DNA of 64,000 nucleotides, taken from assembly GCA_035402985.1 (NCBI GenBank), contig DAONEH010000001.1, positions 3,123 to 67,122 of the forward strand. Reading direction: 5' to 3'. Positions 1 through 64,000 of the stretch are shown piece by piece. This stretch comes from a bacterium (GTDB lineage Bacteria > Patescibacteriota > Patescibacteriia > Patescibacteriales > UBA12465). Both the position numbers and the translations under genes were made by a program. Within the stretch, counting starts at the first letter, position 1, and every line of letters begins with the position of its first letter. Under the pieces are notes generated by a model, which was not told where the DNA came from, did no database searches, and was given only the letters and a program-made list of their open reading frames with translations.

Positions 1-1406
1 ATTAAATTATATTCAGCCACTTTTGTATTATATTCACTTAAATTAGCATTGTAATTAACAACATCGCCTTGTTTAACATAATATTCTAACGATGATTTTA
101 ATTCATTTAATTCCGCACTTAAAGAATTTAAATTATCAAGGATTGTATCTAATTGACTTTTTTGTTGATTAATAATTGCTTGAAGTGATTTCATTTGATT
201 AACACTACTGACATTTTCAGCCATACCAAAATAATATCTACCGGAAGTTTTTTGATAAATCTTCACTTCGCCCCACGAAGATTGTTCAAAAATATTATTC
301 CAATCAATGGTACTGGTAGCTTGACCGGAAGATAAATCACTCGGAAAAATTCCAATAGGAAAATAATTGGTAGTTTCTATAAAACAATAACCGGAATTAT
401 AAGAAGACTCACCGGAACAAGCCACCGCTACGGCCGAATGCTTAATATCGGGATAATCAAAAATTGCTCCGCCATAACCTAAATACCTAAGAATTGATAA
501 AGCCAAAAACGATTTATCGGAACAAATTCCCGAATTTTTATACAAAGTTTCATAAGGAAAATTTTGTAAACTAGTTTCATTTTTTGAAAAATCATAAGGT
601 ATATATTGAACTAAAGCCATAGTAAATTCCAAGAATTCATCATCGGAAAAACCTTCGGTCTGGGCTATTTTTTTTAAATTGCTTATTAAATCGCTTATAG
701 CCGTATCACCGGTCTTAGTTACCAAAAAAACACTATAATAACTATCTCTCAAGTCAGCCGGCGGATTATCGGAAGAATAACTGTAATACTTAGGAGAATT
801 TTTGTAGTTGTTATATAAAGAATCATAAAAAGTTTGATTTAAAAAATACTCTTTGTTGTTATACTTCCAAGTAAATTTAACAATTTTTTCTCCATAATTA
901 CTAACCGTTTCCGTGCTTGTATCAGAACTTATCGCACCGGAACCTATTACTCCGGTACTTATTTGATTTAAATTAGAATCGGTAATTCCCAAACCTAATT
1001 CTCGCATCACATTAAAAGCGTCAATCGGCCGGCCCAAATAATAAAGTTTTAAATTATCGGGATTAACATAATAAGCTTGACCCTGAGCTTCAACTTGAAG
1101 CAAAATTCTTCCCGACAAATTAGATCGAGCTCCGTTTTTTAAAAAAGTATTTAAATCGTTACTTTTAACACCCAAACCGAAAGATCGCATTACAGAAAAA
1201 GCGTCAGCCGGTCGACCTAAATAATATTTTTTTAAATCCAAAGGGTTAACATAATAGGCTTGACCTTGCGCTTCAACCTGAATTAATATTTTACCGGCTA
1301 CTTGATCGGCGACCGATGCTGCTTCAACTTTTTTAGTAACAGATAAAAAAGAAAAAAACGCTAACACCACTAAAAATATTTTTGTAAAAAATTTAAACCA
1401 CTTCAT
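1..1406 (-). CDS. Secreted protein, 3'-partial (continues beyond window start), with signal peptide, two tandem ~49-aa repeats and a transglutaminase-like Cys motif
   Basis: Reverse-strand ATG at 1404-1406 gives MKWFKFFTKIFLVVLAFFSFLSV (hydrophobic signal) and the frame stays open to position 1. It contains two near-identical repeats (ILIQVEAQGQAYYVNPLDLKKYYLGRPADAFSVMRSFGLGV / ILLQVEAQGQAYYVNPDNLKLYYLGRPIDAFNVMRELGLGI). The motif GICSDKSFLALSILRYLGYGGAI resembles the transglutaminase-like core G-x-C-x-[DE]-x-[AS]..L..R..GIP. It is absent from the ORF track because it is open at the window edge. Confidence 0.55.
   Translation of the reverse strand, partial: MKWFKFFTKIFLVVLAFFSFLSVTKKVEAASVADQVAGKILIQVEAQGQAYYVNPLDLKKYYLGRPADAFSVMRSFGLGVKSNDLNTFLKNGARSNLSGRILLQVEAQGQAYYVNPDNLKLYYLGRPIDAFNVMRELGLGITDSNLNQISTGVIGSGAISSDTSTETVSNYGEKIVKFTWKYNNKEYFLNQTFYDSLYNNYKNSPKYYSYSSDNPPADLRDSYYSVFLVTKTGDTAISDLISNLKKIAQTEGFSDDEFLEFTMALVQYIPYDFSKNETSLQNFPYETLYKNSGICSDKSFLALSILRYLGYGGAIFDYPDIKHSAVAVACSGESSYNSGYCFIETTNYFPIGIFPSDLSSGQATSTIDWNNIFEQSSWGEVKIYQKTSGRYYFGMAENVSSVNQMKSLQAIINQQKSQLDTILDNLNSLSAELNELKSSLEYYVKQGDVVNYNANLSEYNTKVAEYNL
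990..1300 (-). repeat. Intragenic tandem duplication (~150 bp x2) encoding the repeated YYVNP..YYLGRP.DAF domain
   Basis: The DNA at ~996-1140 and ~1148-1300 is visibly similar (cat.a.agcgtca.ccgg.c..cc.aaataata...ataataagcttgaccctgagcttcaact / ...ataataggcttgaccttgcgcttcaacct). Confidence 0.6.
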
Positions 1407-1776
1407 TGTTTTTTATTTTAATATCCGGATTATGATTATAGGCCGGAATTACGATATCAAAATCACCTAATGATTTTATATTTTTTTTAGTAAAATTAAC
1501 GGTTTCAATTTTAATACCCAAAGCATAAGCTAAAGCATTAGCCGTTAAAATTCCAATTCGAAGCGAAGTAAAACTATCTCCTTGATGAACCACTTTTATT
1601 TTATTTATTGATTTTAAACTACAATTGGCCAATTTCAATAATTTATCAATCGCCGGTAAAAGTTTTTCAGCTTGTTGACGACGAGCTAAAAATTTTTTTC
1701 TTTTAAAAACCAGCCCGTCTTTTTCCAGAATTAGTTCAATTTGATTATTATCGGAAGTATTAATAATTAAAATCAT
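1393..1776 (-). CDS. tsaB: TsaB-like (YeaZ) tRNA t6A biosynthesis protein, N-terminal domain only (127 aa)
   Basis: MILIINTSDNNQIELIL...LLPAIDKLL...DSFTSLRIGILTANALAYALGIKI matches the TsaB/YeaZ N-terminal ASKHA fold (MKILAIDTS...LLP.ID.LL...GPGSFTGVRIG...A.GLA.). It is about half the normal length, and its stop overlaps the start of the upstream gene by 14 nt. Confidence 0.65.
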   Translation of the reverse strand: MILIINTSDNNQIELILEKDGLVFKRKKFLARRQQAEKLLPAIDKLLKLANCSLKSINKIKVVHQGDSFTSLRIGILTANALAYALGIKIETVNFTKKNIKSLGDFDIVIPAYNHNPDIKIKNNEVV

Positions 1777-1830
1777 AAAATTATATTACTATAAAAGTAT
1801 AACATAATATAAACTTTTTAAAAAATATAA

Positions 1831-2790
1831 TTATTTTTTATTGAGAAATAATTTTAATATCTTGCTAATCTGTAAATAACTGCCGGCCGTCATTACTTTT
1901 GATCTGATATTTGAAGCTCCAGAGAAATCTTTTAAATACCAAGCCAAATGTCCTTTAAATTCCCCTAAACCAATTTGACCTTTATTTTTCTCCATTAATT
2001 TTAAATGTTTTAAAGCTATTTTGATAGCCATTTTTTTTCGGTCCTCTTTGGATAAATTTTGATATTTATCGGAAAAAATCCAAGGCTGACTCAAAGCTCC
2101 TCGACCGATTCCGACTCCATCAACTCCGGTTTTTTTTATAATTCTATCAATTTCATTCCAATTAGTTATACCGCCATTGGCCAAAATCACTCCGGAAAAA
2201 TATTTTTTACTTTTTTTAATAATCGCCAAATCAATCGGACCGGAAAATAATTGATTTAAAGTTCGACCGTGAATCATTATGGCCGATACCGGTAAATCAG
2301 AAATATTTTTTAAAAAATCAACTAAGTTTACGCCAAAAGCTTCCGTCCGAACTTTTATAGAAACCGGCAGTTTAGTGGTTTTAAGTACGACCGAGATAAT
2401 TTCTCGACTTAAATTTAAATCACTCATTAATTTGGCTCCAGCTCCCTGTTTTAAAACTTTTTTAACCGGACAACCGAAATTAATATCAAAACCATCCGGT
2501 TTTATTTTTTGTTCTATTATTTTTATCGCTTTTATAAAATGATCTTTATTTGAACCAAAAAGTTGAACGACATAAGGTCGTTCTTTTTTAAAAAATTTTA
2601 ATAATTCTAAAGTTTTATCGGAATTATAATATAAAGCTGAAACTGAAGCCATTTCACTATAGACGACATCGGCTCCGAATTCTTTGCATATTAAACGAAA
2701 AGCCGAATCTGTATATCCGGCCAAGGGAGCTAAGGCTAAAATACTTTTACCTTTTTTATTCTTTTGTAAATCTAACCAAAAATTATTCAT
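1831..2790 (-). CDS. dusB: tRNA-dihydrouridine synthase
   Basis: LAPLAGYTDSAFRLICKEFGADVVYSEM and the TIM-barrel FMN region (DINFGCPVKKV, IKVR) are classic Dus motifs. Confidence 0.85.
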   Translation of the reverse strand: MNNFWLDLQKNKKGKSILALAPLAGYTDSAFRLICKEFGADVVYSEMASVSALYYNSDKTLELLKFFKKERPYVVQLFGSNKDHFIKAIKIIEQKIKPDGFDINFGCPVKKVLKQGAGAKLMSDLNLSREIISVVLKTTKLPVSIKVRTEAFGVNLVDFLKNISDLPVSAIMIHGRTLNQLFSGPIDLAIIKKSKKYFSGVILANGGITNWNEIDRIIKKTGVDGVGIGRGALSQPWIFSDKYQNLSKEDRKKMAIKIALKHLKLMEKNKGQIGLGEFKGHLAWYLKDFSGASNIRSKVMTAGSYLQISKILKLFLNKK

Positions 2791-2795
2791 ATTTT

Positions 2796-4220
2796 TTATT
2801 CAATAACACTGCGACCATCCGGCAAATCCTTTACTTTATATCCACGTTGTTCTAATTTTATTCGGACTTCATCGGCTTTAGCAAAATCTTTATTTTGACG
2901 AGCTATGGATCGATCCTCCAATAATTTAATGATATCATCTGGATAATTATTATCTATCTTTTTATTATCTTTATTATCTAACAATGAAGAAAAATTTAAA
3001 GCCCAAACATTATCAAAATCTAAAAGAGTAGCTAACTTATCTTCGTTAGATAAATTTGATTTTAATATATCGGAAATTAAAGATAATGATTTAGGAGTAT
3101 TAAAATCATCTAATAATGCTTCTAAAAATTTATCTTTAAAAACAGAATCAATTTCCCCAACTTCAACTCCTAATTTTTCTATTTTATTATAAATACCAGT
3201 TAAGCCTTTTTGCGCTGCTTTTAAAGCTTCAAAAGTAAAATTCTGTTTAGAACGATAATGAGCTTGTAAATAGAAATAACGTAAGGCCATTGGAGAAAAA
3301 TTTTTATTAATAATATCTTCTAAAGCAAAAGAAGTTCCTTGAGATTTAGACATTTTACCATTATCAATTAAAAGATGTTCATTATGTAACCAATAATTAG
3401 CTAATTTAACACCGCTCACAGCTTCACTTTGAGCAATTTCGTTACTATGATGAATACTTACATGTTCAATTCCACCCATATGAATATCAATAGTTTCTCC
3501 TAATAATTTTCTAATCATCGCCGAACATTCAATATGCCAACCTGGAAAACCATTACCATTTTCAACTAAAGGTGAAACAAAAGGTGATGGCCAAAATTGT
3601 AAAGCATTTTTATGAACACCGGCTCTAAAAAACCAAACAGCAAAATCTTGTGGATTTTTTTTCTTAGGATCATCAATTGCCGCTCGACCAGCTCCAATTT
3701 TATTCTTTTCTGGTTTACGACCTGATAATTGATTATAGTTTTTAAATTTATCAACTTCAAAATAAACAGCTAAGTCAGTAACATAAGCATAAGATTTAGC
3801 AATTAATAATTGAACCATATCAATCATCTCAGAAATATTTTCGGTAGCTCGTGGTTTAAATTTTGGTTCTAAAATATTTAATTTTTTTGTATCTTGCTCA
3901 TAAATATTAATAAATTTATTAACCACCTCTTCTGGCTTAATATTTTCTTTTTTAGCTGTTTTTTCTATTTTATCCTCCCCGATATCAGCATCAGAAGTTA
4001 AATGACCAACATCAGTATAATTTCTCGCCATAGAAACATCATAATTTAAATATTTAAAAGTACGATGTATAATATCAGCACAAAAAGAACCTCGTAAATT
4101 TCCGATATGTTGAGTTGAATAAACGGTTGGTCCACAATAATAAAAAGAAAGATGACCAGGTTGAAGTGGTTTAAATTCTTCTTTCTTTTTAGTTAAAGTA
4201 TTATATAATAATATTTTCAT
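2796..4220 (-). CDS. cysS: Cysteinyl-tRNA synthetase
   Basis: HIGH-type motif CGPTVYSTQHIGNLRG, KMSKS (GKMSKSQG) and a CysRS-like anticodon-binding C-terminus are present. Confidence 0.9.
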   Translation of the reverse strand: MKILLYNTLTKKKEEFKPLQPGHLSFYYCGPTVYSTQHIGNLRGSFCADIIHRTFKYLNYDVSMARNYTDVGHLTSDADIGEDKIEKTAKKENIKPEEVVNKFINIYEQDTKKLNILEPKFKPRATENISEMIDMVQLLIAKSYAYVTDLAVYFEVDKFKNYNQLSGRKPEKNKIGAGRAAIDDPKKKNPQDFAVWFFRAGVHKNALQFWPSPFVSPLVENGNGFPGWHIECSAMIRKLLGETIDIHMGGIEHVSIHHSNEIAQSEAVSGVKLANYWLHNEHLLIDNGKMSKSQGTSFALEDIINKNFSPMALRYFYLQAHYRSKQNFTFEALKAAQKGLTGIYNKIEKLGVEVGEIDSVFKDKFLEALLDDFNTPKSLSLISDILKSNLSNEDKLATLLDFDNVWALNFSSLLDNKDNKKIDNNYPDDIIKLLEDRSIARQNKDFAKADEVRIKLEQRGYKVKDLPDGRSVIE

Positions 4221-4221
4221 A

Positions 4222-5334
4222 TTAATTATTTGATATTTTTTTCATTAATTGATTATAAAACTCTAAATTGTTTAAACTAGCCCATTTTTGACCTAAAGAT
4301 TCATTAATTTTAAACAAATGATGTAAATAAGCTAAAGAATTACTATTTAATTCCTTTAGATTTGATTTTTTATTAATTAATTTAAAATCACTGGCTAAAG
4401 ACGACTTTTTGAGGCTTATTTCTTGGTAAAAATTGCCTGATTTTAAGCTTTTATCATTAAATTGGTATAATTTACCATGACGACCTTCTCGGGTTGGTAT
4501 AACGCAATCAAACATATTCCAGCCCATTTTATAACAACGATAGATATCATTAGGTGTACCAATACCTAAAGCAAACTTAATTTTGTCATCTGGAATGATT
4601 TTAGCAGTAAAATCCAAAATGTCAAACAAGAAATTCCCCTTTTCATCAACTGGTCGAGCCCCAAAACCATAACCAGCAAATTCAATACTTTCGTTTAAAA
4701 ATTTACTTCCACTTATTTCCATTAAAGCATCTAAACATTTTTTTCTAAGTTTTAAACTTAATCCCCCTTGAATTACAGCAATTAATTTCGGACGATTAGT
4801 TTCATTTAATTTTCTTTTCTTTATTTGTCTTATATATTCTTGATAACATCTTTTAGCCCAAGAAATAGTGCGATCAACTGATAAAGCAATTTTCTTTTCA
4901 TCAAAACCATAAGGTGTACAATCATCAAGGCATACCATAAAATCAGTTCCTAAATCAAATTGAATTTGAATTGATTTTTCTGGAGTTATCTCATGTTTAG
5001 ATCCATCTAGTGGTGATTTAAAAATTGCACCCTGATCACTAATTTTACCCATCTGACTATTTTTATGAATTAAAGAAAAAATTTGAAAACCACCACTATC
5101 AGATAATAATGGTTTATCCCAATTCATAAACTTATGTAGTCCCCCAGCTTTTTTTATAACTTTAATTCCAGGTTGTAAATATAAATGAAAAGTATTAACT
5201 ACTAAAGCTGATACCCCACTAGCTATTAAATCTTTTCTATCGCACATTTTTATAACTCCTCTAGTAGCATCGGGCATAAAAATAGGATATTTCAGAACAC
5301 CATGGGAAGTACTAATTTTTTTATTTTTATTCAT
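4222..5334 (-). CDS. tgt: Queuine tRNA-ribosyltransferase, lacking the canonical CxCxxC zinc site
   Basis: The DSGGFQ and FDCVIPTREGRHG catalytic motifs are present. At the position of the bacterial CxCxxC...H Zn motif, the C-terminal region reads LKELNSNSLAYLHHL with no cysteines. Confidence 0.85.
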   Translation of the reverse strand: MNKNKKISTSHGVLKYPIFMPDATRGVIKMCDRKDLIASGVSALVVNTFHLYLQPGIKVIKKAGGLHKFMNWDKPLLSDSGGFQIFSLIHKNSQMGKISDQGAIFKSPLDGSKHEITPEKSIQIQFDLGTDFMVCLDDCTPYGFDEKKIALSVDRTISWAKRCYQEYIRQIKKRKLNETNRPKLIAVIQGGLSLKLRKKCLDALMEISGSKFLNESIEFAGYGFGARPVDEKGNFLFDILDFTAKIIPDDKIKFALGIGTPNDIYRCYKMGWNMFDCVIPTREGRHGKLYQFNDKSLKSGNFYQEISLKKSSLASDFKLINKKSNLKELNSNSLAYLHHLFKINESLGQKWASLNNLEFYNQLMKKISNN

Positions 5335-5342
5335 AAAATAAT

Positions 5343-7388
5343 TTATTTAACTCGACCATCATTATTATAGCTAGCAATAATATCATCTTCTAATTTACTA
5401 GTTTTAACACTAGTTGTTTTACTTATAGTAGTATTGGTTTCAGCGTCAATAGCTGAAAGAGATGAACCAGATGATAAAATTATAATTTTATTATACTGAC
5501 TATCAGTTGGAATAACACTAACACTGAAATTAACATCAACTGTTTCAACTCCCACCGGCCAACGACTAATAGAAAAAATAACTTTATTATTAGATTGATC
5601 ATATTCTAAATTACCAGCACTAATATTAAAATTATTATCCCAAATAACATATTGGGGTAAAGCTAATTCAATTTTTAAATCTTTAATTTCGTGTAATGAA
5701 TTTTTTAAAGTCCAATAATATTTAAATGATGTTCTTTCACCAACTACCGGTGGTAAAGGTCCTGAACCAACTGGGATATTATTATCATCAAAGTATAAGA
5801 CTTCTTCTTTTATACTTAAATCACTATTTAATTTATTTACTATGGTATTACTAGAATTATCATTTAAATGATCTTCTTCGTCAGAAAAATCTTCAATATT
5901 ACCAATACTAAATTGAGCATAACTAGTAACATTTAAATCTTGGCCAAATTTAATATCATTATAATTAGGTACAGTATTAATAGAAAATTTAATCTCACCG
6001 CTATCCCCTGGTTCTAATTTTTTTAATTCTGGAATTTCCGAAGCAGTCCAGGAAATTGTTTTACGACTAATACTTCCATCTTTAGAGTCCTTTAAACTAT
6101 TCCAATCTAAAAAATCACTTTTTAATACCGCCATAATAACTAAATCTTCCATATCTTTATCACCTTTATTACTATAAGAAATAACATAATTTAAAGTATC
6201 ACCAAAATTAATTGGAGTATCAGTTGAAGAATCATTAACGGAAATATTTAAATTTAAATCACTTTTTATAATTATTAAAGCCACCTGCTTCTCTAAAAAA
6301 ACAAATTCTTTACCATTATCATCAATATATTTTAAAGTCCAAGAAATATTTTCTTGATCATTTTTTCTTTCCTTTATTTTATATTTAAAAGCTAAAGACA
6401 TTTCACTAGCCGAAGAAGTTTCAACTAGAAAATTAAAATTATCAATTTTACTTACTTTAGTTATTGTTTCCGTACTAGTTCCAGTTTTTTTATTAGTAAT
6501 ATCTTCGACTGAAAAAATTTCTTCTGGACCAGAAAAAGAAATAATAAACTTATTTATTTTTTCTACTGGAAAATCTTTAATGGTAAGATTTAAAGGATAT
6601 TCCTCATCAACTAAAACTGTAGTATAATAATCTTCTTTAACTTGAAATGGCAAGGATCCCATTACTACAGAATTAAGACTATCCTTAGAAAAACTAGAAG
6701 ATAAACCATTAATGCCATAAGTAGCCTTAACTGTTAATAAATTATTAGAACCTTCCTTGTTTATTATTTTTCCTCTTATCTTTATAATACCACCTAAATT
6801 AGCTCCTAAATTATCTATTTTCCAAGTCTTGTTATCATCTGTTTGATCAATCGAATAAATTTCAGCTAAAATAAAATTATCTGGATAATTAATTTCTAAA
6901 ATAACATCATTTAAATTATAATTACTAGTATTTTTATATTCAATTTCATACATAAAATCTTCACCTAAAATTACCTTTTCCGGAGCGCTTATATTTATTT
7001 TCAAAACTGAGGCGATATCTTGATTATTTTTTATATATTTAAAAACAGCCAAAACTACTCCCGCTACAATTAATAGAGTTATAAATAAATAAAATAATTT
7101 TAAACCCAAACTTCTTTTTTTCTTTATTTTTATAGTTTTAAAATCAGTTAAAGATTCTCCATTATCATCACTATATATTTCTCTTAAATGACTTTCAATT
7201 TCACTGTCATTCAATTTAGATTTTTTTTCATTATCATGTTTTGAAGACATAATAGGTTTTTCAAAAAAATCAGTTTCAGAATCATCATCAAATTCCTCTA
7301 AAGAACTATCATTATCAATTTTATGTTTAATAAAAAATAAATTATTTTCTTCTTTTTTATTAAAAATTTTACCTTTATTTTTTAACAT
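5343..7388 (-). CDS. Hypothetical membrane-anchored surface protein (681 aa)
   Basis: It has an acidic, disordered N-terminus, a single TM (LFYLFITLLIVAGVVLAVF) at ~aa 95-115, and then a long S/N/T-rich beta-rich ectodomain. I recognise no enzymatic motif. Confidence 0.55.
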   Translation of the reverse strand: MLKNKGKIFNKKEENNLFFIKHKIDNDSSLEEFDDDSETDFFEKPIMSSKHDNEKKSKLNDSEIESHLREIYSDDNGESLTDFKTIKIKKKRSLGLKLFYLFITLLIVAGVVLAVFKYIKNNQDIASVLKINISAPEKVILGEDFMYEIEYKNTSNYNLNDVILEINYPDNFILAEIYSIDQTDDNKTWKIDNLGANLGGIIKIRGKIINKEGSNNLLTVKATYGINGLSSSFSKDSLNSVVMGSLPFQVKEDYYTTVLVDEEYPLNLTIKDFPVEKINKFIISFSGPEEIFSVEDITNKKTGTSTETITKVSKIDNFNFLVETSSASEMSLAFKYKIKERKNDQENISWTLKYIDDNGKEFVFLEKQVALIIIKSDLNLNISVNDSSTDTPINFGDTLNYVISYSNKGDKDMEDLVIMAVLKSDFLDWNSLKDSKDGSISRKTISWTASEIPELKKLEPGDSGEIKFSINTVPNYNDIKFGQDLNVTSYAQFSIGNIEDFSDEEDHLNDNSSNTIVNKLNSDLSIKEEVLYFDDNNIPVGSGPLPPVVGERTSFKYYWTLKNSLHEIKDLKIELALPQYVIWDNNFNISAGNLEYDQSNNKVIFSISRWPVGVETVDVNFSVSVIPTDSQYNKIIILSSGSSLSAIDAETNTTISKTTSVKTSKLEDDIIASYNNDGRVK

Positions 7389-7409
7389 ATTAATATAATT
7401 AATTATTAT

Positions 7410-10097
7410 TTATTTAAAAATTATAGCTAAATATTTATCGGTAATTAAATTACCAGAAAAATTTATTATTTTATCATTTTGACTAATGTTTTTAGGATAA
7501 GTCCATAAAGTTGATAAATTTAAATTATTAATTAAATTAAAATTAAAAGTGGAATTATTATCACCGGCCTGTTTTTGCCATAATAAAGAATAGTTTTTTA
7601 TAATTTCATCAGAATCAAATAATTTCCAAAAATTCCAAATAGATTTTGGTTCATTGTCAATAAATAAAGTTTTAAAGTTATAAGGTAACTTATATTTAAT
7701 TTCAATTATTTCTGATTGACCAGGATCAAGTATGGACCAATTAGCAAAAACAGTTTTTGAAGATTCTTGATAAATTTTAGTATTACTTAATAAATCAATT
7801 TCAGCCTTATTTTCACTATTAGCTAAAAAACTATTTTGTTCATAAAAATCTTCGGTCGGTTTAAAAGAACTTTCATCCATCGAAGAAAAACCAGTGGCGC
7901 TTATTAAAGTACTACCTAAAGGTGTATAAATTCTCATCCAATCATTATTTCTAATACCAGAAAATAAATTTTCTTTATTACCTAAATGTTCTCTTTTTAT
8001 AGTTAAAGTATTAACAATAGAACCATCATCTTCAATTTCAACATTTAAAGTCATATCGTTTTTTATAAACTTATCGGTCTTACCTCCAGCGACATTAGAA
8101 TTAATTACTGCTAAATAATCAAAAGAAGTTTCTTTCATTCTTCCAGCCCATAAACGATTTTCAACTTCTAACTGAATATTAGGATCAGTAAAATATAATA
8201 AAATATTTTTTTGATTTAAATTTTTTTCAATTACTTGAGATAATTTTATTAAGAAATCTTTATTTAAATTACTAGAGGTTTTCTCTAAAATAATAGTCAT
8301 TAAATCTCCAATAATTTTTTTAGGTTCATTTCTTTTTAATCCATCAGAGACCACTTCTTCTGTAGTTGAACTTAATTCTTTACTAGAACTGGCTACCCTA
8401 TTTAAAATATCAGTTTGTAAATTTTTATTCTGATAAACTTCGGGTTGACCAATAACCTCTACTATTTCTTGAAGAATATCAACAAAATTATTAGAATCAA
8501 TCACTACTCCATATTTTTCAGTTAAATCGATTGGACCAATTATTTCTAAAATATCAGCTAAAACATCTGGGGTTAAACTAATAACACCATCGACACTAGG
8601 CCCACCACTTTTTTCATAAAACCACATTAAATTTTGAGCTGATAATTTCCAATCAGGCCACCAATTAGCATCCCAAAAATACCATTTAGATTTTACTAAA
8701 TGAAGAGGTTTAGGCGATTCCACTGAAATTTTCATACCACCTTCAGTATCATAGGAACCACCAGCTGGTATTTCAATATTTTTAATTTGACCCTTTTTTA
8801 AATCAATTAAAGCATAACTACCTATAAAACCACCGGTAGCTCGAAGTTCAGTATTATTTTGAAAAACAACTAAATAACGTCGATCATGATCAATTCCTAA
8901 AAAATCTTTTAAAACGGGAGCTACTTCTAGAAAACCATTTAAACTTTTTTCTAAAACATCAGCTTGTTCCTTTATATCTTTAAATTGATCACGATATTCC
9001 TCAGGAATAACATCTTCATCTATCTTTTTTAAATATTTATTAGCTTTTTTAAAATCAGCTTCAGTTTTTTTAGTATAATAATAAAAATCAGAGAAATTTT
9101 TTTCAGTTTCATTTTCAGAAAAAACCGCTATTAAACTATTAATGGCTAAACTAAAATTATCACCGGCTGAAGCTAAATAAATTCCAATTTTAGCAATATT
9201 TTTAGATTCAGACGCTAATTTAATTTCTTTGTCTTTAGAAAAAGATGATAAAAATAATAAAAATTCATCAATTTCACCTAATTTTTTATCAACCATTAAA
9301 AAATTTTGACCAGCTTGAAAAAAATCATTTTGGGCTAAACTTAAATTTAAATTTAATATTTCACCTGAAGCCGAAATAAAATTATCTAAACCAAGTGTGG
9401 AATATTGTTTTAAATTATCAATTGTTTTTTGATCAGCTACTAAACGATAATAAGAAAAAAGTTTAAATGGAATTATTAATAAAAATAAAAATAAAACAAA
9501 ATAAATAATTGAATAAGTTTTTTTATTTGTTTTAGTTTTGATATTTGTTTCAAGTATAGAAGTTTTAAAAGTAGGAGTTTCCTTAATTAGTGGTAAAGAT
9601 ATTTGTTTCTTTTTTCTTTTTAACCTAGTTTTTATTTTTAATTTAGTAATATAATTAATTAAAAATTTATATATTTTTTTAAAAAATATAATTGGATATT
9701 TAAAAATTACTAATTTCTTTAAAAAATTAAATATATCTATAGCCCAATCAACAAAGAAGAAAATAATAGCTCTTAATACTTTAAATATAAACAAAAAAAC
9801 TGGAAAGAAAAAAGTTTTTTTAAAACTAGACCAATTAATAAAAAACGATGATTTTTTATTATTGTTTATATCTTTTTTAAAATTATCAATCTTTTTTAAA
9901 ACTTGATTCTGGGATTTATCAAGCTTACTAATATAATTAAAATCATTATCAATTTTATTAGGTGTAATTGGTTTAGGTTTAAAACTACTATCTTTTATTT
10001 CACTAGAAGTTTTTTTTGATTTTGATCTTAAATCAATTACAAAACCAGATTGAGAAAAATCCGATGAAATTTTTATTTTATGTTTTTTTGTTTTCAT
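7410..10097 (-). CDS. Large membrane protein with DUF4012-like domain (895 aa)
   Basis: It has a Lys-rich N-terminus, two or three TM segments, and then RYLVVFQNNTELRATGGFIGSYALIDL. That motif matches my recollection of the DUF4012 signature (Y.LLFQN..E.R.TGGF.G). The remainder is long and asparagine-rich. Confidence 0.55.
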   Translation of the reverse strand: MKTKKHKIKISSDFSQSGFVIDLRSKSKKTSSEIKDSSFKPKPITPNKIDNDFNYISKLDKSQNQVLKKIDNFKKDINNNKKSSFFINWSSFKKTFFFPVFLFIFKVLRAIIFFFVDWAIDIFNFLKKLVIFKYPIIFFKKIYKFLINYITKLKIKTRLKRKKKQISLPLIKETPTFKTSILETNIKTKTNKKTYSIIYFVLFLFLLIIPFKLFSYYRLVADQKTIDNLKQYSTLGLDNFISASGEILNLNLSLAQNDFFQAGQNFLMVDKKLGEIDEFLLFLSSFSKDKEIKLASESKNIAKIGIYLASAGDNFSLAINSLIAVFSENETEKNFSDFYYYTKKTEADFKKANKYLKKIDEDVIPEEYRDQFKDIKEQADVLEKSLNGFLEVAPVLKDFLGIDHDRRYLVVFQNNTELRATGGFIGSYALIDLKKGQIKNIEIPAGGSYDTEGGMKISVESPKPLHLVKSKWYFWDANWWPDWKLSAQNLMWFYEKSGGPSVDGVISLTPDVLADILEIIGPIDLTEKYGVVIDSNNFVDILQEIVEVIGQPEVYQNKNLQTDILNRVASSSKELSSTTEEVVSDGLKRNEPKKIIGDLMTIILEKTSSNLNKDFLIKLSQVIEKNLNQKNILLYFTDPNIQLEVENRLWAGRMKETSFDYLAVINSNVAGGKTDKFIKNDMTLNVEIEDDGSIVNTLTIKREHLGNKENLFSGIRNNDWMRIYTPLGSTLISATGFSSMDESSFKPTEDFYEQNSFLANSENKAEIDLLSNTKIYQESSKTVFANWSILDPGQSEIIEIKYKLPYNFKTLFIDNEPKSIWNFWKLFDSDEIIKNYSLLWQKQAGDNNSTFNFNLINNLNLSTLWTYPKNISQNDKIINFSGNLITDKYLAIIFK

Positions 10098-10107
10098 AAA
10101 ATATGCT

Positions 10108-11289
10108 TTAGCGTAAATAAATCTGCCAAGTTTTAAAAGCGCAATCCCACCAACTAAATTTTTTATGATGAGATTCTCCGGCTATTATTAATTTCTCTCG
10201 TAATTTATTATCATTTAAAATTAATTTTAATTTATCAAGAAAATCAGCTTTGTTTTGAGGATCAAAATAACAAGCTGCTTCCCCTAATATTTCTGGCATA
10301 CTACTAATATTAGAACTTAATACTGGACAACCCTTAGCCATAGCTTCAAGTGGTGGTAAACCAAAACCTTCATATAAAGATGGAAAAACATAAACCAAAG
10401 CTTTTTTATAAAAAATTTCTAGTTTATCATCTGGAACATAACCTGAAAAAATTATTGGATTTTCCGAACAATCAACAAAATAATCATTAGCAAATTTTTT
10501 TAAATTTTTATAAAAATAATCTTCTTTCCCTACTAGCACTAAACGTAAATCATTATTTTCTTTATAAATATCTTTAAAGCTTGAAATTAAAAATTCTAAA
10601 TTTTTATGAGGATAAGCATTACCAACATATAATAAAAAAGGATGATCAATATTATAATCTTTTAATACTTCATTATTATCTAATTTAGCCACAAATAAAG
10701 AATCCCGACCCTTGGCTAAATTAGCTACTCCCTCATAAATAACTTCAATTTTTTGTGGATTAATTTTAAATTGTTCAACAATATCATTTTTAGTAAACTC
10801 TGACACAGTTAAAACTTTTTGTGATTTTTTTAAGGCCCGATTTATTATAATTCTATAAGCGATATTTTTAAGTTTATAAATAAAAGGATGTAGAGTTGTA
10901 GCTCGAATTGTTTTAAACTTAGTTAAAATTAAATCATGCACCGTAACAATAAATTTAGTTGGTACAAAAAATGGTACATTAAAATGCGGAAAATGAATTA
11001 AATCTAATTTTTCCCGCCAAATAAAAAAAGGCATAACTAATTGTTCTTTTAAAGTATACCACTGAACATCAGCCAATACTTTCTTAACATTAGTTTGATT
11101 TTCAATAATAAGCTCGTCAAAATTATTTTTTCTTAAAAAAATAATATACTCATTATAATCATCTAGTTTAATAACATTGTCTACTATTTCTTGAATATAA
11201 CGACCTAAACCCTTACCAACGGGACCATAAAAACGAGCATCAATACCTATTCTTCTTTTTTTATTAGTATCCATGTATTTTTTAACCAA
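10108..11289 (-). CDS. Glycosyltransferase family 1 (GT4-type)
   Basis: [21 protein letters not shown] is the GT1/GT4 nucleotide-sugar binding motif. It overlaps the upstream gene by 8 nt. Confidence 0.85.
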
Positions 11290-12745
11290 AAGGTAAATTA
11301 GAAGGAGGAGTTTTTTTAACTGAGTGGTGTTGAGAGTTAGAAATATTTTGGTCAGAATTATTTTTATTTATTTGTTTTTTTTCAACAGCAATTTCTTTTA
11401 AAAATTCCTCTTTTAATGCTTCCGGTCCAGTAGTAACATCATCAACAGCTAAATTGGCCGGCGGTTTATATCTCTTGGCAGCGGTCTTTTGAATTAACGG
11501 AGCATTAGCCATAGCTTCAATTGGAAAATGCCACAAGGTAGCCAATTCTTCAACATTTAATAAAAAAGGAGAAGAGCCAGCAAAATCATCACGATTAATA
11601 TAATTAGTAATAATATTATTTTTCTTTCTTAATAATTCCCTGTCTTTATTAAAATAAATAGCCTTAGTCATAACCCGAGCATCAGGTTTAAAACTATTTA
11701 AATCTAAAGCCGAAAATTGTTTAATATAACCAACAAAACCACTCGGAACTTTAGATTTATTCATAACTTCTTTTTTTGATAAGTATACTACCCTAATTTT
11801 ACACAAAAAACCTAGTTTTGATGATTTGTTTTCGATTCCCTCGATTCGTTTTTTTTGTTTAGGAGTAAGTTCCATCATCGATAACTTTTTAAATTCATCT
11901 TTTTTACTATCTTCAATATCACCCCAAATACTATAAATCTGCTCACTTAAAAAAGTAATACCTTCAACAATTGTATCTATTATTTTATTAGCTAGGGTTG
12001 ATTCTGGTTTTTTACCTAATATTTTATCAATTTCACCTTTACCATCATCTACCCAATCAAAACCAGTTGGAATAACAATTATCTGATACAATAAATTTTC
12101 TCCTCGTTTTAAACTACTACATAATTCCATTAATTCCGCCATCGGATCCCTAAAAACAGTTTCATCTGGCCCTAAACGATGTTCAAATTCTTCATAAGTT
12201 CTAATAGGATACATATAATGAGCTGAGGGTATAAATTCTGAACCCCAAATATCATATTCTTCATCAGGAAATTTTTTAGGAAAATCTTCACAATAATCAT
12301 CAACTTCCATAATTTCAGCATCAGGGTATTGTGAATAAATAGCTGATTCTACTAAATTTACAAATTGGGTTGGAGTTCTTATTATAAATTGAGTATAACC
12401 ATCTAAACTTGCTATTTCAAAACTAAAAGATAATTGATATTCACCACTAAACCATTTATCAAAAAAATTTTGGGTACCATGGGCTCCAGCAATATAGGCA
12501 AAAAAATTCTCAATCGCTTTAGGTGATTGAATATTACCTCGAGGAACATCTATAGCTAAAAAAGTAAATTTTATATTTTTACTCCATTTAGCTCTAATAT
12601 GTTTTAACCAAATAACTTTAACCCCAGCTAAAAACATAATACCTAAAATAACCCAACCAAAAGTAGCTAAAAAACGCCACAACATCATATCGGGAGCTAA
12701 ATTAAAAAAATTTTGAATAGGGGCAAAATTAATAACAATATCCAT
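11282..12745 (-). CDS. Hypothetical membrane protein (487 aa, two N-terminal TM helices)
   Basis: I recognise no family. N-terminal TM segments are present (WRFLATFGWVILGIMFLAGV). It is translationally coupled to the GT1. Confidence 0.55.
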   Translation of the reverse strand: MDIVINFAPIQNFFNLAPDMMLWRFLATFGWVILGIMFLAGVKVIWLKHIRAKWSKNIKFTFLAIDVPRGNIQSPKAIENFFAYIAGAHGTQNFFDKWFSGEYQLSFSFEIASLDGYTQFIIRTPTQFVNLVESAIYSQYPDAEIMEVDDYCEDFPKKFPDEEYDIWGSEFIPSAHYMYPIRTYEEFEHRLGPDETVFRDPMAELMELCSSLKRGENLLYQIIVIPTGFDWVDDGKGEIDKILGKKPESTLANKIIDTIVEGITFLSEQIYSIWGDIEDSKKDEFKKLSMMELTPKQKKRIEGIENKSSKLGFLCKIRVVYLSKKEVMNKSKVPSGFVGYIKQFSALDLNSFKPDARVMTKAIYFNKDRELLRKKNNIITNYINRDDFAGSSPFLLNVEELATLWHFPIEAMANAPLIQKTAAKRYKPPANLAVDDVTTGPEALKEEFLKEIAVEKKQINKNNSDQNISNSQHHSVKKTPPSNLPFG

Positions 12746-12832
12746 AAAAAAATAACAAGAATTAACTTTCTATATTTTAACATAATTTTTTATTAAAATC
12801 AAAGTAATTCTAGACTATTATTCTTTAAATAA

Positions 12833-12871
12833 TAAAAAAAAGACACCTATTTATTAGGTGCCTTTTTTTAT
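12833..12871 (-). terminator. Rho-independent terminator-like hairpin
   Basis: aaaaaaagacacctatttattaggtgcctttttttat is a stem (cacct/aggtg extended) flanked by an A-run and a T-run. It lies just downstream of the 12884-13909 gene on the minus strand. Confidence 0.45.
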
Positions 12872-12883
12872 ATAAAAATAAGA

Positions 12884-13909
12884 TTATTTTTGCCATTCTT
12901 TTAAACCATAAACTCCTCGGTCAACTAAGACATAACGATCATCTAAAATTAACTCATTATGAACTGATCCCTTACTAATACTCTTTTTATCAAAACCAAT
13001 TTTATTTATTTTTTCAGCAATTTCAGAAAAATGTAAAGGTTTCTTTTCCTCTTTTAAAACTAAAAATATTTTGTCAGCAATTCTTTTAGGCTTTATTTCC
13101 GAAGAATCACTATTTCCCCATAAACCAAATTTATTAGGATTTAAATCTTTAGAAGCTTGCATAAAAGAATAAAATTGTTTATTACGATCAATAACATCAG
13201 CCCATTCTGGGAAAGATTCATCTTTAAAAATTTCTTTTAAATTTAAATTATCATTAGTTTTAATTACTTTATTTTTATACTCAGAAAAAGATTTTAAATT
13301 TTTAGCCATATCAACTAATTCATCAAAAGAAAAAGTCTTTTTTAATTCTCTAACCTTATCCCTTAATTCATCAACTAAGTCTTCAAGATAATCAATGGCT
13401 TGATCTTTCAATTTAAAGAAAGAATTAAATTTATCAGACTTATCAACTTTTTCTACAAAATCATCTAATAATTCAGTTAGAATAAAATCTAAATAATTTT
13501 TATAAATATTTTTATCAAAATTAGAACCTTGACTATCAGCTTTAAAATATAGAACAGTTAAAATATCTAATAAAAAATTCTTTTCCATTACTCCCCCATG
13601 TTCTTTTAAAAGCTCCGACACCACTTTTCTAACTGTATCAAGACGACTATTAATATCATCAATTTTTTTAATTTTTCTTAAAGAAGCTTTTTCGATTTGT
13701 CTAATTCTTTCTCTGGTTAAATTATGTAATTTACCGATTTCTTCTAGGGTTTGAGAATCAACACTATGCAAAGCAAAACGACGAGCTAAAACGTCTTTTT
13801 CTCGATCTTGTAATTCATTAAATAAAGAATTAACTATCTTAACAGCATTTAAATTAGCTAATTCTTGTTCTTTTTTCTCTTTTAATAATTTTGGCAATAA
13901 ATTTTCCAT
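12884..13909 (-). CDS. Sigma-70 region-4 domain protein with C-terminal HARE-HTH-like winged helix
   Basis: The N-terminus (EKDVLARRFALHSVDSQTLEEIGKLHNLTRERIRQIEKASLRKIKK) is a textbook sigma-70 region 4 HTH. The C-terminus (LHFSEIAEKINKIGF...VHNELILDDRYVLVDRGVYGLKEW) resembles the HARE-HTH / RNAP delta-subunit N-terminal domain. The middle is acidic and coiled. Confidence 0.55.
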   Translation of the reverse strand: MENLLPKLLKEKKEQELANLNAVKIVNSLFNELQDREKDVLARRFALHSVDSQTLEEIGKLHNLTRERIRQIEKASLRKIKKIDDINSRLDTVRKVVSELLKEHGGVMEKNFLLDILTVLYFKADSQGSNFDKNIYKNYLDFILTELLDDFVEKVDKSDKFNSFFKLKDQAIDYLEDLVDELRDKVRELKKTFSFDELVDMAKNLKSFSEYKNKVIKTNDNLNLKEIFKDESFPEWADVIDRNKQFYSFMQASKDLNPNKFGLWGNSDSSEIKPKRIADKIFLVLKEEKKPLHFSEIAEKINKIGFDKKSISKGSVHNELILDDRYVLVDRGVYGLKEWQK

Positions 13910-13956
13910 ATATAAATTATATTAAACTTAATATGTACATATAAACATATTTTAAT

Positions 13957-15006
13957 TTATAAGTCAAGACCTTTCATAAAAGTTTCTATTTTAGTAATTA
14001 TTTCCCTATTTATCGATAAATTAGTATTATTTTCTTTAATTTGAGAACGTATTTTTTTAAAATTATTTAATGATTGTTTTTCAAAAAGAAAACCATAAAT
14101 ATACAAAAAAATCAACCTAAATTTAGTACTAAATCGAACTACAAAAGAAAAAGGTATCTTTTTAATTTTATATAAGATAATAAGTTGATTTAAAAAAGAT
14201 CGACTATTAGATATTTTCTTTTCTTTATCAAAAATTTTTTTAAAAATATTTTTTTTACTTAAAGTCCGATCATGATACATAATTGCTTCAGGTAAAAAAA
14301 TAATCTTCTTTCCAGCTAATTGTAAACGATATGATAAATCAATATCTTCTTTATACATAAACATTAATTCATCAAAAAATTCTAAATAATCACCTACTAA
14401 ATTAGCTGATATAAGTATTTGAGATAAATTAAATAAAGCTCCGGCTCCAGTAAAACCAAATACTTCTCTATTATTTTCAACTAAGTATTGTAATTGTTTT
14501 TTGCCTTGGCCTAAATCAAAAAAATGATGAAACTTATTTAGACCAAGACCATAGCTATCAATAATATCAGTTTTTTTATTAAGATTAAAATTCCAATATA
14601 ATATTTTAGGAACCCATACGGCGATATTATTATCTAATTTATGGGCCATAATTAATTTTTCTAAAAACAAATCATCAAAGACAACATCAGGATTAATAAC
14701 TAAAAATAAATCCGACTTATTTTGTAATGACCAATTAAGCATTAAGTTATAAGCCTTAGCAAAACCTAAATTAGACGATGATCGCCAAATTTTGTAATCA
14801 TATTTTTTATCACTAAAAGCATTAGATAAAAAATCAAAATTACCAGTAAAAGAAGTATCACTATTATCAACTATTAAAATATCTATATCCAAATCAACTA
14901 AATTACTTTTAGCTTGATTAATAGTTGAAAATAAACTAGGTAAAAAAAATGGTAGATATTTTAAACTATTATTATTATAAGTTATGAAAGCAATTGAAAG
15001 TTTCAT
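13957..15006 (-). CDS. Glycosyltransferase family 2
   Basis: The N-terminal GT-A region (SIAFITYNN...ILIVDNSDTS...VINPDVVFDD) is typical of GT2 rhamnosyl/glycosyl transferases. Confidence 0.7.
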   Translation of the reverse strand: MKLSIAFITYNNNSLKYLPFFLPSLFSTINQAKSNLVDLDIDILIVDNSDTSFTGNFDFLSNAFSDKKYDYKIWRSSSNLGFAKAYNLMLNWSLQNKSDLFLVINPDVVFDDLFLEKLIMAHKLDNNIAVWVPKILYWNFNLNKKTDIIDSYGLGLNKFHHFFDLGQGKKQLQYLVENNREVFGFTGAGALFNLSQILISANLVGDYLEFFDELMFMYKEDIDLSYRLQLAGKKIIFLPEAIMYHDRTLSKKNIFKKIFDKEKKISNSRSFLNQLIILYKIKKIPFSFVVRFSTKFRLIFLYIYGFLFEKQSLNNFKKIRSQIKENNTNLSINREIITKIETFMKGLDL

Positions 15007-15027
15007 ATATTAAAACCCAAATTAACA

Positions 15028-15050
15028 ATAAAGCGCCGTAGCGCTTTATT
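15028..15050 (-). terminator. Hairpin terminator after rpsI
   Basis: aaagcgccgtagcgcttt is a perfect 7-bp stem followed by tattg. Confidence 0.45.
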
Positions 15051-15066
15051 GAAGTATATATAGAGA

Positions 15067-15561
15067 TTAACGTTTGGACCATTGTGGAGATTTTCGAGCT
15101 TTCTTTAAACCCGGTTTCTTTCTTTCTTTTTGACGAGGATCTCGAGTTATATAACCACTAGTTTTTAAAATAGTTTTAAACTCAGGATCATATTTTACTA
15201 AAGCTCGAGCAATTCCATGTCTAACAGCTTCTAATTGACCTAAAACTCCACCACCCTTAACTATAATTGTAAAATTAAAGTCTTTTAATTTAGAAACAAC
15301 TTTTAATGGTTGTAAAATAATATTAAGATTTTCTTCTTTTTTAAAATAATTTTCTGCTGGAACATTATTAACTAAAATTTCACCATCACCTTTTTCAAAC
15401 ATTCTAATTTGAGCTACAGCTGTTTTTCGACGACCAATAGCTTTAATAAATTTAGCATTAGCCGAAATCTTTTTGCTTTCTTTTTTTTCTGTAGCTGGAG
15501 CTTCTTTGACAACTTCCTTTTTTGTAGTTGTTTTTTTAATAGTTTTTTTAGTATCGCTCAT
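15067..15561 (-). CDS. rpsI: 30S ribosomal protein S9 with Lys-rich N-terminal extension
   Basis: The C-terminus ...RDPRQKERKKPGLKKARKSPQWSKR is the S9 signature. An extra ~35 aa lies at the N-terminus. Confidence 0.9.
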   Translation of the reverse strand: MSDTKKTIKKTTTKKEVVKEAPATEKKESKKISANAKFIKAIGRRKTAVAQIRMFEKGDGEILVNNVPAENYFKKEENLNIILQPLKVVSKLKDFNFTIIVKGGGVLGQLEAVRHGIARALVKYDPEFKTILKTSGYITRDPRQKERKKPGLKKARKSPQWSKR

Positions 15562-15610
15562 TTTTATTTTAATTAATTAAATAATTAAGACAATTTAAAT
15601 TATTTAATTA

Positions 15611-15967
15611 TTATCTAATAATTAATCTTTTCATTAAATCATTACGCATTCTAGTTGGAGCTAACATCTCCTTAACCGCTCGACGTAATACCTCGGCTGG
15701 ATCAGATTTATAAACATCTCCCATTTTCTTTTCTTTTAGACTTCCGATGTATCCGGTAAAATGATAATATTTTTTTTGATCTAATTTTTTTCCAGTAAAT
15801 TTAACTCTACTAATATTTGAAACTTCAACCATATCACCTAAATCTAAATGTGGTTCAAACTCAGGTTTGTTTTTTCCTCTTAAAATATTAGCAATATTAG
15901 TAGCTAAACGACCAATAGTTTGATCCGTAGCGTCAATTTTATGCATTTTTCTTTCTATATTTTTCAT
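15611..15967 (-). CDS. rplM: 50S ribosomal protein L13
   Basis: TIGRLATNIANILRGK and YYHFTGYIG match the L13 core. The C-terminus is short. Confidence 0.9.
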   Translation of the reverse strand: MKNIERKMHKIDATDQTIGRLATNIANILRGKNKPEFEPHLDLGDMVEVSNISRVKFTGKKLDQKKYYHFTGYIGSLKEKKMGDVYKSDPAEVLRRAVKEMLAPTRMRNDLMKRLIIR

Positions 15968-15987
15968 ATATATTTATTTAATACTAA

Positions 15988-16338
15988 TTAAACTAATTCA
16001 ATTTGAACCATTTCTGCTCCATCCCCGACTCGATTTCCAATTTTTGTTATTCGACAATAACCACCAGAACGATCTTTATAACGATCACCTAAAACTTCCA
16101 TTAATTTTTTAACAGCTTTAGGCTGTAAAATAACTTTTAATAAACTACGACGAGCTGTTAAATCACCTTTCTTAGAAACAGATATAACCCTTTCTAATAA
16201 TGGTTTAACTGCTTTAGCTTTAGCTTTAGTAGTTGTAACTTTTTCGTAAATAATAATACTAGAAGCTAAATTTCTAAGCATCAATTCACGTGGTCCCTTT
16301 TTTCTATCTAAAGTTTTTACATTATTCTTATGTCTCAT
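15988..16338 (-). CDS. rplQ: 50S ribosomal protein L17
   Basis: MRHKNNVKTLDRKKGPRELMLRNLASSII..E.VTTT.AKAK is the L17 N-terminal signature. Confidence 0.9.
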   Translation of the reverse strand: MRHKNNVKTLDRKKGPRELMLRNLASSIIIYEKVTTTKAKAKAVKPLLERVISVSKKGDLTARRSLLKVILQPKAVKKLMEVLGDRYKDRSGGYCRITKIGNRVGDGAEMVQIELV

Positions 16339-16363
16339 ATTATTTATTTAATTAATATTTTCA

Positions 16364-17173
16364 TTATTTTTTTTCTTTAACTGTTTTAGTTGATTTCTTT
16401 TTGGTTTTAACTTCTTCTTCAACTTCTGCTTCTACTTCGACAGGAGTAACTTCCTCAGTATCAACTTTGTTTTTTTCATTTTTTAAAGTTAATAATGAAT
16501 TAAATTGATCAATTAATATTTGAACTGATTGATTGAAAGCATCTTCCACTGAAATAGTACCATCAGTTTTTATATCTAAAACTAATTTATCCCAATTAGT
16601 CATTTTACCAACACGAACATTTTCTACTTTATAATTTACTCCGATAACTGGAGTATAAATTGAATCAATTTCCATATAATCAACTTCTTTTCCATCTTTT
16701 TTATTTTTTTCTGGTAATGAATAACCGCGACCATTGGCTACATAAATTTCCATACCTAAACTACCAACTTGATCAGTAATAGTAGCTAAAACTAAATCAG
16801 GATTAACAATTTCAATTTGACTATCTTTTTTTATATCTTTAGCGGTTACTACTTTTTTACCTTGAACATTTAATTCTAATTTTAATACGTCTTCGGTATC
16901 ATTTAAAATCTTTATTTTTAATTGTTTTAAATTTAAAACAATATCTAAAACATCTTCTTTTATTCCTGGTAAAGCCATAAATTCATGTTTAGCTCCCTTA
17001 ATTTTAACACCAACAACAGCGGAGCCCGGTAAAGAAGATAATAATACTCGACGTAAAGCATTTCCAATAGTATTTCCATAGCCAGGATACAAAGGCTCAA
17101 CAATAACTAAGCTTTCGTTAATATTGCCATTTTGTTTAAATTCTATTTTTTTTGGCAAGGCTATTTTTTCCAT
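16364..17173 (-). CDS. rpoA: DNA-directed RNA polymerase alpha subunit (N-terminal domain only; no alpha-CTD)
   Basis: The RpoA NTD is recognisable (LEPLYPGYGNTIGNALRRVLLSSLPGSAV). The protein ends at 269 aa with a Glu/Lys-rich low-complexity tail, not the ~80-aa CTD. Confidence 0.85.
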   Translation of the reverse strand: MEKIALPKKIEFKQNGNINESLVIVEPLYPGYGNTIGNALRRVLLSSLPGSAVVGVKIKGAKHEFMALPGIKEDVLDIVLNLKQLKIKILNDTEDVLKLELNVQGKKVVTAKDIKKDSQIEIVNPDLVLATITDQVGSLGMEIYVANGRGYSLPEKNKKDGKEVDYMEIDSIYTPVIGVNYKVENVRVGKMTNWDKLVLDIKTDGTISVEDAFNQSVQILIDQFNSLLTLKNEKNKVDTEEVTPVEVEAEVEEEVKTKKKSTKTVKEKK

Positions 17174-17213
17174 ATTGTTTTTTTTATTAATAAATATTTA
17201 ATATAATAAATTA

Positions 17214-17849
17214 TTATTTTGAATAAAACTCAATAATCATATAAGTTTTAATATTTGAAGGTAGATCTTGTTGTTGTGGTTCATGTAAAACTTTAACTGA
17301 TAATTCTTTAGCATCTAATCCTAACCAACTTTTTTGTTCCGGAGCTAAAGTTTTTAATTTTTCTGGTAGATTAACAAAATATCTATTCTTCTTAGAACTT
17401 TTTTTAATCTTTATAATTTGACCACTTTTTACTTGATAAGAAGGAATATTAACAGTTCGATCATTTATTGAAAAATGTCCATGATTTACTAATTGTCGAG
17501 CTTGAGTACGAGAACCAGCCAAACCAGAACGATAAATAACATTATCTAAACGCATTTCTAAATATTTTATAAAATTGTTTCCGATATCTCCACCCTTCTT
17601 TTGTATTTTATCAAAAGATAATCTAAATTGCTTTTCAGTTATTCCATACATCTTTTTAGTTTTTTGTTTTTCATTTAATTGCAAACCATAATCGCTAGAT
17701 CTTTTTTTACCTTTAGGTCCATGGAATCCTGGTGGATAATTTCTTTTAACCATAGCACATTTTGGAGATGAACAACGTTCCCCTTTTAAAAATAATTTTT
17801 CTCCAATACGGCGACATTGCTTACATTTTGAATCTAATGTTTTTCCCAT
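17214..17849 (-). CDS. rpsD: 30S ribosomal protein S4
   Basis: Zn-ribbon CKQCRRIGEKLFLKGERCSSPKC and an S4 RNA-binding domain are present. Confidence 0.9.
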   Translation of the reverse strand: MGKTLDSKCKQCRRIGEKLFLKGERCSSPKCAMVKRNYPPGFHGPKGKKRSSDYGLQLNEKQKTKKMYGITEKQFRLSFDKIQKKGGDIGNNFIKYLEMRLDNVIYRSGLAGSRTQARQLVNHGHFSINDRTVNIPSYQVKSGQIIKIKKSSKKNRYFVNLPEKLKTLAPEQKSWLGLDAKELSVKVLHEPQQQDLPSNIKTYMIIEFYSK

Positions 17850-17869
17850 ATATATATTTTATTAATTGA

Positions 17870-18505
17870 TTAAACTCGACGAGGTTTTTTAGGACGACAA
17901 CCATTATGAGGAACACCGGTAGTATCTTTAATACTAGCAATTTCTAAACCATTAGCATTTAAAGCTCTAATAGCGGCTTCTCTACCAGTACCAACTCCAG
18001 CTACAAAAACCTTTACTTCCTCTAAACCATATTCTTCTTTAGCTTTTAAAACAGCAATTTTAGTAATTATTTGAGCAGCATACGGAGTTGCTTTTTTAGC
18101 ACCTTTAAAACCAGCCATACCCGCGCTAGCCCAAGAAATAACATTACCGCTTTTATCAGTTAAAGAGATAATAGTATTGTTATAAGTAGCATTAATATAG
18201 GCATGACCAGATTTTATTTTTATATTTTCCTTTTTCTTCTTTTTCTTTATTAATTTCTTTTTACTACGAGCTTGTTTATTTTTTTCTAATTTTTGTTTTA
18301 TTTCTTCTGGTAAATCTTCAATTTCATTTTTATTTTCATTTTTTAAATCATCATCAGAAAATAAATCATCATCGCTAGAATCAAAATCATCAGCTTCATC
18401 TACTAGAGCCATTTCATCTTTTTTATCCTCAGCTAAGGAATTATTTTTTTCATCCTTAACAATTTCTGTTTCAGGATTTGTTTTATCTTTTTTTTCTTCG
18501 GTCAT
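17870..18505 (-). CDS. rpsK: 30S ribosomal protein S11 with ~80-aa acidic/Lys-rich N-terminal extension
   Basis: The C-terminal 130 aa (...[14 protein letters not shown]...[16 protein letters not shown]) is S11. It is preceded by a D/E/K-rich low-complexity segment. Confidence 0.9.
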
Positions 18506-18543
18506 ATTTTAATTTTTAATATTTTATTATTGATAAATTAATT

Positions 18544-18939
18544 TTATGTCTTTTGAGCACCAGCTTTACTCTTACCAGAACCCATAGTAACTCTTTTATT
18601 ACCTCGAACAGTTCGACCATTAGTTTTAGTTCTTTGACCACGAACTGGTAAATGTTTAGTGTGACAAAAACCTTTTCGAGCACCAATTTCTTTATAACGT
18701 TTTATATTACTAGCTATTTCTCGACGTAAATCACCTTCAGTAATATATTTTTTTTCAATAATATCACGTAAAAGATTAGCTTCACTTTCTTTCAAATCTT
18801 TAACTCGAGTATCAGGATTAATTTTAGCTAAAGCTAAAATATCCTTGGAAAATTTAGGACCAATTCCATAAATATAAGTCAAAGCGGTTTCAACTCGCTT
18901 GTCATTTGGAATTGTGACTCCGGAAATTCTTACTATCAT
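18544..18939 (-). CDS. rpsM: 30S ribosomal protein S13
   Basis: [27 protein letters not shown] and a basic C-terminus are typical of S13. Confidence 0.9.
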
Positions 18940-18966
18940 AAATGTTATATTTAAAATAATTTATAA

Positions 18967-19080
18967 TTAACCTTGTCTTTGCTTATGTTTAGGATTAGAA
19001 CAAATAACATAAACTCGCCCTTTGCGACGAACTATTTTACAATCTTTACAAATTTTTTTAGCACTAGATCTAACTTTCAT
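18967..19080 (-). CDS. rpmJ: 50S ribosomal protein L36 (37 aa; not in ORF track because it is short)
   Basis: The reverse-complement translation [37 protein letters not shown] is a near-canonical L36 zinc ribbon. It sits in the expected position between infA and rpsM. Confidence 0.85.
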
Positions 19081-19155
19081 AAGTATTTTATAACAGTTAA
19101 AATTTAATTTTAAACTATTGTTTAATTAGCAAAATAAAAAATAACAAAATAAACT

Positions 19156-19401
19156 TTAAAGGCGAAAAGTTATTCGTCCTTTGCTTAAATCATAAGGACT
19201 CATTTGAACTTTAACCTTATCACCGGGTAAAAGTCTAATTTTATTCATTCTCATCTTGCCCGATAAATGACCCAAGATTTCATGACCGTTCTCTAATTTT
19301 ATTTTAAAATTAGCTGCGGGCATTAGTTCTAAGATTTCTCCTTTTAACTCAATAAAATCTTTGGAATCAATTATAGAATTTTCATCGTTGTTCATTAACA
19401 C
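19156..19401 (-). CDS. infA: Translation initiation factor IF-1
   Basis: It has an S1-like OB fold; [37 protein letters not shown] is conserved in IF-1. Confidence 0.9.
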
Positions 19402-19494
19402 AAAAAAACTTGATAGAGATAAAAATCTATATCAAAATTTTTTAAAAATACAAAAAAATTAATATTCTTAAAATATTATAAGGTAATTATATAT

Positions 19495-21396
19495 TTATTT
19501 GATATTATTGTCAAGAGGAATAAGAACGGCTTTTATTCTTCGAACCCCAGAACTAGAACTTTCTTCTTTCTGTATCTTAAAATAACCTAAATCACCAATA
19601 TTTTTAACATGAGGACCACCACAAATCTCTTTAGAAAACAAAGTTATCGGATTAGATGAAAAATCACCGATAGAATAAACTTTTACCCGATCACCATATT
19701 TACTCTCAAATACTCCGGTTGCTCCAGAAATTTTAGCTTCATTTAAAGTCATTTCTTCACACTGCACATCATATTTTTTAGAAATAGCTTCATTAACCAA
19801 ATCTTCAACTTGTTTTTTTTCTTCTTCGGTCATTTTATCTGGATAAGAAAAATCAAAACGCAAACGTTCAGCTGTAATATTAGATCCTCTTTGATTAACT
19901 TGAGAACCTAATACTTTTTTTAAAGAAGCTAATAATAAATGACAAGTAGTATGAAGTTTAGTGGTTGCTTCACTTTGATCAGCTAAGCCCCCTTTAAATT
20001 TTCCAACACTAGCTGTTTTTGATAATTCTTGATGTTTACAATATTCTTGTTTATACTCTTCAATAAAATTAGCTGATTTAATAATATTTTTTTCAGATAT
20101 AATTTCTTCCGTCATTTCTAGTGGATAACCATGAGTTTGAAAAAGATTAAAAGCAACAAAGCCATTTATTTCTTTTTTAGATTCGGCTAATGAATTTAAA
20201 ATCTTTTCTCCCCGTTCAATCATTTTACTAAATTTAGTTTCTTCTTCTTCTAAATTTTCTAATATAAAAGAAGTATTACGATCCAACTCTTCATAATCAT
20301 TTTTATAAAAATTAATAATTGTTTCCGCTATTTCTTTCAACCATTTATCATTTTTTATACCTAGTTGACGACCAGAACGTAAAGCTCGACGAAGAAGTCG
20401 TCGAATAATATATCCTTGGTCAGTATTAGACGGACTTAATCTTTTATCGTCCCCCATTAAAAAAACTGAAGACTTAATATGATCAGCTATTATTTCAAAA
20501 TATTTTTTATTATCTTCGTATTTTAAACCAGATAATTTTTCAATTTTTTTAATTAATTCTTTTAAAGAATCAATTTCAAAAATATTATTACAATTATTTA
20601 TAGCCATAGCAATTCTTTCTAATCCTCCACCAAAATCAACATTTTTGTTTTCTAATTCTTCCCAACCTGACTCTGTTTTCTTGTATTGCATAAAAACAGA
20701 ATTACCAATTTCTACAAAACGACCACAATCACAATTAGGATGACAATAAGGACCAAACTTAGGATCATGTTCTTGTCCAGTATCAAAAAAAGTTTCACTA
20801 TCAGGTCCACCTAATTCTCCAACGGCTTCACCTCGTTTCCACCAATTTTTATCTCGGTAAGCAAATATTTTTTGAAGAGAAAAATCTATTTTTTGTCCCG
20901 AACCACTTTCTCCCTTGCCTGTAGTTTCTGGACCTTCTTCGGCTATTACTCCATATTTTTTGTAAATATCTTTTAAAATTAAAACAGCTTCTTCATCTTT
21001 TTTAATTTTTTGACCATCACCTACATAAACTGATTGATAAATCCGATTAATATCTAAACCTAATTCTTCTATTAAAAATTCAAACCACCAATTTAATTGT
21101 TCTTGTTTAAAATAATCACCTAAACTCCAATTACCTAACATTTCAAAAAAAGTATTATGACGACCATCACCGACATCTTCAATATCTTCACTCCGAAAAC
21201 ATTTTTGACTATTAACCAATCGTTGACCCGCTGGATGTTTTTCCCCTAATAAATATGGGATAAGTGGTGACATACCAGCATTAACAAAAAGAATACTGGA
21301 ATCATTTTCTGGAATTAAAGAAGCACTAGAAATAATTTGATGTTTCTTTTTGGCAAAAAAATTTAAATATTTTTGTCTAATATCACTAGTAGTCAT
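19495..21396 (-). CDS. alaS: Alanyl-tRNA synthetase, short form (catalytic plus editing domains, no C-terminal C-Ala/DHHA1 region)
   Basis: The N-terminus (FFAKKKHQIISSASLIP..DSSILFVNAGM) and the editing HxxxH motif (HTTCHLL) are present, with CGGPH near the C-terminus. The length is 633 aa against ~870. Confidence 0.85.
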   Translation of the reverse strand: MTTSDIRQKYLNFFAKKKHQIISSASLIPENDSSILFVNAGMSPLIPYLLGEKHPAGQRLVNSQKCFRSEDIEDVGDGRHNTFFEMLGNWSLGDYFKQEQLNWWFEFLIEELGLDINRIYQSVYVGDGQKIKKDEEAVLILKDIYKKYGVIAEEGPETTGKGESGSGQKIDFSLQKIFAYRDKNWWKRGEAVGELGGPDSETFFDTGQEHDPKFGPYCHPNCDCGRFVEIGNSVFMQYKKTESGWEELENKNVDFGGGLERIAMAINNCNNIFEIDSLKELIKKIEKLSGLKYEDNKKYFEIIADHIKSSVFLMGDDKRLSPSNTDQGYIIRRLLRRALRSGRQLGIKNDKWLKEIAETIINFYKNDYEELDRNTSFILENLEEEETKFSKMIERGEKILNSLAESKKEINGFVAFNLFQTHGYPLEMTEEIISEKNIIKSANFIEEYKQEYCKHQELSKTASVGKFKGGLADQSEATTKLHTTCHLLLASLKKVLGSQVNQRGSNITAERLRFDFSYPDKMTEEEKKQVEDLVNEAISKKYDVQCEEMTLNEAKISGATGVFESKYGDRVKVYSIGDFSSNPITLFSKEICGGPHVKNIGDLGYFKIQKEESSSSGVRRIKAVLIPLDNNIK

Positions 21397-21404
21397 ATAA
21401 AAAA

Positions 21405-22427
21405 TTATAATATATTAACTTCTTCTTCTAATTTAAGACCAAATTTAGTTTTTACTTCTTTCTTTATTATTTTAACTAAATTTAAAACATCTTTTTGTTT
21501 AGCTCCACCATAATTAACAATTATTAAAGCTTGTTTATCATATACCCCAACCGTAGCTAATCGTTCTCCTTTTAAACCACATTGTTCAATCAACCAAGCT
21601 GCTGGAATCTTAGCCTGACCATCTGAAATTATATATTTTATATCAGGAAATTTATTTTTTAAATCATCTAAAGTCTCTAAACTAATTAAAGGATTTTTAA
21701 AAAATGAACCAGCATTAGATAATAATGCGGGATTAGGTAATTTAGCATCTCTAATTTTTATTATAATATCAGCTAATTGTTTTAAACTAGGTTCCGTTAT
21801 TTTTTCTTCATTTAAAGTGTCCGAAATTCCAGGATAACTTAAATTTAATTTTTTATCCCTACTTAATTTAAATTCTACCCATAGAATAAAATACTTTCCT
21901 TTTAATTTTCCTTTAAAAATACTATGACGATAAGAAAATTCACAATCTTTTAAATTAAAATATTTTAATTCTCCTGTTTTTATATTAATAGCAGCTAAAT
22001 TATAGAAACAATCTTTTATTTCTGTGCCATAAGCTCCAATATTTTGTACCGGAGCAGCTCCTACTGTACCTGGGATATAAAAAGTATTTTCTAAACCATA
22101 CAAATTTTCTTCCATAGTAAAATTTACTAATTTTGACCATATTTCTCCACTATAAGCTTTAACAATAACACTTTTATCATTTTCACTTAAAAGTTCTAAA
22201 CCTTTTATTTCATTTTTTATAACTAAACCAGAAAAACCTCGATCAGAAAATAAAGTATTAGAACCTCCTCCTAAAATAAAAACTTTCTTACATTTCTTTT
22301 TGGCCCAACTTAAAGCCATTTTTAATTCTTCTATAGTTTTAACAATAACAAAAAATTTAGCTACTCCCCCTATTTTAAAAGTAGTATAATTAGCTAAATT
22401 AATATTTTTTTTTATTTCTAAATCCAT
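21405..22427 (-). CDS. murB: UDP-N-acetylenolpyruvoylglucosamine reductase
   Basis: The FAD-binding PCMH domain (NYTTFKIGG.AK.FV...LGGGSN) and the MurB C-terminal domain are present. Confidence 0.85.
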   Translation of the reverse strand: MDLEIKKNINLANYTTFKIGGVAKFFVIVKTIEELKMALSWAKKKCKKVFILGGGSNTLFSDRGFSGLVIKNEIKGLELLSENDKSVIVKAYSGEIWSKLVNFTMEENLYGLENTFYIPGTVGAAPVQNIGAYGTEIKDCFYNLAAINIKTGELKYFNLKDCEFSYRHSIFKGKLKGKYFILWVEFKLSRDKKLNLSYPGISDTLNEEKITEPSLKQLADIIIKIRDAKLPNPALLSNAGSFFKNPLISLETLDDLKNKFPDIKYIISDGQAKIPAAWLIEQCGLKGERLATVGVYDKQALIIVNYGGAKQKDVLNLVKIIKKEVKTKFGLKLEEEVNIL

Positions 22428-22430
22428 AAA

Positions 22431-23855
22431 TTAAACTTTTATTTTTAACCAATGATAAGCAATTCGAAAAATATCTCCCGCTCCCAATAATAATACTACA
22501 TCATTTGGTCCAATCTTATCAGGTAAATATTTCTCGGCCATATTTAAATCTTTTAGATACTTAACTACTTGTTTTTTATTTATAGTAGTATTATATTGCC
22601 TAATTTTTTCAATTAAATCAATACTAGAAATATGACCTTGTTTTTCTCGAGCTGAAGAATAAATTTCTATTAAATATAAACTATCACTTAATACAAAACT
22701 TTTAGCAAAATCATTTATTAATGCTTCAGTTCGACTAAAAGTATGAGGATGGAAAACAGTAATAATATTTTTATCGGCATAACGTTGTCTAACAGCTTGG
22801 AGTGAAGCTTTTATTTCGCTAGGATGATGAGCATAATCATCAATGATGACAGCTCCTTTATATTTTCCTAAAACATCAAAACGACGAGTTGCTCCCACAA
22901 AAGTAACTAAATGTTTTTTTATAATTTCTAAACTTAAACCCAATTCTAAAGCTGTAGTAATAACTGCTAAAGCATTAGAAATATTATGTCGTCCTGGTAA
23001 AGAAATTTTAAATCTACCTAAATTTTTATTATTTAAAAACAAAGAAAAACATTGACCATTTTCAGTAATTTCTATATCGCTAGCATAATATATTTTTTTA
23101 GCTTTATTTTCTATTATTTTATTATTATCACGAATATAATAAGCAATAGTTTTGCCAGAACATTCTTTAGAAGCTCTAGTAGCTAATTTATCTTCTAAAT
23201 TAAATACTAGCCAACCAGATTTAGGAATTTTTTTTATAAACTCAGCAAAAACTTTAAAGTATTGTTTTTTATCTTTAAAATAATCAGGATGATCAAAATC
23301 AATATTATTTAAAACTACACCTCGTGGATTAAAAAAACGTAATTTATTTTGGTATTCATCTGACTCCGCCACAAAATATTTAGATTTACCTATTAAGGCA
23401 CTACCCTTAAATTGTTTAACATAAGATCCTGTTAAAACATTAGGTTTTAATCCACTTTCTTTTAAAACATAGCCTAACCATGAAGTTACGGTTGTTTTAC
23501 CATGACTACCACAAACAGAAATACCATAATAATTATTAAATAATAATCCTAAGGCTTCAGCATAAGTAAGAAAAGTAATTCCTTGATCTTTAAAATATTT
23601 TAATTCCACATTATCATTAAAATTAAAGGCTGATGAATAAATTACTAAATCAATTTTTTTAGGAAAATTCTTTAAAGAAAATCCTTGTTTAACTTTAATT
23701 TTAGCTTGAGCCAAAGTTTTATCAGTTGGAAATCTATCACTCACATCAGAACCACTAACTACAAAACCAGTACCTTTAAGAAATTGGGCCAACATGGCCA
23801 TGCCTACCCCCTTAATACCAACCATATAGATATTTTTATAATCCGTTATTTTCAT
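22431..23855 (-). CDS. murC: UDP-N-acetylmuramate--L-alanine ligase
   Basis: It has the Mur ligase N-terminus (YMVGIKGVGMAMLAQFL) and P-loop (GSHGKTTVTSW). Confidence 0.85.
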   Translation of the reverse strand: MKITDYKNIYMVGIKGVGMAMLAQFLKGTGFVVSGSDVSDRFPTDKTLAQAKIKVKQGFSLKNFPKKIDLVIYSSAFNFNDNVELKYFKDQGITFLTYAEALGLLFNNYYGISVCGSHGKTTVTSWLGYVLKESGLKPNVLTGSYVKQFKGSALIGKSKYFVAESDEYQNKLRFFNPRGVVLNNIDFDHPDYFKDKKQYFKVFAEFIKKIPKSGWLVFNLEDKLATRASKECSGKTIAYYIRDNNKIIENKAKKIYYASDIEITENGQCFSLFLNNKNLGRFKISLPGRHNISNALAVITTALELGLSLEIIKKHLVTFVGATRRFDVLGKYKGAVIIDDYAHHPSEIKASLQAVRQRYADKNIITVFHPHTFSRTEALINDFAKSFVLSDSLYLIEIYSSAREKQGHISSIDLIEKIRQYNTTINKKQVVKYLKDLNMAEKYLPDKIGPNDVVLLLGAGDIFRIAYHWLKIKV

Positions 23856-23861
23856 ATAAAA

Positions 23862-24950
23862 CTATTTTTTATTATTTATAATCTCTTTTATTAAATTAGT
23901 CATTTCATGATTACCATTTTTTATAACCTGAAAAATATTTTGACTTAATTTATTCTTTAATTCATCGTTATTTAATATTAATTTAATTTCTTTAATAAAA
24001 TCATCACTATTTAATTTTTTTTGATCTAAAATAATAGCGGCTTCTTTCTTTTCAAATTCTTGAGCATTATATTCTTGATGTGAGTCAGGCATTGGAATTA
24101 AAATAGTTGGTTTTTTAAAAAAAGATAATTCGGTTAAAGTAGCCAAACCACAACGCGATACCACTAGATCAGCTAAGGACATTAAAGCTAATAAATCAGG
24201 ATGGTTAATAAATTCTAATTTAAGATAATTTTCATAATCAATATCTTCGTTTCCTTTTATATCTCTCTCGGTAGAACCACTAATATGAATTATTTTAGAT
24301 ACTAACAGCAATTCTTCTAACGATTCCGCTGTTAATTTATTTAAAAAAGAAGATCCGGTTCCCCCACCTATAATTATAATCAAAGGTAATCTTAAATTAT
24401 TTAATTGATACTTATCCAAAATTTCATTTTTATTAAATTTAAAATTATTTAAATCTGGTCCTAAATTACCAATCCATCGGGCTTTAGAACCATAATATTT
24501 TTTAGCTTCAGGAAAAGTTACGGTAATAATTTTAGCTGTTTTAGACATTAATTTATTAGCTAAACCAGGTAAAACATCTTGTTGATGAACAATACTAGGA
24601 ATACCTAAAACCCAAGCTGCCCATGATAATGGTACGGCTACAAAACCACCTACACTAATTATTATTTTTGGTTTTATCTTTAATAATAAAAATAAAGATT
24701 GCCAAAAAGCTAAAAATATCAAAAAAATATCTACTAAATTTTTTAAAGAAAAATAACGACGCCATTTACCACTTAAAATAGCACTATAAGCTAAGCCTTC
24801 TTTTTTAATAATGCCTTTTTCTAAACCAGAATAGGTACCAATAAATAAAAAATCAAACTCATTATGTAATTCATAATAAATTTGTAATAAGGGAGTAACT
24901 GAACCACCGGTTCCCCCACCACTTAAAATTATTGTATCTTTTTTATTCAT
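23862..24950 (-). CDS. murG: Undecaprenyl-PP-MurNAc-pentapeptide UDP-GlcNAc transferase
   Basis: The N-terminal GGGTGGSVTPLL matches GGTGGH.FP.L. It has the GT28 fold and the dcw context. Confidence 0.8.
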   Translation of the reverse strand: MNKKDTIILSGGGTGGSVTPLLQIYYELHNEFDFLFIGTYSGLEKGIIKKEGLAYSAILSGKWRRYFSLKNLVDIFLIFLAFWQSLFLLLKIKPKIIISVGGFVAVPLSWAAWVLGIPSIVHQQDVLPGLANKLMSKTAKIITVTFPEAKKYYGSKARWIGNLGPDLNNFKFNKNEILDKYQLNNLRLPLIIIIGGGTGSSFLNKLTAESLEELLLVSKIIHISGSTERDIKGNEDIDYENYLKLEFINHPDLLALMSLADLVVSRCGLATLTELSFFKKPTILIPMPDSHQEYNAQEFEKKEAAIILDQKKLNSDDFIKEIKLILNNDELKNKLSQNIFQVIKNGNHEMTNLIKEIINNKK

Positions 24951-24955
24951 ATAAA

Positions 24956-26206
24956 TTAATTTCTTAATCTAAGATTATGTTTTTCTGATAATTCTTGACT
25001 ACTAATATTTAATAAAATACCACAAGCCATTAATAAAAATACTAAAGATGTTCCACCAGCACTTACAAAAGGAAGAGGAACACCCGTCATTGGAATTAAA
25101 TTAATCATTCCTCCAATATTTAAAAAAGCTTGAAAGAAAATCCAAACGGAAATACCAATAGCTAAAGATCGGCCATAAATATCAGGTGCTCGTTTAGCAA
25201 TTAAAGCTCCTTTTATAAATATAAAAAGATAAATTAATAATATCACGACTGAACCAACAAAACCAATTTCTTCAGCAATTACTGGAAAAATAGAATCAGC
25301 CCAAACTTCGGGTAAATAATTAAATTTTTGTAAACTATTTCCCAAACCTCTTCCCCATAAACCACCCGAACCAATAGCAATTAAAGATTGACTAACTTGA
25401 TAACAATTATCTTTGTCAAAATCAGGATCTTGTAAACATTTTATTCTAGTTAATTGATAATCTTTAATTAAACCATCATTAGAACTATTAGAAGTATCAA
25501 TTTGATTAGCTCGAGAAAATAACATTACCAAACCAATAACGGCTAGTAGAAACATCACCATTAATTGTTTCATATTACCTCCAGCGACAAAATAAATAGA
25601 TAGAGCAATTATAACTATCAACATGAAAGTTCCTAAATCTGGTTCTAGTAATAATAATATACCAATAAAAGAAATAACCACTAAAAATGGTAATAATCCT
25701 GTAGAAAATATTTTTAAATCATCTTGTCGCGTTTCAACCCAAGCAGCTAAATAAAAAATTAAAAAAAGTTTTACCGCTTCAGCTACTTGAAAAGATTGAC
25801 CAAAAACAATAATCCAACTATAAGAAGTGGCATATTCTGATCTAATTCCAGGAACAAAAACTAAAACTAATAACAAAATTGATAATAATAAAAAGAAAAA
25901 AGAAAATTTTTTAAAAATATGATAATTAACACGAGTTAAAATAAAAAATAATACTAAACCAATAACTAAAGCTATTGCTTGTTTTTTAACATAAAAATAA
26001 GTATCACCTTTTGCATAACCAGAAACTAAAGAAGCACTAAATAAAATAACCAAACCAAAAACCGCTAAAATAATAATAACGCTAAGCAATGATTTATCTA
26101 TCGGTTTTTTAATAAATGATCTACTATTAGTTAAATTATTACTAGATGATTTATTAATACCAGAATTAAACCAATTTGATTTTGTATTATTTTTATTTTT
26201 AAACAT
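24956..26206 (-). CDS. ftsW: SEDS-family peptidoglycan glycosyltransferase (FtsW/RodA)
   Basis: It is a polytopic membrane protein with SEDS motifs (PDLGT, FIGEE-like AEEIGF..., SAGGTS). It sits between mraY and murG. Confidence 0.8.
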   Translation of the reverse strand: MFKNKNNTKSNWFNSGINKSSSNNLTNSRSFIKKPIDKSLLSVIIILAVFGLVILFSASLVSGYAKGDTYFYVKKQAIALVIGLVLFFILTRVNYHIFKKFSFFFLLLSILLLVLVFVPGIRSEYATSYSWIIVFGQSFQVAEAVKLFLIFYLAAWVETRQDDLKIFSTGLLPFLVVISFIGILLLLEPDLGTFMLIVIIALSIYFVAGGNMKQLMVMFLLAVIGLVMLFSRANQIDTSNSSNDGLIKDYQLTRIKCLQDPDFDKDNCYQVSQSLIAIGSGGLWGRGLGNSLQKFNYLPEVWADSIFPVIAEEIGFVGSVVILLIYLFIFIKGALIAKRAPDIYGRSLAIGISVWIFFQAFLNIGGMINLIPMTGVPLPFVSAGGTSLVFLLMACGILLNISSQELSEKHNLRLRN

Positions 26207-26211
26207 TAAAT

Positions 26212-27261
26212 TTAATTAAAAGTTTTATCAGTAAAAAATATCATTAAACCAATGACCGCCATAATTCCAGCAATTAACCAGAAACGCATTACTACTTTAC
26301 TCTCCGGCCAACCCTTAGCTTGATAATGGTGGTGAATCGGAGCTGATAAAAAAACTTTCTTATGTCTAATTTTACGTGATAAAATTTGGATAATAACCGA
26401 AACTGATTCAACTACAAAAATAAATCCAATAAAAGGTAAAATTAAAACATTATTAGTAAGCATAGCAATAATACCTAAAGTTATACCTAAACTCATTGAA
26501 CCAGTATCACCCATATAAAATCGAGCGGGTGGAATATTAAACCATAAAAAAGCTAATAATGCTCCAATAATTACGGCACAAAAAACAGCTAAATCATAAC
26601 GACCCATAACAAAAGAAATAACCGCATAAGAAGAAAAGGATATTAATAGAGTTCCTCCAGCTAAACCATCTAAACCATCGGTTTCGTTAACCGAGAAAGA
26701 AGTAGCTACGAGTACTAGAATAAATACTGGTATATACCACCAAGATATTTCGGTATAACCTAAAAAAGGAATATGAATAGTAGTCCAATCAAGTTTAAAA
26801 TAAAACCATAAGGCACCAATTATTGCAATAAAAGTATAAATAAGTAAACGATGTTTCATTCTAAGACCACCGCCACCTAATACTCCCTTTTTTCTAACAT
26901 CCAACCAATCATCAAATAAACCAATCAAAGCTGAAGCTATTAAAGCACCTAAGGGCAATAATGTTTCTTTTTGTGATAAAAAATTAAAAGTAGAAGAAAA
27001 ACTTCCTGGAATAATTAAATTTAAAATATAAAAAAATAAAATAAGAATAAGGACTGTTCCCCAAATTAAAACCCCACCCATAGTTGGAGTTCCTTCTTTA
27101 TGAGCATGTAATTCACTAAAAATAGGAGTACTACCAGTATTTCTTATTTGTTTGCCTAATTTATGTTTATACAAAAAATTAGTTAAAAATGGTGTACAAA
27201 ACATTGCAAAAACAAAAGCTAAAGTAGCAAAAAATAAAACTCTAATTATTTGAAACTCCAT
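26212..27261 (-). CDS. mraY: Phospho-N-acetylmuramoyl-pentapeptide transferase
   Basis: GTPTMGG, DDW.D, TDGLDGLAGG and MGDTGS are MraY/PNPT signature motifs. Confidence 0.9.
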   Translation of the reverse strand: MEFQIIRVLFFATLAFVFAMFCTPFLTNFLYKHKLGKQIRNTGSTPIFSELHAHKEGTPTMGGVLIWGTVLILILFFYILNLIIPGSFSSTFNFLSQKETLLPLGALIASALIGLFDDWLDVRKKGVLGGGGLRMKHRLLIYTFIAIIGALWFYFKLDWTTIHIPFLGYTEISWWYIPVFILVLVATSFSVNETDGLDGLAGGTLLISFSSYAVISFVMGRYDLAVFCAVIIGALLAFLWFNIPPARFYMGDTGSMSLGITLGIIAMLTNNVLILPFIGFIFVVESVSVIIQILSRKIRHKKVFLSAPIHHHYQAKGWPESKVVMRFWLIAGIMAVIGLMIFFTDKTFN

Positions 27262-27271
27262 AAAATTTTAT

Positions 27272-27685
27272 TTAAAAATTAATAGAATAAATCGAAAACA
27301 AAATTAAAATTAAAAAAATATTAAATAATAATAAAAAAGCTAATAAAAAATGAGACCAAAATTTAAAACTATCATTTTTTAAAAATTTTATTAATATTAT
27401 TTGATTTAAAATTATAAAAAATAAGCTAAAAACTGGAATTAAAAATAAATAATTTTTACTTCCAATTAAATCAATACCAAAATCAACATTATAATGTAAA
27501 ATAGCAATATCTTGATTTAAATAATGTCTCATGATAATAGTAGCTACCCATAAAACTAAATTTATAAATAATAAAATAGCTGAATAAACTTTAATAAAAG
27601 AATATAAAAATAAATTTTTTGCTGAAGTTTTAATGGTATTTGAAAAAGAAGTAAACTGATCGTATATTTTTATAAAAAAATTCAT
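27272..27685 (-). CDS. Hypothetical small polytopic membrane protein
   Basis: It has 3-4 predicted TM helices and no recognisable motif. Confidence 0.45.
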   Translation of the reverse strand: MNFFIKIYDQFTSFSNTIKTSAKNLFLYSFIKVYSAILLFINLVLWVATIIMRHYLNQDIAILHYNVDFGIDLIGSKNYLFLIPVFSLFFIILNQIILIKFLKNDSFKFWSHFLLAFLLLFNIFLILILFSIYSINF

Positions 27686-27783
27686 AAAATAAATTTAAAA
27701 GATAAATTAAGCTAGGTCTTCTCTATTTTAACATATTTAGTTATAATATAAAATATGTTATTATTATAGCAAATAAATAAATT

Positions 27784-28464
27784 ATGAAAATATTTTGTAT
27801 AATTCCAGCCTGGAATGAAAGTCTAAATATAGTCACTACTATTCAAAAAGTATTAAATTATGTTGATTTTTTAGTAATAATTAATGATTGTTCCACTGAT
27901 AATACTTTAAAAAAGGCCCAAGAATTACAAAATCAATATCCAGATAAAATTAAAGTTTTAAGCCACCCAATTAATTTAGGTCAAGGAGCTTCTTTGCAAA
28001 CTGGTAATGATTATGCTCTATTAAATGGAGCTGAGATTATTGTTCATTTTGATGGAGACGGCCAATTTTTAGCTGAAGAAATTATAGATATTATAAACCC
28101 AATAATAAAAGATAATTATGATATTGTGTTTGGTTCTAGGTTTTTAGAAAAAAAATCAAGTATTCCTAAGTTTAAAAAAAATATTATTATGCCTTTAGCT
28201 AAAATATTTAATTTTATTTTTTTTGGTATAAAAACCAGTGATCCTCAGATAGGATTTAGAGCTATGACAGCCAGTACTGCTCAAAAAATAAGAATAGAAA
28301 ATAATAGAATGGCTCATGCCACTGAAATATTAGCTAAAGCTTATAAATATAAATTAAAAATAAAAGAAGTACCCGTTACAGTTATCTATAATAGATATGG
28401 TCAAAAATTTTCTGGTGGTTTTAAAATAATAAAAGATTTATTTTTTAAAAAAATAATTAGTTAA
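27784..28464 (+). CDS. GT2 polyprenyl-phosphate sugar transferase (DPM1/GtrB-like)
   Basis: IIPAWNESLNI (IVPAYNEE.NI), DCSTDNT and the HFDGDGQ DxD-type motif are present, as in Dpm1/GtrB family GT2 enzymes. Confidence 0.8.
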   Translation: MKIFCIIPAWNESLNIVTTIQKVLNYVDFLVIINDCSTDNTLKKAQELQNQYPDKIKVLSHPINLGQGASLQTGNDYALLNGAEIIVHFDGDGQFLAEEIIDIINPIIKDNYDIVFGSRFLEKKSSIPKFKKNIIMPLAKIFNFIFFGIKTSDPQIGFRAMTASTAQKIRIENNRMAHATEILAKAYKYKLKIKEVPVTVIYNRYGQKFSGGFKIIKDLFFKKIIS

Positions 28465-28475
28465 TAATTAATAAT

Positions 28476-28796
28476 ATGATACAACAAATAATCGCTCTAT
28501 TAATTTTAGTTTTTTTTATTTTAAAACTAACTATCCAATGGAGAAAAAAAACAATCAATATAAATGAATTTATTTTTTGGTTAATATTTTGGTTAATTGC
28601 TTCCCTGCTGATAATATTTATAAAACCAATTGATCAATTGGTTATAAATATGGGTTTTTCATCTTCTGGTATTAATTTAATTTTTTATGTTGCCGTTCTA
28701 TTATTATTCTATCTTATATTTAAAATGAGATTAAAAATGGTTAAATTAGAAAAAGATATTACTGATTTAAGTCGAGAATTAACTTTAAAAAAATAA
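28476..28796 (+). CDS. Small membrane protein, DUF2304-like
   Basis: It is ~106 aa with three TM segments and a C-terminal amphipathic helix, and it lies immediately downstream of a GtrB-like GT2. This is the typical DUF2304 arrangement. Confidence 0.5.
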   Translation: MIQQIIALLILVFFILKLTIQWRKKTININEFIFWLIFWLIASLLIIFIKPIDQLVINMGFSSSGINLIFYVAVLLLFYLIFKMRLKMVKLEKDITDLSRELTLKK

Positions 28797-28854
28797 AAAA
28801 TATTTTAAGATAATTTTATTATTCTATTATTTTATTATATCTTATTTTGTCTAC

Positions 28855-28886
28855 AAAAAAGTGGGCATTTAGTGTCCACTTTTTAG
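28855..28886 (+). terminator. Hairpin terminator after the GT2/DUF2304 pair
   Basis: aaaaagtgg gcatttagtgt ccacttttt is a 9-bp stem with flanking A and T runs. Confidence 0.5.
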
Positions 28887-28999
28887 GGTACAGTTCATTT
28901 GGATCTATTTTTATAATATGATCAAATTAGGGGGAGCGGACAGACGGCGATGGAGAGATATAACTTGGCAAACATCGGATAAAATTCCTTAGATCAATA

Positions 29000-29650
29000 T
29001 TATTTCTCCAAAATCAAGTCTCCGGTAGATAACGCTGCTTCATGGGAAGCGCAGCGTGGCCATGGCTGTCCTAAAACATTCTTTGAATCAAAAATAAATA
29101 TAAAACAATCTCCGGGGGGAACCTTACCATAATTGTTTGTTAAAACAAGATCGAAATATTTCCACACGATGCGCGAATAAATAGACCAAGGCTTCATTGA
29201 TGTTTCAACTCTATGGTGTATTACATAAAGATTAGCTTTTTCCCCCTTACATAAATCACCAGATCGAAATTCACGCACCCCCGTTTCGGTTGGCACGCGA
29301 AGAATGTCTTTATATTCATTTGAAAATTCAAAAGATCCGCCAGCTGCGTCAAAAAATGAGCTTAACAAAATATCGTCAACATTTAAGGGTATACCGTCAG
29401 CAATAATGCTCCCTGATTTACTATGCGCAAATAAACCATTTCTTTTTATTTTCAATAATTCGGGGTCAGCTTTTAAAAATATTTCTTCACCGCAAGCAAA
29501 TATTCTATAATCAGTTCTTGATAAAATTTTTCTTTCTGTTAAAGTTTGATTTTTATTTTTTAACACCCAAAAAACAAATATTAATATAAATAATATTATC
29601 GAAATAACTATAATTCTTAATTTATGAATATTTTTTGTTGTCAGCTTCAT
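29000..29650 (-). CDS. Hypothetical membrane-anchored protein (216 aa), part of the higher-GC island
   Basis: It has an N-terminal signal anchor (LRIIVISIILFILIFVFWVL) and a ~180-aa ectodomain with four Cys. Local GC is 45-55% against ~28% genome-wide. It lies 2 nt downstream of the 322-aa gene. Confidence 0.5.
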   Translation of the reverse strand: MKLTTKNIHKLRIIVISIILFILIFVFWVLKNKNQTLTERKILSRTDYRIFACGEEIFLKADPELLKIKRNGLFAHSKSGSIIADGIPLNVDDILLSSFFDAAGGSFEFSNEYKDILRVPTETGVREFRSGDLCKGEKANLYVIHHRVETSMKPWSIYSRIVWKYFDLVLTNNYGKVPPGDCFIFIFDSKNVLGQPWPRCASHEAALSTGDLILEK

Positions 29651-29652
29651 AA

Positions 29653-30621
29653 TTAATCTATTATTTCAAGCACACCAATGCTTAAGAAATCTCCTTTGCG
29701 TGCTTTGATTAATTTATCATATATCTTATCCCATTTTTCAATTTCAGTTATTGTAATACATCCCAAAGAGCGGCTGCCAGTGTGCAGATATCTTTCGCCA
29801 TCATGGCCGACCCTAAACCAACTTTTGGCTCTAAACGATCTATTCTCATAATGCCTTCCTCCAAGGTGAGGATAATCAGGAATCTCAATGTCATATAGTC
29901 CTTTCTTCCAAGATGTTTCTGTATAATCCGTGGCTTTATATTTTATATTACCTATAATCAGTTTTTTTTGAAAAATGGAATACTGGAGATGAATTAAAGG
30001 TTTATGTTTTACATCGGCCAAAAGCCGTGAATTACTATTGTTTGCATTATCTAGACTAACAGAAGCTTTTTGCCCCCTATAGGGACCTTCTAAAATCGTA
30101 AAATATTCGCGCCCACTCTCAACATACCCTAATTGTACTTTTAAAAAGGCAGGAAGAGAAACAGTCTCGCCACTTGTAATTTTAACTTTGAGCCAACCAT
30201 TATTAACATCGGGGATATACCTTATTGTTTCTGTGACCAAGGCCTCAATCGTAACTTCAAAAATAGCAGTAGACTTGCCCCAGGTCTTGCCAAAACGATT
30301 TTCGCGAAGCTCAATATTATAGGTGAAATTCTGCGGCCTAACGTCATCCGTATCGACTTTAATTGTCTTTTCTGTCTTCCCAATATCATTAAATAATATA
30401 TCTTTTTCTGCAATAGTGATTTTTACTTTGGTAGAAAATGTTTTTTGGTCAGAGGGAAAATCACCTATCGCTTGACTGAATTCGACGGTTTTTCTAGCCT
30501 GTATCCTTTTATCGGCGCGCAAGATCTTGTCCAATAATTCTATATCAATACGGATGTCGTTACCAATCGATTTACCTGTATATTTTATTTTTATCAGTTT
30601 AAATTGAATTTTTTTAAGCAT
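29653..30621 (-). CDS. Hypothetical protein (322 aa) with C-terminal His/Cys motif reminiscent of the L,D-transpeptidase (YkuD)-like fold
   Basis: The N-terminal ~200 aa is beta-rich. The C-terminus is HLGGRHYENRSFRAKSWFRVGHDGERYLHTGSRSLGCITITEIEKWDKIYDKLIKARKGDFLSIGVLEI. LHTG...SLGCIT resembles H-G-[ST]...S-H-G-C-[IV]-R of Ldt catalytic domains, with shorter spacing. It has no signal peptide and higher GC. Confidence 0.45.
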   Translation of the reverse strand: MLKKIQFKLIKIKYTGKSIGNDIRIDIELLDKILRADKRIQARKTVEFSQAIGDFPSDQKTFSTKVKITIAEKDILFNDIGKTEKTIKVDTDDVRPQNFTYNIELRENRFGKTWGKSTAIFEVTIEALVTETIRYIPDVNNGWLKVKITSGETVSLPAFLKVQLGYVESGREYFTILEGPYRGQKASVSLDNANNSNSRLLADVKHKPLIHLQYSIFQKKLIIGNIKYKATDYTETSWKKGLYDIEIPDYPHLGGRHYENRSFRAKSWFRVGHDGERYLHTGSRSLGCITITEIEKWDKIYDKLIKARKGDFLSIGVLEIID

Positions 30622-30644
30622 ACAGATTTTTATTTTTTAAATTT

Positions 30645-31115
30645 TTATACATTTTGTCCATTTAATATCGACTGTAGTTCCTTGACTTTTATCAATAGAG
30701 TTTTAGCATCTGTATGGGCTTGACCTAGTTCTGCCTCCGAAATTCCGATAAAATCACCATATTCGATCCTATTTCTTTTCTTTCTCATTTGTTGGAATCT
30801 TTGAAATTCATTACTGAGTTCGCCGTTAAGCAAAATGGCGGCAGCATTGATTACAATATAATGATGTCCTTCTCCACTTGTTTTCGCTCTATATCCGTTA
30901 ATTAACAATATAGCTTCACAGCATAATCTTATAGAATCATAGATGTTATTATACACAATATCCTCATCCCCAGTACCTATCCCGGACAAATTTTTATTTG
31001 CAAAATTATATAACCTGTCAGCCTTCTCAATTTTTATTTCAACCCCTTTTAAGCTGAACGAAAAAGGCTCAATAGAATTATTATTTAATAATGTTTGAAT
31101 CTCTTGTAAAATCAT
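30645..31115 (-). CDS. HEPN-domain protein (putative toxin of a HEPN/MNT pair)
   Basis: It is ~156 aa and all-helical, partnered with and overlapping by 35 nt an upstream minimal nucleotidyltransferase. The R-x4-6-H region reads RKKRNRIEYGD, with Y where the canonical H would sit. Confidence 0.65.
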   Translation of the reverse strand: MILQEIQTLLNNNSIEPFSFSLKGVEIKIEKADRLYNFANKNLSGIGTGDEDIVYNNIYDSIRLCCEAILLINGYRAKTSGEGHHYIVINAAAILLNGELSNEFQRFQQMRKKRNRIEYGDFIGISEAELGQAHTDAKTLLIKVKELQSILNGQNV

Positions 31116-31668
31116 ACGGGCTTCCTTTTAATTTAATTATTGGAGATAAAAATATATTAGATATAAAATTATTTTTTTCTTTGATTTTTTTAACAATTTC
31201 TTGACTACTGTAAATATGATAATTTATCTCTCTAGCAATTTTCCCTTCTAACGAACTTATCATGGTAATAAGGGCGTCTTGGTTTATATTTCCAATCAAC
31301 ATTAAATCAATATCGCTATTATTATTTTCTGTTCCCTTGGCTATTGATCCAAAAATAAAAGCACATTCAACATTATCAAGTTTATCAACTAACTTTTTCA
31401 ATTCATTTTCTAAACCAGATGTTTTTGAAATAATGCTTTTTATTTCTTCATAAAGCGGGTGTTCTTTATTTAATCTAAAAAAACGCATATTCCCGCGACG
31501 CTCATCTAATAATATCTTATCTTCCACTAAATTATCTAAATATTTTTGATAATGGCTTGGCTCTTTATTTAGATTTTTAGCGATTTCTCTAAAATAGTAT
31601 TCTTTGTCTGGATTTTTAAAAAATAACTCCATGATTTCTCCGCCGCCCTTTTTTAAAAAATTTAGCAT
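31081..31668 (-). CDS. Nucleotidyltransferase (MNT) with N-terminal winged HTH (putative antitoxin)
   Basis: FIFGSIAKGTENNNSDIDLMLIG is the minimal NTase motif GS-x9-13-D[IL]D. An N-terminal wHTH (YFREIAKNLNKEPSHYQKYLDNLVEDKIL) is also present. Confidence 0.8.
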   Translation of the reverse strand: MLNFLKKGGGEIMELFFKNPDKEYYFREIAKNLNKEPSHYQKYLDNLVEDKILLDERRGNMRFFRLNKEHPLYEEIKSIISKTSGLENELKKLVDKLDNVECAFIFGSIAKGTENNNSDIDLMLIGNINQDALITMISSLEGKIAREINYHIYSSQEIVKKIKEKNNFISNIFLSPIIKLKGSPYDFTRDSNIIK

Positions 31669-31866
31669 AAAATATGTTTAATAATTATTCCTGGTTATAT
31701 TATACACGATTTATATACAATTGTACATACTTTTTATACGATGGTTAATATTCGTCAATAATTACACGTTTATCAAGAAAAAAATTAAATTATCCTAAAA
31801 TTTCCGCCCACTTCTCAATTCCCACAATAATCTCACTAAAATTTTGATAAATCTCGGAGCGTAGGA

Positions 31867-33876
31867 CTACTTAATAAATCTAAAAATATAAAGTTTACCC
31901 TCATCAATACTATAATAATCATCAGCTACTGCTTTCATTTCTTCAATTATTTTATCAAAAGCCCACCAATAATCATTAACGACTACTAAACATTCATCCG
32001 CTCCAGTTTTATCTAATAAGTCCTTAGCTAATTCTTTATCAGGATTAGCTATTATTTTTAAATAATAATCATATAATAATCCACCAGTTTGAACCGAATA
32101 ATAAAACCAAGAATCATAATAACGTTTAAAACCATATTCTTTGATAGCGGCTGCCCCCACCTGCTGATTAGCTAAAACTATATAATTATCATTAATTTTA
32201 TGCTCTTCAATATGTTTAACAGTTGAAAAATCGGATTGAGACACAGAAAAAGATCGAGAATTAAAATAATTATCTTTACGTGGATAATTAAGATATAAAG
32301 AAACAAGACATAGGACACCAAGAAATATTAATAATATAATTTTAAATATTCTAGCTTCCTTCTCTATTTTTTTTAATAAACAAACAAACATATCATAAAA
32401 AACTGGAACTAAAAATAAGAAAGAAATTATTAAAATCCGCTTAGCATAAGAATCTTTATCCACGGCACTTAAAAAAGGAAAATCAATAAAAGAACTCAAT
32501 ATATAAGAAAATATTAAAGCTAAAGAATTAAAAAAGAAAATTTTTAATTCCGGACGACCTTTTTTAAAAACAAAAAAGGTTATTATGATAAACAATAATA
32601 ATAGCCACCAATTATTATTAGAACCAAAAAAATAAATAAAATTAAGAAATATATTTTCTTGTCCTAAAAAATTAAAAGACCATTTTGAAAAATCAAAACT
32701 TCCAATTGAAAAACGTCCACCAATTATAATTAAAAGAATTGGTAAAATAATAATTTGTCCTAAATAACTTAAAATTTTACCTAATTTTAAAAATTTAATT
32801 GGTATTCTACTTGTTTCTAATTTATTTAAAAATAATATAAAAACAAAAATAATGGCTGGAATACCAGCTAAGGGATGAATAAAAAATATACTTAAAGCTA
32901 TGGAGAATAAAAAAATAAAATTATACCGATTAGCAATAAAGTATTTATTAAATGAAAACAATATTAAAATAATCAGGAATAAAAAAGATAAATTTTGTGG
33001 AACGGTATAAGTAAAAATAGAAAATGGTAATAATAAAAAGATTATTAAAGGCCAAATTATTTTATTATACCCTCTGTTTCTAAAATTAAACCAAAAAGTT
33101 AGAGGAATTAAAATAGCTGATAATACTGGTACTAATAATTTATTTATTAAACCAATTGATAAAGGTAAAATTTTAAAAAGCGATAATTCTAAAACATATT
33201 GACCTATATAATAAATTGTTTTAGGCTCAATTAAACCAGTTGACAAAATATCAATCATGGCTCGCTCATGAAGAAGTTGATCATAACCAAAAGCTATTTT
33301 ATAAATAAAAACAGAAATAGAAAAAAATAAAAAATACCATAAAATTATAAAAAGATAAGACCAAGAGTTTTTTTGATAAAAACTTAAAAATATTAATCCA
33401 ATTAAAAGACCAATTAATACCCAAAAATACCAAGGAAGAAAAAACCAGGGTGAAGCTATAGCTCCTAAACTTCCAGCTTTAAACAATACAAAAAACAAAT
33501 AAGCAAAAATAATAAAGATACCAGCTGAAATAATTATTTTTAATCCTTTATTTTTTTTCTTTAAAGTATCTAACTCTATTTTATCAATTTCTTGCTGATT
33601 AGGACGAGAAATGATAAAATATATAAACAGACCAGTAAAAAATAAGGCTAAAATTAAAGAAATTAAAGCTGTTAAATTATTAAAACGATAAAAATAATAA
33701 ATAATTGAAGCGTTATTTATAAACAACGATAAAAATAATAATCCAATTATTAACCAATTTCTTTTGCTATAATGTAATATTTTATTAATAGTCATACTTA
33801 TATAATATACCATAATATATGAAAATTGCCCAAGTAGTTTGTGTTTACCCACCCTATGCCGGTGGAATTGGAACAT
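31867..33876 (-). CDS. Large polytopic membrane protein (>=12 TM) with C-terminal soluble domain; probable GT-C-type glycosyltransferase (ArnT/PMT-like)
   Basis: The architecture is ~450 aa of TM helices followed by a ~200-aa C-terminal globular domain. It sits in a GT-rich, polyprenyl-P-sugar context. The likely true start is downstream (MTINKIL..., ~33795), because the annotated 5' end overlaps the divergent GT1 start. Confidence 0.45.
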   Translation of the reverse strand: MFQFHRHRVGKHKLLGQFSYIMVYYISMTINKILHYSKRNWLIIGLLFLSLFINNASIIYYFYRFNNLTALISLILALFFTGLFIYFIISRPNQQEIDKIELDTLKKKNKGLKIIISAGIFIIFAYLFFVLFKAGSLGAIASPWFFLPWYFWVLIGLLIGLIFLSFYQKNSWSYLFIILWYFLFFSISVFIYKIAFGYDQLLHERAMIDILSTGLIEPKTIYYIGQYVLELSLFKILPLSIGLINKLLVPVLSAILIPLTFWFNFRNRGYNKIIWPLIIFLLLPFSIFTYTVPQNLSFLFLIILILFSFNKYFIANRYNFIFLFSIALSIFFIHPLAGIPAIIFVFILFLNKLETSRIPIKFLKLGKILSYLGQIIILPILLIIIGGRFSIGSFDFSKWSFNFLGQENIFLNFIYFFGSNNNWWLLLLFIIITFFVFKKGRPELKIFFFNSLALIFSYILSSFIDFPFLSAVDKDSYAKRILIISFLFLVPVFYDMFVCLLKKIEKEARIFKIILLIFLGVLCLVSLYLNYPRKDNYFNSRSFSVSQSDFSTVKHIEEHKINDNYIVLANQQVGAAAIKEYGFKRYYDSWFYYSVQTGGLLYDYYLKIIANPDKELAKDLLDKTGADECLVVVNDYWWAFDKIIEEMKAVADDYYSIDEGKLYIFRFIK

Positions 33877-34922
33877 CAGCCCAAAAATTACAAAAAATAT
33901 TATCTGACCAACACGAAGTTTTTGTTTTTACCCCAATTAATAAAAATAAAAATAATAATAATTTGGAAAATAATATCATTCGATTAAAACCAAGCTTAAA
34001 ATTAGGCCATGGAGCCATCCTTTGTTCCCTACTTAAAAAACTAAAAAACTTTGATTTAATATATTTTCATTATCCTTTTTTTGGCACCGGAATAATAATA
34101 TGGTTATTTAAAATTTTTAATCCTCAAAAAAAACTAATTATCCAATACCACATGGATGTTAGACAAAAAAATATTATTTATAAAATATTGAGTTGGCCTG
34201 AAGAAATTATTAAAAAATCATTATTTAAAAAAGCTGATTTAATAATAGTAGCTTCTTTAGATTATATTAAACACAGTAAAATAAAAAATATTTATCAAAA
34301 ATATCAATCTAAATTTAAAGAAATTCCTTTTTCCGTTGATACTAATAAATTTAAACCAAATACTAATCAAATAATAAAAGATAATATTATATTATTTGTA
34401 GGAGGATTAGACAAAGCTCATTATTTTAAAGGAGTTGATATTTTAATTCAGGCGGTTAATTTAATTAAAGATCAAGATTATATATTAAAAATAGCTGGTA
34501 CTGGTCAATTAGCTAAGGATTATAAAAAATTAACTCAGGAATTAAAAATTGATAATAAAGTAATATTTTTAGGAAAACTTAATGAAAATGAATTAATAGC
34601 AAATTATCAAAATGCCAAAGTTTTAGTTTTGCCATCTATTAATAATAATGAAGCTTTTGGTATTGTTTTGATAGAAGCGATGGCTTGTGGTACTCCCGTT
34701 ATTGCTTCTAATTTACCTGGGGTTCGTTTAGTGTTTGAAGATAAAATATCAGGTTTCCAAACAGAAGTAAAAAATATTATTGATTTAAAAAATAAACTAG
34801 AAATTATTTTAGCTGATGATATTTCTCTTAACATGGGCCAAAAAGCTCAGCAATTGGTTAAAGAAAAATATTCTGATATAGTAGTAAGTTCTAAAATACT
34901 AAATTTAATAAATTCTTTATGA
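33819..34922 (+). CDS. Glycosyltransferase family 1 (GT4-type)
   Basis: EAFGIVLIEAMACGTPVIASN is present. The TGA stop overlaps the next ATG (ATGA). Confidence 0.85.
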   Translation: MKIAQVVCVYPPYAGGIGTSAQKLQKILSDQHEVFVFTPINKNKNNNNLENNIIRLKPSLKLGHGAILCSLLKKLKNFDLIYFHYPFFGTGIIIWLFKIFNPQKKLIIQYHMDVRQKNIIYKILSWPEEIIKKSLFKKADLIIVASLDYIKHSKIKNIYQKYQSKFKEIPFSVDTNKFKPNTNQIIKDNIILFVGGLDKAHYFKGVDILIQAVNLIKDQDYILKIAGTGQLAKDYKKLTQELKIDNKVIFLGKLNENELIANYQNAKVLVLPSINNNEAFGIVLIEAMACGTPVIASNLPGVRLVFEDKISGFQTEVKNIIDLKNKLEIILADDISLNMGQKAQQLVKEKYSDIVVSSKILNLINSL

Positions 34923-36055
34923 AAATAGCTATTATAAATAATCTATATCAACCATATAATAAAGGTGGGGCTGAAAAAAATTGTCAAAAATTAATAAATG
35001 AAGCTCAGGCTCAAGGTCATGATTGTTTTATTATCACCACTAAACCCAAAAAAGAAACTAAAATAAATTATGATCCTCGAACCTATTATTTACCCTCTAA
35101 TTATTATTTCTTAAAAAAAACTACTATTATTTATCGCCTATTTTGGCAAATAGCTAATATTTTTAATTTTTTTCGAGGTCCACAATTAAAAAAAATATTA
35201 ATAACCGAAAAACCAGATATAATTATTACTCATAATTTAATGGGTATTGGCATAAGAAGTTTTAAAATTATAAAAAAATTAAAAATAAAACAAATACATA
35301 TTCTTCATGATATTCAATTATTTTATCCTTCTGGTTTAATGTTTTATGGACAAGAAAAAAAAGTAAATTCATTACCAGCTAAACTTTATCAACTAATTAA
35401 TCGAAATTTAGTGGGTTCACCTGATTTAATTGTGTCACCCTCTAAGTGGTTACTTACCGAACATACAAAAAGAAAATTCTTTGAATCTAGTCATAAAATT
35501 ATTTTAAAAAATCCAGTAGATAATACTAGAGAAAATAATATTGAAAGAAATATACCAAAGAATAAATATACTTTTTTATTTATTGGCCAAATTGAATTAC
35601 ATAAAGGTATATTATTTTTAATTAATACTTTTAAAAAAATACCTAATGATAATATAATATTAAATATAGTTGGCCAGGGTAGTTTATTAAATCAAGCTAA
35701 AAAAATAGCTCAAACTGATAAAAGAATTAATTTTTTAGGTTTTAATAATGATATTGAAATAGAACAATTAAAAACTAGTGATTGTTTAATAGTTCCCTCC
35801 TGGTGTTATGAAAATTCACCAACCGTTATTTATAATGCTTTAAATTATAATCTACCAATCATTGCTTCTAATTTAGGTGGTATTCCAGAATTATTTACCA
35901 ATCAATCAGGTTTATTATTTACACCTAAAGACGAGTTAGATTTAATAAATAAAATAAACGAATATTTAAATAATCCTACTTCTTTTATTTATAATAAAAA
36001 ACCGGTTGAAACCGGTTATTTAACAGAAATATTAAAAAATATATCTAGAGATTAA
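34919..36055 (+). CDS. Glycosyltransferase family 1 (GT4-type)
   Basis: The N-terminus MKIAIINNLYQPYNKGGAEK is typical of GT4 enzymes, and ENSPTVIYNALNYNLPIIASNLGG lies in the C-terminal domain. Confidence 0.8.
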   Translation: MKIAIINNLYQPYNKGGAEKNCQKLINEAQAQGHDCFIITTKPKKETKINYDPRTYYLPSNYYFLKKTTIIYRLFWQIANIFNFFRGPQLKKILITEKPDIIITHNLMGIGIRSFKIIKKLKIKQIHILHDIQLFYPSGLMFYGQEKKVNSLPAKLYQLINRNLVGSPDLIVSPSKWLLTEHTKRKFFESSHKIILKNPVDNTRENNIERNIPKNKYTFLFIGQIELHKGILFLINTFKKIPNDNIILNIVGQGSLLNQAKKIAQTDKRINFLGFNNDIEIEQLKTSDCLIVPSWCYENSPTVIYNALNYNLPIIASNLGGIPELFTNQSGLLFTPKDELDLINKINEYLNNPTSFIYNKKPVETGYLTEILKNISRD

Positions 36056-37319
36056 TAATTTTCTCCTCACCACTTAGCATATCTTTAATTTTATAAACAC
36101 CTTTCTTTTTCTCATCTTCACCTAAAATAATAACTTGAGTAATTTTATTTTTATCCGCATATTCTAAAGCTCGAGAAATTTTAGTAATACTTAAACCAAG
36201 CTCAACACGATAATTATCTCGGCGTAATTTTTTAGCTAATAAAAAAACATCATTTTTTAAATCTTCACTAAGTAATGGTAAATAATAATAATCTTGTTTT
36301 AAGTTTATACTTGGTAAAATATTCCAAGATTCTAAGAATAATTTAAAAGTCTCATCACCCGGAGCAAAACCAATAGCTGGAAAATCTTTAACTCCAAAAA
36401 GATTAGATAAACTATTATAACGACCACCACCAAACATGGCTCGATTATTATCGGGATGTTTATCGAATAATTCAAAAACTAAACCATCATAATAGTCAAA
36501 ACCACGAATAACAGCCGAATCAAATTCAACATAATCTTTATAGCCTAAGCTATTTAATTGAGAAATTATATTTTTTAAGAATATAAAACCAAAACATGTT
36601 TTTAATTCTTTTATTTTATCAACTAAATCATCTAAATCAGAAGCTTTAATAAATTTTAAAATTTTATCGATTTGTTCATTTTTCAAACCTATTTCTTCCA
36701 TGCTTTTTATTAATTCATCACCTGACATTTTATTATATTTATCCATTAATCTCATGGTAGGAGTTTTTTGATCATCTTTTATTTTAATAATATCAAATAA
36801 AGAATTTATCAAACCTCGATGATTTATTTTTAAAACAAAAGAATTTTTAGGTGGATTAAAAGCTAAAACTAAATCAATAGCCAATTGTAAAATTTCTAAA
36901 TCAGCTAATTCCCCACTCTCACTAAAAATATCACAATTTAATTGCCAAAATTCACGATTACGACCTCGTTGTGGTTTTTCATTTCTAATAAAATTAGCAA
37001 TAGAAAAAAGTTTTAAAGGTTTAGAGACAGTATTATAAGTCTTAGAAACCATTCGAACAACACTTGGAGTCATTTCTGGTCTAATAGCTAATTCTCGACC
37101 TCCCTGATCAACAAAAACCATTAATTCTTTCTGACCTAAATCCCCGCCTGATTTAGCTCGATAAATATCAGCATTTTCAAGTAATGGGGTTAAATATTCA
37201 ATAAAACCAAAAGACTTACAAACTTGGCGCCAAGTATTAAAAATATAATTACGAGTAGCCATCTCCTCTGGCATCCAATCACAAGTTCCTTTTATTTCTT
37301 GGTTAGAAATATTTTTCAT
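36045..37319 (-). CDS. hisS: Histidyl-tRNA synthetase
   Basis: Class II motifs are present, with FQLNCDIF, GGGRYNSL (GGGRYD.L) and an anticodon-binding C-terminal domain. Confidence 0.85.
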   Translation of the reverse strand: MKNISNQEIKGTCDWMPEEMATRNYIFNTWRQVCKSFGFIEYLTPLLENADIYRAKSGGDLGQKELMVFVDQGGRELAIRPEMTPSVVRMVSKTYNTVSKPLKLFSIANFIRNEKPQRGRNREFWQLNCDIFSESGELADLEILQLAIDLVLAFNPPKNSFVLKINHRGLINSLFDIIKIKDDQKTPTMRLMDKYNKMSGDELIKSMEEIGLKNEQIDKILKFIKASDLDDLVDKIKELKTCFGFIFLKNIISQLNSLGYKDYVEFDSAVIRGFDYYDGLVFELFDKHPDNNRAMFGGGRYNSLSNLFGVKDFPAIGFAPGDETFKLFLESWNILPSINLKQDYYYLPLLSEDLKNDVFLLAKKLRRDNYRVELGLSITKISRALEYADKNKITQVIILGEDEKKKGVYKIKDMLSGEEKIINL

Positions 37320-37335
37320 ATTTTTATTTATAATT

Positions 37336-38256
37336 TTATTTATAATTTGTAATATATTCTTTTAAAGCCTCTTTCCAGGATCTAAGTGGCGGTAATTTGG
37401 TATTAGCTAAAACTGAATATTTTGGTCGTTTAGCTGGTCGAGGAAAATTTTCTGATAATACCGGCTTTATCTTTATACTAATTTTTTTTAATTTAAACAA
37501 CTCCGAAGCAGCATCATACCAAATAGCTGGTTCACTATTTCTAACATGATAAATACCAAATTCTAAATTATTTTCTAAAATTTCTCTAATTTGTCGAGCT
37601 AAATCAGGTGTATAAGTAAAACAACTTAATTCCTCATTAACCACACTTATTTCTTTTTTCCCAGAAGCCATTTTTAATATTTGATCAAAAAAATTTTCCT
37701 TAGACATTGGCGAGGCTCCTTTAGGTCCAAAAGGTTTAGAAGTTCTAATTATATAATATTTTAATTTTTTATCAACCAATTTTAATACTTCATCTTCTCC
37801 TAACATTTTAGTTTGACCATATTTATTAACCGGACATCTATGAGCCTCTTCGGTAAAACCACCTCTTTCTTTTATTTTTAAAAATTCCTCTTGGCTATCA
37901 TCATTTTTTTGACAAATATCTCCACCAAAAACATAATTACTCGACATCTGAATAAAAATAGATTCAGTAGCTAATGCTGTTTGAGCTAAATATTTAATAG
38001 CTTTAACATTAATTTTATAAGCCATTTCAAATTCTTCTGTTAATTCCTCACATTTATCAACCGAATTATAACCAATGGCATTAATAATAATATCTGGTTT
38101 AATTTTTTTTATCTTAGAAATTATTAAATTAGGTTCTAATAAATTAGATTCCCTGTAATCATAAGCCAAAACTTGATAATTATCTGAATTAGAAAATTCT
38201 TTAACTAATTGGCTCCCTAAATTACCGGTCGAACCTAAAATTAATACTTTTTTCAT
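37336..38256 (-). CDS. NAD(P)-dependent sugar nucleotide reductase/epimerase, RmlD (dTDP-4-dehydrorhamnose reductase)-like
   Basis: It has the Rossmann GSTGNLGSQL motif, the YGQTK catalytic YxxxK motif, and a size and layout like RfbD. Confidence 0.6.
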   Translation of the reverse strand: MKKVLILGSTGNLGSQLVKEFSNSDNYQVLAYDYRESNLLEPNLIISKIKKIKPDIIINAIGYNSVDKCEELTEEFEMAYKINVKAIKYLAQTALATESIFIQMSSNYVFGGDICQKNDDSQEEFLKIKERGGFTEEAHRCPVNKYGQTKMLGEDEVLKLVDKKLKYYIIRTSKPFGPKGASPMSKENFFDQILKMASGKKEISVVNEELSCFTYTPDLARQIREILENNLEFGIYHVRNSEPAIWYDAASELFKLKKISIKIKPVLSENFPRPAKRPKYSVLANTKLPPLRSWKEALKEYITNYK

Positions 38257-38406
38257 GGAAAAATCAATAAATTATTACTAAATATATTATACCATATTTA
38301 TTGGGATAAATAAAAACATATGTATTAAAATAACTTGCTTTTTAAAAAATAATATGCTTAGATTATATAATAAATTAGTCCTTTTAAAAAACCAAAAAAA
38401 TAAAAC

Positions 38407-39042
38407 ATGAAAAAAAATAAAAAATGGATAATACCAATTATCCTAGCTATAATTACGGTTTTAATATACTCCGTAATTTACGTAATAACAAAAAAAATTC
38501 CAACAACCAATGCCATAAGAATTTTCTCGCCAAACAATGTGTGGTGGGATTGGCCAATCTATTTTTTCCTACCATTCTCCTATTATTGGATTTTTGATGC
38601 CATTTTTATATTTATTTTTTCATTTTTATTGATAAATAAATTTAATGACATTAAAAAAACAAAAAATAGTACTATTCGACTCTTTAAAAAAGAAATTGAT
38701 GTTACTTATAAAGATCAAATCTTTTTAATTTTTACATTTTTTTCTTTTGGAATAATTATTGGTGCTATAAGCTTTTTTTATCTAGGCTTACTAGCCAAAA
38801 TAATTGCTGCTGTAATTTTAGGGATAATAACCGGATTCTTTCTTTATAATAATTCCGGTAATGGTTTTGAACCAAGCCTTATTTCTCTAGCCGGATTATT
38901 TTTTGGCTTAGGTGTTGGTTTGTGCCCACCTAGCAATTTTGGTTTTCCCTTATTATCAGCAATTATATTTTATTATATATTTCTACTTGGTTTTTTAATA
39001 AAAACCTCCGTGCTCTGTAAGTATAATAATAAAAAAACCTAG
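38407..39042 (+). CDS. Hypothetical polytopic membrane protein (211 aa)
   Basis: It has 5-6 predicted TM helices and no recognisable motifs. Confidence 0.5.
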   Translation: MKKNKKWIIPIILAIITVLIYSVIYVITKKIPTTNAIRIFSPNNVWWDWPIYFFLPFSYYWIFDAIFIFIFSFLLINKFNDIKKTKNSTIRLFKKEIDVTYKDQIFLIFTFFSFGIIIGAISFFYLGLLAKIIAAVILGIITGFFLYNNSGNGFEPSLISLAGLFFGLGVGLCPPSNFGFPLLSAIIFYYIFLLGFLIKTSVLCKYNNKKT

Positions 39043-39074
39043 ATAATCAAAAAACCTAGACAATCAAGAGTTAG

Positions 39075-39110
39075 AAAAGGAAGATAAATATCTTCCTTTT
39101 TTTATTTTAT
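39075..39110 (+). terminator. Rho-independent terminator
   Basis: aaaaggaagataaatatcttcctttttttatttt is a near-perfect inverted repeat followed by a T-run. Confidence 0.6.
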
Positions 39111-39301
39111 TCAAAAAATATAAATTTTTATTTTATTTTAAAAATACAAGCTTTTTATTTTAAAAATATAACAAAAATATACTAAACCTTGATTTATTTT
39201 TATCATTATGATAATATCAAACTAACCATAAACTTAGATGGTTTTTTATAATTATTGAGGAATATCGTAAAATTTGACGAAATTACCTTAAACAAGCAAA
39301 T

Positions 39302-39574
39302 ATGAAAAAAAATATTCATCCTAAATATAATGACAAAGTAAAAGTCACTTGCGCTTGTGGTTATACTTTTGTTACCGGATCAACTGATCCTGAAATAAAA
39401 ACTGAACTTTGTTCTAATTGTCATCCTTTCTATACTGGTAAACAAAAATTAGTTGATACCGCTAATCGAGTTGGTAAATTTAAGGCTAAATTAGAAAAAA
39501 AAGATGATACTAAAAAGGGAAAAACTGCTAAACGAGTAGCTAAATCAAAAAAACAAATTGAAAAAAATAAATAA
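39302..39574 (+). CDS. rpmE: 50S ribosomal protein L31 with Lys-rich C-terminal tail
   Basis: MKKNIHPKY...CACGYTF...[10 protein letters not shown] is the L31 zinc-ribbon signature. Confidence 0.85.
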
Positions 39575-39642
39575 CATAAGATAGTATAAATAAAAGCGCC
39601 ATATTTGGTGCTTTTATATTACCAAAAAACAAAAAAAACATT

Positions 39643-40683
39643 ATGAAAAATATTTCAGAAATAAAAACTAAATTTAAAGAATTAGAAGAACAATTATCTG
39701 ATCCGAAAATAGTTTCTAATCCCACTGAATTTACTAAAATTGCTAAAGAACATTCGGCTTTAAAAAAACTGTATAGTTTAATAGTGGCCATAGAAAAAAT
39801 TAATGAGAATATTTTAGGTAATCAAGAAATTATCAAAAATGAAGCTTCATCAGAACTAGGTCAAATAGCTCAAGAAGAATTAATAGAATTACAAAAAAAT
39901 AAAGAAGAATTAGAAGCTAAATTGAATGAAGAACTTAATCCGGCTAATCCTAATGATAAAAAGAATGTTATTATGGAAATTAGAGCTGGGGCCGGAGGTG
40001 ATGAAGGAGCTTTATTCACTGCTGAATTATTTAGAATGTATGCTCATTATGCTGAAAAAATGGGTTGGAAAACTGAAGTTTTAAATTCTAATGCGACTGG
40101 GGTAGGAGGTTTTAAAGAAATTATTTTTAGTGTTAACGGAGATGGTGTTTATGGCTATTTAAAATATGAAGCTGGTACCCATCGTGTTCAAAGAGTGCCT
40201 GAAACTGAAAAACAAGGACGAATTCACACTTCTACTTCCACTGTTATTGTTTTACCAGAAGCTGAAGAAATTGATTTAAAAATAGATCCGAATGATTTAA
40301 GAATTGATACTTTTTGTTCATCAGGACCAGGCGGACAATGTGTTAATACCACTTATTCCGCTATTAGAATTACTCATCTTCCTACTGGAACAGTAGTAAG
40401 TTGCCAAGATCAAAAATCACAACATCAAAATAAAGAAAAAGCTATGCAAGTACTGAGATCTCGTCTTTTAGCTAAAATTGAAGAAGAAAAAATGGCTAAA
40501 GAAACTTTAGAGAGAAAAGAACAAATTGGTCATGGCGATAGAAGCGATAAAATTAGAACCTATAATTTTCCTCAAGATAGAATTACTGATCATCGCATTA
40601 ATCAATCTTGGCATAATATTACTGAAATAATGAATGGTGAAATCGGAGAAATAATAAAAAGTTTAAAGGAGCAAAAAATATAA
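39643..40683 (+). CDS. prfA: Peptide chain release factor 1
   Basis: GGQ motif ([12 protein letters not shown]) is present. RF1-type [17 protein letters not shown] has PET in place of PAT/PVT. It is followed by prmC. Confidence 0.9.
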
Positions 40684-40687
40684 AAAT

Positions 40688-41569
40688 ATGACCTTAAAAC
40701 AAATTATCTTAGATACCAGTAAAGAATTACAAAAGAAAAAAATTAAAGAACCTTTAAAAGAAGCTGAAGCCCTAATCTCACTTGCTATTAATTTTACTCC
40801 TAGCCAATTAATATTAAATTCTCAAACTGAATTAAACTCCTTCCAAATAAAAAATATAAAGAAAATTTTAAAAAAGAGACTTCAAGCTTGGCCTTTAGCT
40901 TATTTAAGCGGTAAAAAAAATTTCTATAATTTAGAATTTATTGTTAATAAAAATACTTTAATTCCCCGCCCTGAAAGTGAATTAATAATTGATCAAATTC
41001 TAAAAGAAAATTTTTTTAATAAAAAAACTACTATTATTGATATTGGTACTGGTTCAGGTTGTTTAATTATTAGTTTAGCTAATATTTTTCGAACTAATAA
41101 AAATATTTATTTCTATGGCACTGATATTAGCCGACCTGCTTTAAATATTGCTAAAATTAACGCTAAAAAATATCAACTTAATAAAAGAATAATCTTTCTT
41201 AAAGGTGATCTACTGAAACCAATTTTAAAAAAAATAAAGAAAAATCTAAATCATAATCAAATAATTATTATAGCTAATTTACCTTATCTAACTAAAAAAG
41301 AAATAAAGAATTCTCCTAGTATCCAAAAAGAACCATTCAAATCTTTATATGGTGGAAATGATGGTTTAAAATACTATAAACAATTATTAGATCAAATAAA
41401 AGATATAAAAACAAAAGAAAATAATATTATTTTATATCAAGAAATAAATGATTGGCAAAAAGATAAACTAGAATCTCTAATTATGAAAAAAATAGGAATT
41501 TTAAAACCTCAAATTGCCACTCTAAAAGATTTAGCTGGCTATAATCGTTTAACTATTACTAGGTTTTAA
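40688..41569 (+). CDS. prmC: Release factor glutamine N5-methyltransferase (PrmC/HemK)
   Basis: The SAM-binding IIDIGTGSGCL and the NPPY-type motif IIANLPYL are present, and it is in operon with prfA. Confidence 0.8.
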   Translation: MTLKQIILDTSKELQKKKIKEPLKEAEALISLAINFTPSQLILNSQTELNSFQIKNIKKILKKRLQAWPLAYLSGKKNFYNLEFIVNKNTLIPRPESELIIDQILKENFFNKKTTIIDIGTGSGCLIISLANIFRTNKNIYFYGTDISRPALNIAKINAKKYQLNKRIIFLKGDLLKPILKKIKKNLNHNQIIIIANLPYLTKKEIKNSPSIQKEPFKSLYGGNDGLKYYKQLLDQIKDIKTKENNIILYQEINDWQKDKLESLIMKKIGILKPQIATLKDLAGYNRLTITRF

Positions 41570-41575
41570 ATTAAA

Positions 41576-42694
41576 TTATAAAGAAAAATTTTCAATCTCA
41601 ACTGAAGTTTGATTATCAATTAAGTGAACCCAAGTTTTACCAGAATTTAAAACTACTTCTTCATCATTATCATAATAAAAAACAGTACGAGCATTAGTAT
41701 CTGTTTTTTCAAAATAACCGGACTTACAAAGTCCATCTAAACAAATAATCGCTTCCCCACTACCAACTAAATCTATACTTAAACGTAAAGCTTCGTCTAA
41801 TATTTTAGTATCAACAAATTGAAAAATAATATTATCGGCTGAAATCCTGGTTCCAGTATTATCAGTTTGAGGTGATGAGGCAATGTTTTTTAAATAAACA
41901 TTATTAGCTTGATCATATTCCCAAGTTACATCATATTGATACTGTCCATTCTTTATATCTATTTTCTTATTTAAATTAGATTCATTAATTAAATTAAGAT
42001 CTTTGGTTTTAAATTTCCAGGGGGTAAAATTAGATACACTTAAATTATTATCTTTTAAATATTCTATTATTTTATCATACTTTGCTAAAACATTATGCGG
42101 AGCTTGATAAGATAAGTAACGGCGATAATAAGATGAATTATAAAATTCATTAAGAGTAAGTAAATTATCTTTAGTAATTTTAACTAAAGCTTCCGGACTA
42201 CCACCACAATGCAACAATAAAGCTTGATATTCGTTAACAATAGTTAAAAAATAAGGTCGGACACTACGAATTGGACCTATTTCTAAATCTTTCTCTTCTA
42301 AATTAGAAGTAAAAAAAGCTAAATAACGATCAATACCCCCCTCAGCTGGAACATCATAAATAAGAGATGCTTTTGATAAAGAAAATTGAGGACGAGCTAA
42401 ACTATTATTATCAATAATAGCAGCAATTAAAAACGGATTTTCTTGACCAAGTTTTACAGGTACTCCATCAATTAAACGAAGAGTACAATTTCCATCACAA
42501 GCCAAAATAGAAGACGTAGCTACAAAATTATTATTTAAATTATCACCTTCATCATTAGAATTAGATTTAATAAAAAATATAAAAACTAATAATAAAATTA
42601 TAATTATTCCTATAAAATAAAAAAGTTTTTTATACTTATTAAAAAATTCTTTAGAATTATCTATTTTCTTTTTAGTAAATAATATTGATTTCAT
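41576..42694 (-). CDS. DUF3048 (YerB-like) domain protein with N-terminal membrane anchor
   Basis: NPFLIAAIIDNNSLARPQFSLSKASLIYDVPAEGGIDRYLAFF matches the DUF3048 N-terminal motif (..MIDN...ARPQSGL..AD.VYE...EGGITR..A.F). Confidence 0.6.
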   Translation of the reverse strand: MKSILFTKKKIDNSKEFFNKYKKLFYFIGIIIILLLVFIFFIKSNSNDEGDNLNNNFVATSSILACDGNCTLRLIDGVPVKLGQENPFLIAAIIDNNSLARPQFSLSKASLIYDVPAEGGIDRYLAFFTSNLEEKDLEIGPIRSVRPYFLTIVNEYQALLLHCGGSPEALVKITKDNLLTLNEFYNSSYYRRYLSYQAPHNVLAKYDKIIEYLKDNNLSVSNFTPWKFKTKDLNLINESNLNKKIDIKNGQYQYDVTWEYDQANNVYLKNIASSPQTDNTGTRISADNIIFQFVDTKILDEALRLSIDLVGSGEAIICLDGLCKSGYFEKTDTNARTVFYYDNDEEVVLNSGKTWVHLIDNQTSVEIENFSL

Positions 42695-43908
42695 AAATTA
42701 TTAATTTCTTTTAATGTTTCCTGGGCACATTTACGCCAACTAAAATTACTAACCAAAGATTTACCTCTATTTATTAAATCCATTTTTAAATTATCATCAT
42801 TAACAATCATCACCATTTTTTCAGCTAAATCATTAGGATCAAGATGATCAAAAAATAAAGCTGAATCTTGAGCAATTTCATGAAAAACTTCAATGTTTGA
42901 TAATAATACCGGAGTTTCACAGGCCATCGCTTGAAGGATAGGAATACCAAAACCTTCATAAAATGATGGAAAAATAAAAGCCTCGGCTTTATTAACAATA
43001 TAAGGTAAATCTTCTTCTTCCACCCAACCTAAAATAATTACATCTTTATAAATACCTAATTCTTCAATTAGGTATTTTATTTCATCATAACAAAAACCAG
43101 GATTACCAATTAAAACTAATTTTTTAGATAAATCTTTATTATTCTCTTTAAAAATAGAAAAACTTTCTATTAAACAATGAACATTTTTCTTTTTTTCTAA
43201 ACGACCAATATATAAAAAGAATGATGTATCAATACCATATTTTTTTAAAACATTTTCTAAAGCCTCTTCATCTGTTATTTTTTTATACAAATAATTATTA
43301 TAACCATTATAAATAACTTTTATTTTTTTACCTTTAATTTTTCTATAATACTTTAAAATTTCATTTTTAGTAAAATTAGAAACTGTAATTATTTTTTTAG
43401 CATAACGTAAGGCAAATTTAGTAGACCAATTAAGATAATCGGTAGATTTAAAATTATAACGACCCAAAGAAAACAAACGAATAAAAAAATTAATAATTTT
43501 ATTACGAAGAGAAAAACTATTATTAATAATATTTTCATTATATAAATTATTATTTTCCATAAAAGCAATGTCATGAATAGTATTAATAGTTTTTTTAGGA
43601 GAAAATAAAGGTAAAACATGGGCTGGAACAAAAAGAACATCGGGACGATTAAAAATCATCTCTAGTGTTAAACGACCTAGAGTCCACATATATTTAAAAG
43701 GCCATTTTAAATATTTAATTTTAACATTAGTATGACGACTTAAATCTAAATCAAATAAAAAAGCCTGATTTAAAGGCTTATCGGTATATAAAATATAATT
43801 ATTTTCTAAGTCAATTTCAATTAAATTAATAATTAAATAATAAGAATACCATTCAGTTCCAGTTTTGAAACTGCGGTTAGCTCGTGAAGCATCTATTCCT
43901 ATTATCAT
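42691..43908 (-). CDS. Glycosyltransferase family 1 (GT4-type)
   Basis: EGFGIPILQAMACETPVLLSN is present. It overlaps the downstream gene by 4 nt. Confidence 0.8.
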   Translation of the reverse strand: MIIGIDASRANRSFKTGTEWYSYYLIINLIEIDLENNYILYTDKPLNQAFLFDLDLSRHTNVKIKYLKWPFKYMWTLGRLTLEMIFNRPDVLFVPAHVLPLFSPKKTINTIHDIAFMENNNLYNENIINNSFSLRNKIINFFIRLFSLGRYNFKSTDYLNWSTKFALRYAKKIITVSNFTKNEILKYYRKIKGKKIKVIYNGYNNYLYKKITDEEALENVLKKYGIDTSFFLYIGRLEKKKNVHCLIESFSIFKENNKDLSKKLVLIGNPGFCYDEIKYLIEELGIYKDVIILGWVEEEDLPYIVNKAEAFIFPSFYEGFGIPILQAMACETPVLLSNIEVFHEIAQDSALFFDHLDPNDLAEKMVMIVNDDNLKMDLINRGKSLVSNFSWRKCAQETLKEINNL

Positions 43909-43912
43909 ATTA

Positions 43913-44926
43913 TTATTTAGCTGCCAAAATACTTCGTTTGTAAGAATCTAAATTATCCAGAGCAATTCCCGTTCCTTTAGCTACACATAATAAAGGATCA
44001 TCAGCTATATAAGCCGAAACACCCAAGGCTCGAGCAAATAATTGATCAATATTTCTAAGTAAAGCTGTTCCTCCTGTTAAAACAATTCCTTTATCAATTA
44101 TATCAGCTACTAATTCCGGCGGAGTTTGTTGAAGTATTTTTTTAGCTGTATTTAAAATAATTTCTAATTCTCCCGAAATAGCTGCAGTTACATCATTGCT
44201 ATTAACTTCAATAGTTTTAGGCAGTCCACTAACACCATCACGACCATTTATTTCCATAATTAATTGACTATCATCATCTAAGAATAAAGCTGAACCAACT
44301 TTAATTTTCATTTCTTCAGCGGTTCTCTCTCCAATAACTAAACCATATTTTTTTCTAACATATTCTAAAATAGCCAAATCTAATTTATTACCACCAACTC
44401 GAACCGAAGTCGAAGAAACAACACCTCCTAAAGATATAACCGCCATTTCGGAAGTACCACCGCCAATATCAACTACCATATGGCCCGTAGCTGAACTAAT
44501 AGGTATATTAGCTCCAATAGCAGCGGCAATTGGTTCTTTAACAATATAAGCCGCCTTAGCTCCAGCCGCAATAGTAGCTTCAATTACCGCTCGTCTTTCT
44601 GTTGAAGAAATTCCAGCTGGAACAGCTACCATAACTTCTGGTCTAAATATTCTAACCTTTCCTAATGTTTTATTAATAAAATAACGAATCATTGCTTCAG
44701 TAGTTCGATAATCAGCAATAACTCCCTCTTTTAGAGGTTTTAAGGCTACAATAGTATCAGGAGTACGTCCTAACATATCTTTGGCTTCATTACCAACAGC
44801 TAATACTTTATTATCATCAACCGATACAGCTACAACACTAGGTTCATTAATAACCACACCCCTTTTAGGCATATAAACTAAGGTATAAGTTGTACCTAAA
44901 TCAATTCCTATTCTTTTTACCATCAT
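43913..44926 (-). CDS. mreB: MreB-like actin homolog (second paralog)
   Basis: IGIDLGTTYTLVY, DIGGGTSE and the whole-length ASKHA actin fold are present. It is distinct from the mreB at 53010. Confidence 0.85.
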   Translation of the reverse strand: MMVKRIGIDLGTTYTLVYMPKRGVVINEPSVVAVSVDDNKVLAVGNEAKDMLGRTPDTIVALKPLKEGVIADYRTTEAMIRYFINKTLGKVRIFRPEVMVAVPAGISSTERRAVIEATIAAGAKAAYIVKEPIAAAIGANIPISSATGHMVVDIGGGTSEMAVISLGGVVSSTSVRVGGNKLDLAILEYVRKKYGLVIGERTAEEMKIKVGSALFLDDDSQLIMEINGRDGVSGLPKTIEVNSNDVTAAISGELEIILNTAKKILQQTPPELVADIIDKGIVLTGGTALLRNIDQLFARALGVSAYIADDPLLCVAKGTGIALDNLDSYKRSILAAK

Positions 44927-44988
44927 ATATTTAAACTTTAATATAAATATATATTAACCTGTTATAATTTTTTAGTCAATAAATTATA

Positions 44989-46245
44989 TTAATCCCGTCT
45001 TAAAGCTTCAACTGGATCAAGTTTTCCGGCTTTTCTAGCTGGTAATAAACCAAATAAAACTCCAAATAATAAAGCAAATAAAGTTGCGACAATAAAAGAT
45101 TTAATTGGTACTATAAATTTCCATTCTAAACCAAAATAATTAGCTATTAAATAAATAAAGAAAGAAAAAATAACCCCTAAGATAATACCAATAACAGCTC
45201 CAATAAATGTTATTAAAATTGATTCAATTAAAAATTGTTGCATTATATCAGAAAATTTAGCTCCAACCGCTTTACGTAAACCAATTTCTGGAGTTCTCTC
45301 GGAAACAATAACATACATCACATTTAAAATTCCAACACCACCCACTATTAATGATATAGCTACAATTAATAATAATAAAATAGTTAAAGCATTAGTAATT
45401 GTTTTAGTAGTTGCAAGCATTTCTTTCATAGTTGTCACTCTAAAATCATCTTTGACTGGATCAGAAATATCATGATTTTCTCTTAAAATTTCTCGAATTA
45501 AATCAGCTGTCTCTTCAGATTTTTCTGGATCAACTAATTTATGAACGGAATACATATAATAATCAATTCCCATCATTTTCTTTTGTAAAGTTTTTACTGG
45601 CAATAAAATTAAATCATCAAAGTCAAAACCCATAGTAGCTCCCTTTTCTTTTAATAAGCCAATAACTTGATAACGTCCTCGTTGAATAGTAATACTTTTT
45701 CCAATAGGATTTTCATCACCAAATAATTTTTTAGCAATTTTAGGACCAAGAACTGCTACTTGAGCTAAAGAATCATTTTCAGCTTCAGAAAAAAAATAAC
45801 CTTGATCTATTTCAGATTTATCAATATTTATATAATCAGAACCTACACCCATTATTAATCCCTGTCTAGTTTCATTTAAATAAGTAACGGGAGCTTGATT
45901 AGTTATAGAACCATAACCACCAGAAATATTTTCTAATTTATTAATTTCTTCTAAGTCTTCCTCTTTCAAAGATGTTACCTGAATTCCACTAGCTAAACTA
46001 GTAGCACTCTCGGCATCTCCTTCTCTTCCGGTTTTAGTGCTTGGAACTTTAACTTCTACTTCAATTATATCCGTACCAAAAGATTCAATTTGACCAACAA
46101 TTAAACTTCGAATTCCTTCACCCGCTGAAAAAACAATAATAATACTAGAAATTCCAATCACCATACCTAAAACTGTTAAAGCTGTACGCATTTTGTTCTT
46201 TAACATTGATAAAAATGACAATCTAACAATATCTTTTATTCTCAT
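44989..46245 (-). CDS. ABC transporter permease, MacB/FtsX family
   Basis: It has an N-terminal TM, a large periplasmic domain, and a C-terminal FtsX 3-TM bundle (ERTPEIGLRKAVGA). Confidence 0.8.
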   Translation of the reverse strand: MRIKDIVRLSFLSMLKNKMRTALTVLGMVIGISSIIIVFSAGEGIRSLIVGQIESFGTDIIEVEVKVPSTKTGREGDAESATSLASGIQVTSLKEEDLEEINKLENISGGYGSITNQAPVTYLNETRQGLIMGVGSDYINIDKSEIDQGYFFSEAENDSLAQVAVLGPKIAKKLFGDENPIGKSITIQRGRYQVIGLLKEKGATMGFDFDDLILLPVKTLQKKMMGIDYYMYSVHKLVDPEKSEETADLIREILRENHDISDPVKDDFRVTTMKEMLATTKTITNALTILLLLIVAISLIVGGVGILNVMYVIVSERTPEIGLRKAVGAKFSDIMQQFLIESILITFIGAVIGIILGVIFSFFIYLIANYFGLEWKFIVPIKSFIVATLFALLFGVLFGLLPARKAGKLDPVEALRRD

Positions 46246-46250
46246 AAAAT

Positions 46251-47507
46251 TTATTCATAATTTAAAGCTTCAACCGGCTCTAATTTACTAGCTTTTTTAG
46301 CTGGATAAATTCCAAAAATTAATCCAATTAATCCTGAAACAACAACCGCCATAAATATTGACCAAAAACTAACTATAAAAACCCAATCATAACCTAAGGT
46401 TGTTATAATCACCGATAATAACCAAGAAATCATAATTCCTAAAATAATTCCAATAAAACCACCAATAGAAGTTAAAAAAATAGATTCAATTAAAAATTGA
46501 CTAATAATATTTTTATTAGATGCTCCCAGAGCTTTACGTACACCTATTTCTCTAGTTCTTTCATTAACACTTATAAGCATAATATTCATAATGCCAATAC
46601 CACCAACAATTAAAGATAAGCTAGCCATTAAAGCTAAAAAATATTTTAAAGCATCAGTAACCGAAGAAATTAAATCTAATAATTCTGTTATACTTCTAAC
46701 TGAAAAATCATCACTCGCTCCAGTTTGATCTTTAATATTATGATTATCACGTAAAATATTTTCTACTTCCGAAATAACAGAATCAACTTCAAAAGCTTCA
46801 TTGGTTTTAAAACTAATAACATTAACATAATCTATTCCTACTAAAACTTTTTGCATAGTTTTAATTGGTAATAAAACTTTATCATCATAATTTTGAAAAG
46901 CTACTTGACCCCTTTCTTCAAATACTCCAATTACTTCAAAAACTTGTTTTTTTATTTTTATTCTTTTTCCAATCGCATCACTATCAGAAAATAATTCTTG
47001 TTTAACATTACTACCTAGTATCACTACTTTACTAATATTATTAATTTCTTCTTCGGTAAAAAATCGACCAGCCGATAAATTACCACCCTCAACTTCTAAA
47101 TAATCTTCAGTTACCCCTTCTAAACTAGCATCGTAAGAATTATTTTTGTAAGTTAAAGTTCCGTTGCCATCAACATAAGCTACAGCCGAATCAACTCCAA
47201 TAGCATCTTTGGCTTTTTCAATTGATTTTAAATCATCTAGATTTAATGAAGTTACTACTATTCCTAAAACTGAAGTTGGTGGACCACTTTCATCAGATTT
47301 TCCTGGAGTAATAGAAACAACATTAGATCCAATACTTTGAACTTGACCTAAAATTAAACTTTGAGCTCCAGCTCCCAGTGACATAATTATAATTACTGAA
47401 GCTACGCCAATAACAATACCTAGCATAGTTAAAAAACTCCTAACCTTATTAGTTAGAAGAGCTTTAATAGAAGTTCTAATGGCTTGTTTAAATGATAAAT
47501 AATTCAT
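46251..47507 (-). CDS. ABC transporter permease, MacB/FtsX family (paralog)
   Basis: It has the same architecture, with ERTREIGVRKALGA. Confidence 0.8.
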   Translation of the reverse strand: MNYLSFKQAIRTSIKALLTNKVRSFLTMLGIVIGVASVIIIMSLGAGAQSLILGQVQSIGSNVVSITPGKSDESGPPTSVLGIVVTSLNLDDLKSIEKAKDAIGVDSAVAYVDGNGTLTYKNNSYDASLEGVTEDYLEVEGGNLSAGRFFTEEEINNISKVVILGSNVKQELFSDSDAIGKRIKIKKQVFEVIGVFEERGQVAFQNYDDKVLLPIKTMQKVLVGIDYVNVISFKTNEAFEVDSVISEVENILRDNHNIKDQTGASDDFSVRSITELLDLISSVTDALKYFLALMASLSLIVGGIGIMNIMLISVNERTREIGVRKALGASNKNIISQFLIESIFLTSIGGFIGIILGIMISWLLSVIITTLGYDWVFIVSFWSIFMAVVVSGLIGLIFGIYPAKKASKLEPVEALNYE

Positions 47508-47518
47508 GTAATAATAAA

Positions 47519-48247
47519 TTATTTTAATAATACTCCTTCCTGAGCAACTCTTTGTTTTATTACTGGCTCATCACTAATTATTAGTCCATCTTTTATTTTA
47601 ATTATTCTTTTGGCATGCTCGGCGGTAAAAGTTTCATGTGTAACTAAGATTATAGTATTACCCATTTCATTTAATTTCTGTAAAATTTCCATAATTTGAA
47701 TACCTGATTTAGAATCTAAATTTCCGGTTGGCTCATCAGCTAAAATAACAGAAGGATTATTGACCAAAGCCCGAGCAATAGCCACTCGTTGTTTTTCTCC
47801 ACCTGATATTTGATTAGTAAAAAAATGTAAACGATGTCCTAAACCAACACTATCTAAAACTTTTTTAGCTCTCTCTGACATGTTTTTTCGATTATTAGAA
47901 TAAGTCAAAGGTAAAATTACATTATCTAAAACTGAAGTTTTAGGAAGTAAATTAAAAGACTGAAAAACAAAACCTATTTTTTCATTACGAAAACTAGCTA
48001 ATTGATTATCATTTAATTCATTAACATTTTGTCCCGCAAATTCATAAAGACCACTACTAGATCGATCCAACAATCCTAAAATATGCATTAAAGTTGATTT
48101 ACCTGATCCGGATGGACCCATAATAGAAACAAATTCTCCTTGATCAATGTTAAAAGAAACTCCATGCAAAACTTTAGTAACAACATTATCGGAAATATAT
48201 TCTTTTTTTAAATTCTGAATTTTTATAAGCATATTATTTAGTAACAA
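47519..48247 (-). CDS. ABC transporter ATP-binding protein (MacB/LolD-type)
   Basis: Walker [10 protein letters not shown], signature [15 protein letters not shown] and Walker [12 protein letters not shown] are present. Confidence 0.9.
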
Positions 48248-50144
48248 TAGAAGTAATTATTAAATCACCTTCTCTTAATTCTTCTGAAAAAACTTCTGTT
48301 TTTGACTGATCACCATTAATACCAGTTGTTACTATAATATCTGAAACTACTTCATCTTTTAAAACACGAACATATTGTTCACCACTGTCTTTAGTTAAAA
48401 TAGCCCGACTGGAAACAGCAAAAATATTATCTTTAGAATTAGTAATAATATCAACATTAGCGGTCATACCCGATTTAATAATAAAATTATTTTTAGAAAT
48501 TTCATCTTCAGAAAAATTTATTTTAATTTTATAATAAATAACATCAGAAATAGAAGTAGCGGCGGGATCAATAAAATAAACTTGACCATTTATTTTATAA
48601 TCATCGGAAAAAGCATCAAAAGTAATATTAGCTTTATTACCAATTTTTATTTTGGAAATATCTGATTCCGAAATAAAAACTTCAATTTCAAAATTACTAT
48701 CAGCTAATAAATTAATAACCGGAGTAGTCCCGACTACTTGTTCCCCTACTTCCGAATTAATTTCAGTTATTTTTCCGTCAATCGGTGCTTTAATAATATT
48801 ATTTTCGATTTGTTTTTGAATTAAATCTAAATTAGCCATAGCCTGATCAACTTGAGCTTGAGCCAATTTTAAATCATCAAAACTAGCCGGCGATTTAAGT
48901 TTCTTAAGTTGCAAGCCAACTACTTCATAATTTTTATAAGTTGAATCAACTTGAGCTTGAGCTGATGTTAATTGTTGATCGCCACTATTTTTAGCTGAAG
49001 CTAGAGCATTGGTGGCTTGAAGAATTGTATCATTTAAAGCCACTTCCGCTTGTTTAACGGCATCTTGAGCACTAGCTATACTAGTATTATAACTTAAAAT
49101 AGAATTATTATAGGAAAAATAACTAGTTTGATTAGAAGAAATAGCCGCATTTATTAAATCTTTATTAGTATTAACTTTAGCTTTAAAAGCGTCTAAAGAA
49201 GCTTGAGGCAAAGATGAAGAAATAACAGAATTTTCTAAAGCACTAAAACAATTATTTAAAACTAAAAAAACTTCTTGTAAAAAATTTGATAAATCTTCAG
49301 AAGCTAATTTAATATTATCGGCGCTTGGATTATTTTTAGCATTATTAATATTGCTTTCAACTTGAGATAATCTTTCAATTGATTTATTATAAGTTCTTTC
49401 AGTTTCAATTTTATAAGTATAATTTTTAACACTAAAAACATTTTCTAAATCTTCGTCATCTAAAATTCTTTTAACGGCATCTAGCGATGATCGAGCGACT
49501 GATAAATTATAATCTAAAGTAGATAATAAAGAACTTTGATTATTTGTTAATGTTTGTTGAGCAGTTTTTTCAACATTACTTAAATTAATTTTAGCCGATT
49601 CCACTGCTTGTTTAATTGACATGGGAACTTGATAATTAGATACTTTTAAATCATCTAAATTTTTTTGAGCTTGGCTAATATTTTCCTCTACTATTTTTTT
49701 AGTTTTATCGTAATTATCTTTAGCTGAATTATAGGCTGTTTCAGCTTGTTTAACTTGAGCTTCCAGCACCGCTATATCTTCCGAAGGCGCTCCTTTAATA
49801 ATTTTTTCTTGATTAGTTTTAGCAATTTTTAAAGCAGCCTCTGCTTCTTTTTGTTGAATTAAAATAGAAGAATAATCTAATTCAGCTAAAATATCCCCCA
49901 TTTTAACTTCATCACCAACTTTAACATTTAAAGTCTGTAATTTACCTGATTGAGAAAAATTTAAACCAATTTCTTGACTAGCCTTAACCGCTCCAATTTC
50001 ACTAACTGTTTGAACTAAATTTTGTTTCTTCAATTCTACAGTAACATATTCATTTTTATCTTTTTTAAAAACTAAAGAAAAAATAATTGTCAAAATGACA
50101 ATTAAACAAATCCCAGCAATAATAATTACCTTTTTCTTTTTCAT
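48234..50144 (-). CDS. Periplasmic adaptor / membrane fusion protein (HlyD/MacA-like) with very long coiled coil
   Basis: It has an N-terminal TM, biotinyl/lipoyl-like hairpin halves (VKVGDEVKMGDILAELD ... IKAPIDGKITEIN), and ~350 aa of Q/A/N-rich coiled coil. Confidence 0.7.
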   Translation of the reverse strand: MKKKKVIIIAGICLIVILTIIFSLVFKKDKNEYVTVELKKQNLVQTVSEIGAVKASQEIGLNFSQSGKLQTLNVKVGDEVKMGDILAELDYSSILIQQKEAEAALKIAKTNQEKIIKGAPSEDIAVLEAQVKQAETAYNSAKDNYDKTKKIVEENISQAQKNLDDLKVSNYQVPMSIKQAVESAKINLSNVEKTAQQTLTNNQSSLLSTLDYNLSVARSSLDAVKRILDDEDLENVFSVKNYTYKIETERTYNKSIERLSQVESNINNAKNNPSADNIKLASEDLSNFLQEVFLVLNNCFSALENSVISSSLPQASLDAFKAKVNTNKDLINAAISSNQTSYFSYNNSILSYNTSIASAQDAVKQAEVALNDTILQATNALASAKNSGDQQLTSAQAQVDSTYKNYEVVGLQLKKLKSPASFDDLKLAQAQVDQAMANLDLIQKQIENNIIKAPIDGKITEINSEVGEQVVGTTPVINLLADSNFEIEVFISESDISKIKIGNKANITFDAFSDDYKINGQVYFIDPAATSISDVIYYKIKINFSEDEISKNNFIIKSGMTANVDIITNSKDNIFAVSSRAILTKDSGEQYVRVLKDEVVSDIIVTTGINGDQSKTEVFSEELREGDLIITSIVTK

Positions 50145-50172
50145 ATAAATAAATTAATATTATTAATTATAA

Positions 50173-50607
50173 TTAATCCATCACCAAACCATCATCCTCT
50201 TCACTTTCTTCCTCTTTATCTGCTTCATCCGTTCGACCCATAATACGCATAACCCTATTAGAGAAAGCATAAATATCAAATTCACTCTTTAAAAAATAAT
50301 AATTAGCCCCTAAACCAACACTACGACTTTTACTATCCTCATCACTCAAATCAGTGAAAATAAAAATTTCGGAATTACTAGTGTCATCATCTTCTTTTAT
50401 TTTTTTAATTATATCTAAACCCTCCAATCTTGGTAAAACTAAATCCAAAATAATAGCTTCAGGTTTAAACTTTTTTATTCTTTTTAATAAATCATCTAAT
50501 TCTTCTGTAGAATCACTAAGCTCCACTTCATAATCATTTGAAGAAAAAATATCACTTAAACCATATAAAATATCAGAATCATCTTCAACTATAAATATTT
50601 TTTTCAT
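50173..50607 (-). CDS. Stand-alone response-regulator receiver domain protein
   Basis: CheY-like fold (MKKIFIVEDDSDI...AIILDLVLP...IFIFTD), followed by an acidic C-terminal tail. Confidence 0.65.
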   Translation of the reverse strand: MKKIFIVEDDSDILYGLSDIFSSNDYEVELSDSTEELDDLLKRIKKFKPEAIILDLVLPRLEGLDIIKKIKEDDDTSNSEIFIFTDLSDEDSKSRSVGLGANYYFLKSEFDIYAFSNRVMRIMGRTDEADKEEESEEDDGLVMD

Positions 50608-50638
50608 ATGTTTTAAAATTAATAATAATTAATATTTA

Positions 50639-51622
50639 TTATTTAATATTTTTTAAATTTAATAATCCATTTTGGGCCCCAAATTTAGTAACCAAAGAAG
50701 CGGTATTCTTCATTCCCCAAGACATTGCCTTTTTATAATCTCCCTCTATTTTTAATAAAGCTCCTAGGACAGTAGAATTAAAGGCATCCCCGACTCCGGT
50801 AGTATCAATTTCCACTGATCTTTTTAAAATAGCTTGATGATAAAAGTTTTTTCCATCATAAATATAAGCCCCATTTATACCATCAGTTAAAATAACAATT
50901 TTAGGACCACAAGCTTTTAAAATTTTTATTAAATTTTCACAATTATTTAAAAAGTCATCATTATAATTAGATAATTGTGGCGTTTTTTTAATAAGTTCTA
51001 AAGCTTCATCTTTATTCACCATAAAAATATCAGTGATCTTTAAAAAACCAGCTATTTTTTTTATACCACCAGACAATTGGTTTAAACCAGGATTCCAAGC
51101 TATTTTATTTTTATTAGCAAAGATATCTTTTAGAAGATTATTACTATTATCAGGTAATGATGTTAAATAAAGCCATTGAGCTTTTTTTAAAAAAACTTTC
51201 TGCTTATCAGTTATTAATAAATTATCGTTAGCTCCACGATAAGAAAAAATAATACGATCTTTCTTATCATTAATAATAAAAGAAAACCCTGTATCTAATT
51301 TTTTATCAATATTAATTAATTTAATATCAATTTTATTATTATTAAAATTTTCTAAAACTCTTTGACCTCGAGCATCATTACCAATATTAGCTAAACAAGC
51401 AGTTTTAAAACCCATTCGAGCTAAATTAACAGCCGTATTAGAAGCTCCGCCACCAAAACCTTGATAATATTCCTTTACATTTATTTTAGAGCCATATTCA
51501 AAAGCTAATAATTTTTGTTTCAAAACATCTTTTTTATTATCAATTATTAAGCCATCTTTAGAAAAAAAGGTTATGTCCTCGGTTACTCCACCGATGGTTA
51601 TAAAATCATAAAACATAAGCAT
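50639..51622 (-). CDS. PfkB-family carbohydrate kinase (ribokinase-like)
   Basis: GGGASN, the DTTGVGDAFNS anion hole and the overall size support this call. Confidence 0.75.
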   Translation of the reverse strand: MLMFYDFITIGGVTEDITFFSKDGLIIDNKKDVLKQKLLAFEYGSKINVKEYYQGFGGGASNTAVNLARMGFKTACLANIGNDARGQRVLENFNNNKIDIKLINIDKKLDTGFSFIINDKKDRIIFSYRGANDNLLITDKQKVFLKKAQWLYLTSLPDNSNNLLKDIFANKNKIAWNPGLNQLSGGIKKIAGFLKITDIFMVNKDEALELIKKTPQLSNYNDDFLNNCENLIKILKACGPKIVILTDGINGAYIYDGKNFYHQAILKRSVEIDTTGVGDAFNSTVLGALLKIEGDYKKAMSWGMKNTASLVTKFGAQNGLLNLKNIK

Positions 51623-51654
51623 AAAATTACTTAAAAAACATTATTATTATAGCA

Positions 51655-52224
51655 TTAAAAATGTTTTTTTTCAAAAATTAGGTTATTTAAATAACTTTTT
51701 TTAGGATTTAAAAAATAAAAAGAAATAATTACCCCAAAAAACATCCAGACTATTTCTAGTAATAAATTAAGCCAAAAATTACCACCAAACCAAGAAATTC
51801 CTAAAGAATTTTTATTAACTAAATAAATTAGAAAATAACTAAATAAATTATAAAAGATTGTTATAAATAAACTAACTACTAAAAATGAATAAATAGAACG
51901 ATTGGTAAAAAGGTTTTGCCAAAAAAAATTAGCTAAAACTATAGTTAATAGAAAAGAAAAAGTATATAAACCAAAAGGATAAAAAGAAAAAATATCCATA
52001 ATTATACCAATAATAAAAGAAAATAAAATTGATACTTTAAAATCACGAAAAATAAATAACCAAATAATAAAAAATAAAATTAAATCACAACGAGCCCAAA
52101 AACCAGACCAAGAATTTATTCCTGAAAATTGAATTAAAAATAAAATTAAAGCTAGAAGAATAAAACCAAAAATTTTAAAATATTTAGCCATATAAATACT
52201 ATTTAGGAATAATAACAGAAACAA
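51655..52224 (-). CDS. mreD: Rod shape-determining protein MreD (putative)
   Basis: It is a small polytopic membrane protein directly after mreC and overlapping it by 26 nt. Confidence 0.5.
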   Translation of the reverse strand: MFLLLFLNSIYMAKYFKIFGFILLALILFLIQFSGINSWSGFWARCDLILFFIIWLFIFRDFKVSILFSFIIGIIMDIFSFYPFGLYTFSFLLTIVLANFFWQNLFTNRSIYSFLVVSLFITIFYNLFSYFLIYLVNKNSLGISWFGGNFWLNLLLEIVWMFFGVIISFYFLNPKKSYLNNLIFEKKHF

Positions 52225-53005
52225 TACTTAAATTATTAACATCAAATAAAGCTTCAGCATTAACATCTTGCCAAATATCATTAACTTCTTGATTAATAAA
52301 ATTTATTCGACCAACAGCCAAACCTCGAGGAATATCTGGTTCCAAACCTGAAGTAATAATCATATCATTAATATTAAGAGTTTCGCTTTGAGAAACATAA
52401 TTAAGTTTAATTGATAAACCTAAATTCCCTTCAGCTAAACCAATACTATGATCAGAATTATTAGCTGTTACCGCCATTTTACAAAAATTATTACTAATAA
52501 GACAAAGTTTAGAATTTTTATTATTAACTTCAATTATTTTTCCAACAATTACACCAGATTCATTTATTACTGCTAAACCTGTTCTAATTCCATCGTCACT
52601 CCCCTTATTAATAATTAAATTTTGATTATAATTAGAAAAACTTAATAAATTTTCCTGCCAAACAACATTAGCTAAAACATAATCATAAGAATTACTTTCA
52701 AAAAAATTTAAATATTGTTTTAATTTTTCATTCTCTTCTTGTAAAGAATAAAATTTAGCTAACTCCGCTTCTTTAGATTCAATTTGACTTTTTAAAGTAG
52801 TGTTTTCATCAAGTAATTGAGCCTTAGTTGCTTTATTATCTGATTTTTTAGCCGAAGAACTTCTAAGGCTAGAACTAATAGAATTTACTAGTCCACCTAA
52901 AACTTTTTGACCAAAAGAAGAAAAACCAATGATATTTAAAAAAATAAGCAGTAAGACCACTGCCAAAAAAATCTTATACTTTTTTCTTCGTTGTAAAAAA
53001 TCCAT
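52199..53005 (-). CDS. mreC: Rod shape-determining protein MreC
   Basis: It has an N-terminal TM, a coiled coil (LKSQIESKEAELAKF...EENEKLKQ) and a C-terminal beta domain. It lies between mreB and mreD. Confidence 0.7.
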   Translation of the reverse strand: MDFLQRRKKYKIFLAVVLLLIFLNIIGFSSFGQKVLGGLVNSISSSLRSSSAKKSDNKATKAQLLDENTTLKSQIESKEAELAKFYSLQEENEKLKQYLNFFESNSYDYVLANVVWQENLLSFSNYNQNLIINKGSDDGIRTGLAVINESGVIVGKIIEVNNKNSKLCLISNNFCKMAVTANNSDHSIGLAEGNLGLSIKLNYVSQSETLNINDMIITSGLEPDIPRGLAVGRINFINQEVNDIWQDVNAEALFDVNNLSIVSVIIPK

Positions 53006-53009
53006 ATTA

Positions 53010-54053
53010 TTATAAATCTAAAACCGAAGTTATTTTTTTTAATAATTCCTCATCAGCAAATAAGCTACCAGCTCCTCTAACCATAGCTGTTAAAGGATCT
53101 TCCACAACTACTACTGGAATCTTAGTAGCTTTGGCAATTAATTTATCAAAACCATAAAGTAAGGCTCCACCACCACTTAAAAAAAGACCATGTTCATAAA
53201 TATCTCCAACTAATTCTGGTGGAGTTTCTTCTAAAGCTAATTTTATGTTTTCAATTATCTTTATAATAGTTTTTTTAATAGCTTCACGAACTTGAACATC
53301 AGTAATAATAATAGCCGTTGGCAGACCGTTAGTTAAATCACGTCCTCGTATTTCCATAGAACGATCTTCATCAAACGGAATAACTGAAGCTAAATTTATT
53401 TTAATCTTTTCCGCTAATTGTTCACCAATCAAAACATTAAATTTATCACGAACATAATCAATAATATTATTATCTAATTCATTTCCAGCGATTCGAAGTG
53501 ATTTCCAAGAAACAACACCGGCTAAAGAAATAACAGCGATATCAGTAGTTCCTCCCCCAATATCAACAATCATGTTGGCTCGAGGACTATCTACCGGTAA
53601 TCCTGCCCCTAAAGCGCTAGCCATAGCTTCTTCAATTAAATAGACCTTACGAGCTCCAGCTGATTTAGCCGCATCTTTAACAGCTTTTTTTTCTACTTCC
53701 GTAATATCAAGCGGTATACCAATTATAACTCGAGGTCTAGGTAAAAAAGAAAAACCTTCACCATGAACTTTATTTATAAAATGCTTTAACATTTTTTCTG
53801 TAATTTCAAAATCAGAAATAACCCCATTAACTAAGGGTTTAATAGCTTGAATATGAGCCGGAGTTTTACCAACCATTTTTTTAGCTTCAAAACCAATTTC
53901 TAAAATTTCGGTAGTTTTAGTATTAATAGCTACAACACTAGGTTCATTAATAACAATACCCTTTTTATCAATATAAACTAAAGTATTTTTAGTACCCAAA
54001 TCAATAGCAATATCATAACCCAAACTTCCAATTTGTTTTAAAAATTCAAACAT
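53010..54053 (-). CDS. mreB: Rod shape-determining protein MreB
   Basis: IAIDLGTKNTLVY and DIGGGTTDIAV are present, along with the MreB-specific C-terminus. Confidence 0.9.
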   Translation of the reverse strand: MFEFLKQIGSLGYDIAIDLGTKNTLVYIDKKGIVINEPSVVAINTKTTEILEIGFEAKKMVGKTPAHIQAIKPLVNGVISDFEITEKMLKHFINKVHGEGFSFLPRPRVIIGIPLDITEVEKKAVKDAAKSAGARKVYLIEEAMASALGAGLPVDSPRANMIVDIGGGTTDIAVISLAGVVSWKSLRIAGNELDNNIIDYVRDKFNVLIGEQLAEKIKINLASVIPFDEDRSMEIRGRDLTNGLPTAIIITDVQVREAIKKTIIKIIENIKLALEETPPELVGDIYEHGLFLSGGGALLYGFDKLIAKATKIPVVVVEDPLTAMVRGAGSLFADEELLKKITSVLDL

Positions 54054-54057
54054 ATTA

Positions 54058-55311
54058 TTATTTATAATTTTTTAAAAAATTAGATAGATTATCAATATCA
54101 ACTAATTTAATTTCATCATCGGTTCTAAGTTTAAATTCAATTTTTTTATCATCTAAAGTTTTAGAACTTACCACTAATCTAATTGGGCAACCAATTAAAT
54201 CAGCATCAGCAAATTTTTCTCCAGGGCTAACATTGTCTCGATCATCATATAATACCTCAATATTTTCATTTAATAATTTTTGATAAATTTTTTCCGCTTC
54301 TTCGTTTTGTTTTAAAGAAATAAGGTGAACAGAAAAAGGAGCAACATTTTTTGGCCAAATCATTCCTTTATCATCATGACAAATTTCAACAATTGTTCCC
54401 ATAATACGACTAGGACCCATACCATAACAACCCATTAAAACTTCTTTATTGTTTTCATCTTTATCTTTAAAAGTAAAATTAAAAGCTTTAGAATATTTAG
54501 TTTTTAATTCAAAAATATTACCTACTTCAATAGCTTTTTTTTCTTCTAAGACAGTATTACCACATTTAAAACAAGCATTTTGTTCAGAAATAATTTCTTT
54601 ATTTATAGCGATATGGCATTTTGGACAAACATAAATAATATCTTCTCCGTTTTCACAAACAGTTTGAAATTCATGTGAATATTTAGAAAAAGTTCCTCCG
54701 GCCGCATAAGTAAAATAAGTTAAATCTCCTAAACCTAAACGATTATAAATTTTTTCATAAGCTTCTTTAACTTTATTATAATATTTACTTAAACTTTCTT
54801 CATCCGCATGAAAGGAATATAAATCTTTCATGACAAATTCTCGACCACGAAGTAATCCAGCTTTAGCTCTTTTTTCATTACGAAATTTAGTTTGAATTTG
54901 ATAAACAGCAAAAGGTAAATCTTTATACGATAAAGTAAATTTTTGTCCTAAAGGGGTAACAATCTCTTCATGAGTTGCTCCTAGAGCATATTCTTTATCA
55001 TCTGAACCAATTAATTTAAATAGAACATCTAAATCATCCCAACGACCAGTTTTTTGCCAATTCTCTTTAGGATTTAAAGCTGGCATTAAAATTTCTTGAC
55101 CGGAAACAGCATTAATTTCTTCTCTAATAATATTATTTATTTTATGTAGAACTTTTAAACCTAAAGGTAAGAAAGTATAAACTCCCGCACTTACCTTATC
55201 AATAAAACCAGCCCTTATTAAAACTTGAGCATTATATGAGGTTTCATCTTTTGGTAATTCTTTAATAGTTTTAGTAAATAGAAGTGATTGTTTCATATAT
55301 AAAGAAAACAA
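54058..55311 (-). CDS. proS: Prolyl-tRNA synthetase, bacterial-type, without INS editing domain but with Cys4 mini-insertion
   Basis: The N-terminus aligns with bacterial ProRS (QSLLFTKTIKE...FRNEKRAKAGLLRGREFVMKDLYSFH). In place of the ~180-aa INS domain there is a short insert containing CPKC...CFKC. Confidence 0.9.
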   Translation of the reverse strand: MFSLYMKQSLLFTKTIKELPKDETSYNAQVLIRAGFIDKVSAGVYTFLPLGLKVLHKINNIIREEINAVSGQEILMPALNPKENWQKTGRWDDLDVLFKLIGSDDKEYALGATHEEIVTPLGQKFTLSYKDLPFAVYQIQTKFRNEKRAKAGLLRGREFVMKDLYSFHADEESLSKYYNKVKEAYEKIYNRLGLGDLTYFTYAAGGTFSKYSHEFQTVCENGEDIIYVCPKCHIAINKEIISEQNACFKCGNTVLEEKKAIEVGNIFELKTKYSKAFNFTFKDKDENNKEVLMGCYGMGPSRIMGTIVEICHDDKGMIWPKNVAPFSVHLISLKQNEEAEKIYQKLLNENIEVLYDDRDNVSPGEKFADADLIGCPIRLVVSSKTLDDKKIEFKLRTDDEIKLVDIDNLSNFLKNYK

Positions 55312-55342
55312 GCTTAAAAAAGTAATTTTTAGCTAAAATATC

Positions 55343-55359
55343 TATAATTATTATATAAT
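55343..55359 (-). promoter_or_regulatory. Possible -10 elements (tataat x2) upstream of proS
   Basis: ttatataatgatgataatat lies 30-45 nt upstream of the proS start. The call is weak. Confidence 0.25.
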
Positions 55360-55370
55360 GATGATAATAT

Positions 55371-55405
55371 AAAAAAATACCTTTGTAAATACTAAGGTAT
55401 TTTAA
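55371..55405 (-). terminator. Hairpin terminator after ruvA
   Basis: aaatacctt tgtaaatact aaggtattt is a 9-bp inverted repeat with T/A runs. Confidence 0.5.
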
Positions 55406-55422
55406 ATAAAATTATAATCTTC

Positions 55423-55995
55423 TTATTTCGATAATTTCTTTAGAGCTTCTTTTATCCTTTGTCCACTATCAATTATATTTTTATCAACTAAATTTAAGGC
55501 TTCTCGAGCCTCAGAATAAGAATAACCTAATCCCACTAAAGCATCAATCTCATCTCCACCAAAACTAGGAGACGTTAGATCATAATTACCACCTAATTTA
55601 AATATTTTATCTTTTAATTCTAAAACTACCCGTTCAGCTGTTTTTTTACCAATACCCGAGACTTTAATTAATAAATTAGAATCACCTCGAATAATTGATT
55701 CTTTAATATCAGATAAATTAGTCATTGATAAAACACCTAAAGCTGATTTTGGGCCAATACCAGAAACAGAAATTAATAATTCAAAAAACTCTAATTCTTC
55801 TATATTTCTAAAACCATATAAATCAAAAATATCTTCTTTAATATGCTGATGGGTAAAAACCTCTAATTCTTGGCCAATTTTTATTTCATTTAAAAAATTA
55901 TCACTAATATAGATTGAATAACCAATATTATTCAATTCTAAAATAAAACTATTTTTAAGTTTATAAATAACCTTACCTCTTAAAAATGAAATCAT
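55423..55995 (-). CDS. ruvA: Holliday junction branch-migration protein RuvA
   Basis: The N-terminus MISFLRGKV and the HhH motifs (VSGIGPKSALGVL, VSGIGKKTAERVVLEL) are present. Confidence 0.85.
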   Translation of the reverse strand: MISFLRGKVIYKLKNSFILELNNIGYSIYISDNFLNEIKIGQELEVFTHQHIKEDIFDLYGFRNIEELEFFELLISVSGIGPKSALGVLSMTNLSDIKESIIRGDSNLLIKVSGIGKKTAERVVLELKDKIFKLGGNYDLTSPSFGGDEIDALVGLGYSYSEAREALNLVDKNIIDSGQRIKEALKKLSK

Positions 55996-56005
55996 AATAA
56001 TTAAA

Positions 56006-57250
56006 TTAATTATATTTTCTTAAAACTGTATAAACGGGAATTTGAAAATTACTCTCAACTTTTAAAATTATTTCTTGTCCCCCACCACCTCCATGAGCCT
56101 CTAAAATACTTTTATTATTTTTAGCATCAATTAATTCCTTAATTGTCATTTTAATTATATCATATTTTGGTAAAACTATCTCAATTTTATCATTAACTTT
56201 AATAGAGTTATGAACTTTAATACGTAAATTGTTTATTATTGTTTTTTTATTCTTTTTTATATTATTAGAAACAACCTGACCACAAAATTCCCATTTAGGT
56301 ACAAAATGAGAATTTTTAATATTTTGTTCAGCTTTTTGACCTAATAAAAAGCCAGTAGTATAACCTCGATTAGTAATTTTATTATTTAATTCTTGATTTA
56401 AAAAATCTATCATTTTAATATCTAACATCGCTCGTTTATAAATACCAATAATATTAGCTAAATAATAGACACTTTTAGCTCGCCCTTCAATTTTAAAACT
56501 AGTAATACCAGCTTTTATTAAATCTGGAATATATTTTATTAAACATAAATCTTTAGAATTAAGTAAATAAGAACCATGTTGTTCTTTAACTAATTCTAAT
56601 TCTTCGCTATGACCCGAAGCTTTTAAAAAAACATCATATTCAAAGCGACAAGGTTGAACACAATCACCTAAATTAGCACTACGATTTACAAAATCTTTTG
56701 ATAAAAAACATCGGCCCGAATAAGCCATACACATAGCTCCATGAATAAAATATTCCAATTCCATTTTAGGACATTTTTTATGAATTTCTTTTATATCTTT
56801 TAAAGTTGTCTCTCGACCTAAAATTATTCTAGTAATACCCTGCTTTTGCCAAAATTTAACAGCTTCATAATTAGTACAATTAGCTTGAGTAGAAAGATGA
56901 ATAGAAATTTTAGGACAATATTTTTTAATAAGGGATAAAATACCAGGATCAGAAACAATTAAAGCATCTGGTTTTATTTTATTTATTTTTTTTAAATAAC
57001 TTGGTATTTTTTTAATATGATCATTATGAGCAAAGATATTTACTGTTATATAAACCTTTTTCTTATTATTATGAATATAGTCAACTGCTTCAGCTAAGGA
57101 TTTTAAATTAAAATCATTAATTCTAACTCGTAGCGAAAAATCAGGTATACCTAAATAAATAGCATCAGCTCCAAAAGCTAAGGCTGTTTTCATTTTTAAA
57201 GGATTACCAGCTGGAGCCAATAATTCTATTGTCTTTTTTCTCTTAAGCAT
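56006..57250 (-). CDS. Peptidase U32 family protein
   Basis: ELLAPAGN...FGADAIYLG and the E..GAMC.AYSGRC region are typical of U32 (collagenase/RlhA-TrhP) proteins. Confidence 0.8.
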   Translation of the reverse strand: MLKRKKTIELLAPAGNPLKMKTALAFGADAIYLGIPDFSLRVRINDFNLKSLAEAVDYIHNNKKKVYITVNIFAHNDHIKKIPSYLKKINKIKPDALIVSDPGILSLIKKYCPKISIHLSTQANCTNYEAVKFWQKQGITRIILGRETTLKDIKEIHKKCPKMELEYFIHGAMCMAYSGRCFLSKDFVNRSANLGDCVQPCRFEYDVFLKASGHSEELELVKEQHGSYLLNSKDLCLIKYIPDLIKAGITSFKIEGRAKSVYYLANIIGIYKRAMLDIKMIDFLNQELNNKITNRGYTTGFLLGQKAEQNIKNSHFVPKWEFCGQVVSNNIKKNKKTIINNLRIKVHNSIKVNDKIEIVLPKYDIIKMTIKELIDAKNNKSILEAHGGGGGQEIILKVESNFQIPVYTVLRKYN

Positions 57251-57252
57251 AA

Positions 57253-58302
57253 TTATTTTTTATAGATAATCTCAAAGTCGTCAAAATAATTTCGATTATT
57301 AAAATATTGATTAGTTCTCTTAATAATACGATTCATTATTTCAACTGTTTCTGTAGGATAAGAACCAACGGCCGTTTCATCTGACAACATTACAGCATCA
57401 GCACTATCAAAAATAGCATTAGCGACATCACTAACCTCAGCTCTAGTTGGTCTGTAATGAGTAATCATCGATGACATCATTTGAGTAGCCACAATAGCTG
57501 GTTTATCATGCCAATGAGCATGTCTAATTAAATTTTTTTGAACAATCGGTAAATCTTCTAAAGGAATTTCAATACCTAAATCACCTCGAGCTACCATAAT
57601 ACTATCTGAGTTTTTTATAATTCCATCAATATTTTCTAAGGCAATACCTCTTTCTATTTTAGATATAATTTTAATACTATCATCACTAAGTACTCGTTTT
57701 ACTTTCAAAACATCATCAGCGTTTTGTACAAAAGAAACAGCAATAAAATCAGGTTTCACTTTTTTAGCAAATTCAATATCTAATAAATCTTTAGCTGTTA
57801 AAATATCACGATTTAAAATAGTTTTAGGAACATTTATTCCTTTACGAGGAAAAAGTAATCCACCTCGTTCTACTTTAGCCATAAATTTTTTTTGTAATAG
57901 ATCTATTTCTACAACTTTTAATTCAATTAAACCATTATCTAAAAAAATTGGATTACCTATAACTAAATCATTAATTAATTCTAAGTCATCAATAGGAATT
58001 TCTAAATTATCAATATTACCTTTATTGTATAAAAAAGAATAAACATCTTCTTCTCTCATTTCAACTTCATGTTCTAATTTACCAATTCTAATTCGTGGTC
58101 CTTGTAAATCAAAAATTATTTTAATATCAACTTTTAATTCTTGTTTAATTTTATCTAAACTTTCTTTTATTTTATAATATTGATCGTAAGTAGCATGAGA
58201 AAAATTTAATCTAAACATACTTACCCCATTTAAAACCATTGATTTTAAAATATTATAATCTTCAGATTTAGGTCCAATAGTTGCTATAATTTTAGTATCC
58301 AT
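57253..58302 (-). CDS. pyk: Pyruvate kinase, truncated form (349 aa; no C-terminal regulatory domain)
   Basis: MDTKIIATIGPKSE, MFRLNFSHA, MVARGDLGIE and the MSSMI..PRPTRAE motif (MLESM...PRPTRAE) support this call. Confidence 0.8.
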   Translation of the reverse strand: MDTKIIATIGPKSEDYNILKSMVLNGVSMFRLNFSHATYDQYYKIKESLDKIKQELKVDIKIIFDLQGPRIRIGKLEHEVEMREEDVYSFLYNKGNIDNLEIPIDDLELINDLVIGNPIFLDNGLIELKVVEIDLLQKKFMAKVERGGLLFPRKGINVPKTILNRDILTAKDLLDIEFAKKVKPDFIAVSFVQNADDVLKVKRVLSDDSIKIISKIERGIALENIDGIIKNSDSIMVARGDLGIEIPLEDLPIVQKNLIRHAHWHDKPAIVATQMMSSMITHYRPTRAEVSDVANAIFDSADAVMLSDETAVGSYPTETVEIMNRIIKRTNQYFNNRNYFDDFEIIYKK

Positions 58303-58310
58303 AAATTTTA

Positions 58311-59213
58311 TTATTTAATTTCTAAGCCCCTCAAAGCTTTAATACGCTCCTCAACTGGCGGATGAGTCATAAAAGCTTTAGCTAAAAAAACTTTTTTATT
58401 TTTTTCTTTTAAAGGTTCGCTGATGTATAAATGAGCTGTAGCTCGATTAGCTGTTTTTAAATCATTAGGATCAGCTGATATTTTTTCTAAAGCTCGAGCC
58501 AAGCCTTCCGGATAACGAGTAAGTAATGCTCCGTCAGCATCAGCGACAAATTCTCTTTTACGAGAAATAGCAAATTGCATTAAATAGGCAAAAAGTGGAG
58601 CTAAAATTGAAAAAACAATAACTACGATTAACAAAATTAATCCTAATTGATTTTTATTATTATCACTATTACTTCGATTTGAAAAAGAAAAACGTCTAAA
58701 CCAATCAGCTAATAATACTACCATACCAACCATTACTGTAGTTAAAGTAGCAATTAAAATATCATAATTTCTAACATGAGATAGTTCATGAGCAATAACT
58801 CCCTCTAATTCACTGCGTTCTAATTTATTAAGTAAGCCAGTAGTAATAGCAATAGCACTATGCTTAGGGTTTCTACCAGTAGCAAAAGCATTAGGAGCGG
58901 GATCATCAATAACATAAATTTTAGGAATTGGTATACCAGCAGTAATACAAAGATTTTCTACTAAATGATAAAGATCACGACTATCTTCTAATTTTACTTG
59001 ATGGGCTTCACTCATACTTAAAATAATTTTGTCACTAAACCAATAAGAAAAAAAAGATGAAACTATACTAAAGATAACAGCTATATACAAAATATTAAAA
59101 TTATCCATGGCTATACTAAATATATAACCAACTATCATTACAAAAATAAAAAAACCAGTAAACAAAAACCAAGTTTTTCTTTTATTAGCATCGCTATGGT
59201 TATATAAAGTCAT
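58311..59213 (-). CDS. htpX: HtpX-like M48 zinc metalloprotease
   Basis: HELSHVRNYD (HExxH) is followed by two further TM helices and a C-terminal E motif. Confidence 0.85.
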   Translation of the reverse strand: MTLYNHSDANKRKTWFLFTGFFIFVMIVGYIFSIAMDNFNILYIAVIFSIVSSFFSYWFSDKIILSMSEAHQVKLEDSRDLYHLVENLCITAGIPIPKIYVIDDPAPNAFATGRNPKHSAIAITTGLLNKLERSELEGVIAHELSHVRNYDILIATLTTVMVGMVVLLADWFRRFSFSNRSNSDNNKNQLGLILLIVVIVFSILAPLFAYLMQFAISRKREFVADADGALLTRYPEGLARALEKISADPNDLKTANRATAHLYISEPLKEKNKKVFLAKAFMTHPPVEERIKALRGLEIK

Positions 59214-59279
59214 ATATTTAAATTGCCTTGATAAAAAATATTAAACCAAGGCAATAAGTAATTACATTATAGATAATTA

Positions 59280-59405
59280 TTATTCAAAAAATTTCTTGTA
59301 GGCAATAAAAACAATTAATCCGCAAACTATTATAATAATTAAAATTGGCCAAAGAGCAGACATACCAGAAGAATAATTTAAACCAACGGTATTAGCTTGA
59401 TTCAT
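59280..59405 (-). CDS. Candidate 41-aa single-TM micro-protein (not in ORF track)
   Basis: The reverse-complement translation is MNQANTVGLNYSSGMSALWPILIIIIVCGLIVFIAYKKFFE. It sits 11 nt downstream of lemA on the same strand. Confidence 0.3.
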   Translation of the reverse strand: MNQANTVGLNYSSGMSALWPILIIIIVCGLIVFIAYKKFFE

Positions 59406-59416
59406 AAAGATTATAA

Positions 59417-59983
59417 TTAAAATTTAACTTCGATATTTTCTTTTTGAGCTACATCTTCAATCTCAAAAAATTTTTTATCTGAAAAACCTAATTTATTAGC
59501 AATAATATTAGTTGGAAAAACTTGAACTTTAGTATTAAAGTCTTTAACGTTAGAATTATAAAAACGACGAGCAGCTTGAATTTTATTTTCTGTATCAGAT
59601 AATTCTTTTTGTAATTCTAAAAAATTTTGGTTAGCTTTTAAATCAGGATAATTTTCACTTAAAGCAAAAATTGATTTTAAAGTAGATGATAAAGTATTTT
59701 CAGCTTGTATTTTTTGATTAACATCAGAACTATTTTGTAAAGCCATAGCTTCATTTCTAGCTTGAATAACCTTTTCTAGTGTTTCTCTTTCATGAGTAGC
59801 ATAGCCTTTAACTGTCTCAACTAAATTAGGGATTAAATCATAACGTCTCTTAAGTTGAACATCAATATCACTCCAAGCCTCGTCAACTCGATTTTTTAAA
59901 CGAATTAGACCATTATACATAGAAATTAAAATAATCCCTATAATTAGTAAAACCGCTATAATGATCCATAAAGTTGTGTTCAT
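59417..59983 (-). CDS. lemA: LemA family protein
   Basis: RYDLIPNLVETVKGYATHE..TLE.V..AR is the LemA core, and an N-terminal TM is present. The track ORF extends to 60040 through a non-ATG start. ATG (MNTTLWIII...) at 59981-59983 is the likelier start and leaves the upstream hairpin intergenic. Confidence 0.8.
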   Translation of the reverse strand: MNTTLWIIIAVLLIIGIILISMYNGLIRLKNRVDEAWSDIDVQLKRRYDLIPNLVETVKGYATHERETLEKVIQARNEAMALQNSSDVNQKIQAENTLSSTLKSIFALSENYPDLKANQNFLELQKELSDTENKIQAARRFYNSNVKDFNTKVQVFPTNIIANKLGFSDKKFFEIEDVAQKENIEVKF

Positions 59984-60032
59984 ATTATTTAATTTAATTA
60001 TTAGCTTGATTATTATAACAAAAATATAATAA

Positions 60033-60062
60033 AAAAACAACCTATATTATAAGGTTGTTTTG
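60033..60062 (-). terminator. Hairpin terminator downstream of radical-SAM/NUDIX operon
   Basis: aaaaaacaacc tatattat aaggttgttttg is an 8-bp stem with T/A runs. Confidence 0.5.
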
Positions 60063-60132
60063 CATTATTAAATCTATTTTTGAACAAATATTGTTTACAA
60101 AACAATCTTTGAAATCAATTCTATGTTTGACA

Positions 60133-60834
60133 TCAAAATTCTAAAATACTTCTTAATTCTTCTTCACTGTCATTTATACCTCTCATCACGACACTTTTAA
60201 TAAAAACCTTATGCCCAATTCCTTTAGAACCAAGATATTTTATATTTTTAATCATTTTATTAAATTTTTTTAATTGACAATCTTCAGAAAACAAACCATT
60301 TAAATTTGTAATTTTATTCCATGTTTGAAAATTTAAAGAATTTACAGAAATACCAATTCTAGAAAAATGTTTATATATATTATCAACAATTATTTTATTT
60401 AATTCTATTCCATTTGTATGTATAGAAAATCTAATATTTTTGTGTTTCTTAATATATTTCAATAACCTAAAATCTTTTTTTAGAAAATCAGGATGTAGCA
60501 ACGGTTCTCCCCCGCTAAAATCTATTGATTTTAATGGAGTTTTTTAAAAAAAAGCATCCATCAACCTAAATAAATAATCAATATTAGTTGCTTTTTCAAA
60601 TTTTGAACTATAATTAGATCCCTCGTTAGAACAAAAAACGCACCACAAATTACACGAGGGAGTTAATGAAATTCTTAATCTAATTTTAGATAATATTTTA
60701 TTAAATTCTTTATCAGTTAGTCTGGAAATACCCTTGTTAACTAAAGATGTTTTTACTAAATCACAATACTTTCCAGAATCTTCTTTTCTCACAGTAGCAG
60801 AAGCTTCAGTTTTATATAAACTTTTTTTAATCAT
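60133..60834 (-). pseudogene. Radical SAM enzyme interrupted by a single in-frame TAA (at 60544-60546) inside a T8A6 homopolymer
   Basis: The N-terminal part ends ...SLTPSCNLWCVFCSNEG...LMDAFF* (CxxxCxxC). The same frame then continues KTPLKSIDFSGGEPLLHPDFLKKDF... (the GGEPLL motif) into the 122-aa C-terminal ORF. Confidence 0.6.
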
Positions 60835-61249
60835 ATTTTTTTATTAATCTTAAAGATTTTTTAAAATCTTCTAAAAAAACTAAATTAATCGCAGAATCTA
60901 GATCAACCCAAGAAAAATCAAAAAGCTCTCTTTCATCCAAAGAAGCTTTTTCGTTTTCATTCTCTAACCGACACAAGAAATGAAAAGATATTATATGAAA
61001 TTTCTTTTTTTTATTAATAAACTGATAAAATCCTATCATATCAGAAATATAAACATTAAGACCAGTTTCTTCCAAAATCTCCCTTTTTAAAGCTTTCTCT
61101 AAATTTTCTCCAAATTCAACATGACCACCTGGTATAGTAAAATTATTTTGAAGTTTTGATGTTTTTGCAATAAAAACCCTGTTATTACTGTCAAGAATAA
61201 TTCCAGCAACCCCTATTTGAATATTTTTTTCATTATCTTTTGTTTTCAT
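60827..61249 (-). CDS. NUDIX hydrolase
   Basis: The Nudix box GGHVEFGENLEKALKREILEETGL (G-x5-E-x7-REUXEEXGU) is present. Confidence 0.8.
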   Translation of the reverse strand: MKTKDNEKNIQIGVAGIILDSNNRVFIAKTSKLQNNFTIPGGHVEFGENLEKALKREILEETGLNVYISDMIGFYQFINKKKKFHIISFHFLCRLENENEKASLDERELFDFSWVDLDSAINLVFLEDFKKSLRLIKKYD

Positions 61250-61417
61250 AAAGTCTTATTATATTATTATAATAACACATTTTTTAATAAATAAAAAAAT
61301 ATAGACAATTAAGTATTTTATTTACTATTACCTTTACAAATTTCTATTAAAAAAACATAAAAATAATATTTCTCAACAAACACTATTACAAATTTTCAAA
61401 CTCTATAATAAAAAAGC

Positions 61418-61456
61418 CCCCATACAAACTTATCTGTATAGGAGTCTTTTTTATAA
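61418..61456 (-). terminator. Hairpin terminator after ileS
   Basis: aaaaaagcccccatacaaacttatctgtataggagtctttttt is an imperfect stem with flanking A/T runs. Confidence 0.4.
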
Positions 61457-61487
61457 TGATATTTGTATTATAAATTATACCTGTATT

Positions 61488-64000
61488 TTATTCTTTATTA
61501 ACAATAATAGTTACTATCTCTTTATCAATTTTAAACTCCTTACCAACTAAATTAGTATCTTCCCCGTTTAATATTATTTGAGAACTTAAAGTTTCTTTTT
61601 TGATATCTTCAATAAAAGTAGATAAAACTTCAGAAACAAATTTACTATCTGATTTAATAATAGCTAAGGCTTTATCATTAATAGATAAATCTAATTCTTT
61701 ACGCATTAAATTTATAAATCTAATTAATTCTCTCTTACCTCCTTCTAATTTTAATTCCGGAGTAATATTAGTATCTAATTCAACTTTTAAATCTCCCCCT
61801 TGTTCTATTACCTTAACTTGTTTAACATTTAATTCTTCAGCTATGATTGTTAAATAATTATCTGAATTTATCTTTAAATTATCTCCATAAATTAAAGCTT
61901 CTTGTAAAATTTGACGAACCTTGATATTAACTTTATCACGTTCAGCTAAACCTAATTCTACTATTTTTCGAACCTCAGACATAGAGTCAATAATAATATC
62001 ATCAGATTTATTTATTTGATATTGAGGCCAATTTTCTAAATGAACACTTTTATTTTCATCAGAAAAATTATAACCCAAAATTTTTTGCCAAAGATCTTCC
62101 GCTATAAACGGCATAAAAGGAGCCATAATTTTAGCTAAATTAATAAAAACAAAATTCATAGTAATTAGAGCTTCTTTTTTATCTATGTCATTATCACTTT
62201 TCAAACGATCTCGACTTCGTCTTAAATACCAAGTAGAAAATTCATCAATAAACTCAGTAATTGGTCGCATGGCCTTATTTAAATTATACATTAACATAGC
62301 TTCCTCTACTTCTTTTATTAATAAATTAATTTTAATTTTAATCCAAGAATCTAAAACATTAGAACTCTCTTTATATTTTGCAAAATCATCTTCATTTAAA
62401 ACATCAGCATACATTTGATAAAAATTATAAATATTATTTACTAACATAATATTTTTACGTAATGATTCCTCTACTCCCTTTTCAGAAAAATTTAAATTTT
62501 CAGCTTGAACTACTGGTGATGATAATAGATAAGCCCTTAAAGAATCAGCTCCATATTTATCAATAATCACCATCGGATCAGGATAATTTTTTAATTTTTT
62601 ACTCATCTTTTTACCATCCTCAGCTAAAACAATACCATTAGCAATAACATTATTAAAAGCTCTCTCATTTTTTACACCACCGGAAATAACATGAAGATAA
62701 TAAAACCAAGTTCGAGTTTGATCAATTCCTTCAGCAATAAATTCAGCTGGAAAATTCTTTTCAAACTTTTCTTTATTTTCAAAAGGATAATGAAGTTGAG
62801 CATAAGGCATGGAACCACTTTCAAACCAACAATCTAAAACATCTGGCACACGTTGCATAATTTGACCACATTTTGAACAAGGAAAATTTATTTTATCAAC
62901 TTTATCTTTATGAATATCAGTAATGGTTTGACCACTTAAATCTTCTAATTCTTTAACACTACTTATGACCTTTCTTTCACCACAAGAACATTCCCAAATA
63001 GGCATAGCACTAGCCCAAAATCTTTGACGAGAAATTGACCAATCACGAGCTCCTTCTAACCAATTACCAAAACGACCATTCTTGATATGAGATGGTGACC
63101 AATTAATATTTTCAGCTGATTTAAGTAAATTATCTTTTATCTTAGTAACACTAACAAACCAAGAAGAAGTGGCATAATTAATTAAAGGAGTATCACAACG
63201 CCAACAATGAGGATAACTATGTTCATATTTTTCTTTAGAAAATAATAATCCTTGTCCCGCTAAATATTTAATAACTTCAATATCAGTTGATGAGTGGTCA
63301 TCAATTGGTTTTACATTTAATTTTGGGAAATCTTTAACTTCATCCTTGAAAGAACCATCTAAATTAACATGTTGAACAAAAGGTAAATTATTTTCTTTAC
63401 CTAAATCCATATCATCTTGACCAAAAGCGGGAGCAATATGAACAATTCCAGTTCCCTCGTCGGTTGTAACAAAACTTGCTGGATAAATTTTCCAACCATT
63501 TTCTCGATTAATTATTTTATCGTCATTAATATAATAATTAAATAAGGCTTTATATTTTTTTCCTATTAAATCTGCTCCTTTAAATTCATCGACTATTTCA
63601 TATTTTTTATCTGTCATTACTTCAGCTAAACGTTCTTTAGCTAAAATATATTTTTCAGTTTTATCATTTTCATTTTGATAAGATATTTTAATATAATCAA
63701 TATCAGCTCCAATAGCTAAAGCTACGTTACCAATTAAAGTCCAAGGGGTAGTAGTCCAAGCTAAAACAAAAGTATCAACTTCATCAAGTAATTCAAATTT
63801 AGCAATACAAGATAAATCTTTTATATCTTTATACCCTTCAGCTACTTCTGATTGCGATAAAGTAGTTTCACAACGTGGACAAACATGCATTGAGCGATAA
63901 TCTTTATAGATTAAACCTTTATCCCATAATTGTTTAAAAACCCACCAAATAGACTCCATAAAAGATAAATCCATAGTATGGTAAGCATTCTCTTTATCAA
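61488..64000 (-). CDS. ileS: Isoleucyl-tRNA synthetase, 5'-partial (N-terminus beyond window end)
   Basis: The ORF is open to the window edge. The window contains the CP1 editing and anticodon-binding regions and the KMSKS-like GKKMSKKLKNYP. WCPRCETTLS is typical of IleRS. Confidence 0.9.
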   Translation of the reverse strand, partial: DKENAYHTMDLSFMESIWWVFKQLWDKGLIYKDYRSMHVCPRCETTLSQSEVAEGYKDIKDLSCIAKFELLDEVDTFVLAWTTTPWTLIGNVALAIGADIDYIKISYQNENDKTEKYILAKERLAEVMTDKKYEIVDEFKGADLIGKKYKALFNYYINDDKIINRENGWKIYPASFVTTDEGTGIVHIAPAFGQDDMDLGKENNLPFVQHVNLDGSFKDEVKDFPKLNVKPIDDHSSTDIEVIKYLAGQGLLFSKEKYEHSYPHCWRCDTPLINYATSSWFVSVTKIKDNLLKSAENINWSPSHIKNGRFGNWLEGARDWSISRQRFWASAMPIWECSCGERKVISSVKELEDLSGQTITDIHKDKVDKINFPCSKCGQIMQRVPDVLDCWFESGSMPYAQLHYPFENKEKFEKNFPAEFIAEGIDQTRTWFYYLHVISGGVKNERAFNNVIANGIVLAEDGKKMSKKLKNYPDPMVIIDKYGADSLRAYLLSSPVVQAENLNFSEKGVEESLRKNIMLVNNIYNFYQMYADVLNEDDFAKYKESSNVLDSWIKIKINLLIKEVEEAMLMYNLNKAMRPITEFIDEFSTWYLRRSRDRLKSDNDIDKKEALITMNFVFINLAKIMAPFMPFIAEDLWQKILGYNFSDENKSVHLENWPQYQINKSDDIIIDSMSEVRKIVELGLAERDKVNIKVRQILQEALIYGDNLKINSDNYLTIIAEELNVKQVKVIEQGGDLKVELDTNITPELKLEGGKRELIRFINLMRKELDLSINDKALAIIKSDSKFVSEVLSTFIEDIKKETLSSQIILNGEDTNLVGKEFKIDKEIVTIIVNKE

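Follow-up and report, generated by a model that had tools for sequence, protein, structure and literature searches.

The four-gene region described here probably consists of two functionally separate modules that were juxtaposed by rearrangement within a long and densely packed operon of housekeeping genes in a Falkowbacteria-related genome. We assign a probability of roughly 0.6 to this reading. The first module would be represented by a DUF8128 gene, coding for the membrane-anchoring subunit of a split translocase of the FtsK/HerA superfamily. The second (5343–11274) would be a cell-surface module, composed of a GT4-family glycosyltransferase, a DUF4012 protein, and a CLIPPER protein.

All four ORFs are located on the minus strand of a Patescibacteria MAG with a GC content of 26%. 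A preliminary description had reported three large membrane proteins and a glycosyltransferase co-oriented with tgt-cysS-dus, and its ORFs, coordinates, and strand were borne out. Large ortholog sets and identical copies in public MAG data (P0121, P0391, and JGI contig Ga0116247_10000051) indicate that the ORFs are genuine genes and not products of chance. Each gene has hundreds of orthologs, and none of the four is a lineage-specific singleton. DUF4012, DUF11/CLIPPER, and DUF8128 are widely distributed Pfam families, and the proposal that the system is specific to this lineage is thus not tenable. Downstream of the block, the minus strand continues at gaps of 1–8 nt with tgt (4222–5334), cysS (2796–4220), and dus (1831–2790), which were assigned from the annotation of their orthologs (TGT, tRNA-synt_1e, and Dus, respectively). 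These are housekeeping genes which are plainly unrelated in function to the four-gene block. The tight packing of the block had been taken as evidence for its unity. The short junctions do exist, but same-strand gaps in the window (the whole 64-kb stretch of DNA that was analyzed) have a median of 11 nt, 33 of 53 being ≤25 nt, so that the packing is the genome-wide norm and not a special feature. The window also contains dcw and mre genes and many glycosyltransferase genes.

Upstream of the DUF8128 gene, a consensus scan revealed a promoter-like site (12774..12802, minus strand; TTGATT, 17-nt spacer, TG, TAAAAT). This is the probable start of a unit DUF8128-GT4-DUF4012-CLIPPER-tgt-cysS-dus. 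It is preceded by an intrinsic-terminator-like hairpin with a 15-pair stem and a T-run (12835..12869, minus strand), which follows the gene for a 341-aa protein (12884..13909, minus strand) with an N-terminal sigma-70 region 4 HTH domain (Pfam Sigma70_r4, E = 6.4e−14) and a C-terminal HARE-HTH domain (E = 4.3e−7). This sigma-r4/HARE-HTH gene is the most constant upstream neighbor of DUF8128, occupying position −1 at 43 of the 82 genome loci and at roughly half of the 80 metagenome loci. The next gene, at position −2 in block-type loci, codes for a GT2-family glycosyltransferase (13957..15006, minus strand; Pfam Glycos_transf_2 and Glyco_trans_2_3) and is the upstream member of a clade-level block.

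Comparison of related genomes showed that the order GT2, sigma-r4/HARE-HTH, DUF8128, GT4, DUF4012, CLIPPER, tgt is confined to a Falkowbacteria-like clade. All block-type loci of this clade keep the seven-gene order, down to ~50% sequence identity for DUF8128 and ~42% for DUF4012. Two units outlive the clade: DUF4012-CLIPPER, often together with tgt, and sigma-r4/HARE-HTH-DUF8128-soluble ATPase, the latter usually placed after secA-secD-secF. Among the loci examined outside the clade, DUF8128 was never found next to GT4 or DUF4012, and 69 of the 82 genome loci have no DUF4012 in the 10 kb on either side of DUF8128.

The 487-aa DUF8128 protein (11282–12745, minus strand) has one N-terminal TM segment (residues ~22–46), an alpha/beta domain (57–415), and a disordered tail, in which the PPxNLP motif occurs twice, once at the conserved C-terminus. 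The TM segment is followed by the strongly basic stretch LKHIRAKWSKNIK, and the globular domain is thus predicted to be on the cytoplasmic side, according to the positive-inside rule, and not to be an ectodomain. An ortholog search resulted in 1772 matches, and among the matches listed, all except one carry PF26449. The family has 1723 clusters at 50% identity, with the listed members being of uniform length (~420–690 aa). When the AF2 model (pLDDT 75, pTM 0.69) was compared to PDB using Foldseek, the top seven matches were all TrwK/VirB4 (E ~ 1e−3, probability 0.91–0.99, at low TM-scores of ~0.29), and the next, unrelated match had a probability of 0.08. Neither CTD-only VirB4 structures nor other RecA-type ATPases are among the matches, which suggests that the matched part is the VirB4 N-domain. 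A comparison of DUF8128 with TrwK and pSK41 TrsD by hhalign gave a probability of ~1% or less and no sequence-level link to VirB4 or TrsD. The protein is devoid of an ATPase domain, and we interpret it as a membrane anchor of the VirB4-N-domain type rather than an envelope-glycan protein.

DUF8128 is followed by a gene for a zinc-finger-bearing, TrwB/VirD4-like ATPase in 50 of 82 genome loci. The same type of ATPase (~630 aa, with a zf_Tbcl_2 domain) follows DUF8128 in the majority of the 80 metagenome loci that have sufficient upstream DNA. TrwB is its best sequence match in PDB (E = 1.2e−5). Its P-loop (Walker A, GKTGMGKS) is TrwB/VirD4-like, and a disordered linker leads to a zinc finger of the treble-clef type at the C-terminus. 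Some ATPase orthologs lack an upstream DUF8128 gene and occur in the context nrdD-nrdG-ATPase-exonuclease. The two domains are also found in a single protein: the DUF8128 HMM covers residues ~20–420 of four fused proteins of 831–856 aa (E = 1e−39 to 1e−42), the C-halves of which match TrwB_AAD_bind, T4SS-DNA_transf, DUF87, and TraG-D_C. These matches indicate that the 487-aa protein and the N-terminal half of 830–860-aa CPR T4CP-like ATPases are homologous. A fifth fused copy is encoded in locus L090, directly after DUF4012-CLIPPER. The occurrence of DUF8128 and the ATPase both as neighbors and as a fusion is a classic signature of a functional link. According to the literature, Patescibacteria have VirD4-like T4CP homologues by the thousands, which lie apart from virB4 and may have been exapted (PMC12102498).

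We thus propose that the soluble motor of the translocase is encoded by the gene adjoining DUF8128 in most relatives, and that the DUF8128 anchor would bring the hexameric ATPase to the membrane through physical interaction. The substrate would probably be DNA. An ATPase partner is absent from the 64-kb window; in the clade to which it belongs, the motor gene may have been parted from the anchor gene and is putatively located elsewhere in the genome.

The glycosyltransferase gene (10108..11274, minus strand; 388 aa) codes for a GT4-family enzyme of GT-B fold according to its Pfam matches (Glycos_transf_1, E = 5e−35; Glyco_transf_4, E = 1.4e−12), with no NCBIfam equivalog at or above its cut-off. 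A scan for hydrophobic segments found none, and the enzyme is considered cytoplasmic because it lacks a TM segment. Its gene had been reported to overlap and to be translationally coupled with the 487-aa gene. The overlap (8 nt) requires a TTG start at 11289 (393 aa), which is unlikely; ATG at 11274, which leaves a gap of 7 nt, is probably the start, and the 388-aa form is favored by public gene calls and by orthologs (e.g., in L001). In orthologous loci, the two genes are separated by ~0 to 82 nt, and an overlap is not conserved. In most loci of the clade, the spacing is only ~0–27 nt, and the two genes are probably co-transcribed, which speaks against a separation of the modules.

The 895-aa protein (7410–10097, minus strand) had been described as having a DUF4012-like motif, and a Pfam profile search confirmed this with 101 bits (E = 8.1e−29; cut-off 28). 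The motif RYLVVFQNNTELRATGGFIGSY (residues 407–428) is within the DUF4012 match. P0121, annotated as "DUF4012 domain-containing protein", is 100% identical, and an ortholog search resulted in 1235 matches. The protein starts with a basic, disordered N-terminus. Two hydrophobic segments (98–125 and 196–214) precede the motif, and conservation among orthologs is limited to the second. This conserved TM segment is followed by a long helical bundle (~223–399), a Trp-rich alpha/beta core which constitutes the DUF4012 domain (404–650), and a C-terminal beta-sandwich (660–895). Invariant residues are seen across orthologs. In a Foldseek comparison to PDB, the AF2 model (pLDDT 74.8, pTM 0.67) matched beta-sandwich domains of the M1 peptidase N-domain and ribophorin I, besides a single LCP structure (3pe5), for which profile comparison gave no backing. 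DUF4012 has already been flagged as an envelope family of CPR and Gram-positive bacteria (PMC6744442) and is contained in a Bifidobacterium EPS cluster (PMC5412050).

The 681-aa protein (5343..7388, minus strand) matches DUF7619 (E = 1.6e−7) and DUF11 (E = 6.8e−7), each above its Pfam cut-off. DUF11 corresponds to CLIPPER, a CnaA-like extracellular domain (bioRxiv 10.1101/2025.04.25.650565). As had been noted, this is a single-pass protein (sole hydrophobic segment at residues 98–116) with an S/T/N-rich ectodomain; S+T+N account for 27.3%, compared to 16.4% in 18 other proteins from the window, and cysteine is absent. An ortholog search resulted in 125 matches, and the orthologs in Patescibacteria are of even length (~660 aa). 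The predicted topology indicates an N-terminally anchored surface protein with beta-sandwich domains.

In 19 of 20 independent contexts, the gene directly downstream of DUF4012 is that for CLIPPER, even where CLIPPER identity is as low as 31%, and with at least five different kinds of upstream neighborhood. Glycan genes are repeatedly found nearby (GT4, GT2, Wzy_C, GHL15, Bac_transf, RmlA/D-like, UppS). Together with the literature on DUF4012, this makes an envelope or surface-glycan role reasonable for the three genes, for which the surface-glycoconjugate idea of the preliminary description remains plausible; for DUF8128 it is unsupported, given the ATPase pairing and the VirB4-like fold. DUF4012 would be bitopic, with an extracytoplasmic part of ~680 residues in which a helical stalk carries the core and the beta-sandwich, and may bind or process glycan. 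Jointly, the three proteins may make, attach, or organize a surface glycopolymer or a glycosylated layer of surface proteins.

It is unlikely that the four genes form no functional module at all and are just unrelated membrane or envelope genes kept by frozen order in a genome that is small and seldom rearranged. The operon does include tgt, cysS, and dus, packing is tight throughout, GT4 is missing upstream of DUF4012 in L090 and L092, and tgt follows CLIPPER in most related lineages, an adjacency as conserved as that of DUF4012 and CLIPPER despite the unrelated function. However, the DUF4012-CLIPPER pair outlasts its rearranged and recurrently glycan-related surroundings, and the neighbor-and-fusion pattern of DUF8128 and the ATPase argues likewise for a functional link.

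Slightly more doubtful still is the original view that all four genes form one dedicated surface glycoconjugate or S-layer-like assembly system. The constant order at every block-type locus, the short junctions, the probable co-transcription implied by the terminator and promoter-like site, and the fused copy in L090 are consistent with it. However, co-transcription also takes in tgt, cysS, and dus, the families are not lineage-specific, and DUF8128, with its predicted cytoplasmic domain, pairs with the ATPase beyond the clade. A T4CP-like machine acting as export or assembly motor for a DUF4012/CLIPPER structure, coupled though usually unlinked, is rather improbable: the fused copy downstream in L090 represents a second, apparently independent juxtaposition besides the short form upstream in the clade of the window and hints at a functional link, with the protein-export genes secA-secD-secF in the usual neighborhood of DUF8128 and the presumed exaptation of T4CP homologues pointing the same way, but a ±6-kb range around the ATPase contains no DUF4012 at any of 80 metagenome loci, DUF4012 is distant from four of the five fused paralogs, the ordinary N-terminal anchors of CLIPPER and DUF4012 are compatible with Sec/YidC insertion, and the zinc finger and nrdDG/exonuclease context suggest a nucleic acid rather than a protein or glycan substrate.

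In the preferred two-module reading, the DUF8128 anchor is similar in predicted fold to the VirB4 N-terminal domain, with no link detected at the sequence level. The recruitment of an ATPase to the membrane that we propose for this anchor would correspond to that by VirB3 together with the VirB4 N-domain, or to that of TrsD with TrsE.

The window is 93% coding at a GC content of 26-30%, and nearly all of its genes are on the minus strand. Open reading frames of 681, 895, 393 (with a TTG start) and 487 aa were recovered exactly where the preliminary description had placed them, followed by tgt (4222-5334), cysS (2796-4220) and dus (1831-2790). In the direction of transcription, the four code for a DUF8128 protein (487 aa, 11282-12745), a GT4 glycosyltransferase (10108-11274), a DUF4012 protein (895 aa, 7410-10097) and a protein with a CLIPPER domain (681 aa, 5343-7388). 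The genes are real: full-length orthologs of each large protein are numerous in Patescibacteria MAGs, and identical proteins are already public, encoded on the 213 kb JGI contig Ga0116247_10000051. Of these, P0121 is annotated as "DUF4012 domain-containing protein" and P0391 as "hypothetical protein".

The tight packing of the four genes had been taken as a sign of a dedicated system. Same-strand gaps in the window have a median of 11 nt, and 33 of 53 are at most 25 nt long. As gaps of 1-25 nt are the norm in this genome, packing is uninformative on function; in streamlined genomes, co-orientation and tight packing by themselves are no evidence of a common function. The overlap of the genes for DUF8128 and the glycosyltransferase, from which translational coupling had been proposed, depends on the TTG start; an ATG 15 nt further in leads to a 388-aa product and a 7-nt gap, and this length matches public gene calls and orthologs. 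Between DUF8128 and the next gene upstream, which codes for a sigma-r4/HARE-HTH protein, the sequence contains a hairpin resembling a terminator (12869-12835) and a site resembling a promoter (12802-12774). A transcript probably starts at DUF8128 and continues through GT4, DUF4012, CLIPPER, tgt, cysS, and dus. No RNA genes or tRNAs were found in the window, and none of the four proteins matched a PADLOC defence-system model.

Gene order was compared in about 80 genome loci around DUF8128 homologs (counts are over 82), which were annotated with phmmer and HMMs. The underlying homolog search matched at least 554 species-level genomes, among which Falkow-, Buchanan-, Magasanik-, Uhr-, and Kerfeldbacteria as well as Parcubacteria are named. 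As to conservation of the four genes as a block, the order GT2, sigma-r4/HARE-HTH, DUF8128, GT4, DUF4012, CLIPPER, tgt is indeed kept (GT2 being at 13957-15006 in the window), though only in the closest clade, where DUF8128 identity is about 49% or higher. This clade is represented by 13 genome loci and three further ones (L085-L087); GCA_037137655.1 and GCA_050949525.1 are examples of genomes with the block. Outside this clade, the block splits into two units, DUF4012-CLIPPER and DUF8128-ATPase. Our best reading, to which we assign a probability of about 0.6, is that two modules have been joined here by rearrangement, one represented by the DUF8128 protein without its usual ATPase neighbour, the other by GT4, DUF4012, and CLIPPER. 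That the arrangement is purely frozen synteny is unlikely. Slightly less probable still is the single four-gene envelope system of the preliminary description, which agrees with the block in the closest clade and not with its separation into two units elsewhere.

DUF4012 is followed directly by CLIPPER in 19 of 20 distinct contexts, the exception being locus L094. The pair stays together even at 31-37% CLIPPER identity (loci L089-L093). The next gene is usually tgt. Its other neighbours change and are repeatedly glycan genes (GT4, double GT4, GT2, Wzy_C, GHL15, Bac_transf, RmlA/D-like, UppS). A TerC-family gene is located between DUF8128 and GT4 in two Falkowbacteria loci with the block (L002:11493-12419, L003:10663-11589) and, in another lineage, directly after the CLIPPER gene (L092:11135-12049). 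Many of the clearly patescibacterial MAG contigs compared (L006, L009, L010, L013, L017, and others) bear the title "uncultured Gammaproteobacteria bacterium", and one bears "Candidatus Binatia"; such titles come from the submitters and are no guide to taxonomy.

The second unit is built around an ATPase of about 630 aa, which is encoded at position +1 of DUF8128 in 50 of the 82 loci. It matches TrwB_AAD_bind, DUF87, TraG-D_C, and T4SS-DNA_transf, carries a C-terminal treble-clef zinc finger and the Walker A motif GKTGMGKS, and has the coupling protein TrwB as its top PDB sequence match. In a reciprocal metagenome scan with the ATPase, most loci that extended far enough upstream had DUF8128 immediately before the ATPase gene, and none of the 80 loci had DUF4012 within 6 kb of it. 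Genes for secA, secD, and secF are common upstream of the unit. In two loci, a SecD-PPIase fusion, with a PpiC-type PPIase inserted between the first P1 subdomain and the P1 head, is encoded upstream of sigma-r4/HARE-HTH, DUF8128, and ATPase (L054:5979-7625, L058:6153-7817).

The sigma-r4/HARE-HTH gene is directly upstream of DUF8128 in 43 of the 82 genome loci and in about half of the metagenome loci (position -1, within L012-L084 and L096-L169). Its representative in the window (12884-13909, minus strand) codes for 341 aa with sigma-70 region 4 and a C-terminal HARE-HTH domain. No other gene is found upstream of DUF8128 as constantly, and a three-gene unit made up of this gene, DUF8128, and the zinc-finger ATPase recurs. 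Candidate roles are DNA recognition for the translocase or that of an RNAP delta-like factor.

In five loci, DUF8128 and the ATPase are fused. These paralogs have 831-856 aa; the DUF8128 HMM covers the first ~420 residues, and the C-terminal halves are the same T4CP/HerA-type ATPase. In four of the fused proteins, the HMM matches residues ~20-420, including the motif LNxEELAxLWHFP, with E-values from 1e-39 to 1e-42; the window DUF8128 protein itself matches fused proteins with E-values from 1e-10 to 2e-14. Adjoining genes in some genomes and one fused gene in others are the classic signature of interacting parts. One fused gene, coding for 833 aa with DUF8128 and DUF87/T4SS-DNA_transf, is located directly downstream of DUF4012-CLIPPER in the Parcubacteria MAG GCA_018902835.1 (L090:11101-13602). 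This is the only juxtaposition of both modules observed outside the window clade, and it differs from the one in the window. It keeps alive the idea that the DUF8128/ATPase machine is functionally coupled to the DUF4012/CLIPPER envelope module, which we nevertheless regard as improbable. We are just as doubtful of its more specific form, by which a core chromosomal, non-conjugative translocase of Patescibacteria of the ABY1/Parcubacteria type, consisting of DUF8128 anchor and zinc-finger ATPase, was physically and functionally coupled to DUF4012/CLIPPER independently in the window clade and in L090 and powers export or assembly of a surface layer that mediates epibiosis.

Neither the ATPase nor a fused paralog is encoded in the entire 64 kb window, where DUF8128 is followed by GT4 instead. 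In the window clade, DUF8128 is as conserved as elsewhere (about 50% identity to ATPase-adjacent orthologs), and a working ATPase partner is thus likely to be encoded elsewhere in the genome. Three metagenomic loci have an ATPase without DUF8128 upstream, in the order nrdD, nrdG, ATPase, RNase-T-like exonuclease, GT2 (ATPase at ~2769-4661 in L100, 5995-7875 in L102, and 6007-7968 in L105). The L105 ATPase shares 77% identity with its counterpart from the closest ATPase-adjacent type. Judged by gene order, this would be the arrangement expected for genomes with a separated anchor; the neighbour genes in these three loci gave no link to the window.

A direct Pfam scan of the 487-aa protein and 46 diverse homologs gave no family match, and weak matches among the homologs were only noise. 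The Pfam copy used apparently lacked PF26449 (DUF8128), and because precomputed annotations of orthologs list this family, we attribute the empty result to the library version. PF26449 is annotated on 119 of 120 listed homologs (52-89% identical over the full length) and also on orthologs that occupy the same gene order, so that the 487-aa protein is assigned to DUF8128 by orthology rather than by a direct score. In the literature searched, no mention of DUF8128 was found. In this protein, a single N-terminal TM segment is followed by a basic stretch, and according to the positive-inside rule the large domain should be cytoplasmic rather than an ectodomain. In the disordered tail (residues 416-487; 11282-11540 in the window), a PPxNLP motif occurs twice, as KPPANLA at ~428-434 and, at the C-terminus, as PPSNLPFG, the latter being nearly invariant among orthologs. 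A similar motif, PPxxxPxEG, is found in the fused paralogs where the ATPase domain joins, and PPxNLP is a candidate docking motif.

An AlphaFold model of the window DUF8128 protein (pLDDT 75, pTM 0.69) retrieved seven chains from the PDB with Foldseek, all of them TrwK/VirB4 of plasmid R388 (E-values 1e-3 to 5e-3, probability 0.91-0.99); the best unrelated match had a probability of 0.08. Since VirB4 structures consisting only of the C-domain and other RecA-like ATPases were absent from the fold matches, the N-terminal domain of VirB4 is most likely the matched part. The DUF8128 sequence profile had no match in the PDB, and hhalign gave no sign of sequence homology to TrwK or to TrsD of pSK41 (probability 0.2% and 1.1%), in a comparison of low power with single-sequence targets. 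Given this result and the low TM-scores (~0.29), the likeness to VirB4 is structural and architectural and does not amount to family membership. The 487-aa protein is not VirB4 itself, as it has no match to a P-loop family and ends after the N-domain-like fold and the disordered tail.

The DUF4012 domain, suspected from a motif in the preliminary description, is confirmed in the 895-aa protein by Pfam (PF13196, E=8.1e-29, 101.4 bits with a cut-off of 28, residues 404-544) and is matched by all 56 aligned orthologs. The AlphaFold model of the protein (pLDDT 74.8) begins with a basic disordered stretch and a conserved TM helix (196-214), which lead into a long bundle of helices; then come an alpha/beta core (404-650) with many invariant Trp, Asp, and Arg residues (e.g. 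in the motif WxFWDANWWPDW) and a C-terminal beta-sandwich. Asp405, Arg407, Arg419, and Asp503 are among the conserved residues of the core. The sequence profile had no match in the PDB. The model matched beta-sandwich domains of a generic kind (M1 aminopeptidase N-domain, ribophorin I) and one LCP structure, 3pe5 (Foldseek E=3.4e-3, TM 0.39 on the target), which was confirmed as LCP via its TagU match. By eye, the motifs of DUF4012 and LCP proteins look alike. The proposal that DUF4012 is an LCP-fold enzyme found no support in hhalign against four LCP sequences (probability 0.1%). HMMER detected no LytR_cpsA_psr signal in 56 DUF4012 proteins at E<=10, the top 50 Foldseek matches contained no LCP structure other than 3pe5, and no LCP genes to deepen the profile were found in 84 related loci. 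We keep a possible LCP relationship, suggested by the model, as a lead only.

In the 681-aa protein, a single TM segment (98-116) is combined with an ectodomain that is rich in S, T, and N and contains no cysteine. The protein scores above the cut-off for DUF11/CLIPPER (PF01345; 30.0 versus 24.6 bits) and DUF7619 (PF24595; 31.9 versus 27), both at ~382-477; a second DUF11-type repeat at residues 138-171 is weak and below the cut-off. CLIPPER is a CnaA-like extracellular domain found in surface proteins, and some DUF11 domains lack the Lys-Asn isopeptide bond (bioRxiv 10.1101/2025.04.25.650565). The glycosyltransferase is a soluble GT4/GT-B enzyme with matches to both halves of the fold (Glycos_transf_1, E=5e-35, residues 215-372; Glyco_transf_4, E=1.4e-12, residues 76-188), and no NCBIfam equivalog scored above its cut-off. 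An identity as the defence protein "GT4-conflict" was discarded, as its Pfam match (33 bits) is far below the generic GT4 matches (121 bits).

A second glycan-rich stretch of the window (33819-43908) carries three GT4 genes (33819-34922, 34919-36055, and 42691-43908), an RmlD-like reductase (37336-38256), and a DUF3048 protein (41576-42694). The first of these GT4 genes (plus strand) is divergent from an open reading frame for 669 aa without Pfam match (31867-33876, minus strand), the 5' end of which overlaps the GT4 start by 58 nt. At 43913-54053, two MreB paralogs (43913-44926 and 53010-54053) are found with MreC and MreD. Between the paralogs, a MacB-type ABC system (two MacB_PCD/FtsX permeases and one ATPase) is encoded together with a 636-aa HlyD-like adaptor (44989-50144), which is unusual for an organism thought to be devoid of an outer membrane.

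On the reading of two joined modules, DUF8128 would be the anchor of a split translocase of the FtsK/HerA superfamily. Its substrate is probably DNA, in view of the zinc finger of the ATPase, the HARE-HTH neighbour, and the context of nrdDG and exonuclease. In the other module, GT4 in the cytoplasm, the DUF4012 protein with its large extracytoplasmic part, and the CLIPPER surface protein would act on a surface glycopolymer or glycoprotein. The occurrence of DUF4012 in CPR is already known: family fam000574 is common to CPR and Gram-positives and probably related to the envelope (Méheust et al., 2019; PMC6744442). Also known is the abundance of orphan T4CP homologues, 5,713 of which, VirD4-like, were counted in 2,918 Patescibacteria genomes; most are far from virB4 and possibly exapted (PMC12102498). 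About two T4CPs per genome would be consistent with one split and one fused copy. The near-obligate DUF4012-CLIPPER pair in Patescibacteria is new. New as well, though predicted from models, is DUF8128 as a VirB4-N-domain-like anchor that is either encoded separately from a T4CP-like motor or fused with it; so is, judging from sequence, the apparent separation of anchor and motor in the window clade. Both the envelope of CPR/Patescibacteria and the transport of DNA or protein across it in these tiny epibionts are almost uncharacterised. The DUF4012-CLIPPER pair offers a specific candidate for a conserved glycoprotein or surface structure. A machine of DUF8128 and ATPase, whether split or fused, would account for thousands of orphan VirD4-like genes by giving them a membrane anchor of VirB4-like fold. 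If the anchor-motor reading is true, this architecture is intermediate between VirB4 and VirD4 and bears on the divergence of both T4SS ATPases.

With VirB4/TrwK, the DUF8128 system shares an overall logic in which an N-terminal module at the membrane precedes a P-loop domain of the FtsK/HerA superfamily. In the MPF-FATA systems of pGO1/pSK41, N-module and ATPase may likewise be separate adjoining genes (TrsD/TrsE), and TrsD, described as a remote homolog of the VirB4 N-terminus, is the most abundant T4SS component in Patescibacteria (PMC12102498). Unlike VirB4 and TrsD, DUF8128 has its own TM helix, and its partner ATPase, with a C-terminal zinc finger, scores best against models for T4CP (TrwB/VirD4) rather than VirB4. 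In contrast to a T4SS, no genes for VirB3, VirB6, VirB8, pilin, or relaxase were noticed around DUF8128, which has secA-secDF and housekeeping genes as its neighbours. The ATPase partners and the fused C-terminal halves resemble T4CPs in matching TrwB_AAD_bind, T4SS-DNA_transf, and TraG-D_C, and TrwB in the PDB. Canonical T4CPs, however, anchor themselves by N-terminal TM helices and are devoid of a VirB4-like N-domain, whereas the DUF8128 system has a soluble motor and, as its anchor, a separate domain of ~400 residues. The window protein is the anchor alone and hence not itself a T4CP.

LCP proteins resemble DUF4012 in having an extracytoplasmic alpha/beta domain on a TM anchor and in being encoded in glycopolymer loci. 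DUF4012 proteins also occur in EPS/CPS loci of Gram-positives; BL105A_0406 from the eps cluster of Bifidobacterium longum 105-A, for example, belongs to this Pfam family. Its setting there is a priming transferase, Wzz, and glycosyltransferases; that in Patescibacteria is GT4, GT2, Wzy_C, Bac_transf, and GHL15. The CPR protein is larger (~850-900 aa, compared to a 1,730-bp gene in Bifidobacterium) and has a long basic N-terminal tail. Fibrillar adhesins and other archaeal or bacterial surface proteins with CLIPPER/DUF7619 share with the 681-aa protein a predicted extracellular location and an ectodomain of beta-sandwich repeats. Compared to fibrillar adhesins, the 681-aa protein is short, with few repeats and an ectodomain free of cysteines, and its anchor is an N-terminal TM helix instead of one of the sortase, OmpA, or S-layer type. 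Its gene is single-copy, syntenic, and core-like, which sets it apart from variable adhesins.

Follow-up and report, generated by a model that had tools for sequence, protein, structure and literature searches.

The window, that is, the whole 64-kb stretch of DNA analyzed here, contains four adjacent minus-strand genes that encode a winged-helix nucleotidyltransferase (wHTH-MNT), a HEPN protein, a 322-aa protein and a 216-aa protein (Table 1). As described earlier, the MNT and HEPN genes overlap by 35 nt, and gaps of 23 nt and 2 nt separate the HEPN gene from the 322-aa protein gene and the latter from the 216-aa protein gene. This spacing suggests that the four genes are cotranscribed as an operon. 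No Shine-Dalgarno sequence was visible before the starts of the 322-aa and 216-aa proteins, and the spacing is therefore the sole guide to the coupling of these two genes. The GT-C gene upstream of the cassette, which the preliminary description had called divergent, lies on the same strand and is codirectional.

Table 1. Features of the cassette and its borders (window coordinates)
Feature	Position	Strand	Remark
wHTH-MNT gene	31081..31668	-	195 aa
HEPN gene	30645..31115	-	156 aa
322-aa protein gene	29653..30621	-	322 aa
N-terminal C2-like domain of the 322-aa protein	30229..30621	-	aa 1-131; eight-stranded β-sandwich fold
C-terminal Tlde1/YkuD-fold Cys-His peptidase domain of the 322-aa protein	29656..30228	-	aa 132-322
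Residue codons of the C-terminal domain	H252 29866-29868; H280 29782-29784; S285-L-G287-C288 29758-29769	-
216-aa protein gene	29000..29650	-	216 aa
N-terminal membrane anchor of the 216-aa protein	29561-29614	-	aa 13-30
Variable inserted segment	28807..31865	-	relative to syntenic relatives
Four-gene cassette as transferable DNA unit	28992..31878	-	single continuous blastn match, ~2.9 kb
Spacer unique to the window, with GC-rich patch at ~28930-28960	28892..28991		few matches to other cassettes
Hairpin, A-run on one side and T-run on the other	28855..28886		-11.6 kcal/mol, z -2.74
Conserved intergenic repeat (~80-94 nt), 5' cassette edge	31785..31878	-	repeats across loci; holds a promoter-like site
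Second promoter-like site, TGTACA-17-TATAAT	31699..31727	-	consensus scan; 31 nt upstream of the MNT start
GT-C gene	31867-33876	-	upstream of cassette

The hairpin proposed earlier downstream of the cassette does fold. Its flanks, an A-run and a T-run, would allow it to end transcription from either side, and a role as a bidirectional intrinsic terminator, shared by the cassette and the convergent DUF2304 gene, is plausible. At the opposite edge, the conserved repeat holds a promoter-like TTGAGA-18-GATAAT sequence according to the consensus scan. The promoter scan of the region returned 27 sites compared with 22.9 ± 5.9 in shuffled sequences, which is no excess. The repeat is present in one copy in the window and in many copies in related loci, and in loci L004, L017 and L020 it flanks the cassette at either end. 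Its interpretation as a structured RNA was rejected (no Rfam match; RNAalifold energy of -2.6 kcal/mol with one compensatory pair), as was an attC-like site (no obvious inverted repeat).

Backbone DNA homology to the syntenic relatives L087, L090 and L091 stops at position 28806 and restarts at 31866. Outside these junctions, the DUF2304, MraY and GT-C products of L087/L090 share 94%, 92% and 73-79% identity, respectively, with those of the window. Between them, none of the four cassette genes was found in the syntenic relatives, which carry a 250-aa ORF, an HTH and Fic/Doc pair, or an IS3-type transposase at the same site. The GT-C/DUF2304 junctions lacking the insert that the preliminary description had proposed to look for thus exist, with other cargo in its place, and the site between these two genes appears to be a hotspot for accessory genes. 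The cassette itself was detected by blastn, at 72-87% identity and between other flanks, in L001, L004, L015-L017, L020, L023, L026 and L027. At least 10 other species-level loci carry cassette DNA of this similarity with flanks that are different or far more diverged, and at least 11 species-level loci keep the geometry of the four-gene block unchanged. The break in syntenic homology and the lack of the four genes in relatives independently confirm the island status, and these comparisons of sequence indicate that the segment is a horizontally acquired composite cassette, in agreement with the earlier proposal.

The composition of the segment points in the same direction as previously suggested, but less strongly. 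The mean GC content is 32.3% versus 26.6% for the window, and the segment ranks at the top of all 2.7-kb stretches in the window. The GC content of 40 to 55% given earlier is reached only in short patches (up to 41-43% over 100 nt, and 53% in one 60-nt stretch), and the MNT gene is at background level (26.2%). The GC3 of the four cassette genes (0.21-0.31) is two to three times that of eight flanking genes (0.08-0.15), and the tetranucleotide distance of the segment has a z of 2.4, ranking 7th among 245 windows. The spacer between the hairpin and the cassette has no match in the backbone relatives and none in Rfam; in other cassettes, only positions 28969-29010 (42 nt) are matched in L014/L015 and positions from 28977 onward in L021.

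The 195-aa MNT matches Pfam Polbeta (E 2.3e-11) and PADLOC PDC-M05A (E 3.8e-48), with weak winged-helix/ArsR matches over aa 11-106. Its NTase motif G-S-x(9-13)-D-x-D is intact, and the residues G107-S108-x10-D119-x-D121 are invariant across 10 homologs. The 156-aa HEPN protein matches PDC-M05B (E 1.2e-12), and its match to Pfam HEPN is below the cut-off (E 0.021; 15.4 bits, cut-off 22). The earlier assignments of both proteins are borne out by these matches. With both profiles matched by adjacent genes, the two are predicted to constitute a PDC-M05-type toxin-antitoxin pair, in which the wHTH-MNT is the predicted antitoxin and regulator and the HEPN protein the predicted toxin partner. As in the MNT-HEPN (HepT/MntA, type VII) systems, the gene pair overlaps, GSx10DxD is intact and the PDC-M05A/B matches are strong. 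Unlike in those systems, the MNT has an N-terminal winged helix and scores 30 bits against the NCBIfam MntA antitoxin equivalog, below the cut-off of 60, and two more genes follow the pair in the subclade of the window. The HEPN protein also differs, in that the canonical Rx4-6H RNase motif is absent and an invariant R111-K-K-R114-N115-x-I-E-Y119 (N-R/Q-I-E-Y at 115-119) is present, i.e., RNxIEY with Tyr119 where the His is expected. Since the canonical catalytic His is missing, this module may not be an active RNase toxin.

The 322-aa protein consists of two domains. The N-terminal domain has the fold of an eight-stranded C2 β-sandwich, with no Pfam C2 match at E <= 1. It contains an invariant E72-x-D74-x3-N78-D79-x-G motif, which we take to resemble the C2 'D-x-D...D-x-G' loop. 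There is no signal peptide; the first 20 residues form a β-strand of this domain and include no hydrophobic stretch. The C-terminal domain has the L,D-transpeptidase (YkuD-type) fold. H252, H280, G287 and C288 are invariant over the family of 697 cluster representatives, and the motifs H280-x7-C288 and S285-L-G287-C288-I are conserved, with Leu or Ala in place of the second His of 'SHGC'. PF10908 (Tlde1_dom) is matched with 12.9 bits (E 0.15) by the full protein and 13.8 bits by the catalytic domain, below the cut-off of 30.1, and it is matched by 13 of 25 stand-alone relatives at subthreshold or borderline scores (best E 1.3e-6). Searches of PDB sequences with profiles A1 and A7 gave noise or nothing, and PF03734 was not matched. 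The link to the Tlde1 family is drawn from the fold comparison together with the weak Pfam matches, and the short His-Cys spacing is that reported for DUF2778 (10.1101/2020.02.18.954545; PMC9638812). The fold can be assigned with confidence to the Tlde1/L,D-transpeptidase toxins, which gives a family to the Ldt-like His/Cys enzyme that the preliminary description had put forward for checking against Pfam and PDB. Pfam matches to S4_2, GET2, tubulin and others were treated as noise. C288 would act as the nucleophile together with H280 and possibly H252, and the predicted reaction is cleavage or exchange of the 3-4 L,D linkage in the stem peptides of peptidoglycan.

The 216-aa protein has a 20- to 24-residue uncharged N-terminal span with a positive N-flank and an ectodomain with four invariant Cys residues (C53, C134, C182 and C200), as expected from its earlier description as a signal-anchored, Cys-rich protein. 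The ectodomain does not resemble any known immunity family. In about 60 loci, the partner genes encode N-terminally membrane-anchored, Cys-containing proteins of three unrelated classes (A, B and C), to one of which the 216-aa protein belongs. Remote homology among the three was rejected (hhalign probabilities of 1.5-8%); a class D proved to be duplicated class A (99.9%). Of the four proteins, the partner usually shows the lowest conservation; in L004, for example, identity to the window is 96% for MNT, 95.5% for HEPN, 76% for the 322-aa protein and 62% for the 216-aa protein. The partner class does not cleanly track the catalytic-domain lineage, as would be the case if toxin and immunity were swapped together: unrelated classes accompany catalytic domains that are 70-80% identical in L040 versus L045 and in L018 versus the clade of the window.

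The family of the 322-aa protein is sizeable and was formerly unannotated; it comprises 394 clusters at a threshold of 90% identity and 697 cluster representatives at one of 50%. The scan of 185,579 species genomes yielded 74 loci, with several copies in some genomes. The enzyme and its anchored partner are conserved together in about 60 loci of many CPR lineages. A partner with an N-terminal TM helix follows essentially every full-length homolog on the same strand within 0-40 nt (mostly 0-10), and the pairing occurs outside CPR too (L095). A decayed enzyme gene lies beside an intact partner in L079, L080, L082/L083, L085 and L086, and an intact enzyme without a partner is rare.

The MNT/HEPN genes, in contrast, are attached in one subclade of the enzyme family only. 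The enzyme occurs without them in L013, L019, L021, L025 and L029: in L013, a nearly identical enzyme gene has an unrelated 427-aa gene upstream, and L021, L025 and L029 have no NTase module. Conversely, MNT/HEPN occurs without the enzyme pair in L110, where both of its genes are intact despite deletion of the enzyme gene and truncation of the partner, and in L108, where a sister MNT/HEPN lineage has another downstream gene. Because each persists without the other across loci, the cassette is composed of two separable modules. The linkage with HEPN-MNT claimed earlier therefore holds within one subclade, whereas the enzyme-partner pair, also found elsewhere without MNT/HEPN, is the conserved unit, and the four genes cannot be regarded as an indivisible whole.

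This separability bears on the possibility that all four genes form a single abortive-infection system, in which MNT/HEPN would sense infection or stress and the C2-YkuD protein and its partner would damage the wall or lyse the infected cell. The constant geometry of the four-gene block agrees with such a system, and PADLOC lists MNT/HEPN as the defense candidate PDC-M05, although an antiviral role of PDC-M05 is unconfirmed (PMC12988326). In independent lineages, NTase/HEPN-type modules lie directly upstream of the enzyme on the same strand (MNT and HepT in L063; AbiEii in L019/L022, L028, L037 and L043), and three cluster representatives from outside CPR (P0266, P0286 and P0297; Pfam confirms HepT in P0266) are fusions of HepT with the full C2-YkuD protein. 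An exported partner follows in P0266, the only one of these loci examined. Accessory islands tend to gather toxin-antitoxin modules anyway, however, and an enzyme located in the cytoplasm has to be exported before it can act on the wall. Together with the loci that carry either module alone, this makes a single four-gene defense system unlikely.

Relatives of the catalytic domain are found in toxin-type fusions. It is placed behind eCIS_core/DUF4157, a marker of eCIS toxin N-termini (PMC8213781), in P0293, P0295, P0318 and P0324, as a homologous C-terminal toxin domain (~38% identity), and P0324 lies in a full eCIS gene cluster. Fusions of the domain with a peptidoglycan amidase (Amidase_3) and with Peptidase_C70 occur as well, and some of its stand-alone relatives have a signal peptide. 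Unlike the eCIS toxins, the window protein has a C2-like domain instead of DUF4157, with no contractile-injection genes nearby. No secretion-system family was found among the neighbors in L001-L012 or, for 53 loci, in the genes upstream, and no delivery system for a leaderless effector was found in the window or the CPR loci; membership in an eCIS cluster is confined to distant relatives.

The conserved pairing, the toxin-type fusions, the retention of orphan partners and the usually faster divergence of the partner argue for an effector/immunity system. We favor, with modest confidence, the explanation that the segment combines a toxin-antitoxin module with an effector/immunity pair directed against peptidoglycan and that the two move together. 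Among the functions suggested earlier, effector-immunity and cell-wall targeting are thereby best supported, but not as a property of all four genes. In this model, the wHTH of MNT would autoregulate the upstream promoter, and MNT/HEPN would stabilize the cassette or act as a stress or phage switch. The C2-like domain could serve in membrane binding, targeting or delivery, the last being conjecture. The 216-aa protein, translated directly after the enzyme, would be held by its N-terminal anchor with a disulfide-type ectodomain facing the wall and is the probable immunity protein, neutralizing enzyme delivered from outside by sister cells or competitors. Several observations speak against this reading: neither a signal peptide nor any known trafficking domain is present in the 322-aa protein, no delivery system was found, the partner ectodomain is unlike known immunity families, the match to Tlde1_dom is far below the cut-off, Leu replaces the 'SHGC' His, the HEPN protein lacks the canonical His, and unrelated partners of catalytic domains that are 70-80% identical are unusual for strictly cognate immunity.

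The pair would work like Tlde1/Tldi1 (Tae5/Tai5; DUF2778, PF10908) of Salmonella and other Proteobacteria, in which a T6SS effector with L,D-carboxy/transpeptidase activity is matched by a periplasmic immunity protein. Both have the same L,D-transpeptidase fold with a catalytic Cys (predicted for C288) in an S-x-G-C-h motif and short His-Cys spacing, and in both the gene for a leaderless enzyme forms a bicistron with that for an exported partner (10.1101/2020.02.18.954545). Also shared are immunity proteins that are far more divergent than the effectors and belong to unrelated families, orphan immunity genes, and recruitment of the catalytic domain as the C-terminal module of polymorphic toxins (10.1101/2020.02.18.954545; PMC9638812). 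Unlike Tlde1, the window protein matches PF10908 below the cut-off, has a catalytic module of ~190 aa with the extra invariant H252 and with Leu in place of the second 'SHGC' His, and carries the added N-terminal C2-like domain. Its partner differs from Tldi1 in the TM-helix anchor, in an unrelated β-grasp-like fold and in the position of its gene, which is downstream rather than upstream. Furthermore, the host is a CPR/Patescibacteria member without an outer membrane, no T6SS genes were seen in the loci, and the pair is tied to a toxin-antitoxin module in one subclade.

The enzyme might instead act on the host's own envelope, trimming or cross-linking peptidoglycan or its precursors at the membrane, where the C2-like domain could hold it. 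Alternatively, it might couple the anchored partner covalently to peptidoglycan via the C-terminal Lys of the partner, as Escherichia coli LdtA-C do with Braun's lipoprotein. A C-terminal Lys is present in 19 of 30 class A (63%) and 31 of 45 class B (69%) partners and in none of five class C partners, and the gene order in one clade is MurJ-(Y1 transposase-like)-enzyme. However, Lys is the last residue of 22-38% of all proteins in these AT-rich genomes, which makes it a weak hint of Lpp-like ligation or of a pseudosubstrate role. The wall and the partner ectodomain are outside the membrane, and the enzyme has no export signal. It also differs from canonical YkuD enzymes (Ldtfm, LdtMt2, Csd6, Pgp2, LdtA-C and DpaA) in lacking a signal peptide and a PF03734 match, in its shorter His-Cys spacing and in its accessory, mobile distribution. 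The small number of loci in the genome scan, their varying contexts, the multiple and decayed copies and the relatives that are cargo of injection systems make an own-envelope function improbable.

A leaderless wall enzyme followed after 2 nt by a ~216-aa protein with one N-terminal TM helix and a large outside domain could also be a phage-type lysis cassette, i.e., a leaderless endolysin and a holin-like single-pass partner whose topology presumably resembles that of phage T4 holin T. The search of 2.9 million viral contigs yielded one distant relative, a stand-alone domain by a serine recombinase with no lysis block, and there was no meaningful PHROG match. No phage genes surround the loci examined, and the retention of orphan partners is unlike a holin. 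A lysis function was rejected on the basis of the viral contig and PHROG searches and is very improbable.

An attached life on other microbes is assumed for CPR/Patescibacteria, and to our knowledge very few of their tools for attack or competition have been described. The enzyme-partner pair can be put forward as a concrete candidate effector/immunity system directed against peptidoglycan, in a phylum without the usual delivery machines. The leaderless enzyme and the lack of a delivery machine raise the question of how such effectors leave CPR cells. The comparisons also document a toxin-antitoxin-plus-effector cassette moving between CPR genomes and a hotspot for accessory genes.

The recurrence of HEPN modules with a cell wall toxin, including one fusion, points to a possible functional link. 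It is conceivable, but doubtful, that the C2-like domain marks a CPR-specific route by which leaderless wall enzymes enter host or competitor cells and that the HEPN/NTase pairing or fusion reflects functional coupling; an RNase could, for example, serve as a switch for releasing a peptidoglycan toxin altruistically or for activating it. The arrangement would then be no chance neighborhood, and episymbiotic bacteria would possess a weapon or defense system of a new class. The C2-like domain is also fused to an SH3-SLT lytic transglycosylase in P0341. In L056 and L110, another leaderless wall hydrolase family with a different N-terminus, followed by a TM-anchored protein, is present in the same islands.

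The four genes of the cassette were found on the minus strand at the positions first claimed; from MNT onward, successive genes overlap by 35 nt, then lie 23 nt and 2 nt apart. The GT-C gene, a backbone gene beside the cassette, had been described as divergent, but it lies upstream on the same strand and is co-directional. The hairpin reported between the cassette and the convergent DUF2304 gene was recovered (-11.6 kcal/mol, z -2.7). Because it is preceded by an A-run and followed by a T-run, this hairpin could end transcription from both sides. A spacer of ~100 nt (window 28892-28991) between the stop codon of the 216-aa gene and the hairpin contains a GC-rich patch (gggggagcggacagacggcgatggagag). 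It had no match in Rfam, and none in the backbone relatives or other cassettes except for 42 nt of its 3' end in loci L014/L015. A promoter scan of the region returned hexamers upstream of MNT, with no surplus of sites over shuffled sequence.

Features of the cassette and its surroundings, with copies of the intergenic repeat in other loci (window coordinates unless a locus is named)
Feature	Position	Strand	Remarks
MNT gene	31081-31668	minus	195 aa
HEPN gene	30645-31115	minus	156 aa
322-aa protein gene	29653-30621	minus	322 aa
216-aa protein gene	29000-29650	minus	216 aa
GT-C-like gene	31867-33876	minus	upstream of cassette, co-directional
DUF2304 gene	28476-28796	plus	convergent with cassette
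Promoter-like hexamers	31818-31789 and 31727-31699		in 198-nt spacer upstream of MNT; promoter scan
~80-nt repeat	31785-31878	minus	single copy, 5' edge of cassette
~80-nt repeat	L004 4738-4828, 7744-7836, 9856-9938
~80-nt repeat	L017 3828-3907, 4717-4810, 7671-7762
~80-nt repeat	L020 4757-4837, 7734-7781
~80-nt repeat	L019 and L022		several copies

The raised GC content of the preliminary description was borne out for the block as a whole (32.3% versus 26.6% for the window), which is the top-GC 2.7-kb stretch of the 64 kb; the values of 40-55% apply only to patches of ≤100 nt. By gene, GC was 35.6% (322-aa), 32.9% (216-aa), 32.5% (HEPN) and 26.2% (MNT). The clearest compositional signal is in third codon positions, with a GC3 of 0.21-0.31 in the four cassette genes compared to 0.08-0.15 in eight flanking genes. 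In tetranucleotide distance the cassette stands out only moderately (z 2.4, seventh of 245 windows). Deviations above that of the cassette (z up to 3.2) were seen at 31500-36000, which spans the GT-C and GT4 glycosyltransferase genes, and at 43750-47000, where GC is raised to ~30%.

Querying metagenomes with the GT-C protein retrieved relatives syntenic around the cassette site. The order GT4b-GT4a-GT-C ... DUF2304-GT2-137aa-MraY-FtsW is common to the window, L087 and L090, with proteins 73-94% identical, and the DNA of the relatives is alignable with the window to 28806 and then from 31866 onward. The cassette genes were found in none of the four relatives L087, L090, L091 and L093 (0/4), which confirms the insertion proposed for the DUF2304-to-GT-C junction; other cargo is present instead. 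L087 and L090 carry a 250-aa ORF without assigned function (L087 7444-8196), also present in L093. L091 carries a toxin-antitoxin pair of an HTH protein and Fic/Doc (633-1330), and L093 an IS3-type transposase plus two further ORFs, with a glycosyltransferase fragment at the site (487-3342). The junction is thus a hotspot for accessory genes. The insertion has gone to fixation in the source population: copies of the 216-aa protein with 100% identity occur on 18 contigs from several samples, with identical context at all places shown.

Window positions 28992-31878 have a continuous DNA match of 72-87% identity in L001, L004, L014-L017, L020, L023/24, L026 and L027. None of the flanks of these cassettes is related to those of the window. 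They form several groups, in which shared flank genes are merely 50-62% identical in protein, compared to 77-96% for the cassette MNT. A conserved cassette amid diverged or unrelated flanks is a signature of horizontal transfer, and together with the insertion relative to the syntenic relatives it supports the acquisition first suggested. Identity declines roughly from 5' to 3' along the cassette, the 216-aa partner usually being lowest; in L004 it is 96% for MNT, 95.5% for HEPN, 76% for the 322-aa protein and 62% for the 216-aa protein.

The cassette moves as a unit, yet it consists of two separable modules. The 322-aa gene of L013 is almost identical to that of L001 and follows an unrelated 427-aa gene. 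An AbiEii toxin gene replaces MNT/HEPN upstream of the enzyme gene in L019 and L022, and L021, L025 and L029 have the enzyme gene without the NTase module. Conversely, L110 kept MNT/HEPN (76% identity), lost the 322-aa gene and retains a 140-aa fragment of the 216-aa gene, and the next MNT/HEPN lineage (62%), that of L108, has an unrelated 646-aa gene downstream.

A conserved intergenic repeat of ~80 nt (consensus GTAGTCCTAAAGTCTGAAATTTCTCAAAATTTTGACGGGATTATTGGGGAAATTGAGAGGTGGGCGGAAATTTT) accompanies the cassette. In related genomes its copies have the cassette orientation throughout the oriented loci and bracket the cassette in several of them. Rfam gave no match and the consensus fold is weak; the repeat is a candidate promoter module, recombination site or mobile-element end. 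The titles of many public MAG records with the cassette (L014-L016, L018, L019, L021, L023, L024, L027-L029 and others) read 'uncultured Gammaproteobacteria' or 'Candidatus Saccharibacteria', and one protein is labelled Flavobacterium sp. Judged by sequence content, these taxon labels look like placeholders or errors.

The 322-aa protein matched no family above threshold in Pfam, NCBIfam or PADLOC. Its homologs make up 394 clusters, almost all of ~320 aa and none with a functional name; taxon-labelled homologs are mostly from Patescibacteria/CPR MAGs. Searching 1.84 billion cluster representatives with a profile yielded 697 relatives and revealed that positions ~130-320 form a module of their own, ~190 aa long. 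H252, H280, G287 and C288 are invariant in stand-alone members 32-44% identical to the window domain, and H273 is variable. Pfam Tlde1_dom was matched by 13 of 25 stand-alone members (best E 1.3e-6) and YkuD by one, in agreement with the Ldt-like His/Cys enzyme first proposed; the window protein itself scores only 12.9 bits against Tlde1_dom, over aa 279-309. Both the S-x-G-C-h motif and the close spacing of His and Cys agree with the published description of DUF2778/Tlde1 (10.1101/2020.02.18.954545; PMC9638812), except that Leu stands in place of the His before Gly-Cys. The invariant residues, domain matches and motif likeness point to a divergent sister family of Tlde1, outside PF10908 by Pfam's own criterion, and the protein probably works as a Tlde1-type enzyme. 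The family is large, unannotated and Tlde1-like, with a C2-like N-terminal domain.

In other lineages the catalytic domain apparently behaves as a toxin domain. It stands behind eCIS_core (DUF4157) in the cluster representatives P0293, P0295, P0318 and P0324, behind a C70 papain-like protease in P0281 and ahead of an N-acetylmuramoyl-L-alanine amidase in P0291. DUF4157 is an N-terminal marker of eCIS toxins, whose toxin domain is at the C-terminus (PMC8213781), and P0324 lies within a complete contractile-injection gene cluster (Pvc16_N, AAA ATPase, tube, spike, PAAR-like, gp25). Some stand-alone members have signal peptides (P0285, P0322). Phages all but lack the family: 2.9 million viral contigs gave one distant match, outside any lysis block, and there was no PHROG match. 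In P0341 the C2-like domain occurs without the catalytic domain, fused to SH3, an SLT lytic transglycosylase, a TM segment and FG-GAP.

The genome scan supplied 74 species-level loci for a survey of partners. Behind virtually every full-length homolog, a same-strand gene lies within 0-40 nt, mostly 0-10 nt, and its product has one N-terminal hydrophobic anchor. As far as hhalign detects, the partners form three mutually unrelated classes: A (~175 aa, 36 loci, including a duplicated form of ~340 aa), B (~216 aa, 22 loci, containing the 216-aa protein) and C (~245 aa, 5 loci, with a weak PdaC/DUF4163 match, E 3.5e-5). All classes have a positively charged N-flank and 2-4 Cys beyond the anchor. 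This is consistent with N-in, C-out insertion and a disulfide-bonded ectodomain, and accords with the signal-anchored, Cys-rich protein first described.

The conserved functional unit is this two-gene pair, most likely an effector with its immunity protein, a reading we hold with moderate confidence. A leaderless enzyme with an exported partner is the topology of Tlde1/Tldi1, and it recurs outside CPR beside the HepT fusion protein P0266. The partners change faster than the enzyme, and one effector family has several unrelated partner families, as reported for Tae5-7/Tai5-7. Intact partners persist beside enzyme remnants of 68 aa (L080, 218-aa class B), 57 aa (L082/L083, 244-aa class C), ~59 aa (L085, 175-aa class A) and 39 aa (L086, 257-aa class C), and beside a frameshifted enzyme (L079, class C); an intact enzyme gene without a partner is rare. 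Against the effector/immunity pair, partners of unrelated classes accompany catalytic domains that are 70-80% identical, and no delivery system for a leaderless protein was found in CPR.

MNT matches Pfam Polbeta/NTP_transf_2 and PADLOC PDC-M05A (E 3.8e-48), and the HEPN protein PDC-M05B (E 1.2e-12). With weak winged-helix matches at the MNT N-terminus, these support the original wHTH-MNT and HEPN assignments, although both proteins score under the respective NCBIfam MntA and Pfam HEPN cut-offs. PDC-M05 is a computational defence candidate of TA-like architecture with an unconfirmed antiviral role (PMC12988326). The NTase motif G107-S108-x10-D119-x-D121 is invariant. In the HEPN protein, R114-N-x-I-E-Y119 (window 30759-30776) is invariant and Tyr replaces the catalytic His of the canonical Rx4-6H; E82-G-H-H-Y86 is also invariant in the cassette lineage. 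Without an Rx4-6H motif and with a sub-cut-off score, its RNase competence is uncertain, and the HEPN proteins of this lineage may be inactive or have a different active site.

The linkage of the 322/216 pair with HEPN-MNT stood in part. Among the two nearest upstream genes at 53 non-redundant loci, MNT occurred in 11/53, AbiEii toxin in 5/53, MurJ in 5/53 and Fic in 2/53. Neighbour-joining placed the MNT/HEPN loci within two subclades of the class B clade and AbiEii at ≥3 separate places. The MurJ loci belong to one clade, a Y1-transposase-like gene intervening in 4/5. An unrelated MNT+HepT pair lies upstream of a homolog merely 45% identical (L063). The non-CPR proteins P0266, P0286 and P0297 (442-465 aa) have an N-terminal extension before a complete C2-YkuD protein. 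In P0266 Pfam identifies it as a HepT-like HEPN RNase domain, whose HepT-type 'GFRN...H' motif P0286 and P0297 share. In L095 (5001-6913), the gene after P0266 overlaps it by 4 nt and encodes a signal-peptide protein of 172 aa; no nearby MNT gene was seen. HEPN/NTase recurs beside the enzyme above our chance expectation, in counts uncorrected for phylogeny and for the general clustering of TA genes in accessory islands. Given these counts and the occurrence of each module without the other (L013, L019, L021, L022, L025, L029, L108, L110), we rank an obligate four-gene system as the main rival, though an unlikely one. The description of the segment as a horizontally acquired cassette of a TA-type MNT/HEPN pair, a putative cell-wall-targeting Cys-His enzyme and a membrane-anchored partner holds. 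This opens a testable route to inter-cellular weaponry and leaderless-effector export in CPR bacteria.

Besides P0341, leaderless cell-wall hydrolases of comparable layout were encountered in L056 (126-2267, 714 aa, SLT-like) and L110 (411 aa, Hydrolase_2). The L056 and L110 proteins have in common another conserved N-terminal region, 'SWWQN...DDDL...WNGN'. Behind the L110 gene comes one for a TM-anchored protein of 175 aa (2033-3809), and the decayed cassette copy lies immediately downstream. In L098 (99-2398), a gene 8 nt downstream of that for P0296, a stand-alone 194-aa member of the catalytic-domain family, encodes a 568-aa protein with a MACPF/perforin domain (Pfam E 4.5e-5), which suggests a pore-former paired with a wall enzyme.

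Follow-up and report, generated by a model that had tools for sequence, protein, structure and literature searches.

A YkuD-fold, Tlde1-like peptidase and its candidate immunity partner form a two-gene cassette in Patescibacteria

The stretch of DNA analyzed here, referred to as the window, comprises 64,000 nt with a G + C content of 26.6%. It contains a gene, designated X, which starts with ATG, ends with the stop codon at 29653-29655 and belongs to a block of four genes on the minus strand (Table 1). The partner gene begins 2 nt past the stop codon of X, the HEPN gene is located upstream of X at a distance of 23 nt, and the MNT gene, which lies further upstream, overlaps the HEPN gene. MNT and HEPN correspond to components A and B of the PADLOC candidate system PDC-M05. 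For X, no match was found in NCBIfam, PADLOC or PHROGs, and the window partner has no match in Pfam, NCBIfam, PADLOC, PHROG or PDB; a search of the PDB with the partner profile likewise found nothing. Genes for MurB, a Mur ligase, MurG, FtsW and MraY are located 2-8 kb from X in the window. A conserved linkage of X to these genes was considered and discarded, as mur, ftsW and mraY are not conserved as neighbors in the loci inspected.

Table 1. Features of the X locus in the window, with the evidence for each.
Feature	Position	Strand	Evidence
Partner gene, 216 aa, N-terminal TM helix (~13-31), candidate immunity protein	29000..29650	minus	ORF call, conservation
Gene X, three-domain protein, 322 aa	29653..30621	minus	ORF call; 394 homologous clusters; AF2 model
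X residues 1-131, eight-stranded beta-sandwich, C2-like	30229..30621	minus	Foldseek vs PDB
X residues 133-200, five-stranded SH3-like barrel	30022..30225	minus	DSSP strands, weak Pfam matches
X residues 205-322, YkuD-fold Tlde1-like Cys/His peptidase	29656..30009	minus	Foldseek, hhalign, weak Pfam
X catalytic motif, residues 277-291	29749..29793	minus	Direct sequence reading, invariance, alignment to Tlde1 domains
HEPN protein, 156 aa	30645..31115	minus	PADLOC PDC-M05B, E 1.2e-12
wHTH-nucleotidyltransferase (MNT), 195 aa	31081..31668	minus	Pfam Polbeta/NTP_transf_2; PADLOC PDC-M05A, E 3.8e-48

The catalytic motif of X is formed by RYLHTGSRSLGCITI, corresponding to residues 277-291 (R-Y-L-H280-T-G-S-R-S285-L-G-C288-I-T-I), in which H280 (codon 29782-29784) and C288 (codon 29758-29760) are 8 residues apart; the segment FLSIGVLEI follows at residues 312-320. 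C288 is the single cysteine among the 322 residues. The peak of the 19-residue Kyte-Doolittle mean reaches 0.92 for the whole protein and 0.22 within the first 40 residues, and due to this low hydrophobicity neither a signal peptide nor a TM segment is predicted anywhere in X. The initial annotation, which had reported a His...S-x-G-C motif and the lack of an N-terminal hydrophobic segment, could thus be confirmed in both points, the motif being composed of H280, S285, G287 and C288.

Homologs of X fall into 394 clusters at 90% identity, of which the 120 listed are 51-90% identical to X, mostly full-length (319-325 aa), free of Pfam domains and named solely as 'hypothetical protein'. Among 1.84 billion representatives searched with a profile, 696 X-family clusters at 50% identity were found (E<=1e-3), including 168 at E<=1e-30. 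Two alignments were built from these relatives, one of CPR-type full-length members (A1, n=36) and one of distant core-only relatives, representing the core module (A3, n=26). H252, H273, Y278, H280, G282, S285, G287, C288, T290, W297 and R308 are invariant in all 36 full-length members, and H252, H280, G282, G287, C288, T290, W297 and R308 are still invariant in all 26 distant ones. Judged by this conservation across the aligned sequences, the His/Cys motif of X is not a product of chance. The nearest relatives are found in MAGs of Falkowbacteria/Parcubacteria-type Patescibacteria. Among 185,579 species genomes (GTDB), X was found at 67 loci in about 60 species-level genomes, some of which carry two copies of X, and tandem cassettes are present at two loci (L034 and L052). 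Altogether, X represents a real and sizeable family that Pfam, NCBIfam, PADLOC and PHROGs do not contain.

Sequence searches of the PDB with the X protein and with full-length, C-terminal and core profiles resulted in noise alone, and for this reason fold comparison was needed. The AlphaFold2 model of full-length X, calculated with the family alignment (pLDDT 88.1, pTM 0.71), is all-beta except for the helix-bearing C-terminal domain. In a Foldseek search of the PDB with this model only C2 domains were retrieved, among them 9bky, 6nyt and 7a1r, so the C-terminal domain was modeled separately. The C2 matches cover residues 1-131 with E-values of 5e-5 to 1e-3, a target TM-score of 0.44-0.53 and an rmsd of 6-8 A; residues 1-131 have neither a Pfam C2 match nor sequence similarity to C2 domains, and the likeness to these eukaryotic Ca2+/lipid-binding beta-sandwiches is one at the level of the fold, where such matches can be generic. 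The C2-like domain is missing from the core-only relatives and in one protein (P0252) is fused with SH3_3 plus an SLT lytic transglycosylase domain, which argues for a modular unit. For residues 133-200, with which the conserved core module (133-322) begins, we infer an SH3-like fold from the strands assigned by DSSP (143-148, 153-157, 161-168, 171-176 and 185-189) and from weak matches to SH3_3, SH3_9 and SH3b_T in some members of the family.

Residues 196-322 were modeled alone with a pLDDT of 83.6, and the top 25 PDB structures matched by Foldseek are all enzymes of the L,D-transpeptidase fold, comprising transpeptidases as well as carboxypeptidases. The matches have a probability of 0.72-1.0 (1.00 for the first 11) and TM-scores of 0.47-0.58, and are followed by noise. 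B. subtilis YkuD (4A1I and 1Y7M) is ranked first, and further matches include LdtMt1/2/3/5, DpaA, M. abscessus Ldt2, V. cholerae LdtA, Pgp2 and the E. faecium Ldt. H280 is placed at the end of strand 277-281 and C288 just before strand 289-291. The C-terminal model thus matches YkuD-fold enzymes alone, and an unrelated fold, which would have spoken against the initial annotation, was not obtained. Of the two structural comparisons that had been proposed, the one to Ldt structures including 1Y7M gave a match, whereas Tlde1a (7UMA) is missing from the Foldseek matches. A fold search of the viral database BFVD returned three weak, unnamed matches.

The relationship to Tlde1 emerged from profile comparisons. 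The Pfam profile Tlde1_dom aligns to window X with 12.9 bits (E 0.15; residues 279-309 on profile positions 79-114), below the gathering threshold of 30.1 bits. It is nevertheless the most common Pfam match in the X family, being weakly detected in 24 of the 36 full-length and 13 of the 26 core-only members (best E 1.3e-6); individually scanned members of the wider family reach 13.6-20.1 bits, also below 30.1. A tblastn search of 72,556 plasmids with one member (P0191) found two X-family members and only two other proteins, a Ralstonia Rhs protein with DUF2778 and a Burkholderia 'tlde1 domain-containing protein'. By hhalign, alignment A3 matches the Rhs-C-terminal DUF2778 domain from Ralstonia with 94.4% (E 9e-8, 74 columns) and the Burkholderia protein with 83.6% (E 8e-6, 55 columns), and both alignments pair NPIPxGTxDIE, the His of H-x-G, the Cys of [ST]-x-G-C and the subsequent W. 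For the CPR-only alignment A1 the match to DUF2778 is weak (25%), and therefore the link to Tlde1 rests on the wider family. E. coli LdtB is matched with 5% and aligned at the SHGC region alone. The YkuD profile (PF03734) has no match in window X and weak ones in 3 of the 36 (E 0.055) and 1 of the 26 (E 0.012) members. Taken together, the C-terminal domain is firmly supported as a YkuD-fold Cys/His enzyme homologous to the Tlde1-type L,D-peptidases, in line with the Ldt/Tlde1 resemblance noticed at the outset. The short His-Cys spacing that had been remarked on as well, 8 residues in X against 16 in E. coli LdtB, is a trait of the family and no objection to this identity, since a shorter His-Cys distance than in YkuD has been published for DUF2778 (10.1101/2020.02.18.954545).

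The genes next to X were surveyed at the 67 GTDB loci plus six further ones. With few exceptions among about 60 loci, a gene is located at -26 to +9 nt downstream of X, and at loci that initially lacked a parsed partner ORF, partner-like sequence was found directly downstream of X. The surveyed partners are proteins of 150-250 aa, and an N-terminal hydrophobic segment is present in all 54 that were scored. They form three families of 33, 15 and 3 loci, the second of which includes the window partner and is characterized by a soluble domain with four invariant cysteines. The families are mutually unrelated (hhalign 1-2%), so the assumption of a single conserved partner had to be dropped; the window type is not homologous to the partners at loci L001 and L003. 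Outside the CPR, the partners of a deltaproteobacterium (L047) and a Verrucomicrobiota MAG (L061) have, by inspection, a lipobox-like N-terminus, and that of a third locus (L073) begins with a cleavable-looking signal peptide. From these N-termini it is argued that the soluble domain of the partner is extracytoplasmic; for the CPR partners, the charges flanking the TM segment favor neither topology.

The divergence of X and that of the partner are correlated (r about 0.6). At one locus (L011), X is 70-76% identical to window X in all three domains, yet its partner belongs to another family, and non-homologous partners beside X proteins of ~72% identity would not be expected of an inhibitor pair in tight co-evolution. 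The idea that the partner type follows one particular domain of X was rejected, as none of the domains gave a specific signal. On the other hand, three unrelated partner families are what is seen for immunity proteins. That the partner is an extracytoplasmic protein functionally coupled to X is well supported by its context, and it probably protects the producer as an immunity protein.

The four-gene block of MNT, HEPN, X and partner recurs in relatives with differing flanks, the HEPN gene being a neighbor of X in 9 loci. Elsewhere the upstream gene encodes a Y1 transposase or an AbiEii-like or RelE-like protein, as labeled from reading the sequences. The HEPN protein, with MNT, is probably a separate toxin-antitoxin or defense module traveling with the cassette. 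BLAST detected no similarity of the HEPN protein in the window to the HepT domain present in a HepT-X fusion (P0176). The patchy spread over 67 loci, the defense and transposase neighbors and the double copies together indicate the behavior of an accessory gene. No secretion or injection apparatus lies beside X in the window or the inspected CPR loci, and no T6SS, Rhs or PAAR genes are among the called neighbors in the window and at loci L001-L005.

Domain architectures were surveyed for the best 150 of the 696 representative X-family clusters. The full three-domain architecture is found in 55 of them and the 133-320 core alone in 29. In one protein of the core-only group (P0202) the core continues into a C-terminal Amidase_3 domain, and in 3 of the 150 it is preceded by an N-terminal signal peptide. 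In a further 13 the core is located C-terminal to long N-terminal regions, which contain eCIS_core (DUF4157) in five cases (P0205, P0206, P0230, P0233 and P0238) and Peptidase_C70 in one, and 4 are full-length with an N-terminal extension that carries a HepT RNase domain in three of them. P0205 is encoded between an eCIS_core paralog and genes for an AAA ATPase, CIS_tube, Phage_base_V and gp25, and its locus is a genuine contractile injection locus. Through this family, proteins of the CPR are connected with cargo of eCIS and polymorphic toxins from other phyla. In window X itself, no known trafficking domain such as DUF4157 or Rhs is present, and the N-terminus is occupied by the C2-like domain instead. 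For the non-CPR core-only loci of Sphingosinicella and Streptomyces, Pfam searches of the neighboring genes were uninformative. Only one relative of X was found in 2.9 million viral contigs (IMG/VR); with this and the missing PHROG match, X was rejected as a phage endolysin.

These observations place X in a known family of toxins, as a so far uncatalogued branch that occurs mainly in symbiotic CPR bacteria. The Amidase_3 fusion, the fusion of the N-domain to SLT and the core members with signal peptides share a cell-wall theme, and it is well supported by context that X targets peptidoglycan and belongs to the world of deliverable toxins. With slightly better than even confidence, X is taken to be a peptidoglycan L,D-peptidase effector of the Tlde1/Tox-LD-peptidase kind, and the gene 2 nt downstream to encode an extracytoplasmic protein that confers immunity to X or inhibits it. 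If X works like Tlde1a and the L,D-transpeptidases, H280 would activate the thiol of C288, which would attack the carbonyl of the L-center residue (mDAP or Lys) at position 3 of a stem tetrapeptide, so that D-Ala4 would be released and a thioacyl-enzyme formed. Resolution by water would make X an L,D-carboxypeptidase and resolution by an amine or a D-amino acid would result in exchange or transpeptidation, and either outcome would corrupt the cross-linking of the target wall. The SH3-like domain may bind the wall, and the C2-like domain, which is specific to the CPR-type architecture, may serve membrane binding or delivery. Since X has no signal peptide, it would have to leave the cell by a non-Sec route, like the T6SS and eCIS effectors of its family, and the membrane-anchored partner would neutralize X outside the producer's own membrane.

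The rather well conserved catalytic domain, 51-80% identical to the window protein across members, is unusual for a toxin and counts against X being an effector. It would fit a self-directed, wall-remodeling L,D-carboxypeptidase or transpeptidase with the anchored partner as membrane receptor or regulator, as would the similar, moderate rates at which X and partner diverge, the housekeeping role of canonical YkuD enzymes (PMC9638812) and the peptidoglycan synthesis of the organism evident from the nearby MurB-to-MraY genes. However, the adjacency to these genes is not conserved, X lacks the signal peptide or TM segment of exported canonical Ldts, its spread is patchy (67 of 185,579 species genomes) and its neighbors are toxin-antitoxin, defense and transposase genes. 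Remodeling of the own wall also does not account for three unrelated partner families or for relatives that are eCIS or polymorphic-toxin cargo, and is considered unlikely; it is the three domains, the two-gene cassette and these relatives that favor an effector. The absence of an export signal and the proximity to mur genes in the window could alternatively point to a cytoplasmic L,D-carboxypeptidase, an analog of LdcA that would shorten muropeptides obtained by scavenging or recycling from tetra- to tripeptides in an auxotrophic CPR cell, the more so as L,D-carboxypeptidase activity is documented for Tlde1, Csd6 and Pgp2 (PMC9638812). Such an enzyme would leave unexplained why an anchored or secreted partner is obligatory, why C2-like and SH3-like domains are present, why fusions to eCIS_core and Amidase_3 exist and why the distribution is patchy, and we regard it as very improbable.

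A signal-less wall enzyme adjoining a small TM protein is also reminiscent of a lysis or suicide cassette, in which cytoplasmic X is released through, or activated by, the membrane protein in the manner of endolysin and holin. In concert with the neighboring MNT-HEPN pair, directly downstream of which it lies in 9 loci, such a cassette might function in abortive infection, or it might release particles, and the HepT-X fusions as well as the proposal that eCIS toxins might aid lysis of the producer (Geller et al., PMC8213781) are in agreement with it. The soluble domain of the partner, with 130-220 aa, and the lipobox-like or signal-peptide-like N-termini of some partners are nevertheless unlike those of holins, neither X nor partner has a PHROG match, the viral contigs contain the single relative mentioned above, and HEPN is absent from most loci, which makes lysis quite improbable. 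All three alternatives explain fewer observations than an effector with a linked immunity protein does. A broader version of the effector interpretation would see in these proteins a CPR class of signal-less wall effectors marked by the C2-like N-domain, which is located in front of both the peptidase of X and the SLT lytic transglycosylase of P0252 and would mediate delivery or host-envelope targeting through an unrecognized export route. Such effectors would hit the walls of hosts or competitors at the episymbiotic interface, and immunity proteins from three unrelated families, anchored at the surface, would protect the producer. This version is put forward tentatively and appears doubtful.

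We are not aware of any contact-dependent toxin system demonstrated in CPR/Patescibacteria, and little is known of how these episymbionts act on hosts or competitors. X and its partner form a widespread two-gene cassette that pairs a wall peptidase of the Tlde1 type with a candidate immunity protein, and they raise the question by which route a wall enzyme without signal peptide is exported from a CPR cell.

The best structural matches of X are the canonical YkuD Ldts (PF03734; 1Y7M, LdtMt1/2, LdtB), Csd6 and Pgp2. X and the canonical enzymes agree in having the catalytic Cys directly after [ST]-x-G and the His on the strand before it. The His-Cys spacing of canonical YkuD domains is, however, 14-17 (16 in LdtB, with SHGCVR) compared to 8 in X, and the motif S-H-G-C-h-R is replaced by S-L-G-C-I-T. 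Furthermore, the sequence similarity is insignificant (5% in hhalign for LdtB), and X has no signal peptide, LysM or PG_binding domain.

With Tlde1/DUF2778 (PF10908; Salmonella Tlde1a, PDB 7UMA), X shares a YkuD-derived fold, the lack of a signal peptide, the motif Y-x-H...[ST]-x-G-C and a neighboring gene for a probably extracytoplasmic protein. The His-Cys spacing is 8 in X, 10 in Tlde1a (H121/C131), and 7 or 8 in the plasmid-borne domains of Ralstonia and Burkholderia. X differs from Tlde1 in the absence of a T6SS and in its additional SH3-like and, in CPR, C2-like domains; the two conserved disulfides of Tlde1a have no equivalent in X with its single Cys. The published immunity protein of Tlde1a reportedly contains DUF2195, whereas the partner of X has no Pfam match and shows no relation to it. 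The toxicity of Tlde1 is abolished by the exchanges H121A and C131A (10.1101/2020.02.18.954545; PMC9638812), and in its crystal structure the active site includes Y119, H121, H129 and C131 (PMC9638812).

For polymorphic toxins whose genes are linked to immunity genes, Tox-LD-peptidase domains with H, S and C residues have been predicted (PMC3482391), and DUF4157/PVC-metallopeptidase marks eCIS toxins, among which EAT6, an L,D-transpeptidase, is lethal to E. coli (PMC8213781). X shares with them the conserved H280, S285 and C288 (alignment A1) in an LD-peptidase fold and the linked immunity-like gene, and its relatives are likewise located C-terminal to PVC-metallopeptidase/DUF4157, in one case inside an eCIS locus. 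EAT6 is likened to X by description, and the Patescibacteria lie outside the published phyletic range. As a kind of system, the Tlde1/Tox-LD-peptidase effector with a linked immunity-like gene is already known; new in X are the absence of a known delivery system at the loci, the architecture of C2-like and SH3-like domains, and the distribution in the CPR.

Genes for peptidoglycan synthesis (MurB, Mur ligase, MurG, FtsW and MraY) form a block in the window, and the organism therefore makes a cell wall. The coordinates of this block and of the other features are listed in the table.

Coordinates of features in the window and at loci carrying relatives of the 322-aa protein
Feature	Location	Strand	Remark
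Alanyl-tRNA synthetase	window 19495-21396		precedes peptidoglycan-synthesis block
Peptidoglycan-synthesis block	window 21405-27261	-	
GT2 gene	window 27784-28464		
MNT-HEPN pair	window 30645-31668	-	PADLOC PDC-M05 A/B
669-aa polytopic membrane protein	window 31867-33876	-	
367-aa ORF	window 33819-34922	+	glycosyltransferase-like by eye
RmlD-like gene	window 37336-38256		
P0207, core-only family member	L078:99-683		
568-aa MACPF/perforin-domain protein	L078:692-2398		24.1 bits, threshold 21.5
eCIS locus	L079:124-15993		
P0252, 595-aa protein	L081:2070-3857		N-domain match to family profile, E 1e-34

The GT2 and RmlD-like genes near the glycosyltransferase-like ORF suggest a surface-glycan cluster in this part of the window. 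The start of this ORF overlaps the 5′ end of the divergent gene for the 669-aa membrane protein by 58 nt; the latter has no Pfam match at E<=1e-5.

The domains of the 322-aa protein were also found in other contexts. The C2-like N-domain forms the N-terminus of P0252, where it is followed by SH3_3, an SLT lytic transglycosylase domain, a TM segment and an FG-GAP-like tail, and P0252 has no signal peptide, like the 322-aa protein. Because P0252, known from one 4.5-kb contig only, joins this domain to SLT, the C2-like N-domain is suggested to be a module common to wall-active enzymes. The core module (SH3-like and peptidase domains) is present on one of the two eCIS_core proteins of a complete-looking eCIS locus, which further encodes an AAA ATPase, an LGT-domain protein, CIS_tube, Phage_base_V and gp25, and which adjoins a Y1 transposase. 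Furthermore, the MACPF/perforin gene, with a match above threshold, starts 8 nt 3′ of the gene for P0207, a possible pairing of a wall enzyme with a predicted pore-former.

HEPN-type genes recur alongside the family, both as upstream pairs and as fusions. The MNT-HEPN pair lies immediately 5′ of the family gene at nine loci, and HepT fusions constitute three distinct 50%-identity clusters (P0176, P0196 and P0210) with an intact HepT Rx4H motif. At one locus (L073), the neighbouring genes include no MntA-like gene. This association may reflect either functional coupling or hitch-hiking in defence islands.

At two loci (L034 and L052), a second family gene starts 0.4-1.1 kb 3′ of the gene for the partner, the candidate immunity protein, resulting in tandem cassettes; the L052 partner (512 aa) is built from three copies, in tandem, of the partner domain typical of cluster 0. 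Partners of this commonest family (e.g., downstream of the family genes at L024, L047 and L003) share the conserved motifs C-x4-C-G...C-x-G-G-W and ...I-x-I-A-D-K-x-x-K-I-V-G-I-Y-P. Judged by eye, this pattern is reminiscent of thioredoxin-like proteins or redoxins, a resemblance backed by no Pfam match. The third partner family (~245 aa; L030, L045 and L062) gives a weak, below-threshold match to the PdaC domain (E 0.0033), which is also found in a lysozyme-binding anti-sigma factor.

Follow-up and report, generated by a model that had tools for sequence, protein, structure and literature searches.

A probable recently inactivated pseudogene of a MoaA-like radical SAM gene, marked by a nonsense codon and a deletion

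Of the described radical SAM enzymes, MoaA and the prokaryotic viperins (pVips) score best against the protein family considered here, both below their curated cut-offs. MoaA carries a C-terminal double-glycine tail and is encoded in a Moco-biosynthesis gene context. Two of its cysteines, C261 and C264, ligate an auxiliary [4Fe-4S] cluster that binds GTP. We analyzed a relative of these enzymes on the minus strand (60834..60133) of a 64-kb window, the whole stretch of DNA under study, which is densely coding and has a G+C content of 26.6%. The feature is very probably what is left of a MoaA-like radical SAM gene that recently became a pseudogene, struck by a nonsense mutation and a deletion. 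A true nonsense pseudogene of a non-essential gene was among the readings offered by the initial annotation, and it is now favored by an intact gene in a close relative, by lesions shared among independent contigs, and by loss of the gene in a third lineage.

Translation of 60834..60133 (minus strand) places the feature in a single frame consisting of 96 codons, one internal stop, 136 codons, and a terminal TGA (60135..60133), and reading MIKK...TPSCNLWCVFCSNEG...LMDAFF-stop-KTPLKSIDFSGGEPLLHPDF...EELRSILEF-stop. The CxxxCxxC radical SAM cluster motif (CNLWCVFC; 60631..60654, minus strand) is unbroken and lies 5′ of the internal stop, while KTPLKSIDFSGGEPLLHPDF follows the stop directly and GGEPLL appears downstream in the same frame. 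This agrees with the initial annotation, which had placed CxxxCxxC upstream and GGE downstream of the stop in one frame with no frameshift. Over the joined sequence, Pfam recognizes a Radical_SAM domain (8.7e-21). The start of the remnant overlaps by 8 nt the co-oriented, intact NUDIX hydrolase gene (61249..60827, minus strand; Pfam NUDIX domain), the first gene of the unit, as had also been reported. In the list of open reading frames, the remnant is split into a 96-aa ORF (60834..60544) and a 122-aa ORF (60501..60133), the latter of which becomes 130 aa with another choice of start. The NCBI record of the MAG carries the fragments as HPT08137.1 ("hypothetical protein", 96 aa) and HPT08136.1 ("radical SAM protein", 130 aa). 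Only the 96-aa piece keeps the SAM-cluster motif, which the 122-aa piece lacks; the 96-aa piece is in turn without the GGE motif and the remaining SAM-binding barrel, and neither piece has the C-terminal cysteines of the family. These two leftover ORFs are annotation fragments, not genes.

Clustering at 90% identity groups the downstream fragment with one intact orthologue. This full-length protein (P0080, 393 aa) is encoded on the 4888-bp Logan contig SRR8925806_1823 (L001) and is uninterrupted, with 94% amino acid identity to the remnant and 91.5% nucleotide identity. On L001, the gene order is NUDIX (262–684), radical SAM 1 (P0080; 677–1858), radical SAM 2 (331 aa; 1845–2840), DUF2064 (229 aa; 2847–3536), a GreA-like gene (165 aa; 3638–4135), and a dTMP-kinase-like gene (228 aa; 4132–4818). 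Searching for homologues gave 76 proteins, almost all of them 383–407 aa long (about 392) and 48–65% identical; those with a named source come from Patescibacteria (Falkowbacteria and others) and from some bins labelled DPANN. The matches cover approximately 96% of the query, which corresponds to only the first ~233 residues of the homologues. Measured against the length of about 392 aa seen in ~70 homologues, the window copy is interrupted by TAA at codon 97 and ends at codon 233, so that codons 1–233 of an ancestral 393 are left. Because ~70 homologues are full-length and the gene context is conserved, we take the full-length state to be ancestral. The comparison with orthologues in sister genomes proposed earlier came out the same way, as P0080 of the close relative is uninterrupted and the stop is absent from the ~70 full-length homologues.

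In the family alignment, the C-terminal 160 residues that the window lacks are well conserved; C310, C316, C319, and C341 are nearly invariant there, and two motifs, FHPKFLEFEPQ and SREYLM, occur. The initial annotation had the rest of the barrel following the internal stop, a description that fails because the frame ends 160 codons short of the ~392-aa family length. In a profile search of PDB sequences, positions 51–316 of the family profile aligned with S. aureus MoaA, and the conserved family CxxC fell on its C261-x-x-C264.

Intact relatives resemble MoaA (TIGR02666; PDB 1TV7) in the N-terminal CxxxCxxC, in GGE, and in the C-terminal CxxC that aligns with Cys261 and Cys264. They differ from MoaA in carrying a conserved N-terminal extension of ~50 residues and in ending with ...KYEFK (e.g., ...NKEKKYEFK) with no terminal Gly-Gly, and their genes lie beside a paralogue and DUF2064, not beside moaB–E, with no Moco-biosynthesis gene as a neighbor. 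Of the two MoaA cluster sites, the window remnant retains only the N-terminal motif, the C-terminal cysteines having been deleted. Against the MoaA model of NCBIfam (TIGR02666; cut-off 284 bits), the remnant scores 80.9 bits, radical SAM 1 94.1 bits, and radical SAM 2 118 bits. The prokaryotic viperin model (NF038283; cut-off 180) gives 63 bits for radical SAM 1 and 50 bits for radical SAM 2, the PFLA model (cut-off 232) gives 50 bits for radical SAM 1 (48–50 with the remnant included), and NrdG2 (cut-off 131) gives 32 bits for radical SAM 1. No QueE family occurs among the best 25 NCBIfam matches of either the remnant or P0080. Neither radical SAM protein thus reaches any curated NCBIfam cut-off, and MoaA and viperin are the best matches. 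On this basis, radical SAM 1 is best regarded as an uncharacterized sister family of MoaA and not as MoaA itself.

The other described enzymes compare less well. An identity as QueE, NrdG, or PflA is ruled out by scores far below the cut-offs and by the 393-aa length of the intact protein; these enzymes share the radical SAM superfamily core with the family, and their similar length arises solely through truncation of the remnant. The initial proposal of an activase of QueE/NrdG-like size was therefore wrong, misled by a truncation product (~393 aa when intact), and the HMM classification into QueE, NrdG, or PflA that it had suggested assigns the protein to no such subfamily, with MoaA scoring best, below its cut-off. 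Classification of the enzyme should not rely on the 233 codons of the remnant. The family shares with pVips (NF038283; PADLOC PDLC02903/4) the radical SAM core (63–66 bits) and nucleotide-related neighbors (NUDIX and dTMP-kinase-like), as in kinase-associated pVips. However, the matches are confined to the core (e.g., profile positions 5–147 of 257) and do not reach the cut-off of 180 set by NCBIfam, and the family protein is ~100 residues longer, with MoaA-like C-terminal cysteines. A defense role is unsupported, as a PADLOC search for known defense systems yielded only weak, partial matches to the pVip core.

Two lesions separate the window copy from L001. By BLASTN, window positions 61513..60134 match L001 6..1377 (91.5%), and 60144..59972 match L001 4716..4888 (94.8%). 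Base-by-base comparison shows that the heptamer AATTTTG occurs twice in L001 (1371–1377 and 4720–4726) and once in the window (60140..60134). The repeat is doubled in L001 and single in the window, so that 3349 bp were lost from the window lineage between 7-bp direct repeats, leaving a junction with 7 bp of microhomology at 60134..60140 (minus strand). At this point, L001 reads GAA TTT TGT AAT AAG (E F C N K) and the window GAA TTT TGA TGT. The terminal TGA of the remnant (60135..60133), which spans the junction, was accordingly made by the deletion, since L001 continues with TGT where the window has TGA. The event took the whole of radical SAM 2 and of the DUF2064 and GreA-like genes, together with codons 234–393 of radical SAM 1 and ~196 codons of the kinase-like gene. 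It probably occurred by a microhomology-mediated or slipped-strand mechanism.

What survives beyond the junction is an orphan 3′ tail of the dTMP-kinase-like gene (60042..60133, minus strand), comprising the last ~32 codons and the stop, which matches residues 194–228 of the L001 protein by tblastn (91% identity) and is out of frame with the remnant. A terminator-like hairpin with a T run (60034..60061, minus strand), which closed the ancestral operon, now stands 3′ of the NUDIX gene and the remnants. Second copies of the lost cluster genes are not present in the 64-kb window. The GreA-like gene and most of the dTMP-kinase-like gene were also removed by the deletion, and the products of both are weak matches to their families, scoring below the respective cut-offs. 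The initial annotation had described one nonsense TAA at a T-run/A-run junction; the single internal TAA (60546..60544) stands, but the 3349-bp deletion had been missed as a second lesion.

The internal TAA (60544..60546, minus strand) replaces an ancestral AAA (Lys97), as judged from L001 and from the family alignment, in which Lys predominates at this column. It lies in a T8A6 tract (60540..60553, minus strand; T8 at 60553..60546 and A6 at 60545..60540) that is T5A8 in the intact relative. The window reads GAT GCT TTT TTT TAA AAA ACT and L001 reads GAT GCG TTT TTA AAA AAA ACT, encoding D A F L K K T and thus the stretch AFLKKT. Three changes fall within 8 nt, namely a synonymous G>T, an A>T giving L96F, and an A>T converting Lys97 to a stop, and all three lengthen the T run. 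Transient-misalignment ("dislocation") mutagenesis produces substitutions at homopolymer borders that copy the base of the run, and the junction substitutions probably arose through such transient misalignment. The tract context itself is unremarkable, as the window contains 21 tracts of at least five T followed by at least five A. An alternative genetic code in which TAA is a sense codon was also considered and is ruled out. TAA ends 43 of the 50 window ORFs of at least 150 codons, the NUDIX gene included (TAG ends five and TGA two), and it is therefore not a sense codon in the source organism.

A stop inside a 14-nt homopolymer pair sits in an error-prone context, and the initial annotation had raised the possibility of an assembly or homopolymer artefact, in which case the T/A junction would in truth hold a sense codon, either AAA or TTA, within an intact gene. 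An exact-sequence look-up of the 96-aa product found eight contigs, of which five were compared (L002–L006, respectively Logan SRR5007244; JGI 3300009694; ENA ERZ795026, with a SPAdes-style name; JGI 3300025858; and ENA ERZ27257449, with a MEGAHIT-style name). A cluster mate supplied the sixth, L007 (Logan SRR25925564). The T8A6/TAA sequence is identical in all six contigs, which derive from separate samples and assemblers (Logan, JGI, SPAdes, MEGAHIT), and in the window. Where the seven sequences overlap within the remnant, which two of the contigs cover partly, the only difference is a single-base insertion in L007. The contigs are not copies of a single sequence, because a G/A SNP at window position 60926 (minus strand), inside the NUDIX gene, divides the window and L002 from L003–L006, and because L007 has additional differences in lemA. 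Both lesions are common to at least two haplotypes of the strain group. Homopolymer errors, moreover, are indels and not two precise length-keeping substitutions, and the NCBI MAG record annotates the same two fragments. Finally, the 3.3-kb deletion is present in every contig that reaches the junction (L002, L005, L006, and L007) and truncates the gene anyway. We consider an artefact close to inconceivable, and the agreement among contigs indicates that the stop is real.

In L007, both the TAA and the deletion are present, together with an extra T in the T6 run of TGC GTT TTT TGT. The insertion shifts the frame inside CxxxCxxC, such that the product (P0082) ends ...CNLWCVFLF-stop. This change fits continued decay, of which it is the only sign, although it could be an error of the Logan assembly.

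A functional enzyme might still be produced at a low or switchable level through stop-codon readthrough, ribosomal or transcriptional slippage on U8A6, or phase variation, and readthrough as a control point had been put forward in the initial annotation. U8A6 is indeed slippery, the reading frame continues unchanged beyond the stop, and dN/dS is low. However, a +1 slip yields AFFLKNSIKINRF-stop and a −1 slip AFFKKLH-stop, with termination within 12 and 7 codons, respectively, so only true readthrough could help. Even then, translation would terminate at the junction TGA; the readthrough product would lack the 160 C-terminal residues with their conserved cysteines, and its partners radical SAM 2 and DUF2064 are gone. 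The stop is confined to one strain group, being absent from L001 and the ~70 homologues, and it is the main stop codon of the long window ORFs. RNA structure that could stimulate readthrough was not significant downstream of the stop (z = −1.3). Phase variation is opposed by a tract length identical in all seven sequences and by the nature of the lesion, a substitution that leaves the frame unchanged. Regulated expression is consequently very unlikely, and recent inactivation of the gene is the better account.

The Nei–Gojobori comparison with L001 bears on when that inactivation occurred. For the remnant, dN/dS is 0.086 (dS 0.27; 13 nonsynonymous and 31 synonymous changes), and for the NUDIX gene it is 0.196 (dS 0.17; 11 nonsynonymous and 12 synonymous changes). 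Neutral drift over half of the remnant's branch would be expected to add ~38 nonsynonymous changes. Given a dN/dS this low against that expectation, purifying selection seems to have acted on the gene through almost the whole period after the two lineages diverged, and radical SAM 1 would have been inactivated recently.

Taken alone, a dN/dS of 0.086 would also fit continued purifying selection on the fragment. A short radical SAM core, or a 96-aa piece translationally coupled to NUDIX, could have been co-opted and keep some function; in line with this, the remnant's start still overlaps NUDIX, there are other short homologues (P0039, 249 aa; P0075, 164 aa), and a GGAG-like sequence stands 5 nt before the TTG of the 122-aa ORF. 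The GGAG sequence, however, derives from the conserved GGE codons, and each piece lacks what the other retains: the 96-aa piece is without GGE and the rest of the barrel, and the 122-aa piece is without the cluster motif. The low ratio is itself expected if the gene has been inactive for no more than the final few percent of the branch. That the fragment is still under selection is disfavored because the auxiliary-cluster region and both partners are lost, because L007 tolerates a frameshift within CxxxCxxC, and because a sister lineage underwent a near-total deletion that kept NUDIX but just 17 codons of the gene. We leave co-option a slim chance, and the remnant is presumably without function.

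The sister lineage is represented by three contigs (L008–L010; ENA ERZ27247350, JGI 3300014204, and ENA ERZ27247358) that are 97–98.7% identical to L001 and lack L001 729..4586 (3858 bp; scar at, e.g., L008:1143–1203). This deletion has other breakpoints and no evident microhomology, and it leaves 17 codons of radical SAM 1. The cluster was thus lost at least twice among very close relatives and is therefore dispensable, whereas the NUDIX gene is retained in all three lineages.

Incomplete copies occur elsewhere in the family as well. In a distant Patescibacteria genome (L029:6001–6290), a radical SAM 1 remnant spans residues 10–99 and gives way to unrelated sequence. Homology ends 1–3 nt after a T5A7 tract of its own (...CTT TTT AAA AAA ACT C|GG GGC), at the site of the window's stop; the break may be a coincidence or may reflect a fragile tract. 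L030:3482–3880 contains residues 1–78 only. The short homologues P0039 and P0075 sit on long contigs.

In intact loci, radical SAM 1 belongs to a conserved set of genes. Radical SAM 1 and radical SAM 2 are paralogues with ~31–35% identity. In a GTDB scan, all 15 intact loci had radical SAM 2 directly 3′ of radical SAM 1, and DUF2064 came next in each of the 14 whose contig was long enough. GreA-like and/or kinase-like genes are nearby in most intact loci, and NUDIX is upstream solely in the closest relatives, L011 (Falkowbacteria) and L025. The intact triad loci comprise L001:677–3536 and L011–L025 (e.g., L011:6001–8838), in genomes of Patescibacteria or labelled DPANN; among named loci in the scan, the closest ones sharing the gene order belong to Candidatus Falkowbacteria and Patescibacteria. 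The DUF2064 protein scores 85 bits against TIGR04282 (cut-off 134), has a weak CofC match, and matches PDB 3CGX, a "putative nucleotide-diphospho-sugar transferase"; the protein would be like a nucleotidyl- or glycosyl-transferase. Three loci in Nanoarchaeota- and Woesearchaeota-labelled genomes (L026–L028; e.g., L026:6001–7571) have one radical SAM gene with DUF2064 directly behind it, a two-gene version of the module, and this lone radical SAM is closer to radical SAM 2 (37% identity). In L013 (8194–8861), the DUF2064 gene matches in two overlapping pieces in different frames, which suggests a frameshift.

A literature search for DUF2064/TIGR04282 with radical SAM enzymes, or for MoaA-like enzymes of CPR and DPANN, found nothing relevant. 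From the neighboring genes and the affinity to MoaA and viperin, we speculate that the lost module was a nucleotide (probably GTP or NTP) modifying pathway. A bolder reading, which we think unlikely, is that the cluster from NUDIX to the kinase-like gene is a strain-variable island for an undescribed two-radical-SAM modified-nucleotide pathway of Patescibacteria and DPANN, with, for example, an antiviral or signaling role. If that were true, the window would keep the scar of a recent loss, and the repeated deletions would reflect the cost-benefit turnover typical of defense genes.

The remainder of the window was surveyed for comparable features. General pseudogenization of the window was considered and rejected, as the ORF pairs at 30645–31668 and 51655–53005 look like separate normal genes by Pfam, the latter being MreC/MreD and the former a nucleotidyltransferase and its partner. 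At 30645–31668 (minus strand), the 195-aa Polbeta/NTP_transf_2 nucleotidyltransferase ORF overlaps a 156-aa ORF by 35 nt in another frame; the 156-aa ORF has no Pfam match, and the pair could be toxin–antitoxin-like or a frameshifted gene. The ribosomal protein S11 ORF (17870–18505, minus strand) is listed at 211 aa with the S11 domain at residues 100–210 only, reflecting either an over-called start or an N-terminal extension of ~100 residues. ARAGORN found no tRNA or tmRNA genes in the 64 kb, and no Rfam family reached its gathering score in the window.

Our results point to an ancestor in which NUDIX, radical SAM 1 (393 aa), radical SAM 2 (331 aa), a DUF2064/TIGR04282-like transferase, and the GreA-like and dTMP-kinase-like genes were co-directional. 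One lesion was the 3349-bp deletion between the two 7-bp AATTTTG repeats, creating an in-frame TGA at the junction. The other was the clustered substitutions at T5A8 that turned Leu96-Lys97 (TTA AAA) into Phe-stop (TTT TAA). The locus matches an ordinary bacterial pseudogene in its premature stop, its short-repeat deletion, the intact copy in a relative, the loss in a sister lineage, and the additional lesions, and it is unusual only in that its nonsense codon came from clustered substitutions at a T/A junction that lengthened the T run. The remnant is an ordinary pseudogene from an accessory, uncharacterized MoaA-like family.

Together, these findings have a practical side and a biological one. 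HPT08137.1 and HPT08136.1 are annotated as separate proteins and should be flagged as one pseudogene. The conserved radical SAM/radical SAM/DUF2064 triad of CPR and DPANN, absent from the window, may merit separate study. Among three lineages that are all >90% identical, this accessory cluster of five genes is intact in one, deleted at one breakpoint pair in another, and deleted at a different pair in the third. The locus provides a compact and clear-cut illustration of ongoing gene loss in a reduced genome with 26.6% G+C.
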